Shown here piece after piece: positions 1 to 64,000 of a DNA stretch of 64,000 nucleotides. The notes below the pieces were generated by a model, which searched no databases, had not been told where the DNA came from, and was given only the letters and a program-made list of their open reading frames with translations. Numbering within the stretch: the first letter of the stretch is position 1; every line of letters starts with the position of its first letter. Source of the stretch: Patescibacteria group bacterium (GTDB taxonomy: Bacteria > Patescibacteriota > Patescibacteriia > UBA2591 > UBA6264); NCBI GenBank assembly GCA_021735685.1, contig JAIPGN010000001.1, positions 111,669 to 175,668 on the forward strand, written 5' to 3'. The position numbers and the translations under genes were made by a program.

Positions 1-171
1 GTTAATTTTACCAAAAAGCAAATTGCCTTGGTTCTTAAAATTGACACTAATTTTGTGCCAGTAATGGAGTATTTTGAGATTTTTACTGAGCGAATGGCTT
101 ATTGTCGCAAGGCAGCTGAGTATTTGGGTTATAAGTTTGGTTTGATTGTGAATGGTTTTAAATTGTTGTAA
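1..171 (+). CDS. C-terminal fragment (56 aa) of an upstream gene cut by the window edge; product not recognised
   Basis: Open frame 1 runs from the window edge to TAA at 169-171 (...GYKFGLIVNGFKLL*). It lies immediately upstream of rbfA, as in nusA-infB-rbfA neighbourhoods, but the tail does not match an IF2 C-terminus. Confidence 0.3.
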   Translation, partial: VNFTKKQIALVLKIDTNFVPVMEYFEIFTERMAYCRKAAEYLGYKFGLIVNGFKLL

Positions 172-176
172 TTTTT

Positions 177-464
177 ATGGATTCTTTGCGTCAGAATAAA
201 ATTAATGAGTTAATTAAAAGGGAGTTAAGTGAAATTTTGATTAAAAATTTTGATTTTCCTTTAGATTGTTTGGTTACTATTTTAGATGTAGAAACTTCTT
301 CAGACTTGAGCAAGTCTAAAATATTTTTTAGTATTTTTCCCTTGGAGCAATCTTTGTCTGTTTTTAATCTTTTAAAAAAAGATATTGGGACTTTACAGAA
401 AGCTCTCAACAGGAGATTAAAAATGAAGGTGGTTCCTCATCTTAAACTTTATCTAAAGCAATAA
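177..464 (+). CDS. rbfA: ribosome-binding factor A
   Basis: 95 aa. Size and residue pattern (acidic/basic N-terminal helix, central 'S.DL...K.F' block, C-terminal 'VP.L.F..D') are typical of RbfA. It sits next to translation genes. Confidence 0.75.
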   Translation: MDSLRQNKINELIKRELSEILIKNFDFPLDCLVTILDVETSSDLSKSKIFFSIFPLEQSLSVFNLLKKDIGTLQKALNRRLKMKVVPHLKLYLKQ

Positions 465-466
465 AA

Positions 467-1807
467 ATGGATCATTTTTTAAAAAAAATTGTTAATCTTT
501 GCAAAAGGCGAGGCTTTGTCTTTCCTTCTTCTGAAATTTATGGTGGCTTTGAAAGTTGCTATGATTATGGCTTTTTGGGCACACTGTTAATTAATAATAT
601 TAAGCAAGAATGGTGGAAATCAATGACTCAGTATCGTGATGATGTAGTGGGTCTAGATGCAAGTATTTTAATGGCTCCGCAAGTTTGGAAAGCTTCTGGT
701 CACTTAACCGCTGGCTTTAGTGACGCTTTAGTAGAATGTAAAAAGTGTCATCATCGTTTTCGTTTAGATTATTTATCAGAAAATAAATGTCCAGATTGCG
801 GAGGAGAATTAACTCCGGAAAAGAAATTTAATTTAATGATGAAAACTTTTGTCGGTTCTGCAGAAAATGAAGCTGCTGTCACTTTTCTGCGAGGAGAAAC
901 TTGTCAAGGGATTTACATGAATTATCGTTCTCTAAGAGATAGCTTGCGTCTTAAGGTTCCTTTTGGGATTGCTCAAATAGGTAAGGCCTTTCGTAATGAA
1001 ATTAGCCCACGTTATTTTATTTTTAAAACTAGAGAATTTGAACAAATGGAAATGCAATATTTTGTTTCACCTCAACCCGAAAAGAAAGATCAATGGTTTA
1101 ATTATTGGAAAGAGGAGCGCTTAAATTGGTATTTAGGATTAGGGGTTAAAAAGGAAAATTTGCGTTTCCGGAAACATGCTGAAGACGAATTAGCTCATTA
1201 CGCCCAAAAGGCATTGGACTTGGAATACAAGTTTCCTTGGGGTTGGGACGAAATAGAGGGGATTCATGATCGAGGAGATTGGGATTTATCTAATCATAGT
1301 CGACATAGTGGGCAAGACTTAAGCTATCTTGATCCACAAACTAACGAAAGATTTATTCCTCATGTTATCGAAACCTCGGCTGGAGTGGCTCGTTCTTTTT
1401 TGGTTTTTATGGCGGAAGCTTATACGGAAATAGAGGGAGGAAGAACGGTTACTACTAAATCTAATAAGGAGAAAGAAGTTTTTTTGAGCTTTGACCCTCG
1501 TTTAGCGCCTATTAAAATAGCAATTTTGCCTTTAAGCAAGAAAGAGCCTTTAGTAAATTTGGCTCGCGAGATTCAAAAAAAATTAAGACAAAATTGGATG
1601 ACTCAGTATGACCAAAGCTCTTCTATCGGTCGTCGTTATCGTCGTCAAGATGAAATTGGTACTCCTTATTGCTTGACCGTTGACTTTGATAGTTTAGAAG
1701 ATAAAAAAGTTACAGTTAGAAGTCGAGACACAATGCAACAAGAAAGAATAGAAATTTCTCAATTAGTTGACTTTTTCAGAAAAAAGATGAACTCAGCTGA
1801 GAATTAA
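467..1807 (+). CDS. glyQS: glycine--tRNA ligase, dimeric class II type
   Basis: 446 aa. The N-terminus 'KRRGFVFPSSEIYGG' and class II motifs (FRNE, 'GIAQIGKAFRNEISP') match alpha2-type GlyRS. A zinc-ribbon-like insertion CxxC...CxxC is present. Confidence 0.9.
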   Translation: MDHFLKKIVNLCKRRGFVFPSSEIYGGFESCYDYGFLGTLLINNIKQEWWKSMTQYRDDVVGLDASILMAPQVWKASGHLTAGFSDALVECKKCHHRFRLDYLSENKCPDCGGELTPEKKFNLMMKTFVGSAENEAAVTFLRGETCQGIYMNYRSLRDSLRLKVPFGIAQIGKAFRNEISPRYFIFKTREFEQMEMQYFVSPQPEKKDQWFNYWKEERLNWYLGLGVKKENLRFRKHAEDELAHYAQKALDLEYKFPWGWDEIEGIHDRGDWDLSNHSRHSGQDLSYLDPQTNERFIPHVIETSAGVARSFLVFMAEAYTEIEGGRTVTTKSNKEKEVFLSFDPRLAPIKIAILPLSKKEPLVNLAREIQKKLRQNWMTQYDQSSSIGRRYRRQDEIGTPYCLTVDFDSLEDKKVTVRSRDTMQQERIEISQLVDFFRKKMNSAEN

Positions 1808-1911
1808 AAAAACGGGCGTTTTTTCGCCATTTTTAAAAAATGGGGCGGAAGTTAGCTCGGAGAGCGACTTCTGCGCCGAAAAAAAAGGGGGACTGTCCCC
1901 GATAAAAAAAT
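1808..1911. repeat. ~100-nt mosaic repeat element (copy A) ending in the palindrome GGGGGACTGTCCCC (1887-1900), followed by an A-run
   Basis: Direct homology (~75% identity by eye) to 26909-27023. It shares the blocks AACGGGC..TTTYTCGCCA..AAAAAA..GGCGG..hairpin..CTGCG..AAAAA-GGGGACTGTCCCCG-TAAAAAAAT. It sits between the glyQS stop and the M16 peptidase start. Confidence 0.55.
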
Positions 1912-3189
1912 ATGTTGGAGAAAAATTTAGCTAATGGTTTAAAATTAATTAAAGTCCCCTTAAAAAACACCAAAACAACTACTGTTTTGGTGCTTTTGCC
2001 TGTGGGCTCTCGTTACGAAGGTCCGGAATTGTATGGTGCCTCTCATTTTATTGAGCACCTGATGTTTAAAGGGACCAAAAAGAGACCCAATAATTTAAAG
2101 ATTGCTCGTGTTTTAGATGCTATTGGCGCTCAATTTAATGCTTTTACTTCCAAGGATCACACTGGTTATTGGATTAAATCGGCAGCTGATAAGGTAGAAA
2201 CTAGCTTTGACCTTCTCTCTGATATGCTTTTTCATTCGCTTTTTCATTCAAAGGATTTTCAACAAGAAAAGGGAGTGATTGTTGAAGAAATTAAAATGTA
2301 TCAAGAGAATCCTTTGTTTTATATTGAAGATTTTTTCGAACAAACTCTCTACAATGGTCATTCTTTGGGAAGAACAATTAGTGGGCGGAGCACAGATGTT
2401 CGAAAGATGAAATTATCTAAATTATTGAATTATAAAAATAAATTTTATCAACCTGGGCAAATGGTCGTGGCAGTGGCTGGACAAATAGACCAGAAGCAGA
2501 TAAATAGTTTAGTGAAAAAATATTTTTTTCCTCAGGAATCTCAAAAAAAGAAGCAGAATCAGTATTCAGCTTTTTCTGCTCCTTCAAACCCAAAAACAAA
2601 GGTTAAAATTTTGCGGAGAAAAATTAATCAAGCGCAAATTGCTTTGGGAGGATTGGGTTGCGCTTATCATGATCAACGCCTAGAAGCTTTAATGCTTCTT
2701 CTTATCATCTTAGGAGGGAATATGAGCTCTCGTCTTTTTAACGAAGTTCGAGTTAAGAGAGGTTTAGCTTATTTTGTTAAAGCCGACCTCGATCTTTATC
2801 AAGATGTCGGAAGTTATTCTATTAGGGCGGGAGTAGACAAAAATAAGGTCTTAGAGACCTTAGAAGTAATTGCTACGGAGTTGCACCGAGTCAAAAAATA
2901 TGGAGTTAGTTCTTCAGAGCTCAAAAGAGCTCAGGATTATTTTCAAGGGACAATGCTCCTTTCTTTGGAAGATCCTTCTTTGTTGGCTTCTTGGTATGCG
3001 AAGCAAGCTCTTTTTTCTTTGGAGAAAATTACTCCAGCTCAAAGGATTAAAAAAATTAAAAAAGTTAAAGCTGAGGAAATTCAAGATTTAGCTAATCATT
3101 TTTTTCAAAAAAGTAAAATTAATCTAGCTTTGATTGGCCCTTTTCAGAATCCAAAACCCTTCTTGCGGGTTTTAGAGAATAAAGTATAA
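1912..3189 (+). CDS. M16 family zinc peptidase (insulinase/pitrilysin-like)
   Basis: 425 aa. The inverted zinc motif HxxEH ('HFIEHLMFKGT') is near the N-terminus, and two M16 domains are present. Confidence 0.8.
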   Translation: MLEKNLANGLKLIKVPLKNTKTTTVLVLLPVGSRYEGPELYGASHFIEHLMFKGTKKRPNNLKIARVLDAIGAQFNAFTSKDHTGYWIKSAADKVETSFDLLSDMLFHSLFHSKDFQQEKGVIVEEIKMYQENPLFYIEDFFEQTLYNGHSLGRTISGRSTDVRKMKLSKLLNYKNKFYQPGQMVVAVAGQIDQKQINSLVKKYFFPQESQKKKQNQYSAFSAPSNPKTKVKILRRKINQAQIALGGLGCAYHDQRLEALMLLLIILGGNMSSRLFNEVRVKRGLAYFVKADLDLYQDVGSYSIRAGVDKNKVLETLEVIATELHRVKKYGVSSSELKRAQDYFQGTMLLSLEDPSLLASWYAKQALFSLEKITPAQRIKKIKKVKAEEIQDLANHFFQKSKINLALIGPFQNPKPFLRVLENKV

Positions 3190-3263
3190 TAGAGAAGAGA
3201 GGATTTGATTAATCTGGAATTAAAATTAGATTTTAAAATAATAATTAGAATAATTTTAGTTAT

Positions 3264-4295
3264 ATGTCTGCGGAAAAAATTACTATTATTAAGCCAGATT
3301 TTGGGTCAATTCTAAAAATAGTTGGCATTGGTCTTGGCCTTTGGGTTCTTTATTTGATTAGAGAAATTATTTTAATTGTTTTAGCGGCTAGTCTTTTGTC
3401 TACTATTATTTCGCCGGCAGTTAATTATTTAGAAAAAAAGAAATTGCCTCGTTGGTTGGGCGCTTTTTTTGTTTTTCTTGGCATTTTGGCAGTAGTGGCT
3501 TTAATTTTTTCAGCAATTGTTCCCATGGCTATTAGTCAAAGTAGGGTTTTTGTTCAGCAAATTCCCTCTATTGTTACTTCTTTTTTCAATAATCTCTCTT
3601 TAGAGATTCAGACTGAGCTGTCTGCTCTTTTAAAGCAATGGTTTGAAACTTCTCCTCTTGACGGACGGGTCGTTTTTTCTCTTTTGGGTAATGTGGCTGG
3701 CCAAATTTTTTCTTTTTTCACTATTTTAATTATTGCTTTTTACTTAACAGTTCGGGATCGGCAAAAAAACAAGACTTTTGTTTCTTTTTTGCCTCAAAAA
3801 TATCAAAAGTTTTTTGAAAGTTTTATCGATTCAACCAAAAAGCAAATTGGTGACTGGGGAAGGGGGTTATTGTTTCTTTCTTTGTTTGTTGGAATTTTAG
3901 CTTATCTTGGTTTATCAATTTTGGGAGTTAAATTTGCTTTAACCTTAGCTTTGATTGCGGCTTTAACCGAAGTTATTCCTTATATTGGTCCTTGGTTGGG
4001 AGCAATTCCAGCGGTGATGATTGCTTTTTTACAGTCTCCTACCTTAGCTTTGCTAGTTATTATTCTTTATATTGTTATTCAACAAGTGGAAAATGTTTTA
4101 TTAACTCCTAATATTATGCATCGGGCTGTAGGGCTTGATCCTTTGGTGATCATTATTATTCTTTTGATTGGCGGAAAATTAGCTGGTCCCTTGGGTATGA
4201 TTTTAGCTGTTCCTTTAGCTACCATTTGCTCTATCCTGATTAAGGAATATCAAAAATATCAGGAAACGGTTCCAAAAACAGTCTTTAAAGATTAA
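3264..4295 (+). CDS. AI-2E family transporter (PerM/UPF0118) membrane protein
   Basis: 343 aa and highly hydrophobic, with about 8 predicted TM segments. The C-terminal glycine-rich block 'IGGKLAGPLGMILAVPLA' is typical of the AI-2E family. Confidence 0.65.
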   Translation: MSAEKITIIKPDFGSILKIVGIGLGLWVLYLIREIILIVLAASLLSTIISPAVNYLEKKKLPRWLGAFFVFLGILAVVALIFSAIVPMAISQSRVFVQQIPSIVTSFFNNLSLEIQTELSALLKQWFETSPLDGRVVFSLLGNVAGQIFSFFTILIIAFYLTVRDRQKNKTFVSFLPQKYQKFFESFIDSTKKQIGDWGRGLLFLSLFVGILAYLGLSILGVKFALTLALIAALTEVIPYIGPWLGAIPAVMIAFLQSPTLALLVIILYIVIQQVENVLLTPNIMHRAVGLDPLVIIIILLIGGKLAGPLGMILAVPLATICSILIKEYQKYQETVPKTVFKD

Positions 4296-4318
4296 ATAAT
4301 TTTGAAGAATAAGTTTAT

Positions 4319-5326
4319 ATGTTTGTTAAAAAAATAGGAATAGATTTGGGAACCACTAATGTTTTGGTTTATCTTCCTCATAGGGGGATTGTAACTAATG
4401 AACCTTCGGTGGTGGCTATTTCTACCACTGATAAAAGTATTTTGGCGGTTGGTGATGATGCTAAGGAAATGATTGGGCGAACTCCTGACACCATTATTGC
4501 TAAAAGACCTTTAAAGGATGGAGTGATTGCTGATTACAAAACCACGGAGGCGATGTTGCGTTATTTCGTGGGCAAGGCAGTGGGCCGTTTTAGTTTTTTC
4601 CGTCCAGAAGTTATGGTGGCAGTACCCGGCGGAATTACTTCTACTGAAAAAAGGGCGGTAGTGGATGCAACTATGCGAGCAGGGGCAAAAGCAGCTTACA
4701 TTATTAAAGAACCAATTGCGGCGGCTATTGGCTCTAACATTCCTATCGGTTCAGCTTCGGGTCATATGATTATTGATATTGGCGGAGGCACTACTGAGGC
4801 GGCAGTTATTTCTTTGGGTGGGATTGTAGCTTGCACTTCGGTCCGCGTGGCTGGCAATAAATTGGATGCTGCCATTGCTAGCTTTGTTCGTAAAAAATAT
4901 AATTTAGCGGTGGGTGAGAGGACGGCCGAGCAAATTAAAATTAAGATAGGTTCAGCCCTGCCTCTAGAGAAAAAGATGAAATTAGATATTAAGGGCCGAG
5001 ATATGATTTTAGGTTTGCCTCGTATTATTACAATTAACTCTGATGACATTACCGAAGCGATTCAAGATGAGTTAGACGCTATTATTACTGCAGTTAAATC
5101 AGTGCTTTATGACACCCCTCCTGAGTTGTCTGCAGATGTGATGAGTAAAGGGATGGTCCTTTCTGGAGGAAGTTCTTTGCTTAAAAATTTAGACAAGTTA
5201 TTAACTGATGCTATTGGAGTGCCAGCTTATTTATCTGAAGAACCCCTTTTATCCGTAGCTAAAGGAACAGGCATGGCTTTGGACAATTTGGAATCATATA
5301 AAAGGAGCGTATCTTCTAATAAATAG
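4319..5326 (+). CDS. mreB: rod shape-determining protein MreB (actin homologue), copy 1
   Basis: 335 aa. Carries the phosphate-1 motif 'IGIDLGTTNVLVY', the 'DIGGGTTE' motif and the adenosine motif 'SGGSSLLKNLDKLL'. Confidence 0.9.
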   Translation: MFVKKIGIDLGTTNVLVYLPHRGIVTNEPSVVAISTTDKSILAVGDDAKEMIGRTPDTIIAKRPLKDGVIADYKTTEAMLRYFVGKAVGRFSFFRPEVMVAVPGGITSTEKRAVVDATMRAGAKAAYIIKEPIAAAIGSNIPIGSASGHMIIDIGGGTTEAAVISLGGIVACTSVRVAGNKLDAAIASFVRKKYNLAVGERTAEQIKIKIGSALPLEKKMKLDIKGRDMILGLPRIITINSDDITEAIQDELDAIITAVKSVLYDTPPELSADVMSKGMVLSGGSSLLKNLDKLLTDAIGVPAYLSEEPLLSVAKGTGMALDNLESYKRSVSSNK

Positions 5327-5391
5327 AAAAAAAGATTTATTCCCTTTTTTGTTGGGAATATAAGGAGAGAAAGATTATAATTTCATAAAGC

Positions 5392-6507
5392 ATGATTATT
5401 GGCATTGACGCCTCTCGGGCCAACCAAGAACAAAAAACTGGCGTGGAATGGTATTCTTATTATTTAATTGAAGAATTAAAAAAAATACCATTAAAATCAC
5501 AGGAGAAGATTATTTTATATTCTCCGCACAAGTTAAAGGGAAAATTGGGTGTTTTGCCTTCGGGCTGGGAGGAAAAAGTTTTATCATGGCCAATTGTTTA
5601 TTTATGGACACAGATTAGATTAGCCGGGGAAATGTTATTTCGCTCCCCGGATCTTTTATTTGTCCCCTCTTCAGGCCTTCCTTTTTTGCTCCCCAGGAAA
5701 AAAGTGATTACTGTTCATGATTTAGGTTTTAAACACTTTCCTGAATCTTATACTCTTTTTCAAAGATTTTATTATTTTTTGGTTCACTTTTGGTCAATTC
5801 GAATTGCAAGTCGAATCATTGTTCCTTCGGAATTCACTAAAAAAGATATTCAAAAGGAGTTTGGAATAGCAAAGGAAAAGATTAAAGTAATTCCTCTTGG
5901 CTTTCAACAACAAAATCGTAAAAATTTAAAAAAAGAGGTTATTAGTCTTTTGAACAAGTATGAGTTAAATTCGCCATTTTTTCTTTACGTAGGACGATTA
6001 GAAAAGAAGAAGAATATAGTTGGTTTAATTGAAGCTTATCAACGTTTTAGAAGGTCAACTTCGAAATCATTAATTCCAAAATTAATTTTGGTGGGGCGAC
6101 CTGGTTATGGTTATTCAGATATTCAAAAAAGCATTTTTTCCACTCCAGGAGTTAAAGAGTTGGGCTATCTGTCCTCTAAAGAATTATCTTTAATTTATTC
6201 TCAAGCTTTGGCTTTTGTTTTCCCTTCTTTTTATGAAGGTTTTGGAATCCCCTTACTGGAGGCTATGGCTAATGGTTGTCCAATTTTGTCTAGTTGGGCT
6301 GGTTCTCTGCCAGAAATAGGAAGAGATGCCGTTCTTTATTGTGATCCATTAAACTTAGATAGTATAACTCAGGGAATGTTAACTCTTTTTGAGAAGGAAG
6401 AGAAAAGGAAGGCTTTAATTAAAAAAGGTTATCAAAGAGTACAGTTTTTTTCTTGGAAAAAATGTGCCCAGGCCACAAAAAAAGTTTTATTTTCTTCATT
6501 AAAATGA
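5392..6507 (+). CDS. glycosyltransferase family 4 (GT-B fold, retaining)
   Basis: 371 aa. The C-terminal GT4 signature 'FPSFYEGFGIPLLEAMANGCPIL' (E-x7-E) is present. TGA stop at 6505-6507. Confidence 0.8.
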   Translation: MIIGIDASRANQEQKTGVEWYSYYLIEELKKIPLKSQEKIILYSPHKLKGKLGVLPSGWEEKVLSWPIVYLWTQIRLAGEMLFRSPDLLFVPSSGLPFLLPRKKVITVHDLGFKHFPESYTLFQRFYYFLVHFWSIRIASRIIVPSEFTKKDIQKEFGIAKEKIKVIPLGFQQQNRKNLKKEVISLLNKYELNSPFFLYVGRLEKKKNIVGLIEAYQRFRRSTSKSLIPKLILVGRPGYGYSDIQKSIFSTPGVKELGYLSSKELSLIYSQALAFVFPSFYEGFGIPLLEAMANGCPILSSWAGSLPEIGRDAVLYCDPLNLDSITQGMLTLFEKEEKRKALIKKGYQRVQFFSWKKCAQATKKVLFSSLK

Positions 6508-7469
6508 AAATTATTGGTCATCAAAAAATTATAGATTATTTGGTTAAAAGTGTTCATCGTAAAAAGCTGGCTCAATCTTATTTGTTTTGTGGACCAGCAC
6601 AGGTAGGAAAAAAAATGGTAGCCAAATATTTTGCAGCTACGATTCTTTGTGAACAAGAAGAGAATCCTTGTCTTCAGTGTGATTCTTGTTTACGAGTGGC
6701 TCAAGACGAACACCCAGATATTTATTATGTTCAGCCAGAAGAAAATAAGGAAATTATTGGCATTAATCAGATTAGATCTATGAAAAATGCCGCTATCTTT
6801 AGCCCCTTTTCTGGTTCGGCTAAAATTGTTATAATAGAGAAGGCTGATAATTTAAGTAAGGCGGCGGCAAATTCTTTGTTAAAAATTTTAGAAGATCCTC
6901 CTGATCGTGTTTTTATAATTCTTTTAGCTCAAGGATTGGCTAATTTACCTTCTACCATTTATTCTCGATGTCAAGTTTTAAGACTTAAGCCCCCCCATTC
7001 TTCAGAGATAATTTCTTTTTTGCAAGAAGAATTCAATTTTGATCAAGAAAAAGCTGAAAAAATAACAAGTTTATCTTGGGGTTTGCCGGGGCGGGCGATT
7101 AATTTAGTCAAAAATAAAGAGTTGGGTCTAAAAAAACAAGAAGAATTAATTTCTAAATTTTTATTTTTTCTAACCGAGAGAGACAATTTAGAAAATAAAA
7201 TAAAATTATCAGATTTGATATTAAAATCAGAGAGTCAAGAATCTTTGTTTGTTTTACTGCAAGTAGTTCGTGACTTTTATTTGATTAAAGCTGGATTAAA
7301 TTCGGCCACAGCCCTGAAAGAAGAGCAAAAAAAAAAATTAGCTCAAATGTATTCTTTTCTTGAGTTACGTCTTTTCGCCCAAGAGATTATGCGGGTACGA
7401 AATCAGTTAACTGCGCCTTTGAATAAAAAATTATTAATTGAAAATTTGTTTTTTAATAACTTTACTTAA
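6504..7469 (+). CDS. holB: DNA polymerase III delta-prime subunit (clamp loader)
   Basis: 'MKIIGHQKIIDYL...SYLFCGPAQVGKK' is an AAA+ Walker A with the characteristic G-H-Q/E start. A zinc module 'CLQCDSC' is present. The start was chosen at the internal ATG forming an ATGA overlap with the GT4 stop. The ORF track's longer 5' extension overlaps the upstream gene. Confidence 0.7.
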   Translation: MKIIGHQKIIDYLVKSVHRKKLAQSYLFCGPAQVGKKMVAKYFAATILCEQEENPCLQCDSCLRVAQDEHPDIYYVQPEENKEIIGINQIRSMKNAAIFSPFSGSAKIVIIEKADNLSKAAANSLLKILEDPPDRVFIILLAQGLANLPSTIYSRCQVLRLKPPHSSEIISFLQEEFNFDQEKAEKITSLSWGLPGRAINLVKNKELGLKKQEELISKFLFFLTERDNLENKIKLSDLILKSESQESLFVLLQVVRDFYLIKAGLNSATALKEEQKKKLAQMYSFLELRLFAQEIMRVRNQLTAPLNKKLLIENLFFNNFT

Positions 7470-7480
7470 ATTTATTTAAT

Positions 7481-8536
7481 ATGATTTTTAAAAAAAATAT
7501 TTTAATTTTTCTTGTTCCTCTTTGTTTAGTTTTGGTTACAGCCTGCACTTCTAAGCCTCAGTATGGAGGGGGAGTTTTTAAAACTTTAGATGCTGGAAGT
7601 TCTTGGCAGCAAAAAACAAATGTTTGCGTTTTAGAAAACGAAAATAGAATTTTAGATCGGGTTGACGTCAATGTTTTAATTCTAGACCCTCAAGATCACC
7701 AAACTCTTTATTTGGGAACTAAAAGAAATGGCCTTTTTGTTAGCACCGATAGGGCTGAAAGCTGGGGAAAGTTGAGGAGTTTACCTAAAGGAGAGATTCA
7801 TGCCATTGCCATCCATCCTCAAGCTAAACATATTATTTTTGTATCTCTTGATAATCAGGTTTTTAGAAGTATAGACGCGGGTCGGACTTGGGAAATTGTT
7901 TACCTAGAGGCTTTACCCAAGGTTTATGTTAAAAAAATCTCCATTGATTCTTTTTCCCCAGAAAGAATTTATCTTGGCCTTTCTGATGGTCGTTTGATTC
8001 GGAGCGAAGATGAAGCTTTTAGTTGGGCTACTTTAAATAATTTTAAAGATAGTATTGAAGGGGTTTTAATTAACGCTGTCAGTCCTGAAAGAATTTATGT
8101 TGCCACTGCACAAAAGGGTATTTTTCGGTCAGACAATATGGGACTAGATTGGATTTCTTTAAGTGATTCTTTAAGTGATTATAATGGAGCAAAAAAAGTA
8201 TCTAAAATTTTATTTCAATCTTTCGATCCAGAGATTCTGGTCGCCTCCAGTAATTACGGGCTTTTAAGCACTAATAACCAGGGGCAAACCTGGCAAGACC
8301 ACAAATTGTTAACTGATTATGGAGATTTAAAGATAATTTCCTTTGATGTTCATCAGAGTAATCCTCAGATTATTTATTATACGGTTAAGGGAAGGAATTT
8401 AGTTTTTCAGTCTTTAGACGGAGGAATGAATTGGACTCCTAAATCAGTGCCTACCAAAAATCAATTATCAGCAATAATTATTGATCCTTTTAATCCTTAT
8501 CTTCTCTATTTGGGTTCAAATTCGGCCGAGAATTAA
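7481..8536 (+). CDS. lipoprotein with BNR/Asp-box repeats (Ycf48/sortilin-like beta-propeller)
   Basis: The signal peptide plus lipobox 'LVLVTAC' is present. At least 7 S-x-D-x-G-x-(S/T)-W repeats are visible (TLDAGSSW, STDRAESW, SIDAGRTW, SEDEAFSW, RSDNMGLDW, STNNQGQTW, SLDGGMNW). Confidence 0.6.
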   Translation: MIFKKNILIFLVPLCLVLVTACTSKPQYGGGVFKTLDAGSSWQQKTNVCVLENENRILDRVDVNVLILDPQDHQTLYLGTKRNGLFVSTDRAESWGKLRSLPKGEIHAIAIHPQAKHIIFVSLDNQVFRSIDAGRTWEIVYLEALPKVYVKKISIDSFSPERIYLGLSDGRLIRSEDEAFSWATLNNFKDSIEGVLINAVSPERIYVATAQKGIFRSDNMGLDWISLSDSLSDYNGAKKVSKILFQSFDPEILVASSNYGLLSTNNQGQTWQDHKLLTDYGDLKIISFDVHQSNPQIIYYTVKGRNLVFQSLDGGMNWTPKSVPTKNQLSAIIIDPFNPYLLYLGSNSAEN

Positions 8537-8581
8537 AGACATAAATTTATAATTTATTTATTAATTTATTTTTTTAGTCAT

Positions 8582-9133
8582 ATGGATTTCATTAAGAATA
8601 ATCAAGAAAAATTTACTAAAGTTGTCGATTTTCTAAAGAAGGATGTTCAAAGTTTGAGAACTAATCGGGTTAGCACAGAATTAGTGGCGCCTATTTTAGT
8701 TGAAGCTTATGGAGTTAAAACGAGATTGGATCAGCTGGCCTCTCTTAGTATTCCTGAGCCTCGTTTGATCTTGATTCAGCCTTGGGACAAAAGCATTTTT
8801 AAAAACATTGAACAAGCCTTAATTAAAGCTGAAATCGGGGTTATGCCAGTGATTAGCGATGGCTTTATTCGTTTAAAAATGCCTTCTTTAAATGAAGAAA
8901 GCAGGAAACATTTAGTAAAAATTTTGCACGAGAAGTTAGAAAATAGTCGACGAAATTTACGAGGAATTCGAGATGAGGTTAAGGAGGAAATTGTGAATGC
9001 GGAAAAAAACAAAGAAATCAGCGAAGATGACAAGTATCGTTTTTTCGACGAACTTGACCAGACAACCAGAGAAGAGCAAGAAAAAATTAAAGAAATCGGA
9101 GAGAAAAAAGAAAAAGAAATTATGGAAATTTAG
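8582..9133 (+). CDS. frr: ribosome recycling factor
   Basis: 183 aa. The block 'LIQPWDKS....IEQAL' and the coiled C-terminal half are typical of RRF. Confidence 0.9.
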   Translation: MDFIKNNQEKFTKVVDFLKKDVQSLRTNRVSTELVAPILVEAYGVKTRLDQLASLSIPEPRLILIQPWDKSIFKNIEQALIKAEIGVMPVISDGFIRLKMPSLNEESRKHLVKILHEKLENSRRNLRGIRDEVKEEIVNAEKNKEISEDDKYRFFDELDQTTREEQEKIKEIGEKKEKEIMEI

Positions 9134-9138
9134 TATTT

Positions 9139-10302
9139 ATGTTTATTGTTTTAGCCCTTCTTGCTCTTAGTGTTTTGGTTTTTTTTCATGAGCTTGGCCA
9201 TTTTTTAATGGCTAAGATTTTTAAGGTTAAAGTAGAAGAGTTTGGAATTGGCTATCCTCCTCGTCTTGGGGGTTTCGTTTTTGACAATTCAAAAATAAAA
9301 TTTTTTCGCGGCCAGAGAAAAAAGAAGTTTTCTTCTTCTCGGACAATTTATTCACTTAATTTAATCCCCTTAGGAGGGTTTACTAAACTTAAAGGAGAGA
9401 TGGGGGGGGATGAAAGCCCAGATAGTTTCGCTACCCAAGTTTGGTGGAAAAAGGCTTTAGTAGCTGGAGGAGGAGCTTTAATGAATGTTTTTTTAGCTAT
9501 TCTTCTTCTCTCTTTTCTTGGTTTAGTGGGAATTCCTCGGGATTTGAGTCAAGAAGATTTAAATACAGTTCAGGTTATAAGTGAACCTAAAATTCAAATT
9601 GGAGCAGTTTTTGCTGATTCGCCGGCAGCGCAAGCCGGTTTGGAGATTGGAGATGTTTTGTTGGCCATTGATGGTCAAGAATTTTCTCAACTAGATAAGG
9701 TTCAGAGTTATATTCAAGAAAAAGTCGGTCAATCTATTAACCTTAAGTATCAAAGGGAAGAAAAGATTTTTCAACAAAGTTTGCTAGTCTCCACTTATGA
9801 TGAGGCTTTCCAAGGACAAGAATCAACTCAGCCCCCTAACGACGCGGACAAAGGTTTTATTGGAGTCTTTTTGTCTCAAACTGCTTTGGTAAGATATCCG
9901 TGGTATCAAGCTTTGGGCCAAGGGGTTTCCATGACTTTTTCTCTTTTGGGGCAAATTTTTTCAGGAATCTTTCTACTTTTAAAAAGTTTATTGACTAAGC
10001 AGGAAATGATGGGAGGGGTGGTTGGTCCAGTAGGAATTACTCGGATGATTAGTGACACTGCCCGTTTGGGCTTTATTTATCTAATACATTTTGCCGCTAT
10101 ACTTTCGGTTGCCATTGGAGCTTTTCAATTAATCCCTTTTCCAGCTTTAGATGGCTCCAGAATTGTTTTTTCTTTAGTTGAGGGAGTGCGGAGCCGTCGT
10201 TTTCGTCCACAGACAGAGGCAATGATTATGGGATTAGGTTTCTATTTGTTATTAGCCCTTTTGGTTATTGTTAGTTTTCGGGAGATAGTAAATTTATTTT
10301 AA
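9139..10302 (+). CDS. rseP: RIP site-2 protease, M50 family (RseP-like) with PDZ domain
   Basis: HExxH 'HELGHFLMAK' lies in the first TM segment. A central PDZ-like segment and the C-terminal 'LDGS' motif region are present. Confidence 0.8.
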   Translation: MFIVLALLALSVLVFFHELGHFLMAKIFKVKVEEFGIGYPPRLGGFVFDNSKIKFFRGQRKKKFSSSRTIYSLNLIPLGGFTKLKGEMGGDESPDSFATQVWWKKALVAGGGALMNVFLAILLLSFLGLVGIPRDLSQEDLNTVQVISEPKIQIGAVFADSPAAQAGLEIGDVLLAIDGQEFSQLDKVQSYIQEKVGQSINLKYQREEKIFQQSLLVSTYDEAFQGQESTQPPNDADKGFIGVFLSQTALVRYPWYQALGQGVSMTFSLLGQIFSGIFLLLKSLLTKQEMMGGVVGPVGITRMISDTARLGFIYLIHFAAILSVAIGAFQLIPFPALDGSRIVFSLVEGVRSRRFRPQTEAMIMGLGFYLLLALLVIVSFREIVNLF

Positions 10303-10307
10303 GCCTT

Positions 10308-11549
10308 ATGTTACAATCTAATTTTTTATCAAAAACTTTACGCAAAAATCCCAAAGATAGCGTGGCGATTAGTCATCAATTTTTGGTTCGTGGAGGATAC
10401 ATTCAGCAATTAACTAGCGGTATTTGGAGTCTTTTGCCTCTTGGTTTTCGAGTTTATCAGAAAATAGAGAATATCATTAGAGAAGAGATGACAGCAGTAG
10501 GAGGAGAAGAATTGAGGATGCCCGCCTTGCAACCAAAGGAAATTTGGACAGCGAGTGGGCGCTGGAATAGCATTGATCCTCCTTTGTTTAAATTTAAGGA
10601 TCGTCACAAAAAAGAATTGGCTCTAGGATCTACTCATGAAGAGGTGATAACTAAAATAGCCGGATCTTTCATAGATTCTTATAAGGATTTACCAAAATAT
10701 GTTTTTCAGATTCAGAATAAGTTCAGAAACGAATTGCGTCCTACAGCTGGTTTATTGCGGACTAGGGAATTTGTAATGAAGGACATGTATAGCTTTCATG
10801 CCACTAACCAAGACCTGGACGCTTATTATTTAAAGGTTGCTCAATCTTATAAAAAGCTTTATTCTCGTTGTGGTTTAGAGGCGATGATGGTCAATGCTTC
10901 TTCTGGGACTATTGGCGGAGACTCTTCCAATGAGTTTATCGTAGCCGCGGATTCAGGAGAAGATAATATTTTTCTTTGTCCTGACTGTGGTTGGGCCACC
11001 AACTCCGAAGTAGGAGGCTCTCTTTCTGTTTGCCCTCAATGTCAAGCAAAATTAATTGCCAAAAAGGGTATAGAGGTTGGACATATTTTTAAATTAGGAG
11101 ATACTTATAGCCAAAAGATGAAAGCTTTATTTATGGACGAGAGGGGCAACAAGAAGCCAATTATAGCCGGTTGTTACGGGATTGGCCTAGAAAGACTAAT
11201 GGCCACGGTTATTGAGGTTAATCATGATTCTAAGGGCATTATTTGGCCTCAGGAAATAGCCCCCTTTCAGGTTCATCTTTTGGGGTTAGATTTAGAGGAC
11301 GAAAAGGTTTTATCTCGAGCTCAAGAAATTTATCAAAAACTTAAGTCAATAAATATTGAAGTTTTATTCGATGATCGCAAAGAAACCGCTGGTGTTAAAT
11401 TTAAGGATGCGGACTTAATTGGCATTCCCTGGAGATTGGTGGTCAGCAAGAAAACAGGAGATAAGATAGAGGTCAAAGAGAGGAGAGAAGGAAAAGAAGA
11501 GTTATTTACAGAAAATCAATTATTAGATAAAGTAAAAGCAATTTTTTGA
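10308..11549 (+). CDS. proS: proline--tRNA ligase (short form lacking the INS editing domain)
   Basis: The N-terminus 'ISHQFLVRGGYIQQLTSGIWSLLPLGFRVYQKIENIIREEM' matches bacterial ProRS motif 1. At 413 aa it is about 160 aa shorter than E. coli ProRS. Confidence 0.9.
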   Translation: MLQSNFLSKTLRKNPKDSVAISHQFLVRGGYIQQLTSGIWSLLPLGFRVYQKIENIIREEMTAVGGEELRMPALQPKEIWTASGRWNSIDPPLFKFKDRHKKELALGSTHEEVITKIAGSFIDSYKDLPKYVFQIQNKFRNELRPTAGLLRTREFVMKDMYSFHATNQDLDAYYLKVAQSYKKLYSRCGLEAMMVNASSGTIGGDSSNEFIVAADSGEDNIFLCPDCGWATNSEVGGSLSVCPQCQAKLIAKKGIEVGHIFKLGDTYSQKMKALFMDERGNKKPIIAGCYGIGLERLMATVIEVNHDSKGIIWPQEIAPFQVHLLGLDLEDEKVLSRAQEIYQKLKSINIEVLFDDRKETAGVKFKDADLIGIPWRLVVSKKTGDKIEVKERREGKEELFTENQLLDKVKAIF

Positions 11550-11601
11550 ATTGCTGGCAGGCTTGCCTGATAATTTTTAAATAATTGTTTAATCAGAAAT
11601 T

Positions 11602-12633
11602 ATGTTAAAAAAAATTTTTTCTAAAGATATTGCTTTAGATTTAGGGACAACCAATGTTAGGGTTTATGTTCGCGGTAAGGGTTTGGTGGTTAATGAGCCT
11701 ACAGTGGTCGCCATTAATACGAGAAATGATCAAATCGTAGCTATTGGGAGCAATGCTCTTAGGATGTTGGGAAAGGCGCCGAAACATATTTCCGTGATTC
11801 AGCCCTTGGTTAATGGTGTTATTTCTGATTTTGAGGTTACGGAAAAGATGTTGAGGATGATTTTTAATAAAGTTCACCATGATAGCTTTACTTTAATTCC
11901 TCGCCCACGAGTAGTAGCTTCTGTCCCTTTAGATGTTACAGAAGTAGAAAAGAAATCTTTAGAGGATGTTATTTTACAGGCTGGAGCGCGCACGGTTTTT
12001 TTGGTTGAACGGCCAGTGGCATCAGCCATTGGAGCGCGTTTGCCAGTTCAAGAATCAATTGGAAATTTAATTGTAGAACTGGGTGGAGGAATTTCAGAGA
12101 TAGCAGTTATTTCTCTTAATGGAATCGTTGCTCACAAATCATTAAAAGTGGGTGGAGAGTTATTGAGTAAAAATATTATTGATTATGTTCGGGAAAACTT
12201 TGGAGTGTTATTAGGCCAGCAAACCGCAGAAGCCGTGAAAATTAAGATTGGTTCGGCGGCTTCGGTTAGTAAATCACAGGAAATGAAAATTAAGGGTCGA
12301 GATTTAGTCAGTGGATTACCGCGCGAGGTGGTTATTACCGATACTCAAGTTCGAGAAGCGGTTCTGCCTAGTTTAAAAATTATCACGGAGGGAGTTCGAG
12401 ATACAATTGAATCTACACCGCCAGAATTGGTTTCTGATATTTATGAGAGAGGAGTCATTCTTTCTGGAGGAGCCTCTCTTTTAAAGGGATTAGATAAATT
12501 AATTAGAAAAAAAATTAATATTTCAGTTTATTTAGTTGATGATCCTTCCACGGCGGTTATCAGAGGAATGGGCTTAATTTTAGAAGATTTTGATAATTTA
12601 AAAAGCGTTATCATTCCTTCGGCTCGAGATTAA
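11602..12633 (+). CDS. MreB/Mbl-like actin homologue, copy 2
   Basis: 343 aa. Carries 'LDLGTTNVRVYV', 'ELGGGISE' and 'SGGASLLKGLDKLI'. It is a divergent paralogue of the copy at 4319. Confidence 0.85.
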   Translation: MLKKIFSKDIALDLGTTNVRVYVRGKGLVVNEPTVVAINTRNDQIVAIGSNALRMLGKAPKHISVIQPLVNGVISDFEVTEKMLRMIFNKVHHDSFTLIPRPRVVASVPLDVTEVEKKSLEDVILQAGARTVFLVERPVASAIGARLPVQESIGNLIVELGGGISEIAVISLNGIVAHKSLKVGGELLSKNIIDYVRENFGVLLGQQTAEAVKIKIGSAASVSKSQEMKIKGRDLVSGLPREVVITDTQVREAVLPSLKIITEGVRDTIESTPPELVSDIYERGVILSGGASLLKGLDKLIRKKINISVYLVDDPSTAVIRGMGLILEDFDNLKSVIIPSARD

Positions 12634-12953
12634 AAAAATATTAGTTATATTAGAAAAGCGAGTTCTGGTTAGGGGCTCGTTTTTTTAGTGGTGACAAAAA
12701 TCATCATCCTTCGTCTTCTTTTAAAGAAGCTTAAAGTTTAATAATAAATGATAAATTATGACTTTTCTCTTTGGCTGCTATTTAGAAAATAAAAAAAGGA
12801 AAATGACTTATTGGGAGGGAGCCCAAAAAGTTTCCTTATTTAATTTTATTTTTAAATTTAGGTGATAATCTTTCCTCTTTTTGATAAAGTTTATACTTTT
12901 TGAGCCCCGGTCATAAGCAAGCAAAGGGGCTTTTATCTTTTAAAAGGAATAAT

Positions 12954-13784
12954 ATGGAAAATATCATAATTAAATTTTTAATAACTGGTTTAACTGCCCT
13001 AGGGTTGACGGTTTTTCATTCCTTGATTTATGCTTTTTACCTTGAGAGCTCTTTTTTAGCCAAAGAAGAAGTTAATTTACTTAACATTTTTTATTTATTA
13101 TTTTTTGTTTTTCTGGGAAATTGGGGTAAGCGTTTTGTCGACTTTTGGGGAACAAGGTTTTCTTTCTTGCTTTCTTCATTTAGTCAAGGATTAGGATTGA
13201 TTCTTTATGCTTGGGCTTATAGCTTTCTATCTCTTTTATTAGCGGATGCTTTTTTAGCTACAGGAATAATTATTTTTTTAAGTATATTTAGGAAATGGAC
13301 TATTGATTCTTTTTCTGGATCTCCCTTAAAAGAGGAAACGGAAGGCGATCAGTTTGTTTCCGGTTTGAAGCTTTTGATTCTTTGGTCAAGCTTTCTTTGG
13401 GGACAGAAGAATTTAGTTTTGTCTTTTAGTCTTTTTAACTTAATTTATTGGATGACCATGATAGTAGTTGTCTCTTTTCAAGAAGAGAAAAAAAGACAAG
13501 AATTGAAATGGGGGTTTGAATTTAATCGGATTGTAAGAAAAAACATTCTTCTTTTTTGGCAAGCTGATATTTTTTTGTTGACAATCGGTCTCGGATTTTT
13601 GATTGCCCTTAGTTCTTATTTCGTTCAATGTTTTTCTTTTTCTTTACTTGAGATGGTTAGCAAGAAAGAATTTCCTTTGACTAAAATTCAAATTCATTCT
13701 TTAAGGGAAAAATTTTTCAGCATTGGAAAGAAAATGACTTTTTCCTATCCCCGGACCCATACGCTTTATCAAGTAGTGAGATAG
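12954..13784 (+). CDS. hypothetical polytopic membrane protein
   Basis: Hydrophobic throughout, and no family recognised. The start was placed at the ATG (MENIII...) with upstream AAAAGGAATAAT. The track's longer ORF uses a TTG start that runs through a 5' hairpin. Confidence 0.4.
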   Translation: MENIIIKFLITGLTALGLTVFHSLIYAFYLESSFLAKEEVNLLNIFYLLFFVFLGNWGKRFVDFWGTRFSFLLSSFSQGLGLILYAWAYSFLSLLLADAFLATGIIIFLSIFRKWTIDSFSGSPLKEETEGDQFVSGLKLLILWSSFLWGQKNLVLSFSLFNLIYWMTMIVVVSFQEEKKRQELKWGFEFNRIVRKNILLFWQADIFLLTIGLGFLIALSSYFVQCFSFSLLEMVSKKEFPLTKIQIHSLREKFFSIGKKMTFSYPRTHTLYQVVR

Positions 13785-13869
13785 AATAAGAGGATTTGAG
13801 ACAAAAAGGCTTTCTTTTAGAGAAAGAAAGCCTTTTGTTGTGATCATAAAAATGTTATGATGTTTAAAT

Positions 13870-15222
13870 ATGAATGAAGCTTTAAATAAGACTCAAAAAT
13901 TTTTTTTGCGCCTGATTCGTCATAAAGCCTATGGCTTAGCTTTTAATATTATTCGCAAAGGAAGAGCCTCTGATTTGGCTGATTTATTTCGTTATTTAAC
14001 GCCTAAGCAGAAGCAATGGTTTGCTGATAGTGTTTTAAAGTCTCATCAATTAGCGGCAGTTTTAAGCGAAATGGAAGATGACCTGGTTGTTCAATTTATT
14101 TCTTTGATTAATAAGAAAGATTTAATTCCAGCTATAGAGAAAATGAATCCAGATGACGCCGCTGATCTTTTTTTGACTCTTAAAGAAGAAGAAAGGCAAA
14201 CTTTACTTCGGAAATTAAATAAAGAGCAAAGATTAACAATTTCGCGCCTTTTGGGCTTTGGGCCTCACACAGCTGGAGGAATTATGACCACGGATTTTTT
14301 AGCTTTGTCTGAGGATGTGACTTCGGCTAAGGCTATTAGTTTGATCAAAAAACAGGAAAGAAGATCAGAAATATTATATATTTACGTTATTGATCATCAT
14401 CAGCAATTAGTGGGAGTGATTTCTTTTCGTCAACTGGTTTTAGCCCAAAGAAACCAGAGGTTATCGAATTTAATGGAAAAGGATCCTATTTCCATTTCTG
14501 TAGACGAAGATCAAGAAGAAGCTAGTTCTAAGATTGCTAAATATAACTTATTAGCTTTGCCGGTAGTTGACGATCATCATTGTTTGGTGGGACAAATTAC
14601 CGTGGATGACGCTATGGATGTTCTTTATGAAGAAGCTACCGAGGATATCTATCATTTGGCTAGTTTGGACACAGAGGAGCATGTTAGCACGCCGGCGCTT
14701 CATTCTACTCGTTTAAGATTTCCTTGGTTAGTTCTCAATCTTTTAACTTGTATTTTGGCGGCTTTGTCAGTTAGTTTTTTTGAAGAAACTATAGAAAAAT
14801 ATGTGGTTCTGGCTGTACTGTTGCCGGTGGTGGCGGGCATGGGAGGTAATGCTGGTACACAATCTTTGGTAGTAGTCACCAGAGGGTTGGCTCTAGGAGA
14901 GATTGATTGGCGTTCAGGCATAAAGACCATCTTTAAAGAAATTAAAGTTGGCTCTCTGAATGGTTTTCTTTTGGGAGTGATGATGGCGGTAATCACTTTT
15001 CTTTGGTATCATAATTTAGCCTTAAGTTTGGTTATTTTTTTGGCCATGTTGGGCAATTTGTTTATTGCTGGACTTTTTGGTTCTTTGGTTCCGCTTTTCT
15101 TAAGAAAATTAAAATTAGATCCTGCTTTAGGATCTTCAATTTTTGTGACCACAGCCACAGATGTTTTTGGCTTTGTTTTTTATTTAGGTTTGGCGACTTT
15201 ATTGATAAATTTTATTATTTAA
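13870..15222 (+). CDS. mgtE: magnesium transporter MgtE
   Basis: 450 aa. Shows the N-domain, a tandem CBS pair and a 5-TM C-terminal domain with 'GGNAGTQS' and the 'ATDVFGFVFYLGLA' pore-region motifs. Confidence 0.85.
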   Translation: MNEALNKTQKFFLRLIRHKAYGLAFNIIRKGRASDLADLFRYLTPKQKQWFADSVLKSHQLAAVLSEMEDDLVVQFISLINKKDLIPAIEKMNPDDAADLFLTLKEEERQTLLRKLNKEQRLTISRLLGFGPHTAGGIMTTDFLALSEDVTSAKAISLIKKQERRSEILYIYVIDHHQQLVGVISFRQLVLAQRNQRLSNLMEKDPISISVDEDQEEASSKIAKYNLLALPVVDDHHCLVGQITVDDAMDVLYEEATEDIYHLASLDTEEHVSTPALHSTRLRFPWLVLNLLTCILAALSVSFFEETIEKYVVLAVLLPVVAGMGGNAGTQSLVVVTRGLALGEIDWRSGIKTIFKEIKVGSLNGFLLGVMMAVITFLWYHNLALSLVIFLAMLGNLFIAGLFGSLVPLFLRKLKLDPALGSSIFVTTATDVFGFVFYLGLATLLINFII

Positions 15223-15233
15223 TTTAATTAATT

Positions 15234-15455
15234 ATGATTTTAGAACAACTTTCTTCTCAAGATTTTTGGTTTCTCTTGATTTTGGGTCTTTGGATTTTGC
15301 CTTGGAAAGGAATTGCACTTTGGCGAGCCGCTCGCCGTTCTGAAAAATGGTGGTTCGTGGTTTTATTAGTTTTAAACACTTTAGCTGTTTTAGAAATTAT
15401 ATATATTTTTGTTTTCAGCCGGAACAAAAGAAAATTTTTTCCTGAGGAGAATTAA
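15234..15455 (+). CDS. small hypothetical membrane protein (2 TM)
   Basis: 73 aa with two hydrophobic helices. It is tightly linked downstream of mgtE. No family assigned. Confidence 0.3.
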   Translation: MILEQLSSQDFWFLLILGLWILPWKGIALWRAARRSEKWWFVVLLVLNTLAVLEIIYIFVFSRNKRKFFPEEN

Positions 15456-15506
15456 TTTTTTAAAACAAAAAAGACAAAAGGAAAAAACTTTTTGTCTTTT
15501 TTGTTT

Positions 15507-17714
15507 TTAATTTTCTAGCTTCAAAGAGATTAATTTTGAGGTTCCATTCTTTTGCATACTTACTCCGTAAAGAACATCTGCAATCTCAATGATTTCTTGA
15601 TTATGAGTAATTACAATGAATTGAGTATGGGGACGAAGCTCTTTAATGATTTGGGCGAATTTTGCTGAATTTTCAGGATCTAGAGAAGCTGCTACTTCAT
15701 CTAAGATGACAAAAGGGGGTTTATTAATGGAGATAATAGCAGCAATGAGAGCGAGAGATGTTAAGGCCTTTTCCCCGCCAGAAAGCATGGAAATATTTTT
15801 TATTTTTTTGTTAGGAGGGGTAGCCAAAATTTCAATTTCTTTTTTCTCTTCCGGAGAAGAATCTTCTTTTAATTGGATTTTAGCTTGACCTCCGTTAAAT
15901 ATAATTTTGAAATATCGATCAAAAGCTTGGTTAATTTTATGGAAACTTTCTCGAAACTGATTTTTGATTTTTTCTTCTAACTCTTGGTTGATTTTATTTA
16001 AAGATTTAATACTAGTTTTTAAGTCGTTGCTTTGTTTTTCCAAGAAATTATATCGTTGCTGAACGCGGGGATATTCTTGAAGAACCTCGGGGTCAATTCC
16101 TCCAATAATTTCTAATTGATATTTTAATTGTTCTATTTTTTGTCGGGAAATATCTGAAGAGACATTTATCTCTTTTTTTGTTTTTTCTTCTTTGATTAGA
16201 TTGATTGTGTTTTGGTCTAGATTTTTAATTTCATTTTTGATTTCTTCTTCCAGGCCCTGTTCCTTGGTTTCGAAGCGAGCTAGTTCAATTTTAAGTTGGT
16301 TGGTTTGGTATTCAATCTCTCCTAATTTTTTTTGTGAATTTGATATTTTTTCTTGCCAGTCAAAAATCTCTTTTTCTTTTTCATTAATGGCGTGAGAAAG
16401 GTCTTTAATCTCTTTTTGAAATTTTTCTAATTTTTGGTTAGCAATTATTATTTTTTCTTTAATCTCTTCTTGTTGTTTTTTGAGCCCTTGTAACTCTCCT
16501 TTTTCTTCAAGATTATCGGAGGTAGTTTCTGCTGAAGGCTCTTTTTCTTGTAAGGAGTCAATAATTTCTTGTATTTGGGCTTGAGATTTATCTATCCATT
16601 TTTCAATTTCTCCCCAATTTTTTTCTTTACTGCTTGCACATTTTTTTATTTTTTCTTGAATGATTTGTAAATTTTTGATGGAATTTATTAATTCTTCTCG
16701 ATCAATTTCTGGCAATTCTTTTATTTTTGCTTTAATGGTGTTTTGAATTTTATTTTGAATCTCGTTTGTTCTTTGACTGAGATTAGCTTGCCGAGAAAGA
16801 AGATTATTTTTTTCTTCTAGCCATTGTTGATATTTTTCTTGAGTTTTTTGGTAGCCTTCTCGGGAAGATTTTTGAAAGGACTGTTTTGAATCTTCTTGGA
16901 ATTTTTTTAATTCTCGAGAAATTTCTTCTTGTTTTTCTTGGTTTATTTTTATTTTTTTTTGAATTTCCTCATTTCTTTGGTGTAATCTTTGCCAAGAATA
17001 TTGGTAATATTTTATTTGTTCCTCAGTTAATTCTTTTTCGATTTCTTTTCTTTTCTCCAGTCTTTTGATTTGGCGAGACAGGGAATTGAGAAGTGGTCTT
17101 ATTTCCGAAAGAATGATAGCTGTTTTTTTAAGGTTTTCTTGGCTTTTAATGATTTTCTTTTGAGCTTTTTCTTGTTTAATTTGGTATTGCTTAACGCTGG
17201 TAGCTTCATCAAAAAAATTCTGTCTTTCTTGGGGTGATAATTCTAGTATTTTTTGTATAGTTCCTTGACTGATAATGCTGTAGCTTTTTTGACCAAATCC
17301 GCTTTTAGCCATAAGAAGAGATATGTCCTGAAGTCTAACTTTATTTTTATTAATCAAATATTCGCTTTCTCCGTTACGATAGAGGCGACGAGTAATAGTA
17401 AACTCTTGATAAGGAAAATCTTGATTATTGTTTTTTTCGTTATTAAAAAATAAAACAACCTCAGCTAAGTTGAGGTGTTTTTTTAAGCCAGATCCAGAGA
17501 AGATAATATCTTCTGATTTTTTCCCGCGCAAGGATTTAAGGCTTTGTTCTCCTAGAGCCCAACGAATAGATTCTCCTAAATTAGATTTTCCTGAACCATT
17601 AGGGCCAATAATAGCGGCGATGCCAGATTGACCAGAGGCGGATCGACTAAATTCAATTACTGTTTTTTGAGCAAAGGACTTAAACCCAATTAACTCTAAG
17701 CGCTGAAGGTACAT
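15507..17714 (-). CDS. smc: SMC-family chromosome partition ATPase, short hinge-less form
   Basis: The N-terminus 'MYLQRLELIGFKSF...GPNGSGKSN' is a Walker A. The C-terminus carries 'LSGGEKALTSLALIAAI' (ABC signature) and 'ILDEVAASLD' (Walker B). A long K/E-rich coiled coil lies between, with no recognisable hinge. The start was chosen at the internal ATG, 1 nt from the rnc stop. Confidence 0.8.
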   Translation of the reverse strand: MYLQRLELIGFKSFAQKTVIEFSRSASGQSGIAAIIGPNGSGKSNLGESIRWALGEQSLKSLRGKKSEDIIFSGSGLKKHLNLAEVVLFFNNEKNNNQDFPYQEFTITRRLYRNGESEYLINKNKVRLQDISLLMAKSGFGQKSYSIISQGTIQKILELSPQERQNFFDEATSVKQYQIKQEKAQKKIIKSQENLKKTAIILSEIRPLLNSLSRQIKRLEKRKEIEKELTEEQIKYYQYSWQRLHQRNEEIQKKIKINQEKQEEISRELKKFQEDSKQSFQKSSREGYQKTQEKYQQWLEEKNNLLSRQANLSQRTNEIQNKIQNTIKAKIKELPEIDREELINSIKNLQIIQEKIKKCASSKEKNWGEIEKWIDKSQAQIQEIIDSLQEKEPSAETTSDNLEEKGELQGLKKQQEEIKEKIIIANQKLEKFQKEIKDLSHAINEKEKEIFDWQEKISNSQKKLGEIEYQTNQLKIELARFETKEQGLEEEIKNEIKNLDQNTINLIKEEKTKKEINVSSDISRQKIEQLKYQLEIIGGIDPEVLQEYPRVQQRYNFLEKQSNDLKTSIKSLNKINQELEEKIKNQFRESFHKINQAFDRYFKIIFNGGQAKIQLKEDSSPEEKKEIEILATPPNKKIKNISMLSGGEKALTSLALIAAIISINKPPFVILDEVAASLDPENSAKFAQIIKELRPHTQFIVITHNQEIIEIADVLYGVSMQKNGTSKLISLKLEN

Positions 17715-17715
17715 A

Positions 17716-18420
17716 TCAATTAAATTTCTTTTCTTTTTTAATTTTTTGGAGAGCTTTTTTAGCGGCATTAACTTCGGCAGCTTGTTTGCTTGAGCCTTGG
17801 CCTACGCTAATTAATTTTTTTTCAAAAAAAACTCCACTTTCGAATTTTTTGGAATGATCGGGACCTTTTTCTTTAAGGATCTGATAAGAAGGAGTGTAGC
17901 CGTATTTTTCTTGTGTTAATTCCTGTAAGTGGCTTTTAGGATCCAAGTAAAGTTCTAGCTTGAGAATCATTTCTAATTGGGTCCATAAATATTTTTCAAT
18001 AAATTTTTGAGCTCCCCCTAGGCCCTGATCTAGATAAAGGGCTCCAATAATTGCTTCAAAAGTATTAGCTAAGACAGCTTGATTTTGTTGATTGTGGAGT
18101 CTAGATTCACCTTTGCTTAAATAAAGATATTGGTTAATTTTTAACTGACCGGCTACTCGAGCTAGAGACTTGGTGTTCACTAGACTAGCGCGCAAAGAGG
18201 TTAGCTCTCCTTCTGGTTTCTGCGGGAATTTTTTATATAATAATTTGGTAATTATTAGCTCTAAAACAGCGTCTCCCAGAAATTCTAATCTTTCGTTATG
18301 TTTCCAGCCAGAAGAAGGGTGCTCGTTGAGATAAGAACGATGAGTTAAGGCTTCTTGTAAAAGAGAATTGTTTTTAAATTCTACTTCAATTTTTTCTTGA
18401 AACTGTTTTAGTTTATTCAT
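17716..18420 (-). CDS. rnc: ribonuclease III
   Basis: The RNase III signature 'ERLEFLGDAVLEL' is present, with a C-terminal dsRBD (..AAKKALQK..). Confidence 0.9.
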   Translation of the reverse strand: MNKLKQFQEKIEVEFKNNSLLQEALTHRSYLNEHPSSGWKHNERLEFLGDAVLELIITKLLYKKFPQKPEGELTSLRASLVNTKSLARVAGQLKINQYLYLSKGESRLHNQQNQAVLANTFEAIIGALYLDQGLGGAQKFIEKYLWTQLEMILKLELYLDPKSHLQELTQEKYGYTPSYQILKEKGPDHSKKFESGVFFEKKLISVGQGSSKQAAEVNAAKKALQKIKKEKKFN

Positions 18421-18847
18421 TTTTTTTTATTTCTTCATAAATAGCTCCGAGCACTCCATTGATAAACTTACCGGAAGTATCGCTTCCAAAAGATTTAGCT
18501 ATTTCTACGGCTTCGTTAATGATTACGCGGGGAGGATTTTCTGGAGAAATTAAAAGTTCAAAGATGCCTATTCTAAGAATGTTGCGATCGGTTAAAGTTA
18601 TTTTTTCTAAGGGCCATTGAGGGGCGTATTTAACAATGAGAGAATCTATCTCTTTAACATTGGCTAGAATTTCTTTGACTAATTTTTCAAAAAATTTTTT
18701 TTCTTTAAAAACCGGAGGAGCAAATTCCTTTAAAATGTATTGAATAGTGTTCTCGGTTTCAGTTTTTGGAGAGAGAAAAGATTGATTAAAGTCCCATTGA
18801 CTTAAGACTTGCAGGGCTAGAGTACGGGCTATTCTTCGAGAAGACAT
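18413..18847 (-). CDS. nusB: transcription antitermination factor NusB
   Basis: 144 aa. The N-terminus 'RRIARTLALQVLSQWDF' and the all-helical profile are typical of NusB. Confidence 0.8.
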   Translation of the reverse strand: MSSRRIARTLALQVLSQWDFNQSFLSPKTETENTIQYILKEFAPPVFKEKKFFEKLVKEILANVKEIDSLIVKYAPQWPLEKITLTDRNILRIGIFELLISPENPPRVIINEAVEIAKSFGSDTSGKFINGVLGAIYEEIKKNE

Positions 18848-18857
18848 AAGTCTTTAG

Positions 18858-19118
18858 TTAATTTTTTATTTTTTTGGAATCTGAAGGATCCTTTTTGGAG
18901 GATGCGGATTTTGTTTTTTTGTTTTCAGCGGATTTTGTTTTTTTATCTAAATCAATAACGTCTCGACCAGAATAAGTCCCGCAAAAAGGACAAGCTTGGT
19001 GGGGTTTTTTTGGTTTTTGACATTGCGGACAAATCGATAAGTTTAATTTTTTAAGTCTAAATTGGTATTGTCTTGTTTTCTGGCGAGTTTTTGATCTTTT
19101 TTGTTTTGGTAAAGCCAT
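18858..19118 (-). CDS. rpmF: 50S ribosomal protein L32 with lysine-rich C-terminal extension
   Basis: The N-terminus 'MALPKQKRSKTRQKTR' and the zinc ribbon CPQC...CPFC match L32. The C-terminal ~30 aa form a K/S-rich tail. Confidence 0.75.
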   Translation of the reverse strand: MALPKQKRSKTRQKTRQYQFRLKKLNLSICPQCQKPKKPHQACPFCGTYSGRDVIDLDKKTKSAENKKTKSASSKKDPSDSKKIKN

Positions 19119-19327
19119 ATTATTGTTGATTTATTACTAATTGATTTTATTATATCAGCTTTAATGGTCTTGGCAAGAGAAAGTTAAAGGGGTTGTTAAT
19201 ATTTAAGATTTGTAATATGATGTTAAGGGGATTATTCACAATTTATTCACAATTTATTAACCTTATTTTTCTTATTTTTTCAAAGAGATTGTGTTATCAT
19301 GAAAATTGAAACTAAGTAATATTTTTT
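19119..19327. promoter_or_regulatory. putative chromosomal replication origin (oriC) / dnaA promoter region with tandem DnaA boxes
   Basis: An AT-rich non-coding gap lies between the divergent rpmF(-) and dnaA(+). Two direct TTATTCACA boxes at 19233-19241 and 19243-19251 are each one mismatch from the TTATCCACA consensus. A third degenerate copy TTATTAACC follows, then an AT-rich tract. Confidence 0.5.
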
Positions 19328-20698
19328 ATGGACAAAAAGCAAATCTGGAATATAGTTTTGTCGGAATTAGAGCTTTTGATTTCTAAAGCTAATTTTAAGA
19401 CATGGTTGCAAAATACTTATATTTTGAGTTTGGAGAATGAGGGAAAAAAAGTAATAGTTGGAGTTCCTAATAGTTTTGCTAAAAGTTGGTTAGAAAATAA
19501 GTACCACAAGTATATTTTGGAAGCTTTGCGGGGAGCCACAGAGGAAAAGGTTAAAGAGGTGGTTTATAAAATAAATGCAGATTCAAATAAAAAAGGACAT
19601 TCAAGTAACAATATTGCTCCTCGTCCCCAAAAGAAAAAAACAGAAGAAAGCGAAGGGGCTTCAGCCAATAATCATGGTTTAAATCCTCGTTACACTTTTG
19701 AGAATTTTGTAGTAGGTGAGGGCTCAGAGTTGGCTTATGCTGCTTGTCAAGCGGTTTGCGATAATGCTGGCAAAAAATATAATCCTCTTTTTATTTACGG
19801 AGGTGTGGGATTAGGCAAAACTCATCTTTTGCAGGCTGTGGGCCATTCAATTTTAAAGAAAAGTCCTAAAAGTAAATTATTTTACACTAATGCTGAAAAA
19901 TTTACTAATGATTTTATTACTGCCATTGGAAACGGCACTATGGAAAAATTTAAAAAATTTTATCGCCAATTAAAAGTTTTTTTAATTGATGATATTCAAT
20001 TTATGACCGGCAAGGATCGAACCCAAGAAGAATTTTTTCATACTTTTAATGCTCTTTATCAAGAAGAAAGGCAAATTATTATTGCTTCTGATCGCCCCCC
20101 TAAAGAAATCCCTGCCCTCCAAGATCGTCTGACATCTCGTTTAACTTGGGGTTTAATCGCTGATATTGCTCCGCCAGGCTTGGAAACTAGAATTGCTATC
20201 TTAAAAGCTAAATGCGAAGAGAAAGAATATCCTTTAAGTGAAGAGATTCTGGGGTATTTGGCTACCCATATTCAAAGTAATGTGCGTGAATTGGAAGGAG
20301 CTCTAAATAAATTAATTGCTTATCAGGAATTTCATCAACAGCAAGAGCTGGATTTGGAAACAGTTAAGAATATATTAAGCACGCTTAATAATAGTAAAAA
20401 TAAAACAGGGTTTGTTCACCCTCGGCAATTAATGGAAGTGGTGGCTAATTTTTATGGATTAGAACTATCAGATATGATTAGTTCTTCACGAAAAAAAGAG
20501 TTTGTTCTACCTCGGCAAATAACTATGTATTTAATGAGAGAAGAGAATAAGGCTTCTTTTCCTTTTATCGGCAAAGAACTAGGGAAAAGAGATCATACTA
20601 CAGCTATGCATGCTTGTGAAAAAATTAAAAAAGCTATTGACAAAGATCCTAAATTAAAAAAAGAAATAGATTTAATTAAAGAAAGGTTATATAATTAA
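19328..20698 (+). CDS. dnaA: chromosomal replication initiator protein DnaA
   Basis: 456 aa. Shows the AAA+ Walker A 'GGVGLGKTHLLQA', sensor motifs and the C-terminal DnaA-box-binding HTH 'KELGKRDHTTAMHA'. Confidence 0.95.
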   Translation: MDKKQIWNIVLSELELLISKANFKTWLQNTYILSLENEGKKVIVGVPNSFAKSWLENKYHKYILEALRGATEEKVKEVVYKINADSNKKGHSSNNIAPRPQKKKTEESEGASANNHGLNPRYTFENFVVGEGSELAYAACQAVCDNAGKKYNPLFIYGGVGLGKTHLLQAVGHSILKKSPKSKLFYTNAEKFTNDFITAIGNGTMEKFKKFYRQLKVFLIDDIQFMTGKDRTQEEFFHTFNALYQEERQIIIASDRPPKEIPALQDRLTSRLTWGLIADIAPPGLETRIAILKAKCEEKEYPLSEEILGYLATHIQSNVRELEGALNKLIAYQEFHQQQELDLETVKNILSTLNNSKNKTGFVHPRQLMEVVANFYGLELSDMISSSRKKEFVLPRQITMYLMREENKASFPFIGKELGKRDHTTAMHACEKIKKAIDKDPKLKKEIDLIKERLYN

Positions 20699-20708
20699 TA
20701 AAAGTTTT

Positions 20709-21548
20709 TTGGTTTTTATGTACGTAATTAAGGCTTCTGGAGAAAAAGTTAAATTTAATTCTTCTAAAATTAGAAAGACTTGCTTGCGAGCTGGCGCTCC
20801 CAAAGATGTTTGTCGGAAGGTTGAGCAATTGGTAAAAGATCAGGTCCGAGAAGGAATGTCCACTCAAGAAATTTTAAAAATTACTTTGGAACATTTAGAA
20901 AAATATAGCCCTTTGACTTCAATTCGTTATGGTCTTAAAAGAGCTATTTTTGGTTTAGGTCCCACTGGGTTTGTTTTTGAAAAATTTGTAGCTTATCTTT
21001 TTCAAGCTTATGGCTTTAGCGCTTATTGTCCTCCCATCCTAAAGGGTCGTTGTGTTGAACAAGAGGTGGATGTAATTGCGATTAAAAAAAGGAAAGGGTC
21101 TCAAAAAAAATCTCAACAAAAATATTTAATCGAGTGCAAGTATCGTAATACTGCGGGCTTGAAGGTGGATCTTCAAGATGCTCTTTGTCTCTGGGCTCGA
21201 TTTAAGGATTTAGAGAAGGAAAATTTTACTCAACCTTGGTTGGTTTCTAATGCTAAATTTACTAAAGCCGCTATTCAATATGGACGTTGTCAGGGAATTA
21301 AACTATTGGGTTGGAGATATCCTTCTCGCCAAAGCCTCAATGCTTTAATTGAGAAAAAAAAGCTTTATCCGATTACAATTTTGAAAGAAGTGAGCGGGAA
21401 ATTGGCTCAAAATTTTTTTAATCAAGACGTTATTATACTTAGTCATCTGTGCTCTTCTCATATAAATAATTTGTCTTCACGAGTGGGAATTAGTTCAGGC
21501 AAAATGAAGAGAATAGTCGAAGCGGCTCAATTGATTTTAAAAAGCTAA
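20709..21548 (+). CDS. ATP-cone domain fused to Mrr-like restriction-endonuclease (PD-(D/E)xK) domain protein
   Basis: The N-terminal ~90 aa 'VIKASGEKVKFNSSKIRKTCLRAG...' follow the ATP-cone pattern (as in NrdR/NrdD). The next region 'GPTGFVFEKFVAYLFQAYGF...EVDVIAIKK...YLIECKYR...VSNAKFTKAAIQYG' matches the Mrr catalytic-core D-x(n)-E-C-K topology. Confidence 0.55.
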   Translation: MVFMYVIKASGEKVKFNSSKIRKTCLRAGAPKDVCRKVEQLVKDQVREGMSTQEILKITLEHLEKYSPLTSIRYGLKRAIFGLGPTGFVFEKFVAYLFQAYGFSAYCPPILKGRCVEQEVDVIAIKKRKGSQKKSQQKYLIECKYRNTAGLKVDLQDALCLWARFKDLEKENFTQPWLVSNAKFTKAAIQYGRCQGIKLLGWRYPSRQSLNALIEKKKLYPITILKEVSGKLAQNFFNQDVIILSHLCSSHINNLSSRVGISSGKMKRIVEAAQLILKS

Positions 21549-21577
21549 TCACAATCATTAATTAAAATAATCAAAAG

Positions 21578-23275
21578 ATGTTAAATATTGATGATTTATT
21601 AAAATATGATCAAAATTCTAATTTCGATGACAGCAAGGAAAGACAATTAAAGAATAAGCTTTCCCATTTGGAAGATGAGGAAATAGAAGAAAAAGTAAGC
21701 ACTCAAGCCCGTTCAATGGGTTTGCCTTATATGAATTTAACTGATTTTCCTGTTTCTGAAGAAGCCTTGCGGATGATTCCCAAGGAAGGGGCTTTGAATT
21801 ATCAGGCAATTTGTTTTTATCGTACTGATCGTTTAGCTAAAATTGGCTCTCTGGATCCACAAAATAATTCTTTTAGTGAGTTTTGTCGCCATTTTGAAGC
21901 GGCTCATGATTTAAATATAGAAATCTATTTGATTTCAGCTAATAGTTTTAATGCGGTTTTGAAGAGATATGAAACTTTGCCTAAAATTAGAGAGATGGCC
22001 AAAGGAGTTGAAATCAGTGCCGAAGATTTTAAAAAATTCGAAAATAAAATTCAAAGTTTTCAAGATCTTAATCAAGAAATTCAAAAAACAGATATTTCTA
22101 ATTTGATTACTTTAGTTATTGCTAGTTCAGTTAAATCTCGAGCCTCAGATATTCATATTGAGGCCGAAGAAGACGGAATTAAACTAAGATTTAGAGTTGA
22201 CGGTATTTTGATTGATGTGGCGGAGATTGATAAGAAATTTTGGCTTCAAGTTATTTCACGGATTAAGCTTTTGTCGGGATTAAAAATTAATGTTGTGGGG
22301 CGACCGCAGGACGGAAGATTTGTTATTAAATTAGAGAAAGAAAAAATAGACGTAAGAGTTTCTTGCCTGCCCACTTCTTATGGAGAAAGTGTGGTGATGC
22401 GTCTCTTGCGTTCTTCTACTGCTGGATTAAGCTTTGAGGATTTAGGATTAAGGGGAAGAAGTTATCAGATTTTAAAAAGAGAAGTAGAGCGCCCCAATGG
22501 TATGATTATTACCACCGGTCCTACTGGATCCGGCAAAACCACTACTCTTTATGCCATTATTAATAAATTGAATGACGAGGAAACCAAAATTATTACTTTA
22601 GAGGATCCAATTGAATATCGAGTTAAGGGAGTTAATCAAAGTCAGGTTGACCAATCCAAGGATTATACTTTTGCTAATGGATTGCGCTCTATTTTACGTC
22701 AAGATCCAGACGTAGTTATGGTGGGAGAAATTAGAGATGCGGAGACAGCAAAAATTGCTATTCAGTCCGCTTTAACCGGACATATGGTTGTTTCTACTTT
22801 ACATACTAATGATGCCGCCGGAGCCTTGCCTCGTTTTCTTTCCATGGGCGTTAAGCCCTTCCTTTTAGCCCCCGCCTTAAACGCTGTTATTGGGCAAAGG
22901 TTAGTGCGTAGAATTTGCGAAAAGTGCAAAAAAGAAGTTCAATTAACTTCTGAAAAATTGGAAAGAGTTAAGGCTCTTTTGAAGGACATTCCCTCTTCAG
23001 CTGAGGTTAAGATAGATTTTAACAATTTAAAATTTTACCAAGGAGAAGGTTGTCCAGCTTGTCAGGGCTTGGGTTATCATGGACGAATTGGTATTTATGA
23101 AGTTCTGGCGGTTAATGCTGAAGTTGAAAAAGCAATTTTAGAAGGAAGTTTATCTGAATACAAGGCGCGAGAATTGAGTCAACAACAGGGAATGGTTACA
23201 ATGGTTCAAGATGGTTTATTAAAGGCTTTAGATGGCATTACTAGCATAGAGGAAGTTTTCCGAGTAGCTGAATAA
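21578..23275 (+). CDS. pilB: type IV pilus assembly ATPase PilB / GspE family
   Basis: Walker A 'TGPTGSGKTTTLYA' is present, along with Asp/His boxes, the tetracysteine motif CEKC...CPAC and an N-terminal GSPII_E_N-like domain. Confidence 0.85.
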   Translation: MLNIDDLLKYDQNSNFDDSKERQLKNKLSHLEDEEIEEKVSTQARSMGLPYMNLTDFPVSEEALRMIPKEGALNYQAICFYRTDRLAKIGSLDPQNNSFSEFCRHFEAAHDLNIEIYLISANSFNAVLKRYETLPKIREMAKGVEISAEDFKKFENKIQSFQDLNQEIQKTDISNLITLVIASSVKSRASDIHIEAEEDGIKLRFRVDGILIDVAEIDKKFWLQVISRIKLLSGLKINVVGRPQDGRFVIKLEKEKIDVRVSCLPTSYGESVVMRLLRSSTAGLSFEDLGLRGRSYQILKREVERPNGMIITTGPTGSGKTTTLYAIINKLNDEETKIITLEDPIEYRVKGVNQSQVDQSKDYTFANGLRSILRQDPDVVMVGEIRDAETAKIAIQSALTGHMVVSTLHTNDAAGALPRFLSMGVKPFLLAPALNAVIGQRLVRRICEKCKKEVQLTSEKLERVKALLKDIPSSAEVKIDFNNLKFYQGEGCPACQGLGYHGRIGIYEVLAVNAEVEKAILEGSLSEYKARELSQQQGMVTMVQDGLLKALDGITSIEEVFRVAE

Positions 23276-23360
23276 ATAGATTATTTTTGTAAAATAAAAA
23301 GTTTGGGAGTTTAAATCCCAAACTTTTTTATTTTAAGTTCTTGGAAATAGAAATATTTTT

Positions 23361-25709
23361 TTATTGTAATTTAGCTAAATTTTGAATAATTTTTTTCTCC
23401 TCTCCAGAAAAAGAAGCAAAACTTTTTTGGAATTGAGAGGGAAGAGAGACAATTTCTTTAGGATTGATCTCCTTTTCTTTGCGCCATTTTCTGATTTCAC
23501 TAACTAATTCTTTCAGCTCGGTAAATTTTTTTTCTGTGGTTTTATTAATTTGAGAAAATTCAACCTCTGGCCAAGGAGCAATAATCAACAATCGGGCATA
23601 GTCTTTTTTCTTTATTTCATTAAGCTGCAAATTAATGGTTTCTGTAACAAAGGGGATAAAAGGATGTAACATTTTTAAACATTCTTTTAGGACTAGACGC
23701 AGAATAGCATAAGTTTGCGCCTCTAAAGAACTGTTTTCTTTTTGGAATTTAGAAATTTCTAGATACCAATCAGCAAAGTCATGCCAAACAAATTCATAAA
23801 TGTCTTTAGCGGCTGAACTTAGATTATTGTTTTCAATTTGAGGCCCAACTTCTTTAATCAAATTGTTGAGTCGAGAGAGAATCCATTGATCGGCAATAGT
23901 AGGTTTCTTGATTTTCTTATTTTCCGAATTAGAAGGGTCCATCATTTCTACAAAACGAGAAATGTTCCAAAGTTTGTTAATAAAGTTACGAGCAGCCAAG
24001 ATAGTGCGTTCATCAAAACGAATTTCTTGTTGATCGCGATTAGCTTGTAGGATGATGCCCAAACGAGTGGCATCAGCTCCGTATTTTTCGACAAAATTTA
24101 AAGGGTCGATTCCAGTTTTTAGAGACTTGCTCATCCTCTTTCCATCGATAGTCAGAATTGTTCCATGGATATATACTTTTTTGAAAGGAATATCTTCTAA
24201 AAACTCAAAGCCAGAAAAAATCATTCTAGCAACCCAGAGATAAAGGATATCTCGAGCCGTAGAAAGCAAAGAGGTTGGGTAATATTCTTGTAAATCTTTT
24301 GTCTTTTGAGGCCAACCTAAAGTGGCGAATGGCCAAAGGGCAGAAGAAAACCAAGTGTCCAGAACATCAGCTGATTGTTGCATTTTACATTTTTGGCAAT
24401 AAGGGCAAGCTTGGGGAGCTTCGGCAGCTACAATATATTTTTCTTTTTGATTTTGACAAAACCAAACTGGCAATTGATGCCCCCACCATAATTGGCGAGA
24501 AATGCACCAATCTTCTATGTTTTCCATCCAATTTAGGTAGATTTTTTTATAGCGAGAAGGAATTATTTTAATTTTATTCTCCTGAACGCTTTTGATGGCT
24601 GGCTGGGCAAGTTCTTTCATTTTTACAAACCATTGAGTAGATATTTGTGGTTCAATTGGAGAAGAACAGCGATCACAAAGAGAAATTTGATGTTGATATT
24701 CTTCAGTTTTAACCAAAAGTTCTTTTTTTGTTAATTCTTCAATAATTTTTTCTCGAGCCTCTAAGGCGCTTAAGTCAGCATAAATTCCAGCCTCTTTAGT
24801 CATTTTTCCTTGAGGTCCAATTACGTTAATGACGGGAAGTTGATGGTCTTTGCCGATTTGCCAATCGGTTTGATCATGCGCTGGAGTGATTTTAAGGGCG
24901 CCGGTGCCAAAATCAGATTTGACTAGATGGTGCTTGATAATTGGAATCTCTCTTTCCACTAAAGGAACAATTGCTTTTTGATTAATCAGTTCTTTATATT
25001 TTTTGTCTCTTGGGTTAACAGCAATGGCGGTATCGCCAAGCATAGTTTCGGGTCGAGTGGTGGCAATAGTAATGAATTTTTTTGGATTATTCTTTAGGGG
25101 GTATTTGATATACCATAATCTGCCTTTTCTTTCTTGATATTTGATCTCAATATCCGAAATAGCGGTTTCGCATCGCGGACACCAATTGACAATTCGGGGC
25201 CCTCTGTAGATATATCCCTTTTGATGATAATGTATAAAGGCCTTAAGAACTGCTTGAGCATATTGTTGGTCAAGTGTAAAGCGTAAACGAGACCAATCAC
25301 AAGAATATCCCAATTTTTTTAATTGTTTCAGAATAATATCGCCATATTCTTTTTTCCATTCCCAGACCTTTTCTGTGAATTTTTCTCTTCCTAATTGATG
25401 ACGAGAGAGTCCTTCTTGGGCTAATTTTTTTTCTACTACATTTTGTGTAGCAATGCCAGCATGATCAGTTCCTGGTAGCCAGAGGGTTTTATCTCCTTGC
25501 ATGCGATGATATCTGATTAAAATATCTTGAATAGTGTTATTAAGAGCATGACCCATGTGCAGTGATCCCGTAACATTAGGGGGTGGAATAGTGACACAGT
25601 ATTTATTTTTTCGAGTTCCTGGCAATTTATCTGGATTAAAAAAATCGCTCTTTTCCCAGAGTTGATATATTTCTTTTTCAAATTCTTGGGGAATGTATTT
25701 TTTTTGCAT
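23361..25709 (-). CDS. valS: valine--tRNA ligase (short form without C-terminal coiled coil)
   Basis: 'PPPNVTGSLHMGHALNNTIQDILIRYHRMQG' (HIGH) and 'KMSKSLKT' (KMSKS) are present. At 782 aa it is shorter than E. coli ValRS (951 aa). Confidence 0.9.
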   Translation of the reverse strand: MQKKYIPQEFEKEIYQLWEKSDFFNPDKLPGTRKNKYCVTIPPPNVTGSLHMGHALNNTIQDILIRYHRMQGDKTLWLPGTDHAGIATQNVVEKKLAQEGLSRHQLGREKFTEKVWEWKKEYGDIILKQLKKLGYSCDWSRLRFTLDQQYAQAVLKAFIHYHQKGYIYRGPRIVNWCPRCETAISDIEIKYQERKGRLWYIKYPLKNNPKKFITIATTRPETMLGDTAIAVNPRDKKYKELINQKAIVPLVEREIPIIKHHLVKSDFGTGALKITPAHDQTDWQIGKDHQLPVINVIGPQGKMTKEAGIYADLSALEAREKIIEELTKKELLVKTEEYQHQISLCDRCSSPIEPQISTQWFVKMKELAQPAIKSVQENKIKIIPSRYKKIYLNWMENIEDWCISRQLWWGHQLPVWFCQNQKEKYIVAAEAPQACPYCQKCKMQQSADVLDTWFSSALWPFATLGWPQKTKDLQEYYPTSLLSTARDILYLWVARMIFSGFEFLEDIPFKKVYIHGTILTIDGKRMSKSLKTGIDPLNFVEKYGADATRLGIILQANRDQQEIRFDERTILAARNFINKLWNISRFVEMMDPSNSENKKIKKPTIADQWILSRLNNLIKEVGPQIENNNLSSAAKDIYEFVWHDFADWYLEISKFQKENSSLEAQTYAILRLVLKECLKMLHPFIPFVTETINLQLNEIKKKDYARLLIIAPWPEVEFSQINKTTEKKFTELKELVSEIRKWRKEKEINPKEIVSLPSQFQKSFASFSGEEKKIIQNLAKLQ

Positions 25710-25713
25710 AGAT

Positions 25714-26190
25714 TTAGAGGCCTTTAATTTTAATTATTCTTTCTGATTCTTGGTGGCCATTCTCTATTTTAACAGAAATATGATCTTCTGGCAAAATGTT
25801 TTTAATTTTTTCAGCCCACTCAATTATGGTAATAGTTTCTTTTTGCCTTAAGAAATCAAGGGCTCCAATAGCCATCAACTCTTCTTCAGAATTAAGACGA
25901 TAGGCATCAATGTGACAAAAGTTTTTCAGATTTTTATTCGAAGAAAGGGGGTAAATTTTCATTAAAGTAAAAGTAGGACTATTGACGTTTTTTTTAATTT
26001 TAAGTCCCTGGGCAATTCCTTGAGCAAAGACAGTTTTTCCTGCTCCGAGATTTCCGTGTAAAGCTAAAACATCTCCTCCTTTTAACTTCAGAGCCGTTTT
26101 TTTAGCCAGTTTAATAGTTTCTTGAGGGGAATGACTCTGGAAATTGACGTTTTCTTTTTTTTCTTTTTTCATATTTTTTAAAATTAGCAC
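25714..26190 (-). CDS. tsaE: tRNA threonylcarbamoyladenosine biosynthesis protein TsaE
   Basis: 158 aa. The P-loop 'LHGNLGAGKTVFAQG' is present, and the size is typical of YjeE/TsaE. Confidence 0.8.
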   Translation of the reverse strand: MLILKNMKKEKKENVNFQSHSPQETIKLAKKTALKLKGGDVLALHGNLGAGKTVFAQGIAQGLKIKKNVNSPTFTLMKIYPLSSNKNLKNFCHIDAYRLNSEEELMAIGALDFLRQKETITIIEWAEKIKNILPEDHISVKIENGHQESERIIKIKGL

Positions 26191-26201
26191 ATTTTATTAA
26201 A

Positions 26202-26216
26202 AGGGGACAGTCCCCC
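26202..26216. repeat. REP-like palindrome GGGGACAGTCCCCCC, inverted orientation relative to the copies at 1887 and 26994
   Basis: A perfect 6+6 palindrome around a central A/T. It lies in the divergent gap between tsaE(-) and the RAYT gene(+). A second hairpin CCTGACtgcttGTCAGG is adjacent. Confidence 0.5.
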
Positions 26217-26314
26217 CTGACTGCTTGTCAGGATGCTACTCCAATAGTATAATATAAGGCAGAAAATACGATTTGGCGAAAAATCAGCAAAAAATATTTT
26301 TTAGAATTTATTTT

Positions 26315-26908
26315 ATGCCAAGAAAAGCTCGTAAATATATTGATTACCGAGAAACAATTTATCACGTTGTTTGCCGTGGCAATAATCAAAAGAAAATTTT
26401 TTCAGGAGTTCGAGATTATAAAAAATTATTAAGTATTATTAGAGAAACCAAAAAGAAAATGCCTTTTTGGTTTTATTCTTATAGTTTTTTGCCCAATCAT
26501 TTTCATTTATTGATTGAAACTCGCGATTTTTCTCTCTCTAAGATTGTGGGACGAATTAATTTTTTGTACGCAGTTTATTTTAATCACCGTCATCATCGCT
26601 CGGGGCATCTTTTTCAGGACAGGTTTTACAGCAGTGTAATCAACAAAGAGGATTATTTTTGGACCGTTAGCTGTTATATTGACCTAAACCCAGTTCGGGC
26701 CAAAATAGTTATTTTGCCAGAAAATCATCGCTGGGGAAGTTTCAAAATTTATAAAGAAAAGATTATTAAGGATGATTTGATTGACAGAAATAAATTTTTA
26801 TCTTATATTGGAAGAAAAGGCCCAGAAGAATGTCGTCAGGAATATTTAAATTTTGTGCAAGGAAAAATTATCTCTGATGATAAAAAAATTCTTACCTTTC
26901 TTAATTGA
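26315..26908 (+). CDS. IS200/IS605-family Y1 (HuH) transposase-like protein, RAYT-like
   Basis: HuH motif 'HFHLLIE'. The downstream 'YIDLNPVRAKIV' resembles the RAYT 'Y..NPV.AGLV' catalytic-Tyr block. The start was placed at the internal ATG (MPRKARKYIDY...). The track ORF begins 14 codons earlier. Confidence 0.65.
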   Translation: MPRKARKYIDYRETIYHVVCRGNNQKKIFSGVRDYKKLLSIIRETKKKMPFWFYSYSFLPNHFHLLIETRDFSLSKIVGRINFLYAVYFNHRHHRSGHLFQDRFYSSVINKEDYFWTVSCYIDLNPVRAKIVILPENHRWGSFKIYKEKIIKDDLIDRNKFLSYIGRKGPEECRQEYLNFVQGKIISDDKKILTFLN

Positions 26909-27023
26909 TTTTGGAAAACGGGCCATTTCTCGCCAAATTAAAAAAAGAGGCGGGAAATTCGCTTGGGAAGCGGCTGCTGCGTTGCAAAAAGATGGGGACT
27001 GTCCCCGGTAAAAAAATAAAAAT
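26909..27023. repeat. ~100-nt mosaic repeat element (copy B) ending in the palindrome GGGGACTGTCCCC (26994-27006), followed by an A-run
   Basis: Homologous to 1808-1911 (see that feature). It lies directly between the RAYT stop and the korA start. Confidence 0.55.
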
Positions 27024-28718
27024 ATGGAGAAAGATTTTTCAATTATAATCGGAGGGGCAGCTGGACAAGGTTCACGCCGAGCCGGTCTATTAATAGCCAA
27101 GGCTTTTCAGTCTTTAGGCTATTATGTTTTTGTCTATGACGAGTATCAGTCTTTAGTGCGAGGTGGGCATAGTTTTTCTAGCATTAGGGTCTCTTCAACT
27201 AAAAAAAACTCTTCCTCTTCGGAAATAGATTTTTTGATAGCTTTAGATCAGCGAACCTGGGAAGAGCATCGTCATTCTTTAAAAAAAGAAGGTCAAGTTT
27301 TTTACAACCATGATTATTTTCAAATTGAAAAAGAAAAGAGGGCTCAAGGTATTGTTGCTACGCAAATAGTAGAGAAAGAAAAAGGTAAGAAAATTATGGA
27401 AAATATTTCTTTAGTTGCTTTTTTCTTGGGCAGTTTAGGCTTCTCTGAAGAAGCTTTGAAGACTCTTTTTAGAAAAGAATTTAATAAATTCCAAGAAATT
27501 AATTTAAAAATTGCTCAGAAATCTTTTGAAAAAAGTATTTTAATTAAGAAGATTCCTCTTAGAAAGAAAAAACAGGAATTTTCTCTTCTTACTGGCAATC
27601 AAGCTTTGGCTCAGGGAGCAATTAAGGCTGGACTTGAATTTTATTTTGCTTATCCCATGACTCCAGCCACAGGCATTTTGCACTATTTAGCTGGTTCAAC
27701 GGGAAGAAAGGCGGGAATAAAAACAGTTCAAATGGAAAACGAATTAGCTGTTGCTAATGCCGCTCTAGGCAGTGCTTACGCTGGTAAGCCCACTATGTTA
27801 GCCACTTCGGGTGGAGGTTTAGCCTTAATGGGAGAGGCTTTTAGTTTGGGGGTACAAGCGGAAATTCCTTTACTTTTTATTAATAGCCAGAGACCAGCTC
27901 CAGCTAGTGGCGTTCCTACTTACACAGCTCAGGGAGATTTATCCTTTAGTTTAGGATTAGGACATGGAGATATTGTAAAGTTTTTAGTAGCTCCGGGCGA
28001 TGCCGAAGAAGCGGCTTATTGGGCGGGGAAGCTTCTTTCTCTCTCTTGGGAATATCAAACACCTTCTTTACTTTTAATTGATAAGCAAATTTCTGAAAGT
28101 ACTTTTAGTTTTGATCCCGAAATTTTAAAAAAAATTTCTCCAATTCAAATTTTTCCTCAATCAAAAAATAAGAGTCTTAATTATCAAAGGTATGAGATTA
28201 CTAAAAATGGCACTTCTTCTTTAGCTTTTCCGGGTCAAAAAGGAATAGTGGTTAAGGCTAATAGTTATGAGCATCTAGAAAATGGTTTAACTACAGAGCA
28301 AGAAATAGAAATTCAAAAAATGCAAGACAAAAGATTGCGCAAATATCAAGCTATGCAAAAAGTTGTTAACCAAGTTGATGCGGTGAAAGTTTATGGTAAC
28401 AAAAAATCTTCTCAAGCTATTTTAGTTTGGGGCTCAACTAAAGGTCCAGCCCGAGAAGTGGCAGAAGAATTAAAGATTAAAATGATTCAACCTTTATTTT
28501 TGGAACCGTTCCCAGAGAAAAGAATTAAAGCTGCTTTGCAAGGGGTTGAGCATTTAGTTTTAATTGAAGGTAATGCTTTGGGGCAATTAGAGGGTCTTTT
28601 AAAATCTTATCAGATTATTCCTCAAGAAAAGATTTTAAAATACAATTCTCGTCCTTTCTTGGCTTCAGAAATTAAAGCTGCTTTAAATAAAATTTACAAA
28701 AATGAGCGATCAAAATAA
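27024..28718 (+). CDS. 2-oxoacid:ferredoxin oxidoreductase, fused gamma-alpha subunit
   Basis: The N-terminal 'IIIGGAAGQGSRRAGLLIAKAF' is the gamma-type domain. 'GNQALAQGAIKAGLEFYFAYPMTPAT' is the alpha POR_N domain. The TPP-binding beta subunit is encoded immediately downstream. Confidence 0.8.
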   Translation: MEKDFSIIIGGAAGQGSRRAGLLIAKAFQSLGYYVFVYDEYQSLVRGGHSFSSIRVSSTKKNSSSSEIDFLIALDQRTWEEHRHSLKKEGQVFYNHDYFQIEKEKRAQGIVATQIVEKEKGKKIMENISLVAFFLGSLGFSEEALKTLFRKEFNKFQEINLKIAQKSFEKSILIKKIPLRKKKQEFSLLTGNQALAQGAIKAGLEFYFAYPMTPATGILHYLAGSTGRKAGIKTVQMENELAVANAALGSAYAGKPTMLATSGGGLALMGEAFSLGVQAEIPLLFINSQRPAPASGVPTYTAQGDLSFSLGLGHGDIVKFLVAPGDAEEAAYWAGKLLSLSWEYQTPSLLLIDKQISESTFSFDPEILKKISPIQIFPQSKNKSLNYQRYEITKNGTSSLAFPGQKGIVVKANSYEHLENGLTTEQEIEIQKMQDKRLRKYQAMQKVVNQVDAVKVYGNKKSSQAILVWGSTKGPAREVAEELKIKMIQPLFLEPFPEKRIKAALQGVEHLVLIEGNALGQLEGLLKSYQIIPQEKILKYNSRPFLASEIKAALNKIYKNERSK

Positions 28719-29487
28719 ATTAAAATTAGAAACCAATGCCCTTAATACTTGGTGTCCAGGTTGTGGGAATTTTGGCATTTTGTTTGCTTTCAAAAAGGCA
28801 ATTTCTTCTTTAATTCAAGAAGGAACTCCTCGAGAAAATATAGTCTTAAGTAGTGGTATTGGTTGCTCTTCCAAAATAGTTGATTATCTTAATTTAAATA
28901 GTTTTTGTTCTTTGCATGGCCGTCCTTTGGCAATAGCCGAGGGGGTTAAAATTGCTAATCCTAAATTAAAGGTAATAGTTTTTGCTGGGGACGGAGGCAC
29001 ATATAATGAAGGAATTTCTCATTTGATCCATGCTGCTAAAAGAAATATTGATCTCACGGTTTTAGTGCATGATAATCGCTGTTTCGCCTTGACCACTGGT
29101 CAATTTACGGCTACTTCTCCTCAGGGCTTCAAAGGAAAGTCAACTCCGCAGGGTTCTCGCGAAGAACCTTTTGATCCTTTGCGATTGATGTTAGCTTCTA
29201 ATGCTAGTTTTATTGCGCGGGGTTATTCGGGTAAAATTGTTCATTTGCAAAAGATAATTTCAGCGGCTCTTAAGCATCCAGGTTTTTCCTTTGTTAACAT
29301 TCTTCAGCCCTGTGTTTCTTTTTTTAACACTACTGACTTTTACAATCAAAGAGTTTACGAAATGAAAGATTGCGACTTGGGCTCTCGCCAGAAAGCTTTG
29401 GCTAAAATGCAAGAATGGAATTATCAAGAAAACGAAAAGAAAATCCCTTTGGGAATTTTCTTGCAGGTTAAACGTCCTGTCTATTAA
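28702..29487 (+). CDS. 2-oxoacid:ferredoxin oxidoreductase beta subunit (TPP-binding)
   Basis: 'WCPGCGNFGIL' and 'GDGG.YNEG' TPP motifs are present. It overlaps the alpha gene, as is typical of a kor/por operon. Confidence 0.85.
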   Translation: MSDQNKLKLETNALNTWCPGCGNFGILFAFKKAISSLIQEGTPRENIVLSSGIGCSSKIVDYLNLNSFCSLHGRPLAIAEGVKIANPKLKVIVFAGDGGTYNEGISHLIHAAKRNIDLTVLVHDNRCFALTTGQFTATSPQGFKGKSTPQGSREEPFDPLRLMLASNASFIARGYSGKIVHLQKIISAALKHPGFSFVNILQPCVSFFNTTDFYNQRVYEMKDCDLGSRQKALAKMQEWNYQENEKKIPLGIFLQVKRPVY

Positions 29488-29508
29488 TCTTTTTATTGAT
29501 TCATTTTT

Positions 29509-30555
29509 TTAGCTTTCCTCTATCTCTAAGTTGGGGTTAGCTTTTATTTTACGCCAATTATTTTTTAGATTTTGTTTTTTAAGGGAATTTAATTTTTGGT
29601 ATTGAAAATAAGCGGCAACAGCAATCATGGTGGCATTATCCATACAAAATTCTAAAGGAGGGATTAAAATTTTTGGAGAAGAGCTCATTTTTTCGGCTTG
29701 AATCAAAAACTGTTTTCTTAATTCTTGATTAGCGATTACTCCGCCACCTAAAATAATTGAATTAACTTTAAACTCTTGGGCAGCTCGAAAAGTTTTTTTA
29801 AGGAGGACGTCAATGATTGCTTGCTGAGACTCATAGCAAATTTCAGCGATGAATTTTTGATTTTGAAGAAAAGCTTTTCTTTTCTGAATGGTATAAAGAA
29901 CGGCTGTTTTTAGGCCAGAAAAGCTGAAATCATAGTTTTTGCTCTGAATCATGGGCCGGGGCAGTTTAGTTTTTATTTGATTGGGCTTAGCTTGAGCAGC
30001 GTATTGAGAAACAATTGGTCCGCCTGGATAGCCCAGACCAAGTAATTTGGCAATTTTGTCAAAACATTCTCCAGCGGCATCATCACGAGTTTGTCCGATT
30101 TTTTTTTGATGGTGATAATCTTGGAGTAAAATTAATTCCGTGTGTCCGCCAGAGACAATCAAACCGAGAGCGGGGAAAGAGGGGGTTTCCTTAAGAAAGT
30201 TGGCTGCTAAGTGTCCTTGAAGATGATTGACACCTAAAAGAGGTTTTTGCCAAGCCAAAGAAAGAGTTTTGGCTGTTTCTACTCCCACCAAAAGAGAGGT
30301 AATTAGTCCAGGTCCCTCGGTAACCGCAATTAGATCAATAAGCTTTGGTTTAACGCTTAAGGCTTTTTCAATAACAGGAATAATTTTTTTAATATGTTCG
30401 CGGGCCGCTAACTCTGGGATGATTCCCCCGTATTGATTATGTAGAGAAATCTGAGAGGCAATTACTTTTTTTAAAACTTTAAACTTGCCTCGCTCTATTT
30501 TTAAGAGAGAGGCTGCGGTTTCGTCACAAGATGTTTCTATGCCAAGAATAAGCAT
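29509..30555 (-). CDS. tsaD: tRNA N6-adenosine threonylcarbamoyltransferase TsaD (Kae1/YgjD)
   Basis: 'MLILGIETSCDETAASL' is present together with the two His metal-binding region 'HLQGHL'. Confidence 0.9.
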   Translation of the reverse strand: MLILGIETSCDETAASLLKIERGKFKVLKKVIASQISLHNQYGGIIPELAAREHIKKIIPVIEKALSVKPKLIDLIAVTEGPGLITSLLVGVETAKTLSLAWQKPLLGVNHLQGHLAANFLKETPSFPALGLIVSGGHTELILLQDYHHQKKIGQTRDDAAGECFDKIAKLLGLGYPGGPIVSQYAAQAKPNQIKTKLPRPMIQSKNYDFSFSGLKTAVLYTIQKRKAFLQNQKFIAEICYESQQAIIDVLLKKTFRAAQEFKVNSIILGGGVIANQELRKQFLIQAEKMSSSPKILIPPLEFCMDNATMIAVAAYFQYQKLNSLKKQNLKNNWRKIKANPNLEIEES

Positions 30556-30713
30556 AATTGAATAATTTGTTATTAATAATTAATTATTAATGATGAAATT
30601 ATAACTGTTTAATTATTTAAGTCTCAATCCCTGTTTTCTCGCGACTTAGCCTTTGACAAATCTCTAATTTATAATTAAAATATAAATTAATAATTTTATC
30701 AACAAAGTTATTT

Positions 30714-32336
30714 TTGTTTATGCCTAAAATTTCTTCAGGCCTTCAAAAATTAATCAAAGATTATCAATTTTGGCAGAAATCTTTATCTTTGCCTCCTGGA
30801 GCTATTGTTATTCAGGCTGATGAGGTAGCTAGCAAGCTTGCCTCTCTTTATGAGCGTATCAGAAAAGTGGTGGATTGGAAAGAGCAACATTTAATGAGAA
30901 GAGTGGCTATTGAGAGAATTCTAAAAAGAAGGCTTCTTTTAAGAACCAAAGGACAGCAAATTGCTGAGCCTTTTGTTTTAGAATTAGTGCGAGGCGGTTA
31001 TTTTCCTTCTACTCCGATTGAGAAACAAAAAATATCAGTTGTTCAAAAGGTTTTAGATAAGTACATCTTTATTCTTGATCGCCTAAAAAAAATTGATTTA
31101 AAGGGCAAAAATCAAGGAGAGGTTTATACAGATATTTTGGGAATTGCCGCTTGTGAAATTGAAGAAGTTCTGGCGCCTAATTTTTACTTAAAACAAAATG
31201 CTTTAATTCGTTTTGCCGAAGGAGTGATGAGAGAAAGAATCAAAGTGGGAAGCCGAGCGCGGGAATTAACTCAGATCACAGATGAAGAAATTAAAATTCA
31301 AATTTATATTAGCTTACAGCAATCCCTCTTTAAATTAGATGCGCCGATTATTAGTTATAATTTAATTAAGCGTTATTATCCTTTTTGGTCTCATCCTACT
31401 CCTGAGCAAATTAAACCTTTTGCAGAAAGACTGGGGCAAGTTTTGGAAGATATTGAGACTCAACTTAATCATCCTTTAGCTAATAAGTTTTACAAAATAA
31501 TGGAACGCTACAATACTCCTTATTTGTTGTTGGATGATATTCTTAGCGAGGATCCTCAGGTTTTGTCTTCTGATAAAATTGAAGAGCCTTCAGATTTGAA
31601 TCGTTATGTGAGTCGAGCTTATTCGGATCGTTTAAAGACTTTGCGTTCTCGTTTAGGGCGAGCTGCTTTTTACAGCACGCTTTCTATTTTTTTAACCAAC
31701 CTTTTCACTCTTTATGTTTTAGAGTTTCCTTTTGCTAAATACGTGATGGGAAGCATCAATCCTTTGGCGGCAGTAATTGATGTTTTGGGGCCTACTTTTT
31801 TAATGCTTTTTTTAGTTTCTACGGTTAGAACTCCTTCTTCGGGGAACAAAAAAATAGTTTTAGAAGAAGTGCAAAAAATAGTTTACGAGGACATGGAAAA
31901 AGTAAGTTATGAGGTGGAGGTTTATCGTAAAGGTAATTTTGTTTTCCGTTTGATTAATAATTTAATTTATGGCATTAGTTTTGCTGCTTGTTTTGGTCTT
32001 ATTCTTTTTGCTCTTTATAAATTAAATTATCCGCCCCTTTCTTATCTCCTTTTGATTATGTTTACTTCTTTAATTGCTTTTACCGGGAATAAAATTAGAA
32101 AAAGGTCACGTGAATTGCACGTGACTGAAAAGAAAGATAGTTTTTTTCAAGTTATTATTGATTTATTTTCTGTGCCAGTGATGAGTTTAGGGAAATGGTT
32201 TTTGGCCCGTTGGAAAAAGATTAATATTTTGGGAGTAGCCTTTAATGTTTTGATTGACACTCCTTTTTTAATTTTTGTTCAGTTCCTAGAACAATGGAGA
32301 TATTTTTTAAAAGAAAAAAAAGAGAATTTAAGATAA
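30714..32336 (+). CDS. hypothetical protein, soluble N-terminal half plus ~4-TM C-terminal half
   Basis: 540 aa with no recognisable family. The C-terminal half is hydrophobic. It contains an intragenic perfect palindrome GTCACGTGaattgCACGTGAC at about 32105-32126. Confidence 0.4.
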   Translation: MFMPKISSGLQKLIKDYQFWQKSLSLPPGAIVIQADEVASKLASLYERIRKVVDWKEQHLMRRVAIERILKRRLLLRTKGQQIAEPFVLELVRGGYFPSTPIEKQKISVVQKVLDKYIFILDRLKKIDLKGKNQGEVYTDILGIAACEIEEVLAPNFYLKQNALIRFAEGVMRERIKVGSRARELTQITDEEIKIQIYISLQQSLFKLDAPIISYNLIKRYYPFWSHPTPEQIKPFAERLGQVLEDIETQLNHPLANKFYKIMERYNTPYLLLDDILSEDPQVLSSDKIEEPSDLNRYVSRAYSDRLKTLRSRLGRAAFYSTLSIFLTNLFTLYVLEFPFAKYVMGSINPLAAVIDVLGPTFLMLFLVSTVRTPSSGNKKIVLEEVQKIVYEDMEKVSYEVEVYRKGNFVFRLINNLIYGISFAACFGLILFALYKLNYPPLSYLLLIMFTSLIAFTGNKIRKRSRELHVTEKKDSFFQVIIDLFSVPVMSLGKWFLARWKKINILGVAFNVLIDTPFLIFVQFLEQWRYFLKEKKENLR

Positions 32337-32388
32337 ATAATAGAAATAATTGATTGTTCTCTAGCAGTCAATGTAATTTATGTTTGTT

Positions 32389-34008
32389 ATGACAAAATAT
32401 GTTTTTGTAGTCGGAGGAGTAATGTCGGGATTAGGTAAGGGAGTGGCCACTGCCTCTATGGGTCGGCTTTTACAAAGCAAAGGTTATCGTGTTTCTGCGA
32501 TCAAAATTGATCCCTACATTAATGTTGATGCTGGTACTATGAATCCCGTAGAGCACGGTGAGGTTTTTGTTACTGAAGATGGCTTAGAAACTGATCAAGA
32601 TTTGGGTAATTATGAGCGTTTTTTGAACAAGGATATTACTAGCTTAAATTACATGACCACGGGAAGTGTTTATAGTAGCGTTATTCAGAAAGAAAGAAAT
32701 CTAGAATATCAGGGTCGTTGTGTAGAGGTAATCCCTCATATTCCCAATGAAGTTATTGAGCGCATTAAAAAAGTGGGGCAAGAAACTAAATCCGATATAG
32801 TTTTGATTGAAGTTGGAGGAACTGTTGGAGAATACCAAAATGCTATTTTTTTAGAAGCTGCTCGGATGATGAAGTTAGAAAATCCAGGCCATGTTGTTTT
32901 CGTAATGCTTAGTTATTTGCCCGTGCCCCCTAAAATTGGAGAAATGAAAACTAAACCGACTCAATATGCGGTTCGTACTTTAAATTCAGCTGGCTTGCAA
33001 CCGGATTTTATTTTAGCACGTTCGGTTGTCCCTTTAGATGCGGTGCGCAAAGAAAAAATTTCTACTTTTTGTAATATTTCTCCGGAAAATATTATTTCAG
33101 CGCCAGATGTGGACTCAATTTATAAAGTTCCGCTTAATTTTGCTAAAGATAATTTAGGAGAAAAGATTTTAAAAAAATTGAAATTACCAGCGCGTGCTAG
33201 TGATTTGAAAAAATGGCGGCGTATTGTTAAGACCGCTGCGCAAGCTTCTAAGAAAGTGAATGTTGGTTTAGTTGGTAAATATTTTGCTACTGGTAAATTT
33301 ACTTTAACCGATTCTTATATCTCGGTAATCGAAGCGGTTCGTCATGCTGCTTGGGCCAATAATTGTCGCCCTGTTTTTCATTGGATTAATAGCCAACAGA
33401 TTGAAAAACAAGGAGTTAAGGCTCTCAAAGATTTAGATGGTGTAATCATTACTCAGGGCTGGGGCAAAAGAGGCTCGGAAGGAATGATTAAAGCCATTCA
33501 ATTTTGTCGCGAGAATAAAAAGCCCTGTTTTGGACTTTGTTATGGACTACAAATGGCTGTTATTGAGTTTGCTCGTCATGTTTGCGGGATTAAGGGAGCC
33601 ACTTCAGAAGAAATTGACCCGCAAGCCAAGGATCAAGTTATTCATATTATGCCTGACCAAAAAGATATGGTTGCCCGTAAGCGATATGGAGGAACTATTA
33701 GACTAGGAGCTTATCCTTGTTGTTTACAGCCCAAAAGCCGGGCTGCTAGCATTTATCGACAAAAAAAGATTTTTGAAAGACATCGTCATCGTTATGAATT
33801 TAATAATCAATATCGAAAAGATTTCGAAAAAAAAGGTTTAGTGGTTAGTGGAGTTTCTCCAGATAATAAATTGGTAGAAATCGTTGAAATTTCTGATCAT
33901 CCCTTTTTTCTGGCTACTCAATTTCATCCTGAGTACAAATCACGGCTTTTGGCTCCTCACCCTTTATTTAAAGCTTTTGTTAAAGCCTCTTTATTAACCA
34001 AGAAATAA
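32389..34008 (+). CDS. pyrG: CTP synthase
   Basis: 'MTKYVFVVGGVMSGLGKG' N-terminus, and the GATase domain with 'GLCYGLQ' and 'H..RYE'. Confidence 0.9.
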   Translation: MTKYVFVVGGVMSGLGKGVATASMGRLLQSKGYRVSAIKIDPYINVDAGTMNPVEHGEVFVTEDGLETDQDLGNYERFLNKDITSLNYMTTGSVYSSVIQKERNLEYQGRCVEVIPHIPNEVIERIKKVGQETKSDIVLIEVGGTVGEYQNAIFLEAARMMKLENPGHVVFVMLSYLPVPPKIGEMKTKPTQYAVRTLNSAGLQPDFILARSVVPLDAVRKEKISTFCNISPENIISAPDVDSIYKVPLNFAKDNLGEKILKKLKLPARASDLKKWRRIVKTAAQASKKVNVGLVGKYFATGKFTLTDSYISVIEAVRHAAWANNCRPVFHWINSQQIEKQGVKALKDLDGVIITQGWGKRGSEGMIKAIQFCRENKKPCFGLCYGLQMAVIEFARHVCGIKGATSEEIDPQAKDQVIHIMPDQKDMVARKRYGGTIRLGAYPCCLQPKSRAASIYRQKKIFERHRHRYEFNNQYRKDFEKKGLVVSGVSPDNKLVEIVEISDHPFFLATQFHPEYKSRLLAPHPLFKAFVKASLLTKK

Positions 34009-34198
34009 ACAACTTATCCACATTGACTAATTAAGTTTTTGAGATATAATAATAATTAATTAAAAGAACTTCCCAGCTGGTCATATAATTTGATTTAGCT
34101 GAAAAAAGATTATTGCGAAATGTTTACTTTTGTAAAAATTATTGAGCATATTTTTCTGTCGGATGGTTAATTTTTTTTGATTGTAGAAAAAAATGATA

Positions 34199-34221
34199 AC
34201 CGCCGGCTCGGCGGTTTTTTT
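34199..34221 (+). terminator. rho-independent terminator-like hairpin
   Basis: ACCGCCG-GCT-CGGCGGT followed by TTTTTTT. It lies between pyrG and the 23S rRNA gene. Confidence 0.5.
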
Positions 34222-34324
34222 AATTGTTCTTTGAAAATTAAAGAAGAAAAAGCATCTTAAGCTTTAATTATTATATTAAAGCTCACGCCAAAAACATTTA
34301 ATTATTATGAATTAAATGATGAAT

Positions 34325-37360
<3,036 letters not shown>

Positions 37361-37409
37361 CTAATTTATCATTTAGTTCATAATTTATTTTTCCTAAGGA
37401 CAATAGAAT

Positions 37410-37518
37410 TCTGGTGATTCTGCCGGGGAGGAAACACCTGTTCCCATCCCGAACACAGAAGTTAAGCTCCCTAGGGCCGATGGTAGTCTTTAAGGCGAGA
37501 GTAGGTAATCGCCAGAAT
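37410..37518 (+). rRNA. rrf: 5S ribosomal RNA
   Basis: 'TCTGGTGATTCTGCCGGGGAGGAAACACCTGTTCCCATCCCGAACACAGAAGTTAAGC...GAGAGTAGGTAATCGCCAGAA' shows the conserved 5S blocks. Helix I ends pair. Confidence 0.85.
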
Positions 37519-37536
37519 TCTGTTGTTCTTTTTCTA

Positions 37537-37566
37537 AAACCGCTATTTTTATTTAGCGGTTTTTTT
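37537..37566 (+). terminator. rRNA operon rho-independent terminator
   Basis: A 9-bp stem AAACCGCTA/TAGCGGTTT with an 8-nt loop, followed by T7. Confidence 0.6.
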
Positions 37567-37618
37567 GTTAAAATCAAAATACCTTTTTTAATGTATTATA
37601 TAATAATATTTAATTTCT

Positions 37619-37657
37619 CTGCCTACCGGTAGGCAGGCTTGTCTGCCGGTAGGCAGA
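37619..37657. promoter_or_regulatory. pair of operator-like palindromes CTGCCTACCGGTAGGCAG and TCTGCC-GGTAGGCAGA
   Basis: The first 18-mer is a perfect palindrome. The second is an imperfect copy about 22 bp downstream (roughly two helical turns). The pair lies about 45 nt upstream of the EndoQ-like gene start. Confidence 0.35.
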
Positions 37658-37699
37658 AAGGCTCTGCGAATAAAGTGAGCAGGTTTTTGTTATAAACAT

Positions 37700-38938
37700 A
37701 TGCAATATATAGCTGACTTTCATATTCATTCTAAGTATTCACGAGCTACCTCGCCCCAAATGGACTTGGAGCATTTAGATTATGAGGCTGCTCGCAAAGG
37801 AATCCAGGTTTTGGGAACCGGGGATTTTACTCATCCTGCTTGGTTTAAAGAATTAAAAGAGAAATTACATCTAGTGTCCGAAGGTATTTATCAAGTTAAA
37901 AACAGTAAATATTTGACTAATTTCATTTTGACTTCGGAATTATCTTGTATCTATAAAAAGAATGGAAAATGTCGCCGAATTCATTTGGTTTTTTTGGCTC
38001 CCAGCTTGGAGGTGGTTGAAAAGATTAACAAAAAATTAGACCAGAGATTTAATATAAGGTCAGACGGTCGTCCTATTTTGGGTGTTGATGCCGAAGAGTT
38101 AGCTAAGCTCATTTTTGATATTTCTCCGAAATGTTTTTTAATTTGCGCCCATATTTGGACTCCCTGGTTTTCTTTGTTTGGCGCTAAATCGGGATTTGAT
38201 ACAGTAGAAGAATGCTTTGGAGAAATGAGTTCCAAAGTTTATGCTATGGAAACGGGTTTAAGTTCTGACCCGGCCATGAATTGGCGCTTGTCAGCTTTGG
38301 ATAAATACACCCTACTTAGTAATTCTGATGCTCATAGTCCTCGCAATTTAGGCAGAGAAGCTAACGTTTTTGATTTAAAAAAATTAACTTATTCTAATCT
38401 AATTAATGCCATTAAAACCAAAAAAGGCCTAGAATATACTATTGAATTTTATCCAGAAGAAGGAAAATATCATTTAGATGGTCATCGAGCCTGTGACATT
38501 AAAATGACCCCTCAGGAATCAATAAAGAACAAAAATATTTGTCCGCAATGTCATCGTCCTCTGACTATTGGCGTCTTGCATCGTGTTAATGAACTAGCTG
38601 ATCGTCCCGAGGGTTTTATTCCTTCGAAAGCCATCCCATTCAAGAGTATTATCCCTTTGCCTGAATTGATTTCCGAAATAAAAGGAGTGGGCCCCAAATC
38701 TAAAACAGTTCAAAAAGAATATGATTCTTTAATTTCTAAGGGCCAAAGTGAATTTAATATTTTACTTCATCTCTCTTTTTCTCAATTAAAAGAAATTACT
38801 TCTTTAGAATTAGCTCGGGCCATTATTAAGGCGAGAGAAGGAAAGGTGATTAAAGAAGCTGGTTATGATGGGGTTTATGGAAAGATAAAAGTGTCCGAGT
38901 CAGAAGATGGTAAAATTTCTCAAAAAAAACTTTTTTAA
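37700..38938 (+). CDS. PHP-domain endonuclease, EndoQ-like (TIGR00375-like) with C4 zinc ribbon
   Basis: The N-terminus 'ADFHIHSKYSRATSP' is a PHP metal-binding motif, with further His/Asp PHP motifs ('HIWTPWFS', 'NSDAHSP'). A Cys4 ribbon 'CPQCHRPLT' is present, and the ~410 aa size matches archaeal/bacterial EndoQ. Confidence 0.55.
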   Translation: MQYIADFHIHSKYSRATSPQMDLEHLDYEAARKGIQVLGTGDFTHPAWFKELKEKLHLVSEGIYQVKNSKYLTNFILTSELSCIYKKNGKCRRIHLVFLAPSLEVVEKINKKLDQRFNIRSDGRPILGVDAEELAKLIFDISPKCFLICAHIWTPWFSLFGAKSGFDTVEECFGEMSSKVYAMETGLSSDPAMNWRLSALDKYTLLSNSDAHSPRNLGREANVFDLKKLTYSNLINAIKTKKGLEYTIEFYPEEGKYHLDGHRACDIKMTPQESIKNKNICPQCHRPLTIGVLHRVNELADRPEGFIPSKAIPFKSIIPLPELISEIKGVGPKSKTVQKEYDSLISKGQSEFNILLHLSFSQLKEITSLELARAIIKAREGKVIKEAGYDGVYGKIKVSESEDGKISQKKLF

Positions 38939-38998
38939 CCCAAATGTTTTTTCACAAATTAAATTAATCAGCAAATACCTTGGATTGTTCCAAAATAA

Positions 38999-39045
38999 AT
39001 GTACGAGGTCGAACCTCGTACATACTTAGGGGTTCAGCCCCTAAG
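38999..39045. repeat. two adjacent perfect hairpins (ATGTACGAGGT-cga-ACCTCGTACAT and CTTAGGGG-ttca-GCCCCTAAG) lacking T-runs
   Basis: 11-bp and 8-bp perfect stems lie back to back, 60 nt downstream of the EndoQ-like stop. Further partial dyads (GGTTGACCCCTGGGTTAACC) follow up to 39100. Confidence 0.3.
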
Positions 39046-39182
39046 CTCTACTGAGCCTTAACCTTGCAATGTCAATTTGTTAAAAAACTGTAAATGGTTG
39101 ACCCCTGGGTTAACCGACAAAAGATTTCCTCGCGGGTTTGACTTATGAGGAAGTGAAAAATAAAAAATTAAGAACAAAAATT

Positions 39183-39923
39183 ATGAAAACAAAAATACAA
39201 GGCAAAGAGTCGGTCATGGATTATTATCAAGATGATGAGGTGGCCTCGAAATACATAGAGCAAAGATATAGCTCTCTTTTTGGAAAACTAAGGAATGAAA
39301 TAGAGATTAAAGTCATCAATTCTTTTTTGAAATATTTAAATCCTAAAACGACCTTAGATTTGGCTACAGGCACAGGAAGAATAACTAAAAGTTTGAAAAA
39401 CTATGGCCAGGGTTATGCACTTGATACGAGTGGAGAAATGTTAGAACACGCTAAAAAGGATATAAATAATTGGACGTTAAGAAAATCAGATGCATTTGAT
39501 ACGCAATTTGAGGATAATTTTTTTGATGTTGTTATATCAACTCGCTTTATCTGGCATTTTGATAAATCTAATAGAATTAAGTTATTTGCAGAAATCCGCA
39601 GAATATTAAAAGATAATGGTCACCTTATTTTTGACTTCCCAAACGCAAATATAAAAAGATTTATTCGAAAAAAGGCAAAAATAGGCTTCAAAAGAATTTA
39701 TACTCAATCCTGGACCACGGCAGGAATCAAAGAAGAATTGTTTAAGAATAATTTTCAGATTGTCTCCATAAAAGGCATTTTGCATAATCCTAAAATATTG
39801 CGTAATATGTCTGACAAATCGAGTTCCATGGTTAATTTTTTTAAAATGAAATTGGCAAATATATTAAGTCGCAAAGAGGCTTATAATTATGTAGTTCTTG
39901 CCATAAAGACTAAAGAGAGTTGA
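39183..39923 (+). CDS. class I SAM-dependent methyltransferase (type 11/12, small-molecule or RNA type)
   Basis: Motif I 'LDLATGTGRIT' and the post-I acidic 'ALDTS' are present. It is not a DNA MTase (no DPPY/NPPY or TRD). The start is uncertain: ATG at 39183 or 39216. The track's ORF uses a TTG start at 39138. Confidence 0.65.
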   Translation: MKTKIQGKESVMDYYQDDEVASKYIEQRYSSLFGKLRNEIEIKVINSFLKYLNPKTTLDLATGTGRITKSLKNYGQGYALDTSGEMLEHAKKDINNWTLRKSDAFDTQFEDNFFDVVISTRFIWHFDKSNRIKLFAEIRRILKDNGHLIFDFPNANIKRFIRKKAKIGFKRIYTQSWTTAGIKEELFKNNFQIVSIKGILHNPKILRNMSDKSSSMVNFFKMKLANILSRKEAYNYVVLAIKTKES

Positions 39924-40072
39924 ATCATGGGAAAATAAGAATAATTTACCTTTAATTAAAATTGTTTTATGCCTCCTGGAGGCATCACCAAAAATTTTTA
40001 CGGGATGAATGATATTACGCAAGAGTTTCATAAGTTATTAGATTTAGTGAAAGATAAGTTAATTTTTATCTT

Positions 40073-40228
40073 ATGAGCATTAATAAATTTCCTTATCAAA
40101 TTCATCTATGTTTGGGAATTATTTGGATTCTGGTCGGAATATTTTTTCATTCAGGGATAGAGCTAATCGTCTGGACGATTGGTGGTCTAGTGATGATTGT
40201 GATTGGTTTGATAAACAAAGGCTCTTGA
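40073..40228 (+). CDS. possible small membrane protein (51 aa, 2 TM), not in the ORF track
   Basis: ATG...TGA frame encoding MSINKFPYQIHLCLGIIWILVGIFFHSGIELIVWTIGGLVMIVIGLINKGS, with two hydrophobic helices. It is below the 60-aa track cutoff. Confidence 0.2.
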   Translation: MSINKFPYQIHLCLGIIWILVGIFFHSGIELIVWTIGGLVMIVIGLINKGS

Positions 40229-40240
40229 GAGAAAATCAAG

Positions 40241-41053
40241 ATGATATTAAAAGAAATTGAGGCAAAATCAATTATCGTTAAATCAAATCTCCCGGAGGGG
40301 GATTTCGTTATTAATCCTTATACTGGTTGTGGTCACGCTTGTCTTTATTGTTATGCTAGGTTTATGAAGAGATTTACTAATCACTCTGAATCTTGGGGAG
40401 ACTTTATCGATATAAAAATTAATGCTCCAAACTTAATTCCCGAAAATACTGAAAAATTCAAGAACAAATCAATAGTCTTTGGCTCGGTGACAGATGCTTA
40501 TCAGCCATTAGAGGGGAAGTATAAGTTAACTCGGCAAATTCTTCAAAAGTTAATACCATTACAGCCGAATTTGGATATTATTACCAAGTCAAACCTTGTT
40601 TTGAGAGATATTGATTTATTGAAACAATTTGACAATTGCACAGTCGCTATTTCTGCTTCTTTTCTAGACGAAAAGGTTAAGAATAAATTAGAGCCTCAAT
40701 CAATTGCCACAAAAAAGAGGATAGATATCCTAAAACAATTGCGTAAAGCCGGTATCAAAACCGTTTTGTTTGTCTCGCCAATTTTTCCTGAAATTAGTGA
40801 TTGGAAAAAATTAACAGATTCAACTCAAGATTTCGTTAATCAGTATTGGTTTGAAAGTTTAAATCTTTATCCATCAATCAGAAAAGAGGTTTATAAATTT
40901 TTAAAAGGATATAATCCCGATTTAATCTCTAGATATAAAGAGATTTATTCTTCTAATAGTCATTATTGGGATAGAACAGAAGACGAAATACAAGATTATT
41001 GTAAGCAAAATAAATTGGATTATCGAATTTATTTTCATCACAAGAGTAAATAA
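40241..41053 (+). CDS. radical SAM protein, spore-photoproduct-lyase/'DNA repair photolyase' (SplB, COG1533)-like
   Basis: 'NPYTGCGHACLYCYARF' is a CX3CX2C radical-SAM cluster motif embedded in the SPL-family context. 270 aa. Confidence 0.65.
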   Translation: MILKEIEAKSIIVKSNLPEGDFVINPYTGCGHACLYCYARFMKRFTNHSESWGDFIDIKINAPNLIPENTEKFKNKSIVFGSVTDAYQPLEGKYKLTRQILQKLIPLQPNLDIITKSNLVLRDIDLLKQFDNCTVAISASFLDEKVKNKLEPQSIATKKRIDILKQLRKAGIKTVLFVSPIFPEISDWKKLTDSTQDFVNQYWFESLNLYPSIRKEVYKFLKGYNPDLISRYKEIYSSNSHYWDRTEDEIQDYCKQNKLDYRIYFHHKSK

Positions 41054-41148
41054 GAATTTTGTTTGCAAATGGTTGATCTCTGGAGTTAATCAATAAAAAT
41101 TCAATTATCAAAGAGTTAAGCATAAATTATTTTGTTAATTAATCATTT

Positions 41149-41535
41149 ATGAGAGTTGCAATCAGCGCTGTAATTATTGAGGATAAAAAACTTTTATTAG
41201 TAAAAAAAAGGAAAACATGGATATTACCTGGGGGAAAACCAGAAGAGAATGAAACCGATTTAGAATGCCTCCGAAGAGAAGTTGAAGAAGAGTTATCTGG
41301 AACAAAATTGAGCAATATTAAATATTACAATAGTTTTGAGGGCAGAACTCCTCATAAAGGAGATATTCTTCGAGCCAAGGTATACTTTGCAAATATTGAT
41401 GGACAACTACATCTTCCGTCTAAAGAGATTACAGATTCTCAGTGGGTAGATGATTTTTTAAAATATAATTTGTCGGACATTACTATGAAAATTGTAAATT
41501 TTTTAAAAAAAGATAAATATTTAAATAAAGCATAG
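41149..41535 (+). CDS. Nudix hydrolase
   Basis: The Nudix box 'GGKPEENETDLECLRREVEEELSG' (GX5EX7REUXEEXGU) is present. Confidence 0.85.
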   Translation: MRVAISAVIIEDKKLLLVKKRKTWILPGGKPEENETDLECLRREVEEELSGTKLSNIKYYNSFEGRTPHKGDILRAKVYFANIDGQLHLPSKEITDSQWVDDFLKYNLSDITMKIVNFLKKDKYLNKA

Positions 41536-41594
41536 GTCGAATTGACGGGAAACATGGAAAGATAAATAAAAATTTTAATAAAAATTATAACCCA

Positions 41595-42830
41595 ATGACC
41601 CAACAGCAAGCACTTAAAATCTTGAAATCTGGAGTAAATGTTTTTTTAACAGGTTCGGCGGGAACAGGAAAAACCTTTTTGTTAAATCAATTCATTTCAT
41701 ATCTAAGGAAATCTAATAAGAAAATTGGTATAACGGCCTCTACAGGAATTGCTGCTACTCATCTTGAGGGCCGAACAATTCATTCTTGGTCGGGGATTGG
41801 CATAAAAAAAGAAATGGATGAAAAATCTTTAAAGCACATCGCCAAAAATAAGAGAATCAACAAAAGAATTAAAGAGACACAGACTTTGATTATTGATGAA
41901 ATATCAATGCTAGATGCTAATCGATTGACCTTAGTTGATCGAGTTTGCAAAAAAATTAAAGACCCCTTCCTTCCTTTCGGGGGTCTGCAAATAATAATGT
42001 GCGGTGATTTTTTTCAGCTTCCTCCAGTAAGCCAGGGAGAAAAGTCGCAATTTGCTTATGAGTCACCAGTTTGGCAAAATTCAAATATTAGGGTTTGCTA
42101 TCTTAGTAAGCAGTTTCGCCAAAATGATTCCGCATTTACTGACATTTTGAATAAAATTAGAGAAAATAAGGCTGGTTTAGAAGAGTTAAATTTATTAAAG
42201 ACACGGTTAAACCAATCTATAAATCTTTCTGTAAGACCCACTCAGCTATACACGCACAATGTTAAAGTTGACATAATCAACGATTTGGAATTATCCAGAA
42301 TTCCCAAAAAAGAAATGACTTATTATATGATCGGTCAAGGAGAAAAGCGCTTAGTTGATCTTTTGAAAAAGAATTGTTTAGCTCCCGAAGAATTGAAATT
42401 GAAAATTGGAGCGATGGTAATGTTTGTTAAGAATAATTTTGAGGCCGGTTATGTTAATGGCACCCTTGGTAAGGTGGTTGATTATGATGATGATAAATGT
42501 CCGATTATTGAGACAACTTCTGGTCAACACATTATAGCTTCTCCTGTTACTTGGAATATGGAAGAAAATAATGAGGTTGTTGCGAGCGTTAAGCAGGTTC
42601 CTCTACGTTTAGCTTGGGCTATTACTGTTCACAAGAGTCAAGGTATGAGCCTAGATGCTGCGGAAATTGATTTGTCAAAATCATTTGAACACGGCATGGG
42701 CTATGTGGCCTTGTCTAGAATAAGAAGATTAGATAATGTTAGATTGATGGGTATTAATCAAATAGCTTTACGAGTTAGCCCAGAAGTTGTAGAGAAAGAT
42801 AAAGAATTCAAAAAATTATCAGAAATATAA
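41595..42830 (+). CDS. Pif1/RecD-like SF1 5'-3' DNA helicase (compact, 411 aa)
   Basis: Walker A 'VFLTGSAGTGKTFLL', 'LIIDEISML' (Walker B) and 'GDFFQLPPV' (motif III typical of Pif1/RecD) are present, along with a C-terminal 'VHKSQGMSLD' motif V/VI region. Confidence 0.75.
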   Translation: MTQQQALKILKSGVNVFLTGSAGTGKTFLLNQFISYLRKSNKKIGITASTGIAATHLEGRTIHSWSGIGIKKEMDEKSLKHIAKNKRINKRIKETQTLIIDEISMLDANRLTLVDRVCKKIKDPFLPFGGLQIIMCGDFFQLPPVSQGEKSQFAYESPVWQNSNIRVCYLSKQFRQNDSAFTDILNKIRENKAGLEELNLLKTRLNQSINLSVRPTQLYTHNVKVDIINDLELSRIPKKEMTYYMIGQGEKRLVDLLKKNCLAPEELKLKIGAMVMFVKNNFEAGYVNGTLGKVVDYDDDKCPIIETTSGQHIIASPVTWNMEENNEVVASVKQVPLRLAWAITVHKSQGMSLDAAEIDLSKSFEHGMGYVALSRIRRLDNVRLMGINQIALRVSPEVVEKDKEFKKLSEI

Positions 42831-42879
42831 ATTATGAATTTTTTTAAGGGTCAGATTTTTAAGTATAAAAATAAAAAAT

Positions 42880-44076
42880 ATGAAAAAAATATATTTAGAT
42901 TATAGTGCGACCACTCCTGTGGATCGAAGGGTGATGAAATCGATGCAACCTTATTTTTCTAAAACATTTGCCAATGCTTCTAGTTTGCATAGTGCCGGAA
43001 AATTAGCTCAACAAGCTCTTGTTGACTCTCGTCAAAAAATAGCTAATTTACTGGGAGTTTCTCCAGAAGAAATTATTTTTACAGCTAGTGGGAGCGAAGC
43101 TAATAATTTAGCTTTCAAAGGTATTTTTAATGCTATAGACCTACCAAAGAAACATATTATCACTTCTTCAATTGAGCATTCTGCTGTTTTGAATCCAGCT
43201 CGTTTTTTAGAAGGGCAAGGGGCTCAAGTAACTTATTTGGGTGTTAGTCAAGAAGGAATCATAGATTTAGGAAAATTAAAAAATTCTCTTAAGCCCCAAA
43301 CTGTTTTAATTTCCATTATGCACGCTAATAATGAAATGGGGGCAATTCAGCCTCTTGCTGAGATTGGCGAAATCATTAAACAGGAAAAAGAAAAAAGAAA
43401 AAAAGAGAAAAATAATTATCCTCTTTATTTTCACACAGACGCTGTACAAACTTTGGGGCATCTTCCTTTTCTGGCTCAGAAGTGGGGCGTTGATTTATTC
43501 TCGGGGTCAGCTCATAAATTATATGGACCCAAGGGAGTTGGATTGCTTTATTTAAAAAAAGGCATTAAAATTATTCCTCTTTTTCATGGCGGAGCTCATG
43601 AAAATGGAAAGCGAGCTTCAACCGAAAATATTCCGGGAATCGTTGGTTTTGCTCGCGCTCTAGAGTTGGCTTATCAAGAAATGGATTCAGAGGTAAAGCG
43701 TTTAAAAAAGTTGAGAGATTATTTAATTGAAAGTGTTTTGAAAAAAATAGAAAACTCTTGTCTTAATGGGCCGCAAGCTCAAAGATTGCCCAATAATGCT
43801 AATTTAAGTTTTGCTGGAGTAGAGGGAGAGGCTTTGTTAATGTATTTAGATCGTCAACAAATTTATTGCTCTACGGGTTCAGCTTGTTCGTCGGCAAGTT
43901 TAGCACCATCACATGTTTTAACTGCCCTAAACCTTCCTCCAGAGATATCTCATTCTTCTTTGCGTTTTTCTTTGGGGCGCTGGACTAATAAAAAAGAAAT
44001 AGATTATCTTTTAGAAAAATTAATTTTAGCCGTTAAGAACTTGAGAGAAATTTCTGCTTTAAAGATCAATTACTAA
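42880..44076 (+). CDS. iscS: cysteine desulfurase (IscS/NifS class)
   Basis: The PLP-lysine block 'SGSAHKLYGPKGVG' and the active-site Cys loop 'GSACSS' are present. A K/E-rich insertion is also seen. Confidence 0.85.
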   Translation: MKKIYLDYSATTPVDRRVMKSMQPYFSKTFANASSLHSAGKLAQQALVDSRQKIANLLGVSPEEIIFTASGSEANNLAFKGIFNAIDLPKKHIITSSIEHSAVLNPARFLEGQGAQVTYLGVSQEGIIDLGKLKNSLKPQTVLISIMHANNEMGAIQPLAEIGEIIKQEKEKRKKEKNNYPLYFHTDAVQTLGHLPFLAQKWGVDLFSGSAHKLYGPKGVGLLYLKKGIKIIPLFHGGAHENGKRASTENIPGIVGFARALELAYQEMDSEVKRLKKLRDYLIESVLKKIENSCLNGPQAQRLPNNANLSFAGVEGEALLMYLDRQQIYCSTGSACSSASLAPSHVLTALNLPPEISHSSLRFSLGRWTNKKEIDYLLEKLILAVKNLREISALKINY

Positions 44077-44092
44077 TATTTAATGAGTATTT

Positions 44093-44479
44093 ATGTCTAA
44101 TCATTTTCAAGACAATGATAAAATAATGGATCATTTTTTTAATCCTCGTAACTTGGGGACCATGAAAAATCCTGATGCTTTTGGGCAAGTGGGAAATCCC
44201 CGCTGTGGAGACATTATGCATATTTATTTAAAAATTGATAATGATATTATTAAAGATATTAAGTTTCAAACTTATGGTTGTGCGGTGGCTATTGCCTCTA
44301 CATCTATTTTGACTGAGATGGTTAAGGGAAAGACTTTGTCTGAAACTCAAAAAATATCAAGTCAAAGAATCAGAGAAGCTTTGGGAAAGATGCCAGCCTA
44401 TAAGCAACATTGCACGGTCTTAGCTGAACAAGCTTTAAAAAAGGCAATTGAGGATTATCAAAAAGAAAAAAATGCTTAA
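44093..44479 (+). CDS. Fe-S cluster assembly scaffold (NifU/IscU N-terminal domain type)
   Basis: 'GNPRCGDIMHIYLKI...FQTYGCAVAIAS' with three conserved Cys. 128 aa. Confidence 0.8.
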   Translation: MSNHFQDNDKIMDHFFNPRNLGTMKNPDAFGQVGNPRCGDIMHIYLKIDNDIIKDIKFQTYGCAVAIASTSILTEMVKGKTLSETQKISSQRIREALGKMPAYKQHCTVLAEQALKKAIEDYQKEKNA

Positions 44480-45554
44480 GGCTCAAAATCAAAAAAAGAT
44501 AGCAGTGGCCATGTCTGGCGGAGTTGATTCATCAGTGGCTGCTTTTTTATTAAAAGAAAAAAATGGAATTAAAAATGTTTTTGGTATGACCATGCGGGCC
44601 GGACGCTTTCATCAGTTAGCGGTAGAGAGGGCTAAAATTATTTGTCAGAGATTAAAAATTACTCATTATGTGGTTAATTTAGAAAAAGAATTTCAACAAG
44701 AAATTATTAAACCTTTTGTTGATGAATATTGCCAATCACACACCCCTAATCCTTGTGTTTGGTGTAACCAGAAAATAAAATTTGGAGTTTTGTTGGAAGC
44801 TGCTCAAGAATTGGGAGCTAATTATTTAGCTACTGGACACTATGTTCGTCAAGAAAGTAAAGAGGGTAATTATATTTTAAGAAAAGCCCTCTCTTCCAAA
44901 AAAGATCAATCTTATTTTCTTTATCGTTTGAATCAAAAGCAGTTAAGTTCAGCAATTTTTCCTTTAGGAATTTACTCTAAGGAGGAGGTTAAGGAAACGG
45001 CCCAAAATAATAGTTTATCTTTTGAAAAACAAAAAGAATCTCAAGACATTTGTTTTTTGCCGGATAATGATTATCGAAAACTTTTGCAAAGAGACTCTTC
45101 TGTTTTTGTGCCTGCGGGGAGTTTTAAAGATTTAGAGGGTAATGTTTTAGGGCGACATCAAGGTTTACCTTTTTATACTATTGGTCAGAGAAAAGGTTTG
45201 ATTTCTGGACAAAAGGAACCTTTTTATGTTTTAGAGATTAATCAAGAAAAAAACGAGATTATCCTCGGTCCGGAAAAATATTTATATCAAAAAAAATTAA
45301 AATTTGAAAATTGTTCTTGGGTTAACCCTTCTTTTGTTTTAAAAAACAAAGAAGAGTCTTTTTTTCTTGATCAAATCAGGGGTAAAATTAGATACCAACA
45401 TCCAGTTGCTCAAATTGAAAATTTTAATCTTAGTAACAATCTCAAACAAGGAGAAGTTAGATTCAAAAGTCCGCAGCGAGCCATTACTCCTGGTCAATCT
45501 GTGGTTTTTTATCTTCAGGATCAAGTTTTAGGAGGAGGTTTTATCAGCAAATAA
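44472..45554 (+). CDS. mnmA: tRNA-specific 2-thiouridylase MnmA
   Basis: The PP-loop 'IAVAMSGGVDSSVAAFLL' and catalytic Cys residues are present. The start was placed at the internal ATG overlapping the nifU stop by 8 nt. Confidence 0.85.
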   Translation: MLKAQNQKKIAVAMSGGVDSSVAAFLLKEKNGIKNVFGMTMRAGRFHQLAVERAKIICQRLKITHYVVNLEKEFQQEIIKPFVDEYCQSHTPNPCVWCNQKIKFGVLLEAAQELGANYLATGHYVRQESKEGNYILRKALSSKKDQSYFLYRLNQKQLSSAIFPLGIYSKEEVKETAQNNSLSFEKQKESQDICFLPDNDYRKLLQRDSSVFVPAGSFKDLEGNVLGRHQGLPFYTIGQRKGLISGQKEPFYVLEINQEKNEIILGPEKYLYQKKLKFENCSWVNPSFVLKNKEESFFLDQIRGKIRYQHPVAQIENFNLSNNLKQGEVRFKSPQRAITPGQSVVFYLQDQVLGGGFISK

Positions 45555-45632
45555 TTTATTAAAGATAAATTTAATTTATTTTTTTAATAAAAAAGCACAG
45601 AGACTAATTCCCTGTGGTTTTTTAAGTAAAGA

Positions 45633-45717
45633 TGGTGCCGAAGGTGGGACTTGAACCCACAAGCCTTACGGCACATGGTCCTAAACCATGCGTGTTTACC
45701 AATTTCACCACTTCGGC
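45633..45717 (-). tRNA. tRNA-Leu (anticodon TAG), 85 nt with long variable arm, CCA encoded
   Basis: The reverse complement folds as acceptor GCCGAAG/CTTCGGC, a D-arm, anticodon stem CATGG with loop TTTAGGA, a 14-nt variable arm and T-arm GTGGG-TTCAAGT-CCCAC, then A-CCA. Confidence 0.8.
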
Positions 45718-45791
45718 CCTAAATAAATAATGTGGAGTTTTAACCTCCACATAGTATTGACTTGGGAGTTGAGCTCCTAAGTAATTAAAGA

Positions 45792-45878
45792 TGGTGCCGG
45801 AGGCGGGACTTGAACCCGCACGGACTTGCGTCCACAAGATTTTAAGTCTTGCGTGTCTACCAATTTCACCACCCCGGC
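45792..45878 (-). tRNA. tRNA-Leu (anticodon TAA), 87 nt with long variable arm, CCA encoded
   Basis: The reverse complement is GCCGGGGTGGTGAAATTGGTAGACACGCAAGA-CTTAAAA-TCTTG..GGTTCAAGTCC..CTCCGGC-A-CCA. Its D-arm is almost identical to the neighbouring tRNA-Leu. Confidence 0.8.
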
Positions 45879-45973
45879 TACTTTTTACAACTTTAATTTT
45901 AATCAGATAATCTAAAAATGTCAACATTGTCAGAAATGTTTTTTTTTGCTAAGATAATATTATTAGAGTCTTT

Positions 45974-46046
45974 GCCGGGGTAGCTCAGGGGCCAGAGCAA
46001 TAGTTTTGTAAACTATCGGTCGTGGGTTCGAATCCCACCCCCGGCT
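45974..46046 (+). tRNA. tRNA-Thr (anticodon TGT)
   Basis: GCCGGGG-TA-GCTCAGGGGCCAGAGC-A-ATAGT-TTTGTAA-ACTAT-CGGTC-GTGGGTTCGAATCCCAC-CCCCGGC-T. The cloverleaf fits. CCA is not encoded. Confidence 0.8.
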
Positions 46047-46073
46047 CTCTACTAAAAAATAAAAAATAAATTT

Positions 46074-46229
46074 ATGTCTCAAGCAAATTTGATCAAATTA
46101 GAATGCAGTGAATGTCATCGCATCAATTATTATTCTCAAAAAAATAAGAAGACTAATAAAGATAGATTAGAGCTTAAAAAGTATTGTCGTTGGTGCAAAA
46201 AACACACCTTGCATAAAGAAACTAAATAA
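46074..46229 (+). CDS. rpmG: 50S ribosomal protein L33 (zinc-ribbon form), missed by the ORF track
   Basis: Translates to [51 protein letters not shown] (51 aa). This fits the L33 pattern with CxxC...CxxC. It sits between tRNA-Thr and tRNA-Trp, a common rpmG context. Confidence 0.8.
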
Positions 46230-46241
46230 AAACAAAAAAAA

Positions 46242-46314
46242 GGGGGCGTGGTGAAGTGGTATCATAAGAGTCTCCAAAACTTTTGTCAGAGGTTCGATTC
46301 CTCTCGCCCCTGCC
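46242..46314 (+). tRNA. tRNA-Trp (anticodon CCA)
   Basis: GGGGGCG-TG-GTGAAGTGGTATCAT-AAGAG-TCTCCAAAA-CTTTT..GAGGTTCGATTCCTC-TCGCCCCT-G-CC. The anticodon loop CTCCAAA gives CCA. It closely resembles canonical bacterial tRNA-Trp. Confidence 0.8.
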
Positions 46315-46333
46315 TCGTTAAATCTTGATAATT

Positions 46334-47437
46334 ATGGCTGATTATTACGAAACTTTAGGAGTTGAAAAAAATGCTTCTGCTGCGGAAATCAAGAAAGCTT
46401 TTCGTCGACTTGCTCAAAAATATCATCCTGATAAAGCCAAGGGAGATGCTCAGAAATTTAAAGAAGTAAATTCTGCTTATCGCACTCTTTCGGATCCAGA
46501 AAAACGCCGCATGTATGACCAATATGGTCCTAAATTTGAACAAGCTCAAAATAAAGGAGGCTTTTCTGGTTTTGATTTTAATGATTTTGCTTCTTATGCT
46601 AACGCTCAGAGAGAGTCTGGTTCACAAAAAGGTTTTGATTTCGGGGGAACTGGGTTTGAAGACATATTTGAAAATTTATTTGGCGGATCGGTTAATTTTA
46701 ATCAAGGGCGCGGAAGATCTTCTTTTGCGGGAAGGGATTTACAGATTCGGCTTTTGATTGAATTCAAAGAAGCTATTTTTGGAGCTGAAAAAGAATTGCG
46801 TTTTGAGCGTTATGTGCGTTGTCCCAAGTGTCAAGGACAAGGAGCAGAACCAGGTAGTAAAATGAAGACTTGCCCAACTTGTCATGGACAAGGTCAAATA
46901 ACTCAGAGCCAGTCTACCTTTTTAGGTAATTTTAGAACTAGAAAAATTTGCCCAGAGTGTCGAGGTCAAGGAAAGATTTCTGAAAAAAAATGTCGTTATT
47001 GCCATGGGCAAGGTCGGGTTAAGGAGTTCTCTAAAGTAAAAATTAAAATTCCGGCTGGAGTTCATGATCAGCAAGTTATTCGTTTTCACGGTCAAGGAGA
47101 AGCAGGTCAATGGGGATCGGAGGCTGGAGATTTATATGTTATTGTTGCTATTAAATCGGATTCTTTCTTTAGTCGTCAAGGAAACAATATTCTTTCTCAA
47201 GAAGAAATATCTATTTCTCAAGCAGTTTTGGGAGACAAAATCAAAGTTCGCACTTTATACGGAAACGTTAAATTAAAAATTCCACCCGGAACATCTTCGG
47301 GCCAAGAGTTTCGTTTGCGTGGCAAGGGAGTAGCTAAGCAAGGAGACCAAATTGTTAAAATAAAGATCAAAATTCCTCAGCGCTTAACGTCTAGTCAGAA
47401 AAAAATATTGGACAAATTGCGTGAAGAGGGGTTATAA
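46334..47437 (+). CDS. dnaJ: molecular chaperone DnaJ
   Basis: The J-domain has 'YHPDKAKGD' (HPD). A G/F-rich linker is followed by four CxxCxGxG zinc-finger repeats (CPKCQGQG, CPTCHGQG, CPECRGQG, CRYCHGQG). Confidence 0.9.
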   Translation: MADYYETLGVEKNASAAEIKKAFRRLAQKYHPDKAKGDAQKFKEVNSAYRTLSDPEKRRMYDQYGPKFEQAQNKGGFSGFDFNDFASYANAQRESGSQKGFDFGGTGFEDIFENLFGGSVNFNQGRGRSSFAGRDLQIRLLIEFKEAIFGAEKELRFERYVRCPKCQGQGAEPGSKMKTCPTCHGQGQITQSQSTFLGNFRTRKICPECRGQGKISEKKCRYCHGQGRVKEFSKVKIKIPAGVHDQQVIRFHGQGEAGQWGSEAGDLYVIVAIKSDSFFSRQGNNILSQEEISISQAVLGDKIKVRTLYGNVKLKIPPGTSSGQEFRLRGKGVAKQGDQIVKIKIKIPQRLTSSQKKILDKLREEGL

Positions 47438-47446
47438 TTCTTATAT

Positions 47447-48832
47447 ATGAATCTTGATTTTTTAACTAATCAGTATCTTCTTTTATTTTATCTGGAACAA
47501 GGTATTTATTATTTTGTTCGTTTTTTTTTCGGTTATGGAATTTGGATTCTTTTGACCCTTTTTATTTTAAGGATTTTTTGGAAACGTTGGACCAAAAAAA
47601 ACAAAAAAAAATATTTAGCTCAACAAAAATATGTACTTTTGGGTATCATCATGCCAAAGTATAATGAACAGGGACCAGAAACTCTAGAAAGATTTTTTGC
47701 TCACTTGTCAGGCATTAGAGAAAAATTCAGTTGGTGGGCGAAGAAAATTGAAGGAAAAACCCAGCTTAAGATATCTTTAGAAATAGTTAGTTTTGGTGGT
47801 AAGGTGCAATTTTTTATTCACACCCCAGTACAGTTTCAAGATTTAGTAGAATCTGCTATTTATACTTGTTATCCTTTTTTAGAAATTTTTGAGGCGCAGG
47901 AAGATTATGCCGTTAAGACGCAAGAGAAGTTTAATGAAGGAGAGGTAGATATCTGGGGAGCAGATTTGCATTTAGCAGAAAAAAATCCTATCCCTATTAG
48001 CACCTATCTTCAATTTGAACATAAATTAAGCAAAGAGTTAAAAGATCCTTTAACTGATTTATTAGAAATTTTGGGGAGAATGAGGGAAGGAGAAGAAGCT
48101 TGGGTTCAGTATGTAATTAGTCCCATTGATTCAGGTCTAAAAAAAGAGGGAGAGGGCATGATCGCCGATCTTTTGGCTGGCAAAAAGAGCAATAGTGGCA
48201 AAAATAATATTATTGACAAAATTGTTGCTGGATTAATGAAATTGTCCCAAGATGCGGTTGAGTTTATTAAGAATGTTTTTGACTTGCATCCCACCACTGA
48301 CGAATTTGAAGACAAGAAGAAGGGGGATTCGAAAACTTCTTCTGTTGACAAGCGTTTAATTGAAGCTATTCAAAACAAAATAGCAAAAATAGCTTTTCGG
48401 GCTGTAGTCCGCATAGTTTATGTAGCAGAAAGAGAAATTTTCGTCAAAAATAAAGGGTCAGTAAGTTTATTTAGTTCTTTTAATTCTTTTCAATCCATGA
48501 ACCTTAATAGGTTTAAAAAATCTTCTTGGGCTAAGGTTTCCAAGGGTGATTGGAACAAAAACAAGGTTTTAAATTTAAAAAAAGCTAAACTTTTGAAGAC
48601 TTACCAAAAAAGAGACTTTTCCTGGCGGGTGAGAACAGGCTTACCTAAAATAATAGATGACGTTAAGAAGTTTTTGGCTATCTCTGGATCTTCTCCTGAA
48701 GAAAAAACTATTTTAAATATTGAAGAACTCGCAACCCTTTATCATTTTCCAACCGATATTACCAAGTCTTCTGCCATCAGAAAGAGTACTGGCAAAAAAG
48801 CTGAATCGCCAACCGATTTACCAGTAGGTTAA
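47447..48832 (+). CDS. hypothetical protein with N-terminal membrane anchor
   Basis: 461 aa. The N-terminal ~45 aa are hydrophobic (1-2 TM) and the rest is hydrophilic and K/E-rich. No family recognised. Confidence 0.4.
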   Translation: MNLDFLTNQYLLLFYLEQGIYYFVRFFFGYGIWILLTLFILRIFWKRWTKKNKKKYLAQQKYVLLGIIMPKYNEQGPETLERFFAHLSGIREKFSWWAKKIEGKTQLKISLEIVSFGGKVQFFIHTPVQFQDLVESAIYTCYPFLEIFEAQEDYAVKTQEKFNEGEVDIWGADLHLAEKNPIPISTYLQFEHKLSKELKDPLTDLLEILGRMREGEEAWVQYVISPIDSGLKKEGEGMIADLLAGKKSNSGKNNIIDKIVAGLMKLSQDAVEFIKNVFDLHPTTDEFEDKKKGDSKTSSVDKRLIEAIQNKIAKIAFRAVVRIVYVAEREIFVKNKGSVSLFSSFNSFQSMNLNRFKKSSWAKVSKGDWNKNKVLNLKKAKLLKTYQKRDFSWRVRTGLPKIIDDVKKFLAISGSSPEEKTILNIEELATLYHFPTDITKSSAIRKSTGKKAESPTDLPVG

Positions 48833-48973
48833 GTAGAGTTAAAAAAATGTTAAAAAATTGACATTTTTCAAAAATTACCTCTAAAAACCTTTCCTTGATT
48901 GGTTTTTAGAGAAGCAGTTTTTGGGGTCTGGCCCCATTTGAAAAATTAAAATTTGGTTTGTTTATTTGATTAT

Positions 48974-49645
48974 ATGAAGCTTTATATTGTGGCTACTCCT
49001 TTAGGTAATTTGCAAGATTTGAGTCCTCGTGCTTTGGGGGTTTTTCAAAAAGTTAAATTTTTACTTTGCGAAGATACGAGAAAAACTCGTAAATTATTTT
49101 CCGCTTATCAAATTTCTGCGCCTCGTTTAATTAGTTATCATCAACATTCTAATCCCCAAAAAGTAAAAGAAATTATCCAATTATTGAAAAAGGGAGAAGA
49201 TTTAGCTCTGGTTTCTGATGCTGGGACGCCAGGAATTTCTGACCCCGGTAATAAATTAATTAGCCTGGCTTTAAAAGAAATTAATAATTTAGAGGTGGTT
49301 CCCATTCCCGGACCTTGTGCTCTCATTGCTGCTTTGTCTGTAGCTGGTTTTCCGTCAGATCGTTTTCTTTTCTATGGTTTTCTGCCTCGAAAAAAGGGAA
49401 GAAAGAAAATTTTACAGGAAATTAAAGAAAGTTCTTGGACGATTGTTTTTTATGAATCTGGCTACAGGATCAAAAAAACTCTAGAGGAATTAGAAGAAAT
49501 AGAGATGGAGAAAGATCTTGTGGTGGCCCGAGAGTTAACTAAAAAATTTGAAAGTATTTATCGGGGGTCAATTAAGGAAGTTCAACCCCTTTTAAAAGGA
49601 AAAAATTTAAAGGGAGAATTTACGGTAGTCATTAATAATCAATAA
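48974..49645 (+). CDS. rsmI: 16S rRNA (cytidine1402-2'-O)-methyltransferase RsmI (tetrapyrrole-methylase fold)
   Basis: 'LYIVATPLGNLQDLSPRALGVFQKVKFLLCEDTRKTRKLF' is the RsmI N-terminal signature. The start was placed at the internal ATG (MKLYIV). Confidence 0.8.
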   Translation: MKLYIVATPLGNLQDLSPRALGVFQKVKFLLCEDTRKTRKLFSAYQISAPRLISYHQHSNPQKVKEIIQLLKKGEDLALVSDAGTPGISDPGNKLISLALKEINNLEVVPIPGPCALIAALSVAGFPSDRFLFYGFLPRKKGRKKILQEIKESSWTIVFYESGYRIKKTLEELEEIEMEKDLVVARELTKKFESIYRGSIKEVQPLLKGKNLKGEFTVVINNQ

Positions 49646-49653
49646 TTTTTCTT

Positions 49654-51159
49654 ATGAATAAGTTTTATATTACTACTCCTATTTACTATGTTAATTCTTA
49701 TCCGCATTTAGGGAGCGCTTATACTACAGTGGCTGCTGATGTTTTGGCCCGTTTTCATCGAATGAGAGGAGAGGAGGTCTTTTTTTTAACTGGTACGGAC
49801 GAACACGGATCTAAGGTGGCTGAAGCCGCAGCTCAGAAAAAAACTGAACCGCAGAAATTATGCGATCAAGTTACAGCCAAATACGAAGAAGTTTGGGATA
49901 CTCTAAAAATATCTTATAATTATTTTATTCGCACCACTGATTCTCAACATGCTCAGACGGTGCGTTATTTTTTAAATTCTTTAAAAGAAAAAGGACTAAT
50001 CTACAAAGGTCAATATCAAGGTCTTTATTGCCTTGGTTGCGAGCGATATTATACGGAAAAGGAATTAGTGGACGGTCAATGTCCTTTTCATAAGAAAAAG
50101 CCAATCAGTTTTTCCGAAGAGTGCTATTTTTTTAAATTATCTGCTTTTCAAGAAAAATTATTAAAACTAATTCGGAGCCAGAAGTTAATAATTGAGCCTC
50201 AGGAGAGAAGAAATGAGCTTTTGTCTTTCTTGGAACGCAATCAATTGGAAGATTTGGCAGTTTCTCGAGCTAATGTAAAATGGGGAATTCCTTTGCCTTG
50301 GGATTCTCAGCAGACAGCTTATGTCTGGATAGATGCTCTTCTTAACTATCTTTCTGGTTTAGGTTGGCAAGGAGATTCTCAAAAAATATCAGATTTTTGG
50401 CCACCTGATGTTCAGCTTTTAGGAAAAGATATTTTGCGTTTTCATTTGGTAATTTGGCCAGCTTTGCTTTTGGCTTTAGATATTCCGTTACCTCGTCGAC
50501 TTTATGTGCACGGTTTTTTCACTATTAATGGTCAAAAAATGGGCAAATCTTTGGGCAATGCTCTTGATCCAGAGAAAATGGCTGAAGTTTTTGGAGTGGA
50601 TGCTTTGCGTTGGTTAATGCTTTCTTCTTTTCCCTTTGGGCAAGATGGTGATATTTCTCAATCTAAATTTTATGATCAGTATCAAGCCCAATTAGCCAAT
50701 GGTCTGGGAAATCTTTTCCGTCGAGTTTTAACCTTGGCGGCTAAAAGTGATCAAGATTTTACTCCTCCTCAGAAAGAAGAGAAAAAAATAATAAAAATTT
50801 TACAACAGACTTGGAAAATTTATGAAAAATCTTTAGATGATTTAAAGTTTGAAGCAGCCATTGAAAGTGTTCGAAAAGTAATAGCTGAAGCTGATCGGTA
50901 TGTGGATCAAAATAAGCCTTGGGAATTACTGAAAAAAGATTTTTCTCGTTATCAAGAAGTAATTTATCATCTTTTGGAAATCTTACGCCATTTGGGTTGG
51001 CTAATTCGCCCCTTTATGCCCGACAAGAGCGATCTTATTTTTAAAGGTTTGAATTTAGAGCTTGCTGAAAAAAAGAAAAGTTTAATTCAGGGCAAGAAGT
51101 GGGGAGGCACAATTTTTTCGCCAACACCCTTGGAAGAAATTTTATTTCCCCGTCTTTAG
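49654..51159 (+). CDS. metG: methionine--tRNA ligase (short form without C-terminal tRNA-binding domain)
   Basis: 'YITTPIYYVNSYPHLGSAYTTVAADVLARFHRMRG' (HLGS variant of HIGH), a zinc knuckle CLGCERY...CPFH and 'KMGKSLGN' (KMSKS) are present. Confidence 0.9.
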   Translation: MNKFYITTPIYYVNSYPHLGSAYTTVAADVLARFHRMRGEEVFFLTGTDEHGSKVAEAAAQKKTEPQKLCDQVTAKYEEVWDTLKISYNYFIRTTDSQHAQTVRYFLNSLKEKGLIYKGQYQGLYCLGCERYYTEKELVDGQCPFHKKKPISFSEECYFFKLSAFQEKLLKLIRSQKLIIEPQERRNELLSFLERNQLEDLAVSRANVKWGIPLPWDSQQTAYVWIDALLNYLSGLGWQGDSQKISDFWPPDVQLLGKDILRFHLVIWPALLLALDIPLPRRLYVHGFFTINGQKMGKSLGNALDPEKMAEVFGVDALRWLMLSSFPFGQDGDISQSKFYDQYQAQLANGLGNLFRRVLTLAAKSDQDFTPPQKEEKKIIKILQQTWKIYEKSLDDLKFEAAIESVRKVIAEADRYVDQNKPWELLKKDFSRYQEVIYHLLEILRHLGWLIRPFMPDKSDLIFKGLNLELAEKKKSLIQGKKWGGTIFSPTPLEEILFPRL

Positions 51160-51211
51160 GAGAAGAACCAAGCAACTAAGTTTATTTTTTAATTAATTTC
51201 AATTAATTGTT

Positions 51212-51712
51212 ATGACTTTATTTGATTTAATTTTATTTCTCATTTTGTTTGGTTTTATTTGGTTTGGCTTGTGGCACGGATTAATTAGAACCATTAGTGG
51301 TATTGTGGGCTTTGTTTTGTCTTTGATCGTGGCGGGTCGTTGGTATGAATTTTTAGCAATTAAGCTTTTGCCTTTTTTGAATGATAATTTTTTGTTTGCT
51401 CGGATTTTGGGTTTCCTGATTATTTTTGCCTTAGCCCAGGCTGTTTTCTTTTTTATCTTTCGGGCCTTGAACAAAATTTTCGATTTTTCTATTCTTAAAA
51501 TTTTTAATCGTTTGGCTGGAGCCTTATTTGGATTTTTCCAAGGAGCTTTAATTGTTGGTTTGGTTTTGTATTTTTCCTCTAAACTTCCTTTAGGCTCCAC
51601 TTGGTCTCAGCTTTTAGAGAATTCTTTTTTGGCTGGAATTTTAATGAGTTTAAGCAACATTTTGTTGCCTTTAATTCCGCGAGCCATTAAAGAAGTGCAA
51701 TCATTAATTTAA
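51212..51712 (+). CDS. cvpA: CvpA (colicin V production) family membrane protein
   Basis: 166 aa with 4 TM segments. The N-terminus 'LFDLILFLILFGFIWFGLWHGLIRT' is typical of CvpA. Confidence 0.7.
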   Translation: MTLFDLILFLILFGFIWFGLWHGLIRTISGIVGFVLSLIVAGRWYEFLAIKLLPFLNDNFLFARILGFLIIFALAQAVFFFIFRALNKIFDFSILKIFNRLAGALFGFFQGALIVGLVLYFSSKLPLGSTWSQLLENSFLAGILMSLSNILLPLIPRAIKEVQSLI

Positions 51713-51739
51713 TTAATAAGCTAAGTAAATTATATAATT

Positions 51740-53830
51740 ATGTCTTCAAACATCTCTAAAATCAAGAAAAGGAATAACAAGATCGTTGATTTTAATAAAA
51801 CTAAAATTGTGGAAGCTATTTATAAGGCCATTCTCGCAGTAAAAGGAGAAGATGGTAAAGATTCTAAAAAATTAGCCGATCAAGTAGTTAAAATTTTAGG
51901 AAAGCGTTTCTCTAATAAAATTCCCCACGTAGAAGATGTGCAAGACATAGTAGAGCAAGTTTTAATTCATGCCGACTTGGCTGATGTGGCTCGCGCTTAT
52001 ATTCTTTATCGAGAACAAAGACGTCAGGCTAGAGAAATTATTAATGAGAGCGACAAAAGCGTTGATTTAGTAGAAAAATATTTGTCGGAAGGAGATTGGG
52101 AGATTAAGGAAAACGCCAATATGACTTATTCTTTACAAGGATTGAATAATTATATCGCGGGTCTGGCTAGTAAAAAATATTGGTTAAATAAAATTTATCC
52201 TCAAGAAATCAGAAAGGCGGTTGAGGATGGTAATTTTCATATTCATGATTTGAGCTCTTTGAGCACATATTGCATGGGTTGGGATTTGCAAGATTTTTTG
52301 CTCAAGGGATTTACTGGAGTAGCGGGTAAAATATCATCTGGGCCGGCCAAACATTTTCGTTCTGCCCTGGGGCAAGTGGTAAACTTTTTCTACACCTTGC
52401 AAGGAGAGGCAGCTGGAGCGGAAGCCTTTTCTTCCTTTGACACTTATTTGGCTCCTTTTATTGCTTACGACAAGCTTAATTATCGACAAGTGAAGCAGGC
52501 CTTACAAGAATTTTTGTTTAATTGTAATGTTCCTACTCGAGTTGGCTTCCAAACTCCCTTTACTAATATTACTTTAGACCTCAAAGTCCCTCGCAATATG
52601 TCTAAACAACCGGTTATTATTGGAGGAGAGCTTCAAAAAAAGACTTATGGCGAGTTTCAAAAAGAAATGAACATGCTTAATCGTGCCTTTTATGAATTAA
52701 TTATGGAGGGTGATTCCAGCCAAAGAGTTTTTACTTTTCCTATTCCTACAATTAATATTACCAAGGATTTCGATTGGGATAATCCCGATTATGAGCCGAT
52801 GTGGGAAGCGACCGCTAAATATGGCATTAACTATTTTTCTAATTTTATTAATTCGGACTTAGACCCCGAAGATATCAGAAGTATGTGTTGCCGCTTGCGT
52901 CTTAATAATAAAGAGCTTCATCACCGTGGCGGCGGGCTTTTTGGAAGCGCTCCTTTGACTGGGAGCGTGGGGGTGGTCACGATTAATCTTCCTCAGATTG
53001 GATATTTAACTCAAACTAAAAAAGAATTTTTAGATCGTTTGGGACTTTTAATGGATTTAGCCAGAGAGAGTTTGGAGATCAAAAGAAAGGTTTTAGAAAA
53101 TTTTATGCAAAAAGGGCTTTATCCTTATTCTAAATTTTATTTATCCAGTATTAAAAAAATGCGAGGAACTTATTTGGCTAATCATTTTTCAACAATTGGC
53201 TTGGTGGGGATGAATGAAGCTTTATTAAACTTTAAAGGAGAAGACATTACTTCATCCAAGGGCCAAAAATTAGCTTTAGAGATTTTAGATTATATGCGTC
53301 AGCGTTTATTAAAATATCAAGAGAAGACTGGGCATATTTATAATTTAGAAGCCACCCCTGCCGAAGGAACCAGTTATCGTTTGGCCAAAATAGACAAAAA
53401 GAAATACCCAGACATTATTACTGCTGGCAGTGGGACATTTTACTATACTAATTCCAGTCAATTGCCGGTTGATTATTCGGGAGGTTTGTTTAATGCCCTG
53501 GAATTGCAAGATAAAATACAAATTAAATACACAGGAGGAACAGTTTTTCACGCCTTTTTGGGAGAGAAAATTTTTGATTCAGCAGTAGTTAAGAGTTTAA
53601 TTAAAAAAGTTTTTACTAAATTTCGTTTACCTTACTTTACCCTAAGCCCGACTTTTAGCATTTGTCCAGAACATGGTTATTTAAGCGGTGAACATTTTAC
53701 TTGCCCTCATTGTCAGGCTCGAGCGGAAGTTTATTCTCGTATTGTTGGTTATTTGCGGCCAGTGCAGCAATGGAACAAAGGTAAGCGAGAAGAGTTTGGA
53801 GAAAGAGAGACTTTTGATCCTAAATTATGA
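51740..53830 (+). CDS. nrdD: anaerobic ribonucleoside-triphosphate reductase (class III RNR)
   Basis: Shows an N-terminal ATP-cone. The C-terminus has the zinc ribbon 'CPEHGYLSGEHFTCPHC' and the glycyl-radical motif 'RIVGYLRPVQQWNKGKREE'. Confidence 0.9.
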   Translation: MSSNISKIKKRNNKIVDFNKTKIVEAIYKAILAVKGEDGKDSKKLADQVVKILGKRFSNKIPHVEDVQDIVEQVLIHADLADVARAYILYREQRRQAREIINESDKSVDLVEKYLSEGDWEIKENANMTYSLQGLNNYIAGLASKKYWLNKIYPQEIRKAVEDGNFHIHDLSSLSTYCMGWDLQDFLLKGFTGVAGKISSGPAKHFRSALGQVVNFFYTLQGEAAGAEAFSSFDTYLAPFIAYDKLNYRQVKQALQEFLFNCNVPTRVGFQTPFTNITLDLKVPRNMSKQPVIIGGELQKKTYGEFQKEMNMLNRAFYELIMEGDSSQRVFTFPIPTINITKDFDWDNPDYEPMWEATAKYGINYFSNFINSDLDPEDIRSMCCRLRLNNKELHHRGGGLFGSAPLTGSVGVVTINLPQIGYLTQTKKEFLDRLGLLMDLARESLEIKRKVLENFMQKGLYPYSKFYLSSIKKMRGTYLANHFSTIGLVGMNEALLNFKGEDITSSKGQKLALEILDYMRQRLLKYQEKTGHIYNLEATPAEGTSYRLAKIDKKKYPDIITAGSGTFYYTNSSQLPVDYSGGLFNALELQDKIQIKYTGGTVFHAFLGEKIFDSAVVKSLIKKVFTKFRLPYFTLSPTFSICPEHGYLSGEHFTCPHCQARAEVYSRIVGYLRPVQQWNKGKREEFGERETFDPKL

Positions 53831-54528
53831 TTTTTTGCGGTTGGCAAAAAGAATCTTTTAACGAATGGCCTGGTAAAATTTCTTCGGTTGTTTTTGTAAG
53901 TGGTTGTAATTTTCGTTGCCCTTTTTGTCATAATGCCGGCTTGATTTTTAGGCCAGATAATTTTCCTCAGATTAAAGAAAAAGAGGTTATTGATTATTGT
54001 AGGAAAAATAAAGATTTTTTAGACGCCCTAGCCTTGACTGGAGGAGAGCCTTTATTAAGGCCTATTTCAGAAATAAAAGATTTTGTTCAAAAAATAAAAT
54101 CTTTAGGATTGTTGGTCGCTATTGAAACTAATGGTTCCCAACCCAAGATAATTTCTGCTTTAATGCGTACCAGATTGGTTGATTATTGGGCGATGGACAT
54201 TAAGGCACCTTTAGAGGAAGACAAGTATTATTTTTCCACTGGCGTTAAAATTGACTTGAATGATATTAAGAAAAGTATTAAGATAATAATGGATTCAGCT
54301 CAAGATTATGAATTTCGGACTACGGTTGTTCCTTCTCTTTTAAAAAAAGAAGATTTAATGAAAATAGGAAAAGAAATTAAGGGAGCTCGTTGTTATTATC
54401 TTCAGCAATTTCGAAATCAAAACACCCTTGATCAATCTTGGCGAGAGATTAAGCCTTATGATTTAGAATGGTTTAAAGATGTTCAATCCAAAATTAAAGG
54501 CCCGCAAAAAATTAAAATTCGTATTTAA
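53827..54528 (+). CDS. nrdG: anaerobic ribonucleotide reductase activating protein (radical SAM)
   Basis: 'GCNFRCPFCHN' (CX3CX2C) is present. Its start overlaps the nrdD stop (ATGA). Confidence 0.85.
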   Translation: MIFCGWQKESFNEWPGKISSVVFVSGCNFRCPFCHNAGLIFRPDNFPQIKEKEVIDYCRKNKDFLDALALTGGEPLLRPISEIKDFVQKIKSLGLLVAIETNGSQPKIISALMRTRLVDYWAMDIKAPLEEDKYYFSTGVKIDLNDIKKSIKIIMDSAQDYEFRTTVVPSLLKKEDLMKIGKEIKGARCYYLQQFRNQNTLDQSWREIKPYDLEWFKDVQSKIKGPQKIKIRI

Positions 54529-54559
54529 TTATGTTGTTTAATTTTTAAAAATAGATAAT

Positions 54560-55960
54560 ATGTTTTTCAAGAAAATATTTTCTCCTTCCAAACCTGATTT
54601 TTTAAAGGACGGAGAAGAGGCTAAAGTTATTTGGACTGAAAAAAAACCAGCCCCCAAAAAGAAAACTGGTACTTTTTTTACTTTACGTTTCAAGTTAAGG
54701 CCGATTATGGTTATGATGATAGTGAGTATGATTATTGGTGCTCTTGCTGGCGGCTTTTCTGGTTATTATTCGGCTAGTTATTTTGTTGCCGAATTTATGA
54801 CCACCCCCTCTCAATTAAATTCTTCTTCTATTTTCTTGCAGCGATATCAAGAGCAAAAAGAGTTTTCAGCAACAAGTGGAGAAGATCAAGCTGTGGAGGA
54901 GATAGTAGAATTGATTAGTCCTTCGGTTGTTAATATTATTGTAACTAAAGAAGTTTCTTCTTATAGCAGCCCAGACCCTTTTAATAATTTTTTCTGGGAC
55001 TTGCCTTCTTGGCCGGATAATTTTTTTGGTCCTCAAATTCCAGAAAATTCTGGACCAGAACAACCGCAACAAGAAAAAAAGGAGAAAAGACAAATTGGCG
55101 GAGGAACTGGTTTTGTGATTTCTTCTCAAAAGGGCTTAGTTTTAACTAATAAACATGTGGTTAGCGATTTGGAAGCAGAGTATACGGTCACCACTAATGA
55201 CGGAGAGAGTTTTACGGCCACAGTTTTAGCTCGCGACCCCTTCAATGATATTGCTATTTTACAAGTTGAGGGTTTAGATTTATCAGCAGTTAAATTAGGG
55301 AATTCAAATCAATTAAAAATTGGGCAAACCGTTATTGCCATTGGTAATGCTTTGGGAGAATATCGAAATACAGTTACCAAGGGAGTGGTTAGTGGAATTA
55401 GTCGCAAGGTGATTGCTGGAGACGCTTATGGCTCTTCTGAAATTTTAGAAGACGTGATTCAAACCGACGCTGCCATTAATTTTGGTAATTCCGGAGGGCC
55501 TTTAATTAACCTCAAGGGAGAGGTGATTGGAATTAATACAGCTATCAATCGAGAAGGACAATTGATCGGTTTTGCTATTCCAGTCAATCAAGCCAAAAGG
55601 GCCATTGAAAGCGTTGAGGAGTATGGTTATATTGTTCGTCCTTATATTGGAGTTAGGTATATTTTAATTAATAAGGATATTGCCGAGAAAAATAATTTAG
55701 ATATAGATTATGGTGCTTTAATTGTGCGGGGTTCGGAAACCTCAGAATTGGCAGTTATTCCCGGATCACCAGCTAATGAGGTGGGCTTAGTTGAAAATGA
55801 TATTATTTTAGAGGTGGATGGGCAAAAAATAACAGAAGATTATTCTTTGTCACGGATAATTCAGGAACATCAACCTGGTGATGAAGTGGGGTTAAAAGTT
55901 TTTCATCAAGGAGAAGAGAAAATGGTTAATATCATTCTAGGTGAATATCAGGCTGATTAA
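54560..55960 (+). CDS. htrA: HtrA/DegP-family serine protease (S1C) with N-terminal membrane anchor and C-terminal PDZ
   Basis: The catalytic triad context 'TNKHVV' (His), 'DIAIL' (Asp) and 'GNSGGPLIN' (Ser) is present, followed by a PDZ domain. Confidence 0.85.
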   Translation: MFFKKIFSPSKPDFLKDGEEAKVIWTEKKPAPKKKTGTFFTLRFKLRPIMVMMIVSMIIGALAGGFSGYYSASYFVAEFMTTPSQLNSSSIFLQRYQEQKEFSATSGEDQAVEEIVELISPSVVNIIVTKEVSSYSSPDPFNNFFWDLPSWPDNFFGPQIPENSGPEQPQQEKKEKRQIGGGTGFVISSQKGLVLTNKHVVSDLEAEYTVTTNDGESFTATVLARDPFNDIAILQVEGLDLSAVKLGNSNQLKIGQTVIAIGNALGEYRNTVTKGVVSGISRKVIAGDAYGSSEILEDVIQTDAAINFGNSGGPLINLKGEVIGINTAINREGQLIGFAIPVNQAKRAIESVEEYGYIVRPYIGVRYILINKDIAEKNNLDIDYGALIVRGSETSELAVIPGSPANEVGLVENDIILEVDGQKITEDYSLSRIIQEHQPGDEVGLKVFHQGEEKMVNIILGEYQAD

Positions 55961-56043
55961 CCTTATGAATAAAAATAAAAATATTGAAAAAGTTTGGAGC
56001 CGGAGTCTCTAAACTTTTTAATTTTTGTTATAATATATAGTAT

Positions 56044-57138
56044 ATGGAAATGTCTGAATTAATTTCAGAGTTAAATGATTTTCATCAGAGATTATCTCAG
56101 ATGCGAGATTTTTTTGATATTGAAGGCCTTAAGAATAAAATTAAAAGCTTAGAAATAGAAATGACTCAACCAGACTTTTGGAGTGAGAACAAAAGAGCTT
56201 CCAAAAAATCAAAGGAATTAGCGGACCATAAAGGCACTTTAGAGGAATGGCAAGATTTAACTAATTCCATAAATAATTGTTTAGAAATAGCGACTTTGGA
56301 TCAAGAAAATCAAGAGGTTAGTCTAAGGAAAGACTTAGAGAAAGAATTAGGAAGAATCAAGAAAAAATTATTACGCCTAGAGAGAGCCACTTTTCTTTCT
56401 GGTCAATATGATCGTAAGGATGCCTTGCTTTCTATTTTTGCCGGAGCTGGCGGAGTTGATGCTCAAGATTGGTCGGAAATATTGGCTCGAATGTATTTGC
56501 GTTTTGCAGAAAAAATGAACTGGAGTTTTGAAATCGTTGAGCAATCTAAGGGCACGGAGGCAGGAATTAAAAGCGCAACTATAGAAATTAAAGGGCGTTT
56601 TGCTTACGGATTTTTAAAAGAAGAATCAGGGGTTCATCGTTTGGTTCGGATTTCTCCTTTTGACGCGGAAAAAATGAGACACACTTCTTTTGCTATGGTG
56701 AGTGTTTTGCCAGAATTAGAGGAAGTAGAAGTGGATATCAATCCTGATGATTTGAGAATTGATACTTTTTTAGCTTCTGGGCACGGAGGGCAAAATGTAC
56801 AAAAGAATGAAACCGCAGTGCGTATTACTCATTTACCCACTAAGCTTACCGCCGCTTGTCAAAGTGAGCGATCACAGAGTCAAAATAAAGAAAACGCATT
56901 AAAAATTTTAAAATCCAAACTATATTATTATTTACAATTAGAAAGAGAAGAAGAAAAGGAGCGTTTGAGGGGTGAATTTAAATCAGCCTCTTGGGGCAAT
57001 CAAATTCGTTCTTATGTTTTACATCCTTATAAGATGATCAAAGATTTGCGCAGCGGTTATGAGAGTAATGACCCTGAGAAAATTTTAGATGGAGATTTGG
57101 AAGAAGTTATTGAAAGTTGCCTTCGTCAACAAAAATAG
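56044..57138 (+). CDS. prfB: peptide chain release factor 2 (encoded in a single frame, no programmed +1 frameshift)
   Basis: The SPF tripeptide ('RISPFDAEK') specifies RF2. The GGQ motif 'SGHGGQNVQKNETAVRITHLPT' is present. A continuous 364-aa ORF. Confidence 0.9.
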   Translation: MEMSELISELNDFHQRLSQMRDFFDIEGLKNKIKSLEIEMTQPDFWSENKRASKKSKELADHKGTLEEWQDLTNSINNCLEIATLDQENQEVSLRKDLEKELGRIKKKLLRLERATFLSGQYDRKDALLSIFAGAGGVDAQDWSEILARMYLRFAEKMNWSFEIVEQSKGTEAGIKSATIEIKGRFAYGFLKEESGVHRLVRISPFDAEKMRHTSFAMVSVLPELEEVEVDINPDDLRIDTFLASGHGGQNVQKNETAVRITHLPTKLTAACQSERSQSQNKENALKILKSKLYYYLQLEREEEKERLRGEFKSASWGNQIRSYVLHPYKMIKDLRSGYESNDPEKILDGDLEEVIESCLRQQK

Positions 57139-57185
57139 ACATTAAAGGCATGGGAATTGGAATTTTATATTAATCATTTAATTTT

Positions 57186-59027
57186 ATGTGTGGTATTATT
57201 GGTTATCTTGGTCCGGGCGATGGTATTAGTTTAAGCCTGAGAGGGCTAGAGCGCTTGGAATATCGAGGTTATGATTCTGCCGGTTTAGCTGCTTGGCAAA
57301 AGGGGAAGATTGTTTGTCAAAAAACAAAAGGTCAGGTTAAGATTCTACGTCAAAAAATTCTTTCTTTACCGGAAAGCAAAAGCCATTTGGTTATTGCCCA
57401 TAATCGCTGGGCTACCCATGGAGAGCCCAGTAAAATTAATGCTCATCCTCAAAGTGATTGTTCGCGAAAAATATTTTTAGTCCACAATGGGGTGATTGAA
57501 AATTATCAATCTTTGAAAAAGTGGTTAAAGGAAAGGGGCCACTCTTTTTTTTCCCAAACTGATACTGAAGTAATTGCTCATTTAATTGAAGAAAATTATC
57601 AAGGAAATTTATTAGAAGCAGTTCAAAAAACTCTTCCTTTGTTATCGGGAGCATATGGCTTAGCTGTAATTTCAGAATCAGAGCCAGAGCGATTGGTAGT
57701 AGCTAAGAAGGGGAGTCCCTTAGTGATTGGCGTTTGCCAAAAGGGAGAATATATTGTAGCTTCTGATCCAGTGGCTATTATTGAGCACACGCGGAAGATA
57801 ATTTATCTTGACGATGAAGAAATTGGAGTTTTAAGCCCTCAAGGGGTAAGAATTACTAATTCTTCTAACTCTCTAGTTAAAAAAGAAGCTCAAAGCGTTG
57901 AATGGGATTTAGCTAAGATTGAAAAAGAGGGTTTCCCTCATTTTATGCTTAAGGAAATTTTTAAACAACCGGAAACCATTAAGAATGCTCTGCGCGGGAG
58001 GGTGAATAAAAAACAAGGAAAGGTTAAATTAGGTGGACTTAAAGATTGGCTTAGCTTTATTGCTAATTGTCCGCGAGCAGTTTTTTTAGCCTGCGGTACT
58101 TCTTGGCACGCTGGCTTAATTGGTAAATACTATTTTGAGAATTTAGTAGGCTTACCAGCTAATGCTGAGTATGCTTCTGAATTCAGATATTCTCAACAAC
58201 CCATTGATCCGCAAGTTGCTTATTTTGTTATCAGTCAGTCGGGAGAGACTGCTGACACTTTAGCTTCTTTGCGCAAAATTAAAAAGCACGGAGGTCATGT
58301 TTTCGGCCTAATTAATGTAGTGGGTTCTACTATTGCCCGGGAAGCTGATGCCGGTGTTTACATTCATGCCGGGCCAGAGATAGGAGTAGCCTCAACTAAA
58401 GCCTTTACTTCTCAGGTTACCTTGCTTTCAATTTTAGCCCTATCTTTGGTTCAGGAGAAAAAACTCTGGCCTTTATCTGAAATGAAGAAATCTTTAATAG
58501 CCTTAGAACAAATTCCTCAACAAGTAGAAGAAGTGTTGAAAAATGCTAAGAGAATTAAATCTTTGGCTAAAAAATATTATCAATTTCAAAATGCTTTGTA
58601 TTTGGGAAGAGAATATAATTTTCCGGTTGCTCTAGAGGGAGCCTTAAAGTTAAAAGAGATTTCTTATATTCACGCCGAAGGTTATCCTGCTGCGGAAATT
58701 AAGCACGGGCCAATCGCTCTTATTGATCAAAATATGCCGACCTTTGTGGTGGCTACTAATCCTGATGATTTGGTTTATCAAAAAGTAATTACTAACATAG
58801 AGGAAATTAAAGCTCGGGGAGGTAATATTTTGGCTGTTGCCAATTCGGGCGATAAGGTTATTGAAAATTTAGCTAATCAAGTTATTTTAGTTCCTCAAAC
58901 TCTTGATTTTTTGTCGCCGATTATTAATATTATTCCTTGGCAACTTTGGTCCTATTACGTAGCTGTTCAGAGGGGTTGTGATGTGGATAAGCCCCGTAAT
59001 TTAGCTAAAAGCGTGACCGTAGAATAA
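57186..59027 (+). CDS. glmS: glutamine--fructose-6-phosphate aminotransferase (isomerising)
   Basis: 'MCGIIGY' N-terminal nucleophile Cys, plus two SIS domains. 613 aa. Confidence 0.9.
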   Translation: MCGIIGYLGPGDGISLSLRGLERLEYRGYDSAGLAAWQKGKIVCQKTKGQVKILRQKILSLPESKSHLVIAHNRWATHGEPSKINAHPQSDCSRKIFLVHNGVIENYQSLKKWLKERGHSFFSQTDTEVIAHLIEENYQGNLLEAVQKTLPLLSGAYGLAVISESEPERLVVAKKGSPLVIGVCQKGEYIVASDPVAIIEHTRKIIYLDDEEIGVLSPQGVRITNSSNSLVKKEAQSVEWDLAKIEKEGFPHFMLKEIFKQPETIKNALRGRVNKKQGKVKLGGLKDWLSFIANCPRAVFLACGTSWHAGLIGKYYFENLVGLPANAEYASEFRYSQQPIDPQVAYFVISQSGETADTLASLRKIKKHGGHVFGLINVVGSTIAREADAGVYIHAGPEIGVASTKAFTSQVTLLSILALSLVQEKKLWPLSEMKKSLIALEQIPQQVEEVLKNAKRIKSLAKKYYQFQNALYLGREYNFPVALEGALKLKEISYIHAEGYPAAEIKHGPIALIDQNMPTFVVATNPDDLVYQKVITNIEEIKARGGNILAVANSGDKVIENLANQVILVPQTLDFLSPIINIIPWQLWSYYVAVQRGCDVDKPRNLAKSVTVE

Positions 59028-59036
59028 AATTTAATT

Positions 59037-60506
59037 ATGTCGAGGTCAAAGAAATTTTTTTATTACCTTTTTTGCTTTGGGGGAGGTATTGGCGTCGCTT
59101 CTTTTTGGAAGATTTCTCTTTTTTATTTGGGAAGTTTTTTTATAATTTTATTTTTCTTATTTTTTCTTTTAAGGAAATATAATCTTGGGCCCATTTTTTT
59201 GAGCCTTATTTTTTTAGGGGGAGGAATTTTTTATTATCAATGGCGAGCTGAGGAAGTAGACCAGAATCATATTGCTTTTTTTGCAAACCAAGAGGTTGTT
59301 TTTCAAGGAAGAATAGAGAGGGCTAGAGATTCAACAGTAAGAGGAGAGGAGGTTGTATTGGGGGAGATAAAGATGATGGGAGAAGAGAAACAAGGGCGAG
59401 TCTTACTTAACCTTCCTTTGTATTCAGATTTTCAATATCAAGATTTAGTAGAAGTAAACTGTTTTTTGCAGGGACTTTCTAGTACAGAAGATTCTTATGC
59501 TCGTTATTTAAAAGGGAAAAGAATTTTTTCTTTTTGTTTTTGGCCTAAAGTTGAATTAAAGAGCCGGCCATCTTCGCCAAATTTTTATGGTCGAATTTTG
59601 GCTATTAGAAAGAAGGCACAGCATTTTATTTTAACTAAATTTTCTGAGCCGCAAGCCAGCTTTTTGGGGGCTATTCTCTTGGGAGTCAAAAAGAGAGTTT
59701 CTTCAAAGATTAGGAATTGGTTTAGTTTGACAGGAGCTTCTCATTTATTAGCTGTTTCCGGCTTGCATATTGCTATTTTAGTTCAGATGATTGGCTTTTT
59801 TTTAATTAATTTTCTGCGGATCAAAAGAACCAAAGTTTGGTTGCCAATAAGTTTGATTGTTCTTTTTTTTATTCTTTTGACCGGAGCAGCTCCAGCCACC
59901 ATTAGGGCGGGATTAATGGGGTTGTCTTTGTTTTGGGCTCAAAAAAACGAAAGGGGCTATAATTCTTTAAATTTTTTGTTTTTAATAGGAGTAATAATGC
60001 TTCTTTTTAATCCTAATTTTTTAGTTTTTAATATAGGTTTTCAATTGTCCTTTTTGGCGGTTTTGGGAATTGGGCTTTTTTATAATTTTTTTCAAGAATT
60101 ATTTAGGAAAATTCCTGATTATCGTTTTTTGGCTGGACGTACTTTTTTGAGCTTAACTTGCAGCGCTCAGATTTTAATTTTGCCCTTGGTTCTATATTAT
60201 TTTGGAACATTTTCTTTAATTGCTCCCTTGGTTAATGTTTTTTTACTTTTAGTCATGCCTAGTTTAATGCTTTTGGGTTTTTTGTTTCTTATTGGCAATT
60301 TTCTTAATTTTTACTTGGGTCAATTATTTTTTTATCCTCTTTGGCTATTAGCTACTTATGTGATTTTAATAGTCAAAGTTAGTGCTAAAATTCCTTATTC
60401 TTCTTTTATAATCAGTAGTTTTTCAAGGATGGGAGTTTTTCTCTCTTATTTGTTCTTATTTTTATTTTATTTTTATTTACGCTCCTTCTCTTTTTTTGAA
60501 AAATGA
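59037..60506 (+). CDS. comEC: ComEC/Rec2 DNA-uptake channel, N-terminal DUF4131 plus Competence domain (separate ORF)
   Basis: 'LTGASHLLAVSGLHIAIL' is the competence-domain signature within a polytopic TM protein. It ends with an ATGA overlap to the next ORF. Confidence 0.75.
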   Translation: MSRSKKFFYYLFCFGGGIGVASFWKISLFYLGSFFIILFFLFFLLRKYNLGPIFLSLIFLGGGIFYYQWRAEEVDQNHIAFFANQEVVFQGRIERARDSTVRGEEVVLGEIKMMGEEKQGRVLLNLPLYSDFQYQDLVEVNCFLQGLSSTEDSYARYLKGKRIFSFCFWPKVELKSRPSSPNFYGRILAIRKKAQHFILTKFSEPQASFLGAILLGVKKRVSSKIRNWFSLTGASHLLAVSGLHIAILVQMIGFFLINFLRIKRTKVWLPISLIVLFFILLTGAAPATIRAGLMGLSLFWAQKNERGYNSLNFLFLIGVIMLLFNPNFLVFNIGFQLSFLAVLGIGLFYNFFQELFRKIPDYRFLAGRTFLSLTCSAQILILPLVLYYFGTFSLIAPLVNVFLLLVMPSLMLLGFLFLIGNFLNFYLGQLFFYPLWLLATYVILIVKVSAKIPYSSFIISSFSRMGVFLSYLFLFLFYFYLRSFSFFEK

Positions 60507-61390
60507 AAAAGAATCTAAATTTTAAAATTATAAATTCTTGGATTAGAATTTGCGGATTATTGCTTTTGGTATTTTTAATTATTGCCGGCTATTTTTATTT
60601 TTTTCTAACACCTCTGGAATCAGAGTTAAGAGTAATTTTTTTGGATATTGGTCAAGGAGATGCCATTTTAATTCAGACTAAAACAAAAAATATTTTAATT
60701 GACGGTGGGCCGGATCGAGAAATTATTTACAAGCTGGATCAATACATAGCTGCTCATCAAAGAAAAATAGATTTAATGATTCTTACTCATCCTGACGGAG
60801 ATCATTTGAATGGCTTGGTTGAGGTCTTGCGGCGTTGGCCAGTTGATAATTTTTTGGAAACAGGAATAAAGGGCTCCTCGCCTGCCTATCTTGATTTACA
60901 ACGATTGATCTCTGAACGAGATTTGCCAGTTTATTATTCTGTTAATTTAAAGAAAATAGTTTTGAGCCCAGACCTAGAAATGGAAATTCTTTGGCCCTTG
61001 AATTCGGGAAATAACTTGATTAAAGAAGACCCCAATTCTCTTTCTTTGGTTCTAAAATTAAGCCACCAAGATAACACTTTTCTTTTGACCGGAGATGCTG
61101 ATCATGAAGTCGAAGAAAAAATATTAGACATTTATCCTTGCCTAGAATCTTTAGTTCTTAAAGTAGGGCATCATGGCTCTAAATACTCTTCTGGTTTAAG
61201 TTTTTTGCAAAAAGTTAAGCCAACTTATGCCGTTATTTCCGTTGGGCAAGACAATAACTTTGGTCATCCTAGTTTAAGAGTTTTAGATAATTTGCAACAA
61301 GTTTCCGCTCAGGTCTTGCGTACAGATCAAAAAGGTGATATAATATTTGAAAGCAATGGACAAAATTTGAATTTAAAGACAGCAAGGTAG
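60503..61390 (+). CDS. ComEC-associated metallo-beta-lactamase-fold domain protein (C-terminal ComEC module as separate ORF)
   Basis: It has an N-terminal TM helix. MBL motifs 'LDIGQGDAILIQT', 'THPDGDHLNGL' (HxHxDH variant) and 'VGHHGSK' are present. Confidence 0.7.
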   Translation: MKKNLNFKIINSWIRICGLLLLVFLIIAGYFYFFLTPLESELRVIFLDIGQGDAILIQTKTKNILIDGGPDREIIYKLDQYIAAHQRKIDLMILTHPDGDHLNGLVEVLRRWPVDNFLETGIKGSSPAYLDLQRLISERDLPVYYSVNLKKIVLSPDLEMEILWPLNSGNNLIKEDPNSLSLVLKLSHQDNTFLLTGDADHEVEEKILDIYPCLESLVLKVGHHGSKYSSGLSFLQKVKPTYAVISVGQDNNFGHPSLRVLDNLQQVSAQVLRTDQKGDIIFESNGQNLNLKTAR

Positions 61391-61454
61391 AGATAGATTT
61401 TATTTTAAATTTACCTTAAATTTTTGAGGGTATTTTATTTTTAATTATTTTCTT

Positions 61455-61919
61455 ATGGAGAAAACGTTGATTTTGCTAAAACCAGATTCTTTGCAGAGAA
61501 ATTTATTGGGACAAATTATGTCTCGTTTCGAAAATAAGGGACTCAAGATTGTTGGTCTCAAGATGATGAAATTGAGTGATAGTTTGCTTTCTGAGCATTA
61601 TGCTCACCACCAAGATAAACCTTTTTTTAAAGATTTGGTTAATTTTATGGGCAGTGCCCCGGTAATTGCTATGGTTTTAGAGGGAGTTGAAGCAATTAGC
61701 ACGGTTCGCATTCTTTGTGGTCCTACTTCCGGAAGAAAGGCTGACGTGGGAAGTATCCGAGGAGATTTTTCCATGAGCGGACAACATAATATTATCCATG
61801 CCTCTGATTCTTTAGAAGCTGCTCAACAAGAAATTAAACGTTTTTTCCAAGATGATGAAATTTTTAACTACCAAAAGCTAGATCTTTCCGCTATTTATGC
61901 CCAAGAGGAATTAAGCTAG
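61455..61919 (+). CDS. ndk: nucleoside-diphosphate kinase
   Basis: 'TLILLKPDSLQRNLLGQIMSRFENKGLKIVGLKM' and the active-site 'NIIHASDS' are present. Confidence 0.9.
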   Translation: MEKTLILLKPDSLQRNLLGQIMSRFENKGLKIVGLKMMKLSDSLLSEHYAHHQDKPFFKDLVNFMGSAPVIAMVLEGVEAISTVRILCGPTSGRKADVGSIRGDFSMSGQHNIIHASDSLEAAQQEIKRFFQDDEIFNYQKLDLSAIYAQEELS

Positions 61920-61953
61920 AGCGTTTTTGGGATAAAATGTGGAAAAGTAAAGC

Positions 61954-61981
61954 TTGTCAAAAGATTATAATCAGATATAAT
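61954..61981 (+). promoter_or_regulatory. candidate sigma70-type promoter for tuf (TTGTCA - 16 nt - TATAAT)
   Basis: The -35-like TTGTCA at 61954-61959 and a perfect TATAAT at 61976-61981 lie about 90 nt upstream of the tuf start. This is a sequence match only. Confidence 0.3.
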
Positions 61982-62069
61982 AACTTTGGTTTAATATAAA
62001 ATAAATAAAAAAATAAACTAATTTCGTGGCTACCGCTTTAACGGAGCGCGAATTAATGAGGTAAATAAT

Positions 62070-63278
62070 ATGGCAGAAAAAGCGAAATTTGAAAGAGGTA
62101 AGACTCACGTTAATGTAGGAACCATTGGTCATGTTGATCATGGAAAAACTACTTTAACGGCGGCTATTTTAAAATGTCTAAAGGCGTCTGGAAAAACTAT
62201 TGATCGCGAAATGTCAGTTGATCAAATTGACGGAGCGCCCGAAGAAAAAGAAAGAGGAATTACTATTGCCTTGGCGCACGTAGAGTATGAGACTGATAAG
62301 CGTCACTATGCTCACATTGATTGTCCCGGGCATGCCGATTATATTAAAAATATGATCACAGGAGCCGCCCAGATGGACGGATCCATTTTAGTAATTTCCG
62401 CTACTGATGGGCCTATGCCCCAGACTCGAGAGCACATTCTTTTGTCTCGTCAGGTGGGAGTGCCGGCCATTGTTGTTTTCTTGAATAAAACTGATATGGT
62501 TGAAGACAAAGAATTAGTAGAGTTGGTCAAAGAAGAGGTGAAAGACTTGTTAAAGAAATATGAATATCCTGGCGACGAAATTCCAATCATTGAGGGGTCT
62601 GCTTTAAAGGCCTTAGAGTGTGGTTGTGGTAAAACTGATTGTCCTCATTGTGGACCAATTTTAAAATTAATTGAAGCTTTAGATGAATATATCCCAGAAC
62701 CCCAAAGAGACATAGAGCAACCTTTCTTAATGCCGGTAGAAGATATTTTTACTATTGAAGGAAGAGGAACTGTAGTTACTGGAAAGATTGATCGAGGAAA
62801 GGTGAAGTTAAATGATGAAGTAGAAATTGTTGGTTTAAAAGCAACTACTAAAACCGTAGTTACTGGAATTGAAATGTTTAGGAAATCCTTAGATGAAGGT
62901 TTGGCTGGGGACAATGCTGGTATTCTTTTAAGAGGAATTAAAAAGACTGATATAGAAAGAGGACAGGTCTTAGCTGCTCCGGGAACAGTAACTCCTCACA
63001 CGGAATTTGAAGGAAAAGTTTATATCCTTTCTAAGGAAGAAGGCGGAAGACACACCCCTTTCTTTAACGGTTACAAACCACAGTTTTATATTCGAACTAC
63101 TGATGTTACTGGTGAAGCTGATCTTCCCGAGGGAACAGAAATGGCAATGCCAGGCGATACTTTAAGCTTAAAAATTAAATTATCTAAGCCAATTGCCTTG
63201 GAAGAACAACAGAGGTTTGCTATTCGTGAAGGAAGTCGTACTGTCGGAGCAGGAGTAGTTACTAAAATTATTAAATAA
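62070..63278 (+). CDS. tuf: elongation factor Tu, with a Cys-rich insertion in domain I
   Basis: '[17 protein letters not shown]', 'DCPGHADY' and 'NKTD' G-motifs are present. '[22 protein letters not shown]' replaces the usual acidic '..EGDAEWEAKILEL..' segment. Confidence 0.95.
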
Positions 63279-63297
63279 GAAAAAAAAGAAGAAAGCT

Positions 63298-63318
63298 GCC
63301 CCAACTTTAAGTTGGGGC
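63298..63318 (+). terminator. strong hairpin between tuf and rpsJ (terminator/attenuator-like, weak T-run)
   Basis: GCCCCAACT-tta-AGTTGGGGC forms a 9-bp perfect stem, followed by TTGCTTAAATT. Confidence 0.4.
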
Positions 63319-63360
63319 TTGCTTAAATTAAGGCTATCATCTTTAGTCAGTTGAAAATTT

Positions 63361-63723
63361 ATGACCACCAAGAATCAAGGCCAAAAGAAAAAATCAGCTC
63401 AGCAAGATAAATCTGCGGATGCTCCTCGCATTCGGATTAAGGTTAGATCTTATGATCATCGAGTTATTGATCAAGCCTTAAAAGAAATTATTTCTGCAGT
63501 TAGTCGTTCTGACGCTAAAATAACCGGACCCATTTTTCTGCCCACTAGCAAGAAAAAATATACTGTTTTGCGGTCTTCTTTTGTTCATAGCCGTTCTCAA
63601 GATCAATTTGAAAAAAGAATCCACAACCGTTTGATTGATATTACTGATTTTAATCCCCAAACTTTAGAAGTTTTAAGGGGATTAAATTTACCGGCTGGAG
63701 TGGATGTGGAAATTAAAATGTAA
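63361..63723 (+). CDS. rpsJ: 30S ribosomal protein S10 with short K/Q-rich N-terminal extension
   Basis: 'RIRIKVRSYDHRVIDQALKEIISAV...TGPIFLPT...RLIDI' closely matches the S10 signature. Confidence 0.9.
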   Translation: MTTKNQGQKKKSAQQDKSADAPRIRIKVRSYDHRVIDQALKEIISAVSRSDAKITGPIFLPTSKKKYTVLRSSFVHSRSQDQFEKRIHNRLIDITDFNPQTLEVLRGLNLPAGVDVEIKM

Positions 63724-63936
63724 AAAATAATTAATGGTTTTTCTTTTTTTTTGATAACCACTAAATTTAATAAGTGAAGTGTCCAAGAAAATTAAAAGCC
63801 CCATAGAGAGAAAAAATTCTTTGAACTTAAACTAATCAGACCATAATAAATAAAAAGCCGGATTGATAACCGGTCTTCTCCAAAAGTCTGGTTTTCCGGA
63901 TTTTTTTATTCAAAGCTTTTTTAAATTAAGCCAATC

Positions 63937-64000
63937 ATGAAATTTATTTTAGGAAAAAAAATAGAAATGACGCAGATTTTTCAAGAAGAAAAAGTTGTTC
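63937..64000 (+). CDS. rplC: 50S ribosomal protein L3, N-terminal fragment (runs off the window)
   Basis: MKFILGKKIEMTQIFQEEKVV matches the L3 N-terminus (GxKxGMTxIF). It lies downstream of rpsJ, as in the S10 operon. Confidence 0.7.
   Translation, partial: MKFILGKKIEMTQIFQEEKVV

Follow-up and report, generated by a model that had tools for sequence, protein, structure and literature searches.

A REP/REPIN-like extragenic repeat family, probably with a cognate RAYT transposase, in Patescibacteria

The DNA analysed is a 64-kb stretch of a Patescibacteria group bacterium contig (the window), to which a 19-kb Logan contig is identical. Four members of one repeat family were found in it with an HMM built from 59 members and a covariance model (CM), both derived from relatives; cmsearch was run on the window with the filters off, the next CM match had 15 bits, and neither model picked up anything further above noise. 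Copy A (1802-1910, plus strand; nhmmer E 2.8e-8, CM 63.6 bits) stands alone between glyS and an M16 peptidase gene, filling the 104-nt gap from the TAA (1805-1807) of the class II tRNA synthetase gene (glycyl-tRNA synthetase, 467-1807) to the ATG (1912) of the peptidase gene (1912-3189). It includes a 5' block, AAAAACGGGCGTTTTTTCGCCA, at about 1808-1829, a variable spacer, and the palindrome GGGGACTGTCCCC at 1888-1900, 11 nt short of the ATG. Copy B (26908-27016, plus strand; nhmmer E 3e-14, CM 63.5 bits) fills the 115-nt gap before korA (27024-28718), bounded by a TGA at 26906-26908 and the ATG at 27024, with the 5' block AAAACGGGCCATTTCTCGCCAAAT at 26916-26939 and the palindrome GGGGACTGTCCCC at 26994-27006, 17 nt from the korA start. 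Copy B is also the downstream flank of a gene for a RAYT-type Y1/HUH tyrosine transposase (26315-26908, plus strand, 197 aa, MPRKARKY...). The upstream flank of this gene has an inverted copy (26193-26301, minus strand; nhmmer E 1.1e-16, CM 80.4 bits) with the palindrome GGGGACWGTCCCC in the opposite orientation at 26203-26215, either 12 nt (GTG) or 29 nt (ATG) from the start of the divergent tsaE. Its block TGGCGA (26274-26279) is 58 nt from the palindrome, as in copies A and B, and its diverged spacer contains a promoter-like TTGTCA-17-TATAAT (26225-26253, plus strand) aimed into the RAYT gene. The fourth copy (48847-48945, plus strand; nhmmer E 6e-6; CM 49.9 bits, E 1.4e-8) is a decayed solo element, absent from the training set of the HMM and the CM, placed between an ORF at 47447-48832 and a TP_methylase gene. 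It has lost the GCCAAAT block by a 10-nt deletion, and its hairpin is the variant GGGGTCTGGCCCC (48923-48935), in which an A-U pair became U-G with the CUG loop kept, and which ends 17 nt before a TTG at 48953.

The original prediction, a repeat of about 100 nt present twice, each time between a stop codon and the next start and ending 10-20 nt before that start, is borne out for the sites of copies A and B; the count of two is too low, since the covariance-model search that it proposed for further copies adds the inverted copy and the fourth copy. It had also missed that the ORF just upstream of copy B is the Y1 (IS200-like/RAYT) transposase, which made the observation incomplete. Copies A and B (1808-1911 and 26915-27017) are 77.7% identical over 103 nt (blastn E 9e-19), a similarity that, judged by sequence comparison, is far above chance. 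MAFFT aligns the two with almost no gaps, and AACGGGC, TCGCCA and GGGGACTGTCCCC are equally spaced in both, by 6 nt and 58 nt. The 14-mer GGGGACTGTCCCCG has seven matches in the window at up to 3 mismatches, against 0.7 expected from shuffles. The genes downstream of the four copies (M16 peptidase, korA, tsaE and TP_methylase) are mutually unrelated. In each of the four copies, the distance from the hairpin end to a start codon on the same strand is 11-17 nt (1888-1912, 26190-26215, 26994-27024 and 48923-48953), a spacing that is not general in the wider family and that may be due to chance among co-directional genes or to a local orientation bias, such as the direction of replication. The window also contains a 23S-5S rRNA pair (34325-37517) and no 16S gene; the 23S gene has 3041 nt against the 2925 positions of the model, its insertions including ones of 62 and 23 nt, and the ORFs called inside it (35736-36134 and 36610-36981) are spurious.

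The likely start of the RAYT gene is the ATG at 26315, and its product is exactly GenBank MCF7906794.1, recorded as 'transposase [Patescibacteria group bacterium]'. The catalytic motifs are NHFHLL for the HUH motif and YIDLNPVRA for the tyrosine motif. The ORF matches Pfam Y1_Tnp (E 7e-15), and against NCBIfam it reaches 62 bits for REP_Tyr_transpos (cut-off 80) and 20.6 bits for IS200 (cut-off 55). A phmmer search of PDB with the single sequence was uninformative; a profile of 29 homologues matched E. coli TnpA-REP (4ER8) at 1.3e-8 and ISDra2 TnpA at 0.16, with both catalytic motifs aligned. The AlphaFold model (pLDDT 88) had 4ER8 as its top Foldseek match (E 2e-8, target TM 0.70), with IS608 and ISDra2 TnpA at about 5e-5, so that by profile and predicted fold the best match of the ORF is E. 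coli TnpA-REP. The gene sits between two units in inverted orientation (inverted repeats I1 and I8 of the window), whose hairpins are on the outside. It lies between tsaE and korAB in the window, in the 93%-identical strain L193 and in the relatives L080-L082, where it is found within a syntenic leuS-tsaE ... korAB-tsaD neighborhood, which fits vertical inheritance.

In the RAYT protein cluster (P0121, P0364-P0370), eight of 12 members at least 90% identical are on Logan contigs of 914-931 nt, a length close to that of the RAYT gene plus its two flanking units, which suggests that assemblers break at the flanking repeats. Most genes of the window are without a Shine-Dalgarno sequence and have AT-rich leaders, and in several a TATAAT-like hexamer precedes the ATG by 5-10 nt, a hint that mRNAs of this organism may lack leaders or have very short ones. 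It could be speculated that the TTGCCA block serves as a -35 box and that the RAYT start is leaderless.

The repeat belongs to a family that extends well beyond the window. A metagenome scan with the pattern GGGGACWGTCCCC-N52-60-TTTGGCRA gave 114 matches at 106 loci, and the spacer was exactly 56 nt in 62 of the 114, all of them in contigs of 29-42% GC; the matches with other spacer lengths are scattered, mainly in high-GC contigs, and look like chance. The family unit, of about 95-100 nt, consists of a 5' block (TTTTGGTCAATTTTTTGCCAAAT or AAAACGGGCG..TTGCCAAAT) ending in TT(C)GCCAAAT, a spacer of 56 nt with variable sequence, and the terminal perfect palindrome GGGGAC-W-GTCCCC (GGGGACWGTCCCC). 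True members have about 15 conserved bases beyond the search pattern, either TTTTGGTCAATTTTTT before GCCAAAT or AAAAAAACGGGCGAAATTTT, the latter being the version of the subfamily that contains copies A and B.

The family is linked to the RAYT gene in the relatives as well. All nine close RAYT orthologues examined (L079, L080, L081, L082, L104, L135, L140, L150 and L153) are bracketed by the units in the same way, as is that of L193; the bracket was seen on both sides in L079-L082, L135, L140 and L193 and on the visible side only in L104, L150 and L153. The RAYT proteins of these bracket-sharing relatives are 58-97% identical to that of the window, and strains L079 and L193 keep orthologous copies of both RAYT flanks (26193-26301 and 26908-27016). 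Solo copies are extragenic and occur at non-orthologous sites in the relatives, for example in L080 before leuS and after korB, with up to 3-4 copies per short contig, compared with the two solo copies in the 64-kb window. Their orientation is mixed. Of roughly 62 solo members, 18 have the hairpin end next to the start of a gene and 27 next to the end of one; the neighbor of the 5' block is a gene start in 23 and a gene end in 13. Twelve copies are within called ORFs. Therefore, no leader-like rule emerges, and the suggestion that the copies always abut gene starts does not hold for the family.

Copy A is absent from the orthologous glyS-M16 gap of the relatives L072, L075 and L078. In the closest of these relatives (M16 protein 81% identical), the gap is 59 nt of unrelated AT-rich sequence, and in those with about 64% identity it is 10-19 nt; no family element was found in about 50 kb of these relatives. 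The element-free gaps indicate that copy A is an insertion in the lineage of the window. Pairs of copies within a genome are 74-99% identical (74-78% for A and B, 79% for an L080 solo copy and the RAYT flank, 99% for the L084 pair), and each solo copy is most like the RAYT right-flank copy of its own genome, whereas spacer identity between genomes is about 47%. Such likeness within a genome would be expected if the RAYT-adjacent unit were copied intragenomically. In the flank profiles, no target-site motif or duplication was found, with a weak bias for T-T and then A-rich sequence 3' of the hairpin, and no transposition event or filled/empty-site pair was captured among the loci compared.

Taking these observations together, it is most likely that the repeat is a REP-type mobile repeat and not a gene-control element, leader or riboswitch, and here it is proposed that it is probably a REP/REPIN-like non-autonomous DNA element with a cognate RAYT, forming a Patescibacteria family. 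A REP/BIME-like mobile repeat was one of the readings offered in the original prediction, and it is the one that the dispersed extragenic family and the inverted copies bracketing the RAYT gene in every close orthologue examined support. REPIN-RAYT systems have been described as units of about 100 bp, in which a variable spacer accompanies a palindrome of about 14 bp, together with a flanked RAYT in single copy (bioRxiv 10.1101/2021.07.10.451892). As in the REPIN-RAYT systems of Pseudomonas and enterobacteria (Bertels and Rainey), the present family has extragenic repeats about 100 nt long, each with a variable spacer and with a palindrome (about 13-14 nt) in its conserved ends, units that flank an apparently single RAYT gene at the same locus in related genomes, and copies that are more alike within a genome than between genomes. 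Unlike in those systems, the spacer has a fixed length of 56 nt, the genome is the reduced one of a Patescibacteria bacterium, and the visible copy number is low. The repeat also departs from the textbook REP/REPIN in its architecture, since a REPIN is formed by two inverted REPs making one long hairpin, whereas the unit in the window is asymmetric, with one short, perfect and GC-rich palindrome at the 3' end, a 5' block that is AT-rich and unrelated to it, and no inverted REP pair.

The E. coli REP/BIME system with its TnpA-REP (4ER8) provides the closest solved enzyme, with the HUH and Y-x-x-x-N-P-V motifs aligned, and there too the palindromes flank the enzyme gene in inverted orientation. 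E. coli REPs, as Ton-Hoang (2012) and Messing (2012) are said to have reported, are about 35 nt long, imperfectly palindromic and tagged with GTAG on the 5' side; in contrast, the palindrome of the window family is a perfect 13-mer (6+1+6), and no GTAG is found by the hairpin in the family profile. The RAYT of the window also differs from TnpA-REP in a C-terminal helical extension of about 55 residues, and the identity between the two is only about 21%.

A different account, which is considered improbable, would take the Y1 gene and its flanks as an ordinary autonomous insertion sequence of the IS200/IS605 type, with the solo copies as decayed ends or a derived MITE (PATE-like). IS200/IS605 elements and PATEs have in common with the present system the Y1 HUH superfamily, the recognition of sub-terminal hairpins and the existence of short non-autonomous derivatives, and such an origin would agree with the Pfam Y1_Tnp match of the gene, its NCBIfam RAYT score under the cut-off, the size of the bracketed unit (about 825 bp, near that of IS200), and the many homologues on very short contigs, as for a multi-copy IS. 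However, TnpA-REP is much nearer to the enzyme than the IS transposases in both the profile and the fold comparisons given above. IS200/IS605 elements are multi-copy, move as a whole and have two ends that are not inverted repeats of each other, whereas the flanks here are inverted repeats of about 100 nt and the gene appears to be single-copy and syntenic, with one copy per locus, the exact protein on one contig, and the same neighborhood kept in relatives whose proteins are 58-97% identical. Correia/NEMIS, BOX, RUP and ERIC elements are also similar to the repeat in length (about 100-150 nt), in filling intergenic gaps and in the possible hairpins beside gene starts; they either bear the marks of DDE transposases (terminal inverted repeats and target duplications) or have no known enzyme, and, to our knowledge, none of them is tied to a Y1 transposase or shares the sequence of the window repeat.

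The original prediction had also considered a shared cis-regulatory leader and a transcript-stabilizing 5' structure, and had taken the compensatory changes in an internal hairpin to argue for selection on secondary structure. The one or two compensatory changes are real for the pair of copies A and B and are not general across the family. In RNAalifold on 50 members, the terminal hairpin alone was predicted, and this 13-nt palindrome is the sole invariant structure, its invariance being partly forced by the search pattern. A candidate central helix, columns 48-55 against 63-70, has 66% of its cells paired, which is not above column shuffles of 50 diverse members; overall pairing is 79.1% compared with 78.9% in shuffles, with slid registers beaten. 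Mutual information revealed no helix, its signal being dominated by subfamily, and no long-range helix was found within the unit. On either strand, the folding z-scores of the spacers have means of -0.5 to -0.9. Between the window and strain L193, substitutions in the internal stems weaken the pairing rather than compensate. The covariation check thus gave nothing convincing in the internal hairpins, and selection on secondary structure is not upheld; judging from the alignments, the constrained features are the two end blocks and the distance between them.

A role of the element as a regulatory RNA leader, riboswitch or 5' stabilizer of the downstream genes is regarded as very improbable. The position of the four window hairpins before start codons, the good folding of copy A as RNA (z -4.2) and the compensatory changes in the A/B pair speak for such a role, but copy B (z -1.65) folds no better than shuffles, and covariation does not exceed column composition. 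Searches of Rfam, at gathering thresholds on the whole window and at permissive E-values on 1700-2000, returned only noise. Relatives lack the element before their orthologous M16 gene, the genes downstream of the window copies have unrelated functions, and the orientations are mixed, with the hairpin end facing gene ends more often than starts and some copies inside called ORFs. The lack of an Rfam match, the element-free gap, the unrelated genes and the mixed orientations count against both the leader and the transcript-stabilizing structure. Terminator-like hairpins are present on the minus strand of copies A and B, their T-runs not being conserved across the family, and inspection by eye for an outward promoter near the hairpin end gave nothing convincing; any effect on neighboring genes, as terminator-like or mRNA hairpins, would be secondary. 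A one-off local duplication of a promoter/terminator cassette, for which these terminator-like hairpins could speak, is ruled out by the family from the metagenome scan, with about 60 further members in many contigs and samples and a constant link to the transposase gene.

For the REP/REPIN-like element with its cognate RAYT, a mechanism can be proposed by analogy with TnpA-REP and IS200/IS605 TnpA, in which hairpin recognition, strand cleavage and strand transfer are established; on this analogy, we infer that the repeat is mobilized by the RAYT. The two inverted units, copy B being the downstream one, bracket a single RAYT gene, and the enzyme would recognize the palindrome as a single-stranded DNA hairpin, for instance at replication forks, nick and rejoin the hairpin DNA, and thereby spread copies of the unit into AT-rich intergenic DNA. 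The two solo copies, A and that at 48847-48945, would have arisen in this lineage from the RAYT-adjacent unit. The 5' block and its rigid 56-nt spacing suggest a second contact or cleavage site at a fixed geometry. In a compact genome, one unit fills a whole intergenic gap, which accounts for the wedged appearance of the copies between stop and start codons.

The palindrome is also observed outside this lineage. Many high-GC genomes from unrelated phyla have GGGGACWGTCCCC as a REP-like repeat that occurs in clusters (L004:4012-4218, L043:2166-2390, L047, L067, L017 and others), among them Gaiellaceae, Kiritimatiellae, Planctomycetota, Burkholderiales and Actinomycetota, and at least 2 copies of the GGGACWGTCCC core occur within 8 kb in 34 of 70 loci, which had been fetched by a chance-prone pattern. 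That pattern, AACGGGC-N60-80-GGGGACTGTCCCC, used in a scan of GTDB, gave 70 chance matches in high-GC genomes and no full-length relative. A literature search with the palindrome sequence returned only unrelated eukaryotic papers. In two higher-GC contigs (L174:2060-2200 and L148:3904-3990), TTTGCCAAA and the palindrome lie side by side in an inverted doublet that is symmetric and REPIN-like, TTTGCCAAAAAAAGGGGACAGTCCCC ... GGGGACTGTCCCCTTTTTTTGGCAAA. The 5' block may therefore predate the Patescibacteria lineage in whose unit it occurs, the match in these two contigs being partly forced by the search pattern.

RAYT homologues were compared outside Patescibacteria at four loci (L057:6929-7662, L192:449-1225, L189:2970-3690 and L191:1815-2575). 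Planctomycete RAYTs that are 25-31% identical to that of the window are flanked by inverted doublets of GGGGACWGTCCCC (L057 and L192), and at L189 the palindrome arms are split around the RAYT gene as GGGGACATTCTA-[gene]-TAGAATGTCCCC. A Dongiaceae RAYT homologue has the variant GGGACAGACCC / GGGTCTGTCCC. More distant Y1/RAYT paralogues have different flanking palindromes, namely GTTGAAGTCGGACTTCAAC at L149:1700-2700, a TTAACC..GGTTAAC-type at L154:6800-7800 and the long GGGGTCAGATCCGAAATGA at L114:1-1400. Two of these three loci are Patescibacteria-like contigs that also bear the element, which suggests several RAYT/repeat pairs, possibly within one genome. Different palindromes beside distant paralogues are the pattern expected of RAYT-REP pairs and, with the GGGGACWGTCCCC flanks of the planctomycete genes, lend indirect support to enzyme-hairpin specificity.

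At about 16 independent loci, both low- and high-GC, a tandem duplication, perfect or nearly so, comes after the palindrome. Its unit starts at the loop base or the 3' arm and consists of (W)GTCCCC with 5-18 nt of flanking sequence, as in GGGGAC|AGTCCCCTTTAATAA|AGTCCCCTTTAATAA. These loci include L154:4301-4345, L161:63-115, L149 (minus strand, near 87), L132, L133, L125, L046, L100 and L112; none of the four window copies has such a duplication. From their sequence, the duplications look like the footprint of nicking in the hairpin loop. E. coli TnpA-REP cuts beside the hairpin, from which a nick in the loop (GGGGAC^W) would differ. As a tentative and rather doubtful extension, there could be an undescribed multi-phylum RAYT lineage, with GGGGAC/GTCCCC arms by the RAYTs in Patescibacteria and Planctomycetota, a variant of them in an alphaproteobacterium, and the arms as clustered repeats in numerous further phyla; in Patescibacteria this lineage would drive an asymmetric unit of about 100 nt with a rigid 56 nt between two protein-contact blocks and would nick the loop at GGGGAC^W.

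RAYTs have been discussed mainly in gammaproteobacteria, and REPINs are estimated to occur in about 10% of bacteria (bioRxiv 10.1101/2021.07.10.451892); within the library searched, no paper was found that links RAYTs or REPINs to Patescibacteria. For genome annotation, the repeat accounts for GC-rich hairpins near start codons, which can be mistaken for riboswitches, and for assembly breaks around a gene labelled 'transposase'. The asymmetric unit of fixed geometry and the identical 13-nt palindrome by distant RAYTs are concrete substrates for biochemistry. A partnership of a RAYT and its repeat in an ultra-small, streamlined genome would bear on whether such elements are tolerated parasites or are kept for a reason.

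Follow-up and report, generated by a model that had tools for sequence, protein, structure and literature searches.

AF1548 of Archaeoglobus fulgidus (PDB code: 1Y88; PF04471 and PF22357) has been grouped with the Mrr_cat/COG1787 nucleases (PMC3424549). Its crystallised chain of 199 AAs begins at about residue 68 of X, the protein of the same family that is encoded in the 64 kb stretch of Patescibacteria DNA analysed here (the window), and does not include an ATP-cone, whereas X and most of the family have one. X differs from AF1548 also in that the loop connecting its catalytic strands is enlarged, a feature specific to its lineage.

To our knowledge, ATP-cones are understood almost entirely through the ribonucleotide reductases (RNRs) and NrdR. 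NrdR, like X, has an ATP-cone fused to a DNA-interacting module and, as reported in a preprint, the ATP/dATP load of this cone sets the oligomeric state of the protein and thereby DNA binding (bioRxiv 10.1101/2024.05.27.596032). NrdR is the best mechanistic precedent for X, although it starts with a zinc ribbon and is devoid of a catalytic domain, while in X it is the cone that forms the N-terminus, and the canonical Arg behind its first Lys is missing. The nucleases Can2, Card1, VC1899 and Cdn1 of type III CRISPR systems sense cyclic oligoadenylates through a CARF domain, in place of which X has an ATP-cone (no CARF family was found in its Pfam scan). They are encoded in CRISPR loci, whereas the neighbour families listed for X point to neither CRISPR nor defence, and the likeness of Can2 and Card1 to X is limited to the nuclease core and amounts to a functional analogy only. 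The Type IV enzymes Mrr, MspJI and AspBHI use a modified-base reader (an SRA-like domain or, in Mrr, the N-terminal winged helix), in place of which X combines a cone with a helix-hairpin-helix (HhH) tail (no Mrr_N or SRA family at E<=1 in the Pfam scan), and its conservation and genomic context are unlike those of defence genes. NucS/EndoMS, the archaeal and actinobacterial mismatch endonuclease, has its own N-terminal dimerisation and DNA-binding domain and a PCNA/beta-clamp-binding tail, with neither cone nor HhH, and no sequence-level relationship between NucS and X was detected.

Gene X (20718-21548, plus strand) encodes a 276-AA protein of the AF1548 family, in which an ATP-cone is followed by a PD-(D/E)xK nuclease and a HhH tail. 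The product is GenBank MCF7906790.1 (276 AAs), identical to the translation of 20718-21545; in databases it is labelled 'restriction endonuclease'. The open reading frame (ORF) on which the original prediction was built is real, and the peptides VIKASGEKVKFNSSKIRKTCLRAG, EVDVIAIKK and YLIECKYR are all found in the translation. The ORF, which ends at 21548 on the plus strand, offers an alternative in-frame start upstream (TTG at 20709), however, since all homologs of gene X have MY[VI]IKASG as N-terminus and the deposited protein is identical, the true start is the ATG at 20718. The gene does lie directly after dnaA, as originally described, but the start at 20718 makes the gap from the dnaA stop 19 nt instead of 10.

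The upstream and downstream members of a probable dnaA-X-pilB transcription unit are dnaA (19328-20698, plus strand; Pfam DnaA_N, Bac_DnaA and Bac_DnaA_C) and, 29 nt after X, the gene of a pilB-like T2SSE/type IV pilus ATPase (21578-23275, plus strand; T2SSE at 412 bits, plus MshEN). Co-transcription of dnaA and X is likely, given the 19-nt spacing and the absence of a strong terminator-like hairpin between the two. The only strong terminator-like hairpin (13 pairs, 23296-23328) lies 3' of the pilB-like gene and, judged from the sequence, X is probably co-transcribed with both dnaA and pilB in this genome. The gene dnaN, originally reported to be missing next to X, was not found in the entire 64 kb window: every ORF of 330-420 AAs is something else or has no Pfam match, which places dnaN outside the window. 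The NrdD of the window (51740-53827) does carry an ATP-cone (75 bits), as had been noted.

In the Pfam comparison three domains of X exceed their gathering scores (GA): ATP-cone (PF03477; residues 4-64, 31.7 bits vs GA 25.8), Mrr_cat (PF04471; residues 87-200, 32.4 bits vs GA 21) and AF1548-like_C (PF22357; residues 220-277, 26.4 bits vs GA 23.9). The original prediction had recognized the first two and overlooked the third, and with it both the catalogued family and the crystal structure 1Y88. AF1548 is matched with E=3.6e-34 by phmmer (residues 89-273) and with E=6e-63 by a profile. The AlphaFold model of X (pLDDT 92.6, down to 78 in the enlarged loop) resembles the cones of NrdR and RNRs, the AF1548 structure 1Y88 and HhH domains of the RAD51/NusA type. 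The cone (residues 1-78; 20718-20951, this and all following domains on the plus strand) is modelled as an N-terminal β-hairpin over a helical bundle, as expected for an ATP-cone, and its superposition with ligand-bound NrdR gives 1.8 Å for 79 columns, at an identity of 23%. The junction motif L80-G81-P82-x-G84-F85-x-F87-E88 (20952-20981) joins the last helix of the cone to the first one of the nuclease, which bears E88. The Mrr-like PD-(D/E)xK core (residues about 89-205; 20982-21332), with E116, D118, E139, C140 and K141, has a restriction-endonuclease-like α/β fold in the model and is interrupted between the D118 strand and the E139-x-K strand by the enlarged Lys/Ser-rich loop DVIAIKKRKGSQKKSQQKYLIE (21069-21134). 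An invariant LYPIT motif precedes the AF1548-like C-terminal HhH domain (residues about 206-276; 21333-21545). The cone assignment rests on Pfam and structure, since the pairwise comparison with the NrdD cone of the same genome is insignificant by BLASTP and weak (5.9 bits) when an HMM of the family N-terminus is aligned to it. The family profile recovers the cone of Aquifex aeolicus R1 (E=0.0016); with the NrdR model, for which the cutoff is 124.65, X reaches 16 bits.

Residue conservation was counted over 120 homologs. E88, E116, D118, E139 and K141 are invariant (120/120), and E88, D118, E139 and K141 align with D38/E51/K53 of 1Y88; by sequence, the catalytic D...(D/E)xK triad and the first-helix Glu are intact in X. 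In the junction motif G81, P82, G84, F87 and E88 are present in all 120 homologs, L80 and F85 in 117. The cone is the most conserved domain of the family (0.655 vs 0.616 and 0.532 for the others), with K5, S7, G8, K17, T49, Y71 and K74 nearly or fully invariant (K5 in 116/120, K17 in 118/120, T49 in 110/120 plus Ser in 10, and K74 in 120/120). The Arg that follows the first Lys of canonical cones (VxKRDG) is replaced by Ala in 109/120 members. Nucleotide contacts of ATP-cones are made by the Lys-Arg of VxKRDG, the Lys of the KI motif, a Thr of helix 3 and a basic residue of the last helix. With residue equivalence taken from an HMM alignment to Aquifex R1 and from E. coli NrdA numbering, K5, K17, T49 and K74 would occupy positions that contact phosphate or ribose in the RNR and NrdR structures. 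An E-to-V exchange at cone position 11 in the lineage of the window was considered as a mark of lost ligand binding and dropped; it is not diagnostic, since the genuine NrdD cone of the window also has Val there.

X belongs to a known, catalogued and uncharacterised family, to which the window copy adds only its membership and a lineage-specific gene order. The AF1548 family comprises 592 clusters at 50% identity from at least 591 species; it ranges over Patescibacteria, many archaeal phyla, Bacteroidota and Chlamydiota, and is common in Patescibacteria and DPANN-type archaea. Nearly all clusters among the top 150 (of 592) have the same domain architecture, and bacterial and archaeal members share 35-45% identity with dozens of invariant residues. 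The precomputed Pfam cone match is missing in many close relatives of the window protein, and members of about 200 AAs with no cone exist, AF1548 as crystallised among them. A mobile or viral origin of X was rejected: 50,697 phage records held no match, IMG/VR one partial match (41 residues) and 72,556 plasmids two. In the searchable literature we found no functional study of the family and no biochemical data or enzymology for any member, only fold-classification mentions of 1Y88. A mention of 'restriction endonuclease' in a review of RNR evolution proved to be the title of a reference and not a study of the family. SEML1_0737, an 'ATP-cone domain-containing protein' in the Tn-seq of Southlakia epibionticum, is a stand-alone cone of 95 AAs and not a family member, hence its non-essential call is not transferable to X.

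The DnaA, PilB, ValS, L32, NusB, RNase III and SMC of the window were searched by tblastn against 88 loci, and counts were made at 80 species-level loci. X adjoins dnaA in six of the 80, all from one Patescibacteria lineage, and in most of the dnaA-linked loci ValS, L32, NusB, RNase III and SMC are collinear too. DnaA was found in none of the fetched flanks of the remaining 74 loci, roughly 50 of which are bacterial, with about 19 of these labelled Patescibacteria. All close relatives keep the dnaA-X-pilB order, as do 6 species genomes at a greater distance, and it is stable down to 55% DnaA identity. As the surrounding region is mostly collinear in the linked loci, the adjacency of dnaA and X is explained by inheritance: the gene order is peculiar to one Patescibacteria lineage, in which it was passed on vertically, and is no clue to function. 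A family-wide linkage to dnaA/oriC was accordingly rejected, and the synteny of the fusion with dnaA, on which the original prediction leaned, is confined to this lineage. The loop between the catalytic strands has 17-28 residues in 9/9 dnaA-linked copies vs 13-16 in 76 others, its enlargement being specific to the dnaA-linked sub-lineage and common to all its copies. The unity of the sub-lineage rests on this enlargement and not on the NJ tree of 85 family members, since that tree has no support values and the smallest clade with all dnaA-linked copies includes five archaeal sequences.

GC skew is positive in 32/32 intervals of 2 kb, as it is around dnaA when resolved to 1 kb, and the cumulative skew rises monotonically across the window with no sign change at dnaA. 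With positive skew on both sides of the gene, the window contains no skew-defined origin. Two tandem DnaA-box-like 9-mers, TTATTCACA (19232-19251, plus strand; starts 11 bp apart), lie in the intergenic region upstream of dnaA and serve as context only, DnaA-box-like sites being at chance level in the window as a whole (8 found vs 7.6 expected). An origin at dnaA is thus without support, and so is the placement of X 'next to the origin'.

The immediate neighbours of X in the 74 loci are heterogeneous. Of the 25 families listed for these neighbours (69 genes upstream, 59 downstream), none is a DNA methyltransferase or defence family, nor is there a recurrent methyltransferase among the 25 largest BLAST clusters of 1,695 neighbour ORFs; on these BLAST clusters and Pfam scans a restriction-modification partner for X was rejected. 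Across phyla, the only association of X is with three genes that share an operon with it, those of a beta-CASP nuclease, a nucleoside/nucleotide phosphorylase and a PRPP synthase. In Pontibacter (Bacteroidota) and Criblamydia (Chlamydiota) X is followed by the beta-CASP MBL nuclease, an archaeal-type nucleoside/nucleotide phosphorylase (TIGR02645, 589 bits, above cutoff) and PRPP synthase, in this order, and in Criblamydia the genes on the flanks of the operon encode glycogen phosphorylase, phosphoketolase and acetate kinase. The X-MBL pair is present in 13/80 species loci, with a fuller set in loci L049 and L084. The full or near-full salvage-type operon was found in about 5/82 loci, of Bacteroidota and Chlamydiota only, and is absent from the window and from the CPR and archaeal loci examined. 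CPR bacteria have no de novo nucleotide synthesis and DNA scavenging has been proposed for them (PMC6744442, PMC10633639), a premise weakened by the observation that the com DNA-uptake genes make no fitness contribution in the one genetically tractable CPR bacterium (PMC10633639).

We propose, tentatively and with a probability of about 0.45, that X is a solitary chromosomal, adenine-nucleotide-gated DNase for DNA turnover or nucleotide salvage. The cone would be an adenine-nucleotide sensor, occupied by ATP or dATP, and its occupancy would affect either how the protein oligomerises or how the invariant LGPxGFxFE junction is arranged. This junction leads into the E88 helix, so that a shift may switch DNA cleavage on or off, with the HhH domain putatively binding DNA without sequence specificity. 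RNRs and NrdR serve as precedent for such a switch. While architecture, fold, conservation of catalytic and cone residues, distribution and synteny are observed, the binding of nucleotides, the allosteric switch, DNA as substrate and a part in salvage are inferred. The physiological role of X would be a DNA breakdown gated by nucleotide status, contributing to nucleic-acid turnover or nucleotide salvage. That X is a nucleotide-sensing nuclease, as originally predicted, is a fair reading, since profile, structure and conserved catalytic residues support both domains; the positional argument, in contrast, is defeated by the refuting condition that came with the original prediction, a lack of linkage to dnaA/oriC in relatives. 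X is probably neither a restriction enzyme nor an origin-specific factor.

Among the structures nearest to the nuclease core are AspBHI and MspJI, which are modification-dependent restriction enzymes, as well as the repair nuclease NucS, hence the fold alone cannot discriminate between roles. X could be a solitary defence nuclease (Type IV-like or abortive-infection), the cone of which senses a phage-induced ATP/dATP shift and triggers non-specific DNA cleavage. We consider this unlikely: while the Pfam Mrr_cat match, the resemblance of the core to AspBHI and MspJI and to the cyclic-oligoadenylate-gated Can2, Card1 and Cdn1, and the database name are all in its favour, there are no defence-island or methyltransferase neighbours among the families listed for 74 loci, and X lacks a modified-base reader (SRA or the Mrr N-terminal winged helix). 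The sole match of X in PADLOC-DB is to positions 952-1065 of the 1071 of ZorD, its terminal nuclease domain (25 bits, E=9e-7). The wide, patchy spread over bacteria and archaea suggests horizontal transfer, however, the family is absent from phages, has a single partial match in IMG/VR and is nearly absent from plasmids, its conservation across the domains of life is very high (35-45% identity, bacteria vs archaea), and in one CPR lineage the gene keeps a stable place in a core-gene operon to 55% DnaA identity. The restriction- or defence-type effector of the original prediction therefore has no supporting context. A structure-specific nuclease of DNA repair or recombination, NucS/EndoMS- or Hjc-like and tuned to the dNTP/ATP state, is a quite unlikely alternative, as the likeness to NucS and Hjc does not extend beyond the common PD-(D/E)xK core, the relatives of X by sequence are Mrr_cat/AF1548, no repair or recombination neighbours recur and the recurrent partners suggest catabolism.

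The adenine-nucleotide-gated DNase presupposes a cone that binds its ligand. If nucleotide binding were lost, the cone would be a structural or oligomerisation module only and the nuclease constitutive. Such a loss is consistent with the exchange of the canonical R of VxKRDG for A in 109/120 members, with a Pfam cone match of modest score that covers only positions 1-68 of 88 and, in its precomputed form, is missing in many close relatives, and with the cone-less members of about 200 AAs, including crystallised AF1548. The cone is, however, the most conserved domain; K5, K17, T49 and K74, at the putative phosphate or ribose contacts, vary little or not at all, ligand-bound NrdR and the cone can be superposed at 1.8 Å, and the Val of X is found also in the genuine NrdD cone of the window, all of which makes this reading improbable. 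A nuclease linked to replication or to the origin and coupled to DnaA, acting for instance in oriC processing or tying initiation to the dNTP pool, would fit the 19-nt spacing with no strong hairpin after dnaA and the likely co-transcription, the conservation of dnaA-X-pilB throughout the close relatives and in 6 species genomes further away, the two tandem DnaA-box-like sites and the fact that ATP-cones otherwise regulate dNTP supply. Yet the fetched flanks of the 74 non-collinear loci contain no DnaA, the archaea that carry the family lack DnaA altogether, collinearity in most linked loci points to adjacency by inheritance, and neither skew nor DnaA-box counts mark an origin; we hold this alternative to be very improbable, and as a family-wide property a coupling to the origin or DnaA is largely refuted.

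A broader reading, which as a whole we regard as rather doubtful, would make the AF1548 family the third class of ATP-cone regulation after RNRs and NrdR. The DNase would track the ATP/dATP ratio and thereby connect DNA breakdown and the deoxynucleotide pool by feedback. Patescibacteria and DPANN-type archaea that are auxotrophic for nucleotides would have in it a core enzyme of salvage, and in the lineage of the window co-transcription with dnaA and the pilus ATPase would couple the nucleotide supply from scavenged DNA to replication initiation.

The cone-nuclease fusion is fixed and strongly conserved in hundreds of species of both prokaryotic domains, and the sole crystal structure of the AF1548 family (1Y88) is devoid of the cone. 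Gramella, Tenacibaculum, Terrimonas and Pontibacter are cultured carriers of the family, which makes the question testable. If the cone gates the nuclease, this family would link adenine-nucleotide status to DNA degradation, and the relevance would be greatest for the ultra-small, nucleotide-auxotrophic Patescibacteria, for DPANN-type archaea and for the starvation physiology of Bacteroidota.

The gene directly downstream of dnaA, here X, has an open reading frame (ORF) on the forward strand (+) that begins at TTG 20709 or ATG 20718 and ends at 21548. Translation of 20718-21545 gives 276 aa, the same throughout as the deposited MCF7906790.1 ("restriction endonuclease [Patescibacteria group bacterium]", from a contig of 268,542 bp); every X homologue in the alignment carries the N-terminus MY[VI]IKASG, and ATG 20718 is almost certainly the true start. 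The gap between the dnaA stop and X is therefore 19 nt and not 10 nt, as proposed in the original prediction, whose quoted peptides were found in the ORF. A Pfam scan placed three domains above their curated gathering scores (GA): ATP-cone (residues 4-64, 31.7 bits, GA 25.8), Mrr_cat (residues 87-200, 32.4 bits, GA 21) and AF1548-like_C (residues 220-277, 26.4 bits, GA 23.9). The call of an ATP-cone fused to an Mrr-like nuclease was correct, and is extended here by a third domain that had gone unnoticed. Among PDB sequences X matches AF1548, a structural-genomics target from Archaeoglobus fulgidus (PDB code: 1Y88; E=3.6e-34, residues 89-273), the family sequence profile reaches the cone of Aquifex R1 (E=0.0016), and the AlphaFold2 model, with a 20-sequence alignment as input, is confident (pLDDT 92.6, pTM 0.87). 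We regard the architecture and the family assignment as close to certain.

Within its family X is unremarkable. The family is known, catalogued, structurally sampled and functionally uncharacterised, and a survey of PD-(D/E)xK nucleases grouped it with Mrr_cat/COG1787/1Y88 (PMC3424549); we found no functional study of any member in the searchable literature. When 1.84 billion cluster representatives were scanned exhaustively with HMMER, 592 clusters of the AF1548 type reached E<=1e-30, and 1,071 reached E<=1e-10. Nearly all of the best 150 clusters are 260-300 aa long and cover the whole profile, while four members of about 200 aa begin past the cone, like AF1548 as deposited. In GTDB contigs (one genome per species) at least 591 species carry the family, including Patescibacteria, Chlamydiota, Nitrospirae and Bacteroidota (with cultured Gramella, Tenacibaculum and Terrimonas) and, among archaea, Hadarchaeota, Aenigmatarchaeota, Woesearchaeota, Nanoarchaeota, Undinarchaeota, Nitrososphaerales and Archaeoglobi; bacterial and archaeal members share 35-45% identity. 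The only solved structure, 1Y88 (199 aa), lacks the ATP-cone because its chain starts at the equivalent of the last cone helix (X residues 68-88). Two loci from Archaeoglobus MAGs (L032 and L066) encode full-length versions with a cone; The gene model of AF1548 may be truncated at its N-terminus; alternatively, AF1548 may truly lack a cone, as a few other proteins of about 200 aa in the family do.

The catalytic residues E88, E116, D118, E139 and K141 are invariant in 120 X homologues and correspond to D38/E51/K53 of AF1548, which were predicted to be catalytic (PMC1821046, PMC1874628). In the same 120 homologues, the mean frequency of the majority residue is highest in the cone (0.655), followed by the nuclease (0.616) and the tail (0.532), and the cone residues K5, S7, G8, K17, T49, Y71 and K74 vary hardly or not at all. 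K5, K17, T49 and K74 presumably occupy positions that touch phosphate or ribose in RNR/NrdR structures. Judged from the alignment, purifying selection would be stronger on the cone than on the catalytic domain, which argues against a decaying relic. An invariant LGPxGFxFE stretch connects the last cone helix straight to the nuclease helix bearing E88, and this junction is a plausible route of allosteric coupling.

In the window, X lies between dnaA (19328-20698, with all three DnaA Pfam domains) and a gene for a pilB-like T2SSE ATPase (21578-23275, by Pfam). dnaA, X and pilB probably form a single transcription unit, since the only strong terminator-like hairpin in the 18.8-23.5 kb region (23296-23328) falls beyond pilB. 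The absence of dnaN from the locus was borne out, all DnaN-size ORFs across the 64 kb being other genes or lacking a Pfam match, and so was the ATP-cone of the NrdD encoded at 51740-53827, which is strong (75 bits). The 23S and 5S rRNA genes (34325-37517) are not linked to a 16S rRNA gene, none lying upstream, where a 542-aa ORF ends at 34008; the stretch matched to the 23S model is 3,041 nt long, the model itself has 2,925 positions, and a small insertion may thus be present. A 412-aa ORF directly after the 5S rRNA gene (37700-38938) matches no Pfam family at E<=1e-5. The IS200/IS605-type Y1 transposase gene (PF01797, 26273-26908), with tsaE on one side and the genes for pyruvate:ferredoxin oxidoreductase on the other, appears to have been inserted recently, since the corresponding position is occupied by different genes in two related loci (L002 and L006). 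In this small genome, the window also contains a DNA polymerase III delta-prime gene (6453-7466) and genes for two MreB paralogs and a Pif1-family helicase (4319-5323, 11602-12630 and 41595-42827).

Neighbours of X elsewhere were surveyed by BLAST clustering of 1,695 ORFs and by Pfam scans of the nearest 69 upstream and 59 downstream genes, and proved highly heterogeneous (70 Pfam families upstream, 58 downstream). The only association that crosses phyla lies downstream, where a beta-CASP/MBL nuclease is paired with X in 13 of 80 species loci, directly after it in most. According to RefSeq annotation, this pair is followed by a "thymidine phosphorylase family protein" and a ribose-phosphate pyrophosphokinase (PRPP synthase) in an operon present on plasmids of Pontibacter actiniarum (NZ_CP021236, L089:1972-6597) and Criblamydia sequanensis (NZ_LK031773, L090:2137-14886), the latter surrounded by genes for a P-type ATPase, phosphoketolase, glycogen phosphorylase and acetate kinase. 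The phosphorylase is of the archaeal, AMP phosphorylase-like type (TIGR02645, 589 bits, above cutoff; TIGR03327, 480 bits, below cutoff). L049 and L084 carry the set as well, and L047 has part of it. In flavobacterial loci tandem universal stress proteins are added upstream. These operons look like a module of nucleic-acid and storage-polymer catabolism or salvage common to Bacteroidota and Chlamydiota. Separately, several CPR loci (L059, L061, L045, L060) have DsbA-like and thioredoxin-reductase-like genes flanking the cone-nuclease, and in Southlakia epibionticum a stand-alone 95-aa ATP-cone protein, SEML1_0737, non-essential by Tn-seq (supplement of PMC10633639), has a DsbD-like membrane protein on one side and an NAD(P)/FAD oxidoreductase on the other, which hints at a recurrent cone/thiol-redox neighbourhood.

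We propose that X would be a solitary DNA endonuclease encoded on the chromosome, that an adenine nucleotide on the cone would set its activity or its assembly, with an HhH tail that would bind DNA non-specifically, and that it would serve in DNA turnover or salvage gated by nucleotide status. To this reading as a whole (architecture, mechanism and role) we assign a probability of about 0.45, gating by the cone being plausible in itself. Of the interpretation given in the original prediction, only part is supported. NrdR offers a precedent in which the nucleotide state of the cone governs assembly: its ATP/dATP load is reported to fix oligomeric state and DNA binding (bioRxiv 10.1101/2024.05.27.596032). 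Can2 and Card1 are analogous PD-(D/E)xK nucleases, theirs being CARF-gated. A turnover or salvage role fits the catabolic operons, and it fits the frequency with which Patescibacteria and DPANN-type archaea carry the family. CPR bacteria do not synthesise nucleotides de novo, and scavenging of DNA, with type IV pili and Com proteins as the means, has been proposed for them (PMC6744442, PMC10633639). Against salvage, the catabolic operon is confined to Bacteroidota and Chlamydiota, and the com genes of Southlakia made no contribution to fitness (PMC10633639).

Against gating stands the replacement, by Ala in 109 of the 120 homologues, of the Arg that canonically follows the first Lys of the cone; a purely structural, non-binding cone is nevertheless improbable, in view of the selection that the cone seems to be under. 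That X is a nucleotide-sensing defence nuclease, close to the restriction- or defence-type effector of the original prediction, is unlikely, albeit the best of the alternatives. Its PADLOC match is confined to the terminal nuclease domain of ZorD, the neighbour families listed contain no DNA methyltransferase, defence or replication theme, and the family occurs in none of 50,697 phage records, on two of 72,556 plasmids and, among 2.9 million viral contigs, as one partial match of 41 residues. Such a context and near-absence from mobile elements is not what is usually seen for a restriction or defence gene. X as a repair or recombination nuclease ranks slightly below defence.

A function coupled to DnaA or the origin is the least probable of all. 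The order rpmF-nusB-rnc-smc / dnaA-X-pilB / valS-tsaE is kept in close relatives (X about 55%, DnaA 76-78% identical), and DnaA (55-66% identical) adjoins X in six of 80 species-level loci (L009, L010, L011, L012, L017, L031), all six with PilB after X and most with the order of ValS, L32, NusB, RNase III and SMC (L012 has DnaA and PilB only). No DnaA was found in the fetched flanks of the 74 others (about 50 bacterial, about 19 of them labelled Patescibacteria), and in about ten of these 74 the sequence upstream of X is shorter than 1.5 kb. By the refuting condition that the original prediction itself set, the dnaA/origin argument fails. A Lys/Ser-rich loop between the catalytic D118 and E139-x-K strands (residues 118-139, 21069-21134) is enlarged to 17-28 residues in all nine dnaA-linked copies and measures 13-16 in the 76 others, and so marks one sub-lineage. 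In the collinear lineage (L002-L011) X diverges faster than its neighbours, at a rate close to that of NusB and SMC, which among the core neighbours diverge fastest: identity to the window is 55% for X versus 76-78% for DnaA, 75-76% for PilB and 71-76% for ValS in L002/L006, and 40-44% versus 64-66% for DnaA in L009-L011. One ancient insertion, since passed on vertically together with the surrounding genes, accounts for the arrangement better than a functional association throughout the family. L009-L011 (also L023, L036, L041 and L071) are MAGs titled "uncultured Gammaproteobacteria bacterium"; the dnaA-X-pilB-valS neighbourhood of L009-L011 is collinear with the window at 64-69% protein identity, and these labels are probably wrong. 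The proposed position next to the origin is weak as well. GC skew, (G-C)/(G+C), is 0.06-0.27 and positive in every 2-kb window whatever the gene strand, also at 1-kb resolution on either side of dnaA, and cumulative skew rises monotonically, so the window holds no cumulative minimum; the whole 64 kb, dnaA included, appears to lie on one replichore, and dnaA does not sit at a skew-defined origin. DnaA-box-like 9-mers occur at chance level window-wide. An exception is formed by two identical tandem copies, TTATTCACA, with starts 11 bp apart (19232-19251) in the 209-bp rpmF-dnaA intergenic region, which could serve dnaA autoregulation or be a minimal origin element.

The interest of X lies in the family and not in this locus: the fusion of a cone to a nuclease is apparently unstudied, the cone is missing from the only crystal structure, and cultured carriers are at hand for experiments on the family.

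Follow-up and report, generated by a model that had tools for sequence, protein, structure and literature searches.

A probable TIRtron in Patescibacteria: a Y1/HUH nuclease gene between inverted, palindrome-tipped repeat units

The DNA considered here is a 64-kb stretch of a Patescibacteria genome (referred to as the window), and the gene of interest occupies positions 26315 to 26908 on its plus strand. The ORF begins with ATG and encodes a predicted 197-aa Y1/HUH tyrosine nuclease, a putative TIRYT-type relative of the RAYT proteins (MCF7906794.1, which carries the name 'transposase [Patescibacteria group bacterium]' at NCBI). Its neighbours are tsaE and valS on the minus strand and the alpha and beta genes of a 2-oxoacid:ferredoxin oxidoreductase on the plus strand; in agreement with the first-pass annotation, tnpB is not among them. 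A sigma-70-like promoter match (TTGTCA-17-TATAAT, 11/12) at 26225 to 26253 on the plus strand is directed toward the gene from within the left of the two repeats that flank it, and this putative promoter is likely to be that of the Y1 gene.

The protein carries intact Y1/HUH motifs, namely NHFH (residues 61-64), FQ (100-101, in the context HLFQDRF) and YIDLNP (121-126). H62 and H64 constitute the predicted HUH pair and Y121 is the putative catalytic tyrosine; the HuH and tyrosine motifs reported at first reading are real, and both PNHFHLLIE and YIDLNPVRAKIV are found in the translation. In an alignment of 49 homologues, N61, H62, H64, and G97 never vary and Y121 is kept in at least 90%, while the tail motif, WGS in the window protein, is WSS in most of the others. 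The Pfam Y1_Tnp model (PF01797), a search that had been recommended, gives 55.1 bits against a cutoff of 23. The NCBIfam RayT model (NF047646) gives 62.2 bits, below its equivalog cutoff of 80, and the IS200 model gives 20.9 bits, below its cutoff of 55. The sole PDB match of the 49-homologue profile is 4er8 (E. coli TnpA_REP; E 6e-6), in which YIYIN is aligned with YIDLN. An AlphaFold model of the protein (pLDDT 87.5) also has 4er8 as its top Foldseek match (E 7e-8), with IS608 and ISDra2 behind it at ranks 2-30. Because RayT outscores IS200 (62 versus 21 bits) and both the profile and the predicted fold lead to 4er8, these comparisons support the earlier proposal that the protein is RAYT-like and not an ordinary IS200/IS605 TnpA. 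It has the HUH/Y1 fold in common with the IS200/IS605 enzymes (IS608 and ISDra2), and presumably their chemistry on single-stranded DNA hairpins, but none of the features DH[VI]H, Y..NQ, tnpB, multiple copies, and direct LE/RE hairpins occurs here, the ends being inverted and the gene single-copy.

No Pfam match to a C-terminal HTH domain (Bac_DnaA_C, HTH_23, or HTH_28) was obtained for the window protein at E <= 1, and the C-terminal part of the model consists of short helices and one long helix (residues 170-196) and nothing else. Distant homologues of 258-328 aa combine Y1_Tnp with a Bac_DnaA_C or HTH domain. In an exhaustive search, the profile covered residues 1-190 of many proteins of about 315-325 aa, and it matched 3,130 clusters (50% identity) at E <= 1e-30 and 47,492 at E <= 1e-3.

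The gene is bracketed by a short palindrome. The window contains three copies of GGGGACWGTCCCC (1888-1900, 26203-26215, and 26994-27006), where 0.01 matches are expected and none of 100 shuffles reached three. The left palindrome, GGGGACAGTCCCC at 26203 to 26215, lies 99 nt upstream of the gene, and the right palindrome, GGGGACTGTCCCC at 26994 to 27006, lies 85 nt downstream, both located by sequence match. With A as the centre base of the upstream copy and T as that of the downstream one, the pair is inverted. The first-pass annotation had described the same palindrome inverted around the gene with a third copy about 25 kb away, which proved correct as to the sites, whereas two of the positions were one base off (the copies start at 26203, not 26202, and at 1888, not 1887). 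The left copy can be read as GGGGACAGTCCCCCC at 26203-26217, and the copy at 1888 is preceded by an additional G at 1887.

Each palindrome is the outer tip of a longer unit of about 85 nt; two such units surround the gene in inverted orientation, and two more are solo. The left arm (26201-26285, minus strand; nhmmer arm profile E 2.8e-10, and alignments) is one unit that reads away from the gene, with its inner box (reverse complement GATTTTTCGCCAAATC) at 26270-26285 and the palindrome at its outer end. The right arm (26915-27018, plus strand; nhmmer E 4.9e-10; repeat family D1) is another unit and has the box ATTTCTCGCCAAATT at 26925-26939 ahead of its palindrome. A solo unit (1809-1912, plus strand; detected as a repeat and by the nhmmer profile) occupies the entire spacer between glyS and a peptidase-M16 gene; it is 78% identical to the right arm over 104 nt and carries the box TTTTTTCGCCATTTT at 1819-1833 and its palindrome at 1888-1900. 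The second solo unit (48852-48937, plus strand; nhmmer E 4.2e-12) is intergenic and of a different palindrome type, with the variant GGGGTCTGGCCCC at 48923-48935, which has one T.G mismatch. A blastn search for further copies in the window returned only A/T-rich noise, and this fourth unit needed the profile search. Each of the three copies of GGGGACWGTCCCC is accompanied, at a distance of exactly 58 nt, by TCGCCA within an inner box (..TCGCCAAAT..). The long repeats that end in palindromes, the fixed 58-nt spacing, and the fourth unit indicate that inverted terminal repeats, understood as a common plan of box, spacer of fixed length, and palindrome, are present at the locus, and the earlier statement that none could be seen does not hold.

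The same plan recurs at related loci. Each unit has a gene-proximal box (consensus AAAATCGTGCCAAATTT) followed about 58 nt on by a 13-nt GC-rich palindrome, GGGGAC-N-GTCCCC; the register of the box is fixed in 67 of 102 units and is at most 2 nt off in 87 of 102. A flanking pair of palindromes was found at 41 of 51 close homologous loci compared with 1 of 1352 pseudo-gene control positions (metagenomic loci). Among related loci the palindrome types are GGGGAC, GGTGAC, GGGGTC, GGTGCC, GGGGCC, and GGTACC. Their changes are symmetric, with 65 double-change cells compared with 16.8 in shuffles (0 of 500 shuffles as high), in sequences that had been chosen as palindromic. The type at a locus is that of its nearest protein neighbour in 34 of 45 cases compared with 12.7 expected (0 of 2000 permutations), and the oriented centre base is identical in both arms at 33 of 36 loci. 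In many Patescibacteria the gene is conserved along with the box, the spacing, and the palindrome, and the palindrome variants follow the protein tree; the inverted palindromes first noticed around a single gene are thus a family-wide feature. Left and right arms are 47% identical within a locus (37.5% in the window) and 40% identical between loci. Since identity within a locus is barely above this background, the arms share architecture and not long sequence identity, and a description as long, highly similar TIRs was rejected.

Solo units are thinly scattered over intergenic DNA, and related genomes differ in them. Related loci contain 29 over 568 kb and the window 2 over 63 kb, a density of about one per 18 kb. 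Additional copies had been expected to be extragenic, and 22 of the 29 are intergenic even though ORFs of 100 aa or more cover 85% of bases. Away from the gene region, 14 palindromes are of the cognate type compared with 9 for six other types together, and one doublet was seen (in related locus L123). Presence or absence of a unit varies at the orthologous sites glyS/pepM16, PORbeta/tsaD, and tsaE/valS. At the glyS/pepM16 site of a relative with 87% identical DNA, neither the unit nor the palindrome was detected, and the alignment with this relative is ambiguous as to exact insertion boundaries and a target-site duplication. The orientation of solo units relative to GC skew is unbiased (12:11), and strand-specific insertion relative to replication was rejected on this split. 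Scanning genome contigs with TCGCCAN{54,62}GGGGACWGTCCCC yielded, among the 117 loci listed, chance matches in GC-rich genomes and none that were Patescibacteria-like. Palindromes are also located between gene cassettes in related locus L119.

The locus is probably a TIRtron, that is, a single-copy TIRYT-type gene flanked by inverted cognate units of about 85 nt. The TIRYT/TIRtron arrangement was described in 2013 as a RAYT-like gene between inverted repeats with the TIR motif GGGGWSAS, and its examples came from Proteobacteria, Acidobacteria, and others, not from CPR (Di Nocera, De Gregorio, Rocco, BMC Genomics 14:522, PMC3733652). The window locus is similar in having a Y1 gene with inverted repeats at similar distances and no GTAG tag, and in both cases the repeats are dispersed and moderately abundant, those of TIRtrons occurring as singles, dimers, and groups. 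The initial 8 nt of GGGGACAGTCCCC or GGGGTCAGACCCC correspond to GGGGWSAS, and each palindrome of the window shows GGGGACAG on one of its strands; the GGGGTCAG variant fits the motif as well, whereas the GGTGAC and GGTGCC variants of other loci do not. The units differ from the published description in that the motif forms one half of a 13-nt palindrome that is perfect and varies symmetrically, in that the repeat is a defined unit of about 85 nt whose second conserved box keeps a fixed distance, and in that the arms of one locus have little sequence in common beyond box and palindrome. A literature search for an arrangement of this type in CPR found no report, which agrees with the remark in the first-pass annotation that it had not been characterised there, although it is known outside CPR (PMC3733652). 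The observation is confirmed as real, and the locus is probably a newly recorded CPR case of an arrangement already known elsewhere.

In its motifs, the window protein matches most closely subclass 2.1 of Quentin et al. (Group 1 of Bertels et al.), in a short form without a detectable C-terminal HTH. Its HuH and Y---NP tyrosine motifs within a Y1 core are those of the RAYT superfamily (class 2 TnpA_Y1). Subclass 2.1 is characterised by NH[YF]H, FQ, Y[IV]HLNP or YIELNP, and an SS tail (Quentin et al. 2018, PMC6006769, Table 1), with which NHFH, FQ, YIDLNP, and WGS (WSS in most homologues) correspond. TIRYT examples within the subclass have a C-terminal HTH (Quentin et al., PMC6006769), whereas the distal domain (Bac_DnaA_C, HTH_23, or HTH_28) was not detected in the window protein, which at 197 aa is also shorter than the median of 238 aa for subclass 2.1/Group 1. 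No REP-like sequences were found near subclass 2.1 genes (Quentin et al., PMC6006769); in contrast, an obvious palindrome flanks the genes of the CPR clade and is conserved. The sequences flanking Group 1 RAYT genes are modestly repeated, with about 12 occurrences (Bertels et al. 2017, PMC5581495), and the window gene resembles them in its low copy number and its modestly repeated flanks.

Comparison of related genomes bears on whether the arm-gene-arm block of about 0.85 kb transposes whole as an autonomous IS-like element, with the solo units as its remnants or miniature derivatives. Between loci L120 and L158 the block is a discrete segment of homology that ends at the arm tips (94% identical over 858 nt, with flanks at 82%), between L158 and L119 the block and a neighbouring lycopene-cyclase gene are in swapped order with junctions a few nt from the arm ends, and the homology of L120 and L121 (99.7% identical) begins 28 nt outside the left palindrome. 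These patterns favour such an element, as does the published finding that no other non-IS200 group of RAYTs is as IS-like as Group 1 (6% duplicates, 1.2% on plasmids; PMC5581495). However, no second copy of the gene is present in the 64-kb window or within 10 kb on either side in the CPR loci. The gene stays in the tsaE...POR region in L119-L121 and L158 even though the proteins of genomes that keep it there are only 67-70% identical, and it is at the identical site in strain L209 (96% identity). Solo units are far commoner than any two-armed miniature-like form, and no target-site duplication is evident around the block in the window sequence. Inverted ends would also be out of character since, to our knowledge, the Y1 transposases studied to date (IS608 and ISDra2) have asymmetric hairpin ends on one strand and never inverted repeats. 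Transposition of the whole block is considered unlikely.

Host regulation by the units, which would then be promoters, terminators, or operators, is less probable still, as is the accompanying view of a domesticated Y1 protein that binds the duplex palindrome and moves no DNA. Each of the three GGGGAC palindromes of the window precedes, by 10-32 nt, a start codon directed away from the unit. The arm consensus is similar to TTGCCA-N17-TATAA, and the left arm has promoter-like matches in both directions; a dyad-symmetric site would vary symmetrically too. Across loci, however, the placement of units relative to neighbouring genes is not consistent: left arms face outward onto 8 co-directional starts and 18 convergent ends (8 and 5 for solo units), and neither the right arm nor the solo unit of the window has a -10 match, so an outward promoter in the arms was rejected. 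Two palindromes look terminator-like because T runs come after them on the minus strand, but plain intrinsic terminators were rejected since the T runs behind the hairpins are confined to the strand opposite the neighbouring genes. The catalytic HUH and tyrosine residues, needless for a pure binding protein, are kept family-wide, and units have been gained or lost at orthologous sites among close relatives. The initial reading of the locus as REPIN/RAYT-type fares worst. E. coli TnpA_REP (4er8) is the nearest solved relative by sequence and fold, and close homologues bear the IMG label 'REP element-mobilizing transposase RayT'. As in the REP/REPIN-RAYT systems, which include the REP/BIME system of E. 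coli TnpA_REP (YafM) and the Pseudomonas REPIN-RAYT system reportedly treated by Nunvar in 2010, Bertels and Rainey in 2011, and Ton-Hoang and Messing in 2012, a single-copy, largely vertically inherited gene has inverted palindromic repeats around it and extragenically, and repeat type and protein type are matched. In the canonical form, a Group 2/3-type RAYT would spread short REP hairpins with a tag tetranucleotide, for the most part in inverted doublets, and this is contradicted by the missing tag and by the unit architecture. In 106 units, the 8 nt on each side of the palindrome contained neither a GT[AG]G tag nor any other conserved base. GTAG-reading RAYTs carry WQ, whereas the window protein has FQ, and its RayT score is below the cutoff. 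The repeat is an 85-nt unit with two unlike ends and a tiny palindrome, and not a 20-40-nt REP hairpin; in the window and the related loci, copies are few and sparse and doublets are rare. A canonical REP/REPIN-RAYT system is therefore highly improbable.

For the TIRtron reading, a mechanism can be outlined. By analogy with TnpA_REP and IS608 TnpA, we infer that the window protein binds, cleaves, and mobilises the units. The enzyme would recognise the palindrome as a small hairpin in transiently single-stranded DNA and would cut and rejoin DNA nearby through a Tyr121 and His62-His64 active site; units would thereby be copied or moved, with breakpoints at their ends. In this clade the gene itself would, over short periods, keep its single chromosomal position between tsaE and the oxidoreductase operon. 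The candidate hairpin is weak (5-bp stem and 3-nt loop), and symmetric variation is not proof of a hairpin because the same is expected where a dimer binds a duplex site with dyad symmetry. The absence of orientation bias among solo units is unlike the strand-specific insertion of IS608-type elements. Reshuffling of cassettes at unit ends is suggested by the order swap between L158 and L119 together with the palindromes between cassettes in L119. It is conceivable, and is put forward tentatively, that Patescibacteria own a long-lived, vertically inherited partnership of nuclease and repeat that is REPIN-RAYT-like but has a two-ended substrate of about 85 nt, with the enzyme making breaks at unit ends that reshuffle adjacent gene cassettes. 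If true, the pair would be a source of local plasticity in streamlined, mobile-element-poor genomes.

The gain over earlier work is incremental because the architecture and the GGGGWSAS motif were published in 2013. The TIRYT/subclass 2.1 proteins are among the largest branches of the RAYT superfamily, and we know of none that has been studied experimentally. For such study the Patescibacteria clade is an unusually clean system, with a protein of about 200 aa, 13-nt palindrome variants that track the protein, a box at fixed spacing, and small genomes, and the sequences could serve directly for the design of specificity-swap experiments. That streamlined CPR genomes retain the pair of repeat and nuclease bears on intergenic DNA and on gene-order change.

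The centre of the units was considered as a possible conserved hairpin or structured RNA, which was rejected (mean z-score -0.6), as RNAalifold gives the terminal palindrome only; Rfam has no match at the unit sites of the window. Long central hairpins do occur in some units, with 21 bp in related locus L151 and 11 bp (CTCTAAAAACC/GGTTTTTAGAG) in the unit at 48852.

The gene at 26315-26908 (plus strand) encodes a 197-residue protein that contains both PNHFHLLIE and YIDLNPVRAKIV. Its neighbors are tsaE and valS, both on the minus strand, and two plus-strand genes for the alpha and beta subunits of a 2-oxoacid:ferredoxin oxidoreductase; tnpB is absent among its neighbors in the ORFs and annotation of the window. 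The first-pass annotation had described these motifs, the flanking palindromes and the lack of tnpB, and its account matches the sequence; the palindrome copies exist as it said, but its coordinates for them are one base off. The window has a GC content of about 35% and is part of a 268.5-kb contig of the NCBI metagenome-assembled genome "Patescibacteria group bacterium," in which the protein bears the accession MCF7906794.1 and the name "transposase." Within the coding sequence, at 26444-26474, lies a 12-pair inverted repeat (GAAACCAAAAAG...CTTTTTGGTTTT) that was flagged as terminator-like and is the same in strain L209; it may be a chance product of A/T-rich coding DNA.

The protein matches the Pfam Y1_Tnp model (55 bits, cutoff 23). 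It scores 62.2 bits with the NCBIfam RayT model (cutoff 80) and 20.9 bits with the IS200 model (cutoff 55), placing it nearer to RAYTs than to IS200 TnpA while making it a curated member of neither family. The only PDB sequence matched by a profile of 49 homologs is Escherichia coli TnpA_REP (4er8, E 6e-6), and in the alignment the family motif YIDLN falls on YIYIN of 4er8, which reportedly holds the catalytic Tyr115 (Messing et al., 2012). An AlphaFold model of the protein (pLDDT 87.5) has 4er8 as its top structural match (E 7e-8, TM 0.59/0.69), followed by IS608, ISDra2 and IS200 TnpA. Residues N61, H62, H64, G97 and H98 do not vary at all in the 49 sequences and Y121 is kept in at least 90% of them, a pattern of conservation indicating that the Y1 active site is under selection. 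The protein family is large. A word-indexed search returned 1,277 matches, many of them Patescibacteria proteins labeled "RayT" or "transposase," and an exhaustive profile search returned 3,130 clusters (formed at 50% identity) at E <= 1e-30 and 47,492 at E <= 1e-3. Many of the top matches of the latter search are 315-325 residues long and align over their first ~190 residues only.

The palindrome GGGGACWGTCCCC occurs at 26203-26215, 26994-27006 and 1888-1900, three matches where 0.01 are expected and a number reached in none of 100 shuffles. The segments 1809-1912 and 26915-27018 form a 104-nt repeat pair with 78% identity, and the reverse-complemented left flank of the gene shares TTTTCGCCAAAT and GGGGGACTGTCCCC with this pair. 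The distance from TCGCCA to the palindrome is exactly 58 nt in all three window copies. Given the shared sequences and this spacing, the Y1 gene lies between two inverted copies (arms) of one type of unit, with the boxes on the gene side and the palindromes outermost. The solo unit at 1809-1912 occupies the whole spacer between glyS and the peptidase M16 gene. A profile made from many units detects a fourth unit (E 4e-12) at 48852-48937, between the ORFs 47447-48832 and 48953-49645; it carries a variant palindrome, GGGGTCTGGCCCC, with one T.G mismatch and has a perfect 11-bp central hairpin. This suggests a second, non-cognate family of units and perhaps another Y1 gene in a different part of the genome. 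The left arm contains a strong promoter-like match (TTGTCA-17-TATAAT) directed at the Y1 gene. A role for the units as outward promoters of neighboring genes suits the three window copies but fails across loci.

Related loci were collected by exact protein look-up (4 loci) and by a metagenome scan with protein alignment (80 loci). The same 13-nt GC-rich palindrome (6-bp arms and one central base) is found on both flanks in 41 of the 51 loci that encode a protein with 44% or more identity to that of the window, whereas only 1 of 1,352 pseudo-gene control positions in those loci passes the same test. In close loci the palindromes lie ~80-125 nt upstream and 60-108 nt downstream of the gene. The types include GGGGAC, GGTGAC, GGGGTC, GGTGCC, GGGGCC and GGTACC, and each change is mirrored in the other half. 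In a set of 106 units, 75 have G-C and 31 have T-A at pair 3, and at pair 5 A-T (73 units) outnumbers T-A (18) and C-G (13). Since the set was selected for being palindromic, the percentage paired is fixed by construction, but the two-sided changes are not; double-change cells number 65 compared with 16.8 in shuffles, and none of 500 shuffles reaches 65. Palindrome type tracks the protein tree: it is common to a locus and its nearest protein neighbor in 34 of 45 cases (12.7 expected; 0 of 2,000 permutations reach 34). When each arm is read outward from the gene, the two arms have the same asymmetric central base in 33 of 36 loci.

When units are stacked without gaps on the palindrome, a conserved box, AAAATCGTGCCAAATTTAAAA, emerges in a fixed register, whether the unit is a left arm, a right arm or solo. 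Outside these two elements, the arms that flank one gene are barely more alike than arms of different loci (on average 47% identity within and 40% between loci; 37.5% in the window), and no consensus structure of the units was found beyond the palindrome. GGGGTCNGACCCC also flanks the genes of distant homologs (31-33% identical) in GC-rich bacteria, on each side and at a shorter distance. In unrelated genomes GGGGACAGTCCCC occurs at 969-1041 of locus L114 and in other loci between L002 and L118 as an ordinary terminator-like hairpin between runs of A and of T, by chance, so the 13-mer alone is not diagnostic outside AT-rich genomes.

A search of the window and close loci (568 kb) with the unit profile yields 29 solo units, about 1 per 18 kb, and 22 of them are intergenic, while ORFs of at least 100 residues cover 85% of bases. 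Away from the gene region there are 14 exact cognate palindromes compared with 9 for six other types together, and most solo palindromes have the full unit attached. Solo units show no orientation bias relative to GC skew (12:11). Related genomes differ in the units they carry at orthologous sites. The PORbeta/tsaD spacer holds a unit in locus L119 and none in the window, L120 or L121, and the tsaE/valS junction holds one in L119 and L158 and none in the window. In a relative sharing 87.3% identity with the window across 11.8 kb, no unit is detectable in 21 kb, and its glyS/pepM16 spacer is 66 nt long compared with 104 nt in the window.

The gene itself keeps its place. The window, L119, L120, L121 and L158 all have it between tsaE and the oxidoreductase operon, strain L209 (96% identity) carries it at the identical site with both arms intact, and no second copy was found within 10 kb on either side in any locus from Patescibacteria (CPR). 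The arm ends coincide with rearrangement breakpoints. Between L120 and L121 (99.7% identical), homology begins 28 nt outward of the left palindrome. The arm-gene-arm block and an adjacent lycopene-cyclase gene stand in swapped order in L158 (9882-11471) and L119 (8946-10721); the junctions are no more than a few bases away from the arm tips, and core palindromes lie between several cassettes (9688, 11440) in the variable region of L119. The block is 94% identical between L120 (839-1693) and L158 (9864-10721) while the flanking genes are 82% identical, for which block exchange, gene conversion or stronger constraint are possible explanations. The only doublet seen consists of two palindromes tail to tail, 9 nt apart, at 2891-2995 of L123; with the second starts a nearly exact copy of the left arm of L123, just upstream of a DNA-alkylation-repair gene, to which an arm may thus have lent its promoter.

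The finding is real, and the proposed RAYT/REP reading holds at the level of the superfamily but not in its precise class. An IS200/IS605 assignment does not fit the window protein, which scores under the IS200 model cutoff and has different motifs. A canonical REP/REPIN system is opposed by the lack of a GT[AG]G tag in the window family, FQ in place of WQ, a score under the RayT cutoff, a long two-ended unit, low copy number and the rarity of doublets. Di Nocera et al. (2013; PMC3733652) described RAYT-like genes with flanking inverted repeats instead of GTAG REPs, named TIRYTs and TIRtrons, whose repeats form dispersed families of moderate abundance and in many cases share GGGGWSAS; GGGGACAG and GGGGTCAG of the window family fit this motif exactly. 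Most TIRYTs are in subclass 2.1 of Quentin et al. (2018; PMC6006769), which is characterized by NH[YF]H, FQ, Y[IV]HLNP/YIELNP, an SS tail and a C-terminal HTH, and for which no REP was found nearby. Group 1 of Bertels et al. (2017; PMC5581495) is the same branch, is more IS-like than any other non-IS200 RAYT group and has flanking 16-mers with about 12 occurrences per replicon. NHFH, FQ, YIDLNP and the tail motif are all present in the window protein, but neither a Pfam search nor the AlphaFold model reveals an HTH like that of subclass 2.1; Bac_DnaA_C or another HTH is present in more distant homologs recovered here. The class is thus the previously described TIRYT/TIRtron, represented here by a short, HTH-less clade of Patescibacteria. 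The suggestion that such a locus had not been characterized in CPR agrees with literature searches, which found no description of a RAYT, REPIN or TIRYT in CPR/Patescibacteria and turned up the term TIRYT itself in only two papers. The new details are that GGGGWSAS represents one half of a palindrome of 13 nt varying with the protein, that box, spacer and palindrome form a fixed unit, that extragenic solo units show presence/absence polymorphism and that breakpoints lie at arm ends.

An intact Y1/HUH enzyme gene is inherited together with a two-ended ~85-nt unit, whose palindrome varies in step with the enzyme and whose solo copies turn over in intergenic DNA. By analogy with the biochemistry of TnpA_REP and IS608/ISDra2, the enzyme would bind the palindrome in single-stranded DNA as a hairpin, for which fold prediction gives a 5-bp stem and 3-nt loop; symmetric variation is expected equally of a hairpin and of a duplex dyad site and does not tell the two apart. 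The enzyme would then cut and religate via Tyr121, and this cleavage and rejoining might copy units and occasionally break DNA at unit ends.

Elsewhere, the window contains 23S (34325-37365) and 5S (37410-37517) rRNA genes and, over its 64 kb, no 16S gene. The 23S match is 3,041 nt long against a model of 2,925 positions, and a 33-nt inverted repeat around it (34304-34336 and 37352-37384; 91% complementary) is probably its processing stem. A small tRNA cluster at 45633-46314 begins with two minus-strand tRNA-Leu genes (tag, taa) that partly duplicate each other (repeat families D16 and D18) and continues with tRNA-Thr and tRNA-Trp on the plus strand.

Follow-up and report, generated by a model that had tools for sequence, protein, structure and literature searches.

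Genomic islands are frequent in Patescibacteria (PMC12455944) and, like the core defence hotspots of Pseudomonas aeruginosa (PMC10250203), they carry strain-specific cargo between conserved core-gene flanks. The locus described here, which lies in a stretch of 64,000 nucleotides from a Patescibacteria group bacterium (hereafter the window), resembles these systems in its flanks, in its native composition and in the restriction-modification and other defence genes that some strains hold at the same site. It differs from them in that its cargo consists mostly of very small single genes (nucleotide hydrolases and DNA enzymes), in the lack of an integrase or a tRNA attachment site and in the visible gene-by-gene erosion. 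The proteins of the block also have described counterparts: endonuclease Q (EndoQ) of Pyrococcus furiosus (PfuEndoQ, PDB 5zb8/7k30), Bacillus pumilus and B. subtilis, whose activity and metal ligands have been reported (PMC5961232); the Pif1-family SF1B helicases (yeast and human PIF1, Bacteroides Pif1); and the COG1533 superfamily, which comprises spore photoproduct lyase (SPL), the SOS-regulated PA0069 and Rv2578c families and the mobile pair protein B (TIGR04470), and whose SplB-like members are under LexA/SOS regulation in several phyla (PMC4951493, PMC8565304). The original prediction had seen in this block a compact DNA-repair and nucleotide-sanitation cluster. We argue that it is probably this genome's version of a strain-variable interval between two conserved anchors and not one machine; our verdict is that of an ordinary flexible genomic island, the reading as a conserved repair operon being unsupported.

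Genes of the block and their flanks

Five consecutive ORFs of the plus strand (37700-38938, 39138/39183-39923, 40241-41053, 41149-41535 and 41595-42830 in the ORF list) make up the block as predicted, and profile and homology searches bear out, at family or superfamily level, the families to which they had been assigned. Their shared orientation is uninformative because 45 of the 52 genes of the window lie on the plus strand. On the left, the 23S rRNA gene (34325-37365) and the 5S rRNA gene (37410-37517, plus strand; Rfam, 88.5 bits) form a 23S-5S unit that closes with the latter; the rRNA operon expected at this place exists to that extent only, since PyrG, and no 16S gene, was found upstream of the unit. 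A terminator-like hairpin followed by a T run (37536-37563, plus strand) comes after the 5S gene and is conserved in relatives. The 41-nt double palindrome at 37618-37657 (no strand assigned; CTGCCTACCGGTAGGCAG plus a second imperfect copy; fold z = -6.7) is an insertion specific to this genome: L086 and L087 have both flanks but not the palindrome, and L082 lacks it as well. On the right, the block is bounded by NifS-NifU-MnmA (42880-45554, plus strand, identified by profile matches), which directly follows Pif1 in L082, L170 and L174 and stands 1.9 kb after EndoQ in L002. Close relatives have these flanks in common, PyrG-23S-5S-EndoQ on the left and, where assembled, NifS-NifU-MnmA on the right. 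The 23S-5S-EndoQ adjacency was met only in this lineage and, more loosely, in L048, whose 23S gene is followed by EndoQ at a distance of about 3.6 kb.

Judged from its sequence, the protein encoded at 37700-38938 (plus strand) is a true endonuclease Q homologue, with PHP, zinc and C-terminal helical domains. PfuEndoQ (5zb8) is matched over its full length (E = 2.8e-53), TIGR00375 is aligned end to end (164 bits, below the cut-off of 326.6 bits), and all six catalytic metal ligands (H8, H10, E, H, H, D) are aligned as in the known enzymes. In place of the Cys4 ribbon initially proposed, the zinc site reads His-x2-Cys...Cys-x2-Cys; its first ligand is thus His and not Cys, an H-C-C-C arrangement found also in 117 of the 120 top homologues, and the C-terminal tail of the archaeal enzymes is missing. 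Nor is the family mainly archaeal, as had been supposed: the best 120 of at least 8000 matches at E <= 1e-10 bear almost only Patescibacteria names, and the GTDB loci span many bacterial phyla, EndoQ being very common in Patescibacteria and in many other phyla of Bacteria. In relatives, EndoQ is 82-87% identical and occupies the same position. It is the conserved left anchor of the variable interval and probably a housekeeping enzyme, vertically inherited in the lineage; by homology with the Pyrococcus and Bacillus enzymes, it would introduce nicks on the 5' side of deaminated bases (uracil, hypoxanthine, xanthine) and of abasic sites.

The four remaining genes are read as cargo. The class-I SAM-dependent methyltransferase (39183-39923, plus strand; Methyltransf_11, 72.6 bits), for which the ATG at 39183 is better supported as start than 39138, matched no DNA methyltransferase family in profile searches and is a generic small-molecule-type enzyme. 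Its family is rare (7 proteins); four members could be traced to contigs (the window's own, P0242, P0243 and P0244), and three of these lie in the island beside EndoQ.

The stand-alone radical SAM enzyme (40241-41053, plus strand) shares with the COG1533 superfamily the CX3CX2C motif, its last Cys flanked by tyrosines (CLYCY). Its identification as SPL, held to be rare outside spore-formers, had to be abandoned: the SPL model gives it 15.7 bits where the cut-off is 400, the protein is about 70 residues shorter, and SPL is a distant fold relative only. The best profile is TIGR04470, the "radical SAM mobile pair protein B" (251.6 bits); the protein falls below every curated profile cut-off and shares 42.6% identity with the Bacteroides plasmid protein B. 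Unlike mobile pair protein B, it has no partner A, and an MBL-fold neighbour was not found either. About 7000 relatives occur in Patescibacteria, DPANN archaea and others, and generic radical SAM enzymes rank first in Foldseek. We regard the protein as a putative DNA-damage-related member of the SplB-like superfamily.

The small Nudix hydrolase (41149-41535, plus strand, 128 aa; PF00293, 58 bits) reaches no NCBIfam equivalog cut-off, MutT or other, and would be a nucleotide or cap pyrophosphatase. The Pif1-family SF1B helicase (41595-42830, plus strand; PF05970 149 bits, PF21530) gives strong full-length matches to the yeast (5.8e-77), human (5.6e-68) and Bacteroides (3e-50) proteins, includes the 2B/SH3 domain and has the Walker A motif GSAGTGKT of known Pif1 helicases as well as a signature-like segment, PFGGLQIIMCGDFFQLPPV, recognised in the sequence itself. 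It differs from them as a bare helicase core of 411 aa devoid of accessory domains; its predicted activity is 5'-3' DNA unwinding. The cargo genes most likely work independently of one another.

Spacers, relics and hairpins

The long spacers of the original prediction (about 200, 320 and 95 nt) measure 199, 317 and 95 nt, the first reaching 244 nt when counted from ATG 39183, which makes it the 5th longest of 57 in a window where the median is about 45 nt. They are points where gene content differs among relatives. The first spacer (38939-39182, plus strand) contains four stacked hairpins, its part 38939-39085 folding with z = -6.2, and no gene relic was recognisable in it by tblastn. In relatives this position is occupied by one to many other genes, which together span between 0.6 kb and more than 6 kb: five genes (2.75 kb) in L174, a split ASCH gene in L082, and Bro-N, SNase, LexA and more in L086. 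The second long spacer combines the relic of an internally deleted Nudix gene with a small-ORF cassette. The relic (39940-40058, plus strand) consists of the N-terminal 15 codons followed, in another frame, by the C-terminal 23 codons; in tblastn with the intact 141-aa Nudix protein of L174 as query, residues 2-16 (73%) and 116-138 (43%) are colinear with it, and the same relic is present in L082. The small ORF (40073-40228, plus strand), which had been put forward as a possible membrane protein, encodes 51 hydrophobic residues, read by eye as probably forming two transmembrane helices. This small gene is real and mobile and behaves as a presence/absence cassette: a 51-aa homologue, 73% identical, occurs in a different gene context in L086, and the ORF is absent from L082 and L174.

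Perfect hairpins are found where they had been announced, at 38999-39023 (11 bp), 39025-39045 (8 bp) and 39969-39985, the last of which sits within the Nudix relic. The window has 13 perfect hairpins whose stems reach 8 bp or more (8 lie in intergenic DNA), compared with about 2 in shuffles. Stem-loops of the block's kind are common in the intergenic DNA of the window, and the simplest reading of the hairpins is that of terminator-like structures. One hairpin motif occurs in two copies, at 39092-39115 (plus strand; AAATGGTTGA(C/T)C(C/T)CTGG(A)GTTAA(C/T)C) and at 41067-41091, immediately 3' of the radical SAM gene, where L082 and L174 have diverged versions.

Variation among relatives

Beyond the immediate lineage, the genes of the presumed cluster are unlinked. 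Around the 80 GTDB EndoQ loci, 54 of which had at least 4 kb of downstream sequence, no homologue of the radical SAM, Nudix or Pif1 proteins lies within 10 kb, and a single weak methyltransferase match is the only such neighbour in the 79 loci besides the window's. Among 80 radical SAM loci, no neighbour is conserved (the most frequent family appears in only 9) and Pif1 was found solely in L090, of the same lineage as the window.

Within the lineage, the stretch from EndoQ to NifS varies by single genes between close relatives with the same flanks, so that the spacing does mark an island-like region, as had been surmised. The window holds methyltransferase, 51-aa ORF, radical SAM, Nudix and Pif1; L174, the richest, holds a Bestrophin-like gene, a split ITPase-like NTPase_I-T, MazG, Nudix, ASCH, methyltransferase, Nudix, a 170-aa protein, radical SAM, Nudix and Pif1. 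L082 has the split ASCH gene, a methyltransferase remnant, radical SAM and Pif1, and L170 has SNase, DUF2726, Nudix, DUF6884, GIY-YIG, DUF1653, radical SAM and Pif1. L086, L087 and L088 encode an identical EndoQ protein followed by three different cargos, which include a HinfI-type restriction-modification system and a ThsB-like TIR protein; the content of L177 differs again, and a single TPR protein separates EndoQ from NifS in L002. Decay products accompany this variation. In L082 the body of the methyltransferase gene is deleted, leaving a 31-nt 5' remnant that starts at the ATG, and the segment corresponding to 41066-41562 (Nudix), present in L174, is missing; L086 retains a 59-nt 5' remnant of the radical SAM gene. 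The split ASCH and NTPase_I-T genes and the relic at 39940-40058 belong to the same series. All comparisons rest on metagenome assemblies, in which strain mixtures can create chimeric contigs; several island arrangements recur on independent contigs and samples, which argues against chimeras.

Competing interpretations

Our results leave little room for a functionally coupled operon, in which EndoQ would nick damaged bases, Pif1 unwind, the radical SAM enzyme reverse photoproducts, the Nudix protein clean the nucleotide pool and the methyltransferase mark or repair DNA. All five genes lie in one orientation and relate to nucleic acids, the LexA/SOS regulation of SplB-like proteins would suit such a unit, and the MazG, ITPase-like NTPase_I-T and two further Nudix genes beside EndoQ in L174 fit a theme of deaminated or damaged nucleotides. 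Against this, linkage is not conserved outside the lineage, the cargo genes come and go independently while EndoQ stays, the methyltransferase and Nudix proteins lack the specific assignments that these roles call for, and co-orientation is the rule in the window. Somewhat more plausible, though still doubtful, is a hotspot of anti-phage defence or of phage-derived and anti-defence genes, the Nudix, Pif1-like, radical SAM and methyltransferase genes then being defence or counter-defence genes. The same site in relatives harbours, besides the HinfI-type system and the TIR protein, Bro-N, RhuM, a LexA/S24-like repressor, GIY-YIG and PDDEXK nucleases and a HATPase_c_3 protein; in PADLOC, the Nudix protein has a nearly full-length match to the candidate PDC-S07 (E = 9.5e-12) and the methyltransferase domain one to mad2, and phage families are strongly matched by the radical SAM (phrog_13321, 3e-62) and Pif1 (phrog_325, 8e-74) proteins. 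Yet no complete known system exists within the window, the PADLOC matches are domain-level or to candidate systems, EndoQ has no defence-system match, and no close relative of the radical SAM protein was found in IMG/VR, those found in GenBank phages being distant (up to about 42% identity).

Recent arrival of foreign DNA from a distant donor, inserted after the rRNA genes, is very unlikely. The methyltransferase, radical SAM and Nudix genes are slightly low in GC (0.30-0.31 for a mean of 0.351), and the closest named family of the radical SAM protein is found on Bacteroides plasmids; but the GC deviation amounts to a z of only about -1.5, the composition of the block is native (GC z-scores of +0.2 to -1.6, GC3 and codon-usage z within about 1.8), the closest homologues of every cargo gene belong to the same lineage (71-87% identity), and the conserved EndoQ gene stands between the island and the rRNA genes. 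The predicted acquisition does not hold in this sense. We give even less credit to an integron-like array of promoterless single genes swapped at hairpins or repeats by a site-specific recombinase. Integron cassette arrays, integrase-less attC clusters included, do share with this locus co-oriented single-gene units with gene-precise presence or absence and repeated or hairpin-bearing spacers: the two-copy motif of the window is one instance, and the islands of relatives bear directly repeated copies of an intergenic unit about 100 nt long. That unit, however, is made of three short hairpins with little covariation instead of one long imperfect attC-like hairpin and was not found in the window's block, the Pfam lists of the island loci examined contain no integrase or tyrosine/serine recombinase family, and the gene remnants point to ordinary deletions.

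The strain-variable island remains the reading that we favour. Its cargo (methyltransferase, 51-aa membrane protein, radical SAM, Nudix and Pif1) consists of genes that close relatives have gained, lost and eroded independently of one another, presumably through deletions and through homologous recombination in which incoming DNA from related genomes recombines at the conserved flanks and the repeated intergenic units; such turnover would involve no recombinase, and the donors of the exchanged DNA would be relatives whose base composition is the same. Since the order radical SAM-Pif1-NifS is stable in four of the lineage's variants, radical SAM and Pif1 may be semi-core and not cargo. As for nucleotide sanitation, the theme recurs in the islands of relatives, in the form of at least four non-orthologous Nudix genes, MazG, NTPase_I-T, HIT and HD hydrolases, next to DNA enzymes, and it is a thematic enrichment of a variable region and not a conserved pathway. 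A pure "junk drawer" reading leaves this recurring cargo unexplained. The cargo being non-random in its hydrolases and DNA enzymes, some selective or functional principle connected with the handling of nucleotides or DNA may be at work.

The interval behind the rRNA genes

Five consecutive + strand genes occupy positions 37700-42830, as the original prediction had it; they encode an endonuclease Q (EndoQ), a methyltransferase, a radical SAM protein, a Nudix hydrolase and a Pif1-family helicase, and comparison with relatives supports the region as a flexible genomic island between core genes. On its left, the order POR-TsaD-ORF538-PyrG-23S-5S-EndoQ is common to close relatives (79-92% nucleotide identity, EndoQ proteins 82-87% identical), and NifS-NifU-MnmA on the right is also common to them where assembled. 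Between these anchors the window carries the methyltransferase, a 51-aa ORF (orf51), the radical SAM gene, a Nudix gene named for its 128 residues (Nudix128) and Pif1. In the related locus L174 the cargo consists of Bestrophin-like, a split NTPase_I-T, MazG, Nudix127, ASCH, the methyltransferase, Nudix141, a 170-aa protein, radical SAM, Nudix128 and Pif1; in L082, of a split ASCH, a 31-nt remnant of the methyltransferase, radical SAM and Pif1; in L170, of SNase, DUF2726, Nudix132, DUF6884, GIY-YIG, DUF1653, radical SAM and Pif1. L086 has Bro-N, SNase, LexA-like, RhuM, PDDEXK, Pif1, ASCH, Nudix143 and DUF1653, followed by a 59-nt radical SAM remnant, MazG-like, orf51, HIT, HD and Nudix. L087 and L088 encode an EndoQ protein identical to that of L086 and carry different genes after the LexA-like gene, among them a HinfI-type restriction-modification system and a ThsB-like TIR protein. 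The cargo of L177 differs again from the other variants, and that of L002 is a single TPR protein. Different variants carry non-orthologous Nudix genes, and the recurrence of house-cleaning hydrolases across variants is a real pattern. The split NTPase_I-T (L174 2334-2861) and ASCH (L082 11405-11775) genes are probably pseudogenised and indicate ongoing erosion of the cargo.

The suggestion of an island is supported, in the form of a flexible, natively composed variable interval between conserved flanks. Genomic islands, restriction-modification islands included, are reported to be frequent in Patescibacteria (PMC12455944), and this locus offers a clean, well-bounded case of ultra-small genomes keeping a small flexible compartment, where the core anchors stay fixed and the genes between them are exchanged and worn away one by one, with relics still visible.

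Origin and turnover of the cargo

The original prediction also held that the block might be acquired DNA. When GC, GC3 and synonymous codon likelihood of each gene were compared with those of the other 51 genes of the window, all five fell inside the normal range, without a compositional outlier (largest deviation, a GC z of about -1.6). Neither integrase nor recombinase families, as an integron-like array would include, appear in the Pfam lists of the island loci, and there is no tRNA at the island boundary; together with the normal composition, this led us to reject a classical horizontally acquired island. Radical SAM, Pif1 and Nudix have phage-family matches, which shows that phages carry these families too. 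For every cargo gene, the closest homologues belong to the same lineage. Because composition is native, the nearest homologues are same-lineage and no recombinase is listed, the turnover has the look of related genomes exchanging and deleting genes, not of a mobile element bringing in foreign DNA. It could proceed by homologous recombination through the conserved flanks and repeated junction units, with deletions in addition. With respect to defence, no complete PADLOC system was detected in the window, and the PADLOC matches were domain-level or untested candidates only: Nudix to PDC-S07, the methyltransferase domain to mad2 and the helicase to RecD-like models.

One may go further and picture the EndoQ-NifS interval as a dedicated, recombinase-free cassette-exchange site, preferentially collecting house-cleaning hydrolases and small DNA enzymes that are shuffled via terminator/promoter-like units of about 100 nt, and serving as a strain-level toolkit for a scavenged nucleotide pool or for nucleotide-depletion defence and counter-defence. 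We regard this scenario as improbable. The hydrolases concerned may comprise several non-orthologous Nudix types, MazG, a YjjX-like ITPase, HIT and HD; if true, it would mean such a toolkit in organisms unable to make their own nucleotides.

The intergenic repeat of about 100 nt separates gene modules in the islands of relatives, and inside islands it is always co-oriented with the genes. Copies lie at 13733-13829 and 14959-15057 in L086, at 8589-8687 in L087, at 8176-8264, 9268-9366 and 10815-10914 in L088, and at 1635-1733 and 3910-4008 in L170, with weak copies on the minus strand at 1645-1730 of L086 and at 48852-48939 of the window; the latter is the single weak copy that nhmmer found in the window, with none in the block. 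The repeat is built of a GC hairpin, ATGGGGtCTGaCCCC, with strong conservation in the stretch that follows, GTGAGTTTTAAGCCGATTTTTCAAAAATGGCACGATTTTG; Rfam has no match to the repeat. Its consensus folds into three short hairpins, which is not attC-like, and an attC-type site was rejected. A sigma-54-like string seen by eye, TGGCACG-N4-TTG, was also discarded, its spacing being one base short. The repeat may serve as a terminator/promoter unit or as a substrate for recombination, or it may be a small RNA.

Linkage of the five genes

As a repair operon, the block would have been a notable toolkit for a reduced genome. That reading fails: the reported coupling of the repair genes has no counterpart across lineages in 80 EndoQ and 80 radical SAM loci, and neither a conserved operon nor a rare, coupled repair cluster is supported. 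In the 80 GTDB EndoQ loci, of which 54 extend 4 kb or more downstream, tblastn and phmmer found no homologue of radical SAM, Nudix or Pif1 within 10 kb, and there was a single weak methyltransferase match. The closest of these loci, L002 (68% identity), is alone in the 80 in having NifS-NifU-MnmA downstream. Starting from radical SAM homologues 41-74% identical to the window protein, Pif1 stood beside radical SAM in only one of 80 metagenomic loci, L090, which belongs to the same lineage; when the neighbouring ORFs of these loci were clustered de novo, no partner occurred in more than 9 of the 80.

In five of the 80 unrelated radical SAM loci (L101, L103, L108, L109 and L126), there is a class-I methyltransferase 0.4-2.2 kb to one side or the other of radical SAM; these enzymes have about 250 aa and show 31-38% identity with the window's. 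This association is a weak hint and could be chance.

EndoQ

The first gene (37700-38938, +) matches Pyrococcus furiosus EndoQ (PDB 5zb8) over its full length with E = 2.8e-53. In the phmmer alignment, all six PHP-domain metal ligands of PfuEndoQ (H8, H10, E76, H84, H139 and D193; PMC5961232) are identical, and the alignment reaches residue 401, through the zinc-binding and C-terminal helical domains. Model TIGR00375 is matched end to end (5-396 against 2-374 of 374) at 164.4 bits, below the NCBIfam cut-off of 326.6; the identical protein at NCBI is named 'endonuclease Q family protein', with Pfam PF27218 matches on record. By homology, the enzyme would nick DNA on the 5' side of deaminated bases (dU, dI and dX) and of abasic sites. 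Its zinc ligands read H-x2-C...C-x2-C (around residues 257-286), whereas PfuEndoQ has C4. The first cysteine is replaced by histidine in 117 of the best 120 (almost all named Patescibacteria) of at least 8000 homologues, and the His-Cys3 site is a variant ligand set, not a loss.

EndoQ homologues had been put forward as mainly archaeal, and in 2018 the bacterial enzyme was regarded as confined to a few taxa, those of B. pumilus and B. subtilis being active (PMC5961232). Sequence databases now contradict this view: at E <= 1e-10 the search returned at least 8000 homologous proteins, identity among the best 120 being 56-100% and nearly all of their names Patescibacteria, and relatives occur among GTDB species representatives of Patescibacteria, Desulfobacterota, Nitrospirota, Bacillota, Omnitrophota, Spirochaetota and others. 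EndoQ is a routine enzyme, not an exotic one, in Patescibacteria and in many other bacteria, where its zinc site is His-Cys3.

The radical SAM protein

The radical SAM gene (40241-41053, +) reaches 48.9 bits with PF04055 (cut-off 29.5), and its CX3CX2C cluster motif, C30-x3-C34-x2-C37, is unchanged in 40 homologues; NCBI names the identical protein 'radical SAM protein'. It had been taken for a rare relative of the DNA photoproduct lyases. Of the profiles, 'radical SAM mobile pair protein B' (TIGR04470) scores highest, with a full-length match at 251.6 bits, short of the cut-off of 410, and the PA0069 and Rv2578c families come next. With spore photoproduct lyase (SPL; SplB, TIGR04070) the score was 15.7 bits (E = 0.0055), where the cut-off is 400, and a phmmer search of the PDB gave no sequence match to SPL at E <= 1. 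On the profile scores, we place the protein in the SplB-like (COG1533) superfamily, as predicted, and consider it unlikely to be SPL itself. Rare it is not: about 7000 relatives at E <= 1e-10 are spread over Patescibacteria, DPANN archaea and others.

In the mobile pair system of a Bacteroides plasmid the gene order is MBL-A-B, whereas the window gene has neither A nor MBL as a neighbour; tblastn found no mobile-pair protein A and no MBL-fold protein in the window or any fetched locus. IMG/VR viral contigs scanned for the protein yielded no match, and GenBank phages hold distant relatives only (identity up to 42%). To our knowledge, SPL is the only solved member of the COG1533 radical SAM family. 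The best lead comes from the literature on SOS regulation, where SplB-like COG1533 genes belong to the LexA/SOS regulon of Actinobacteria, Proteobacteria, Verrucomicrobia and Bacteroidetes (PMC4951493, PMC8565304); by analogy, the protein probably has a role in DNA damage. The family represents an uncharacterised, probably DNA-damage-related enzyme that merits biochemical study.

Methyltransferase, Nudix hydrolase and helicase

The class-I SAM-dependent methyltransferase (39138/39183-39923, +; Methyltransf_11, 72.6 bits) bears that same name in the identical NCBI protein, and profile searches matched it to no specific equivalog and no DNA-methyltransferase family. The ATG at 39183 is the better supported start, since homology with relatives begins there and the gene call on a Logan contig is the same. 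Its family is tiny, seven proteins having been found. Contigs were located for four, namely the window's own and P0242, P0243 and P0244, and three of these four lie in the island next to EndoQ. The 128-aa Nudix hydrolase (41149-41535, +; PF00293, 58.2 bits) has a Nudix box that reads G-x5-E-x7-REVEEEL.SG, and reached no substrate-specific equivalog, MutT giving 24 against 97.9 bits. The helicase core (41595-42830, +) matches PF05970 at 149.3 bits and the Pif1 2B domain at 39.6 bits, both above their cut-offs, and is similar over its full length to the solved structures 5o6b (yeast Pif1, 5.8e-77) and 6hph (5.6e-68), which suggests a 5'-3' helicase.

Spacers, hairpins and relics

The window is colinear with L174 over the methyltransferase (39182-39972) and again over radical SAM-Nudix128-Pif1-NifS (40237-43691, 87.7% identity for the latter). 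At the place of spacer 1 (38939-39181), L174 holds five genes; the spacer folds into four stacked hairpins (z = -6.2), and its reading as a gene relic was dropped for want of a credible match to any L174 island protein. At the place of spacer 2 (39973-40236), L174 has Nudix141 and the 170-aa gene. Residues 2-16 of Nudix141 are still encoded here at 73% identity, as are, in a different frame, residues 116-138; spacer 2 is therefore the relic of an internally deleted Nudix141-type gene, which L082 has too, and a 'perfect hairpin' at 39969-39985 lies inside it. The possible 51-aa ORF (40073-40228) also held up: a 51-aa homologue in L086, in another context, is 73% identical with conservative hydrophobic substitutions, and orf51, absent from L082 and L174, is a real gene.

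No RNA family turned up in the spacers when 37500-42900 was searched against Rfam, at the gathering threshold and also at E <= 1. The window has 13 perfect hairpins with stems of at least 8 bp, 8 of them within its 4.3 kb of intergenic DNA, where shuffles give about 2; they are a general feature of the intergenic DNA of this genome and are most simply read as terminator-like elements. One hairpin motif of 24-25 nt occurs at 39092 and 41067 and nowhere else in the window. The copy at 41067 stands just 3' of the radical SAM gene, where L082 and L174 have diverged counterparts, and searches with exact cores of 11-15 nt, without mismatches, found none in the other fetched loci. Rather than a site that the islands have in common, the motif is probably a terminator-like hairpin together with a duplicated junction. 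Between 5S and EndoQ (37618-37657) lies a 41-nt double palindrome (CTGCCTACCGGTAGGCAG and an imperfect second copy). Compared with L086 and L087, which have both flanks in common with the window, it is an insertion found in this genome only; this is its single site in the window.

The rRNA setting and the neighbourhood

The window is AT-rich (GC about 35%) and strongly co-oriented, with 45 of its 52 long ORFs on the + strand. The rRNA operon of the original prediction holds as far as a bacterial 23S gene (34325-37365) and a 5S gene (37410-37517) are concerned; a 16S gene is found neither upstream, where CTP synthase (PyrG, ending at 34008) directly precedes 23S-5S, nor anywhere else in the 64 kb. 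The rRNA genes are unlinked (window 32380-37517), in the same arrangement as in L082 and L086, and among the fetched loci the adjacency of EndoQ to 23S-5S is lineage-specific. A 540-aa ORF without Pfam or NCBIfam match (30714-32336) has counterparts of 537-538 aa at the same position in L082, L086 and L089. A 101-aa ORF on the minus strand (45622-45927) overlaps two tRNA-Leu genes, with GC3 z = +3.5 and codon-usage z = -4.7, and is almost certainly not a gene. Just beyond the right anchor there is a second presence/absence difference (window 45311-45633 against L082 16658-18778): in L082, MnmA and the tRNA-Leu genes are separated by a MatE transporter gene, which the window lacks, and L170 carries LAGLIDADG-like ORFs near the same tRNA cluster.
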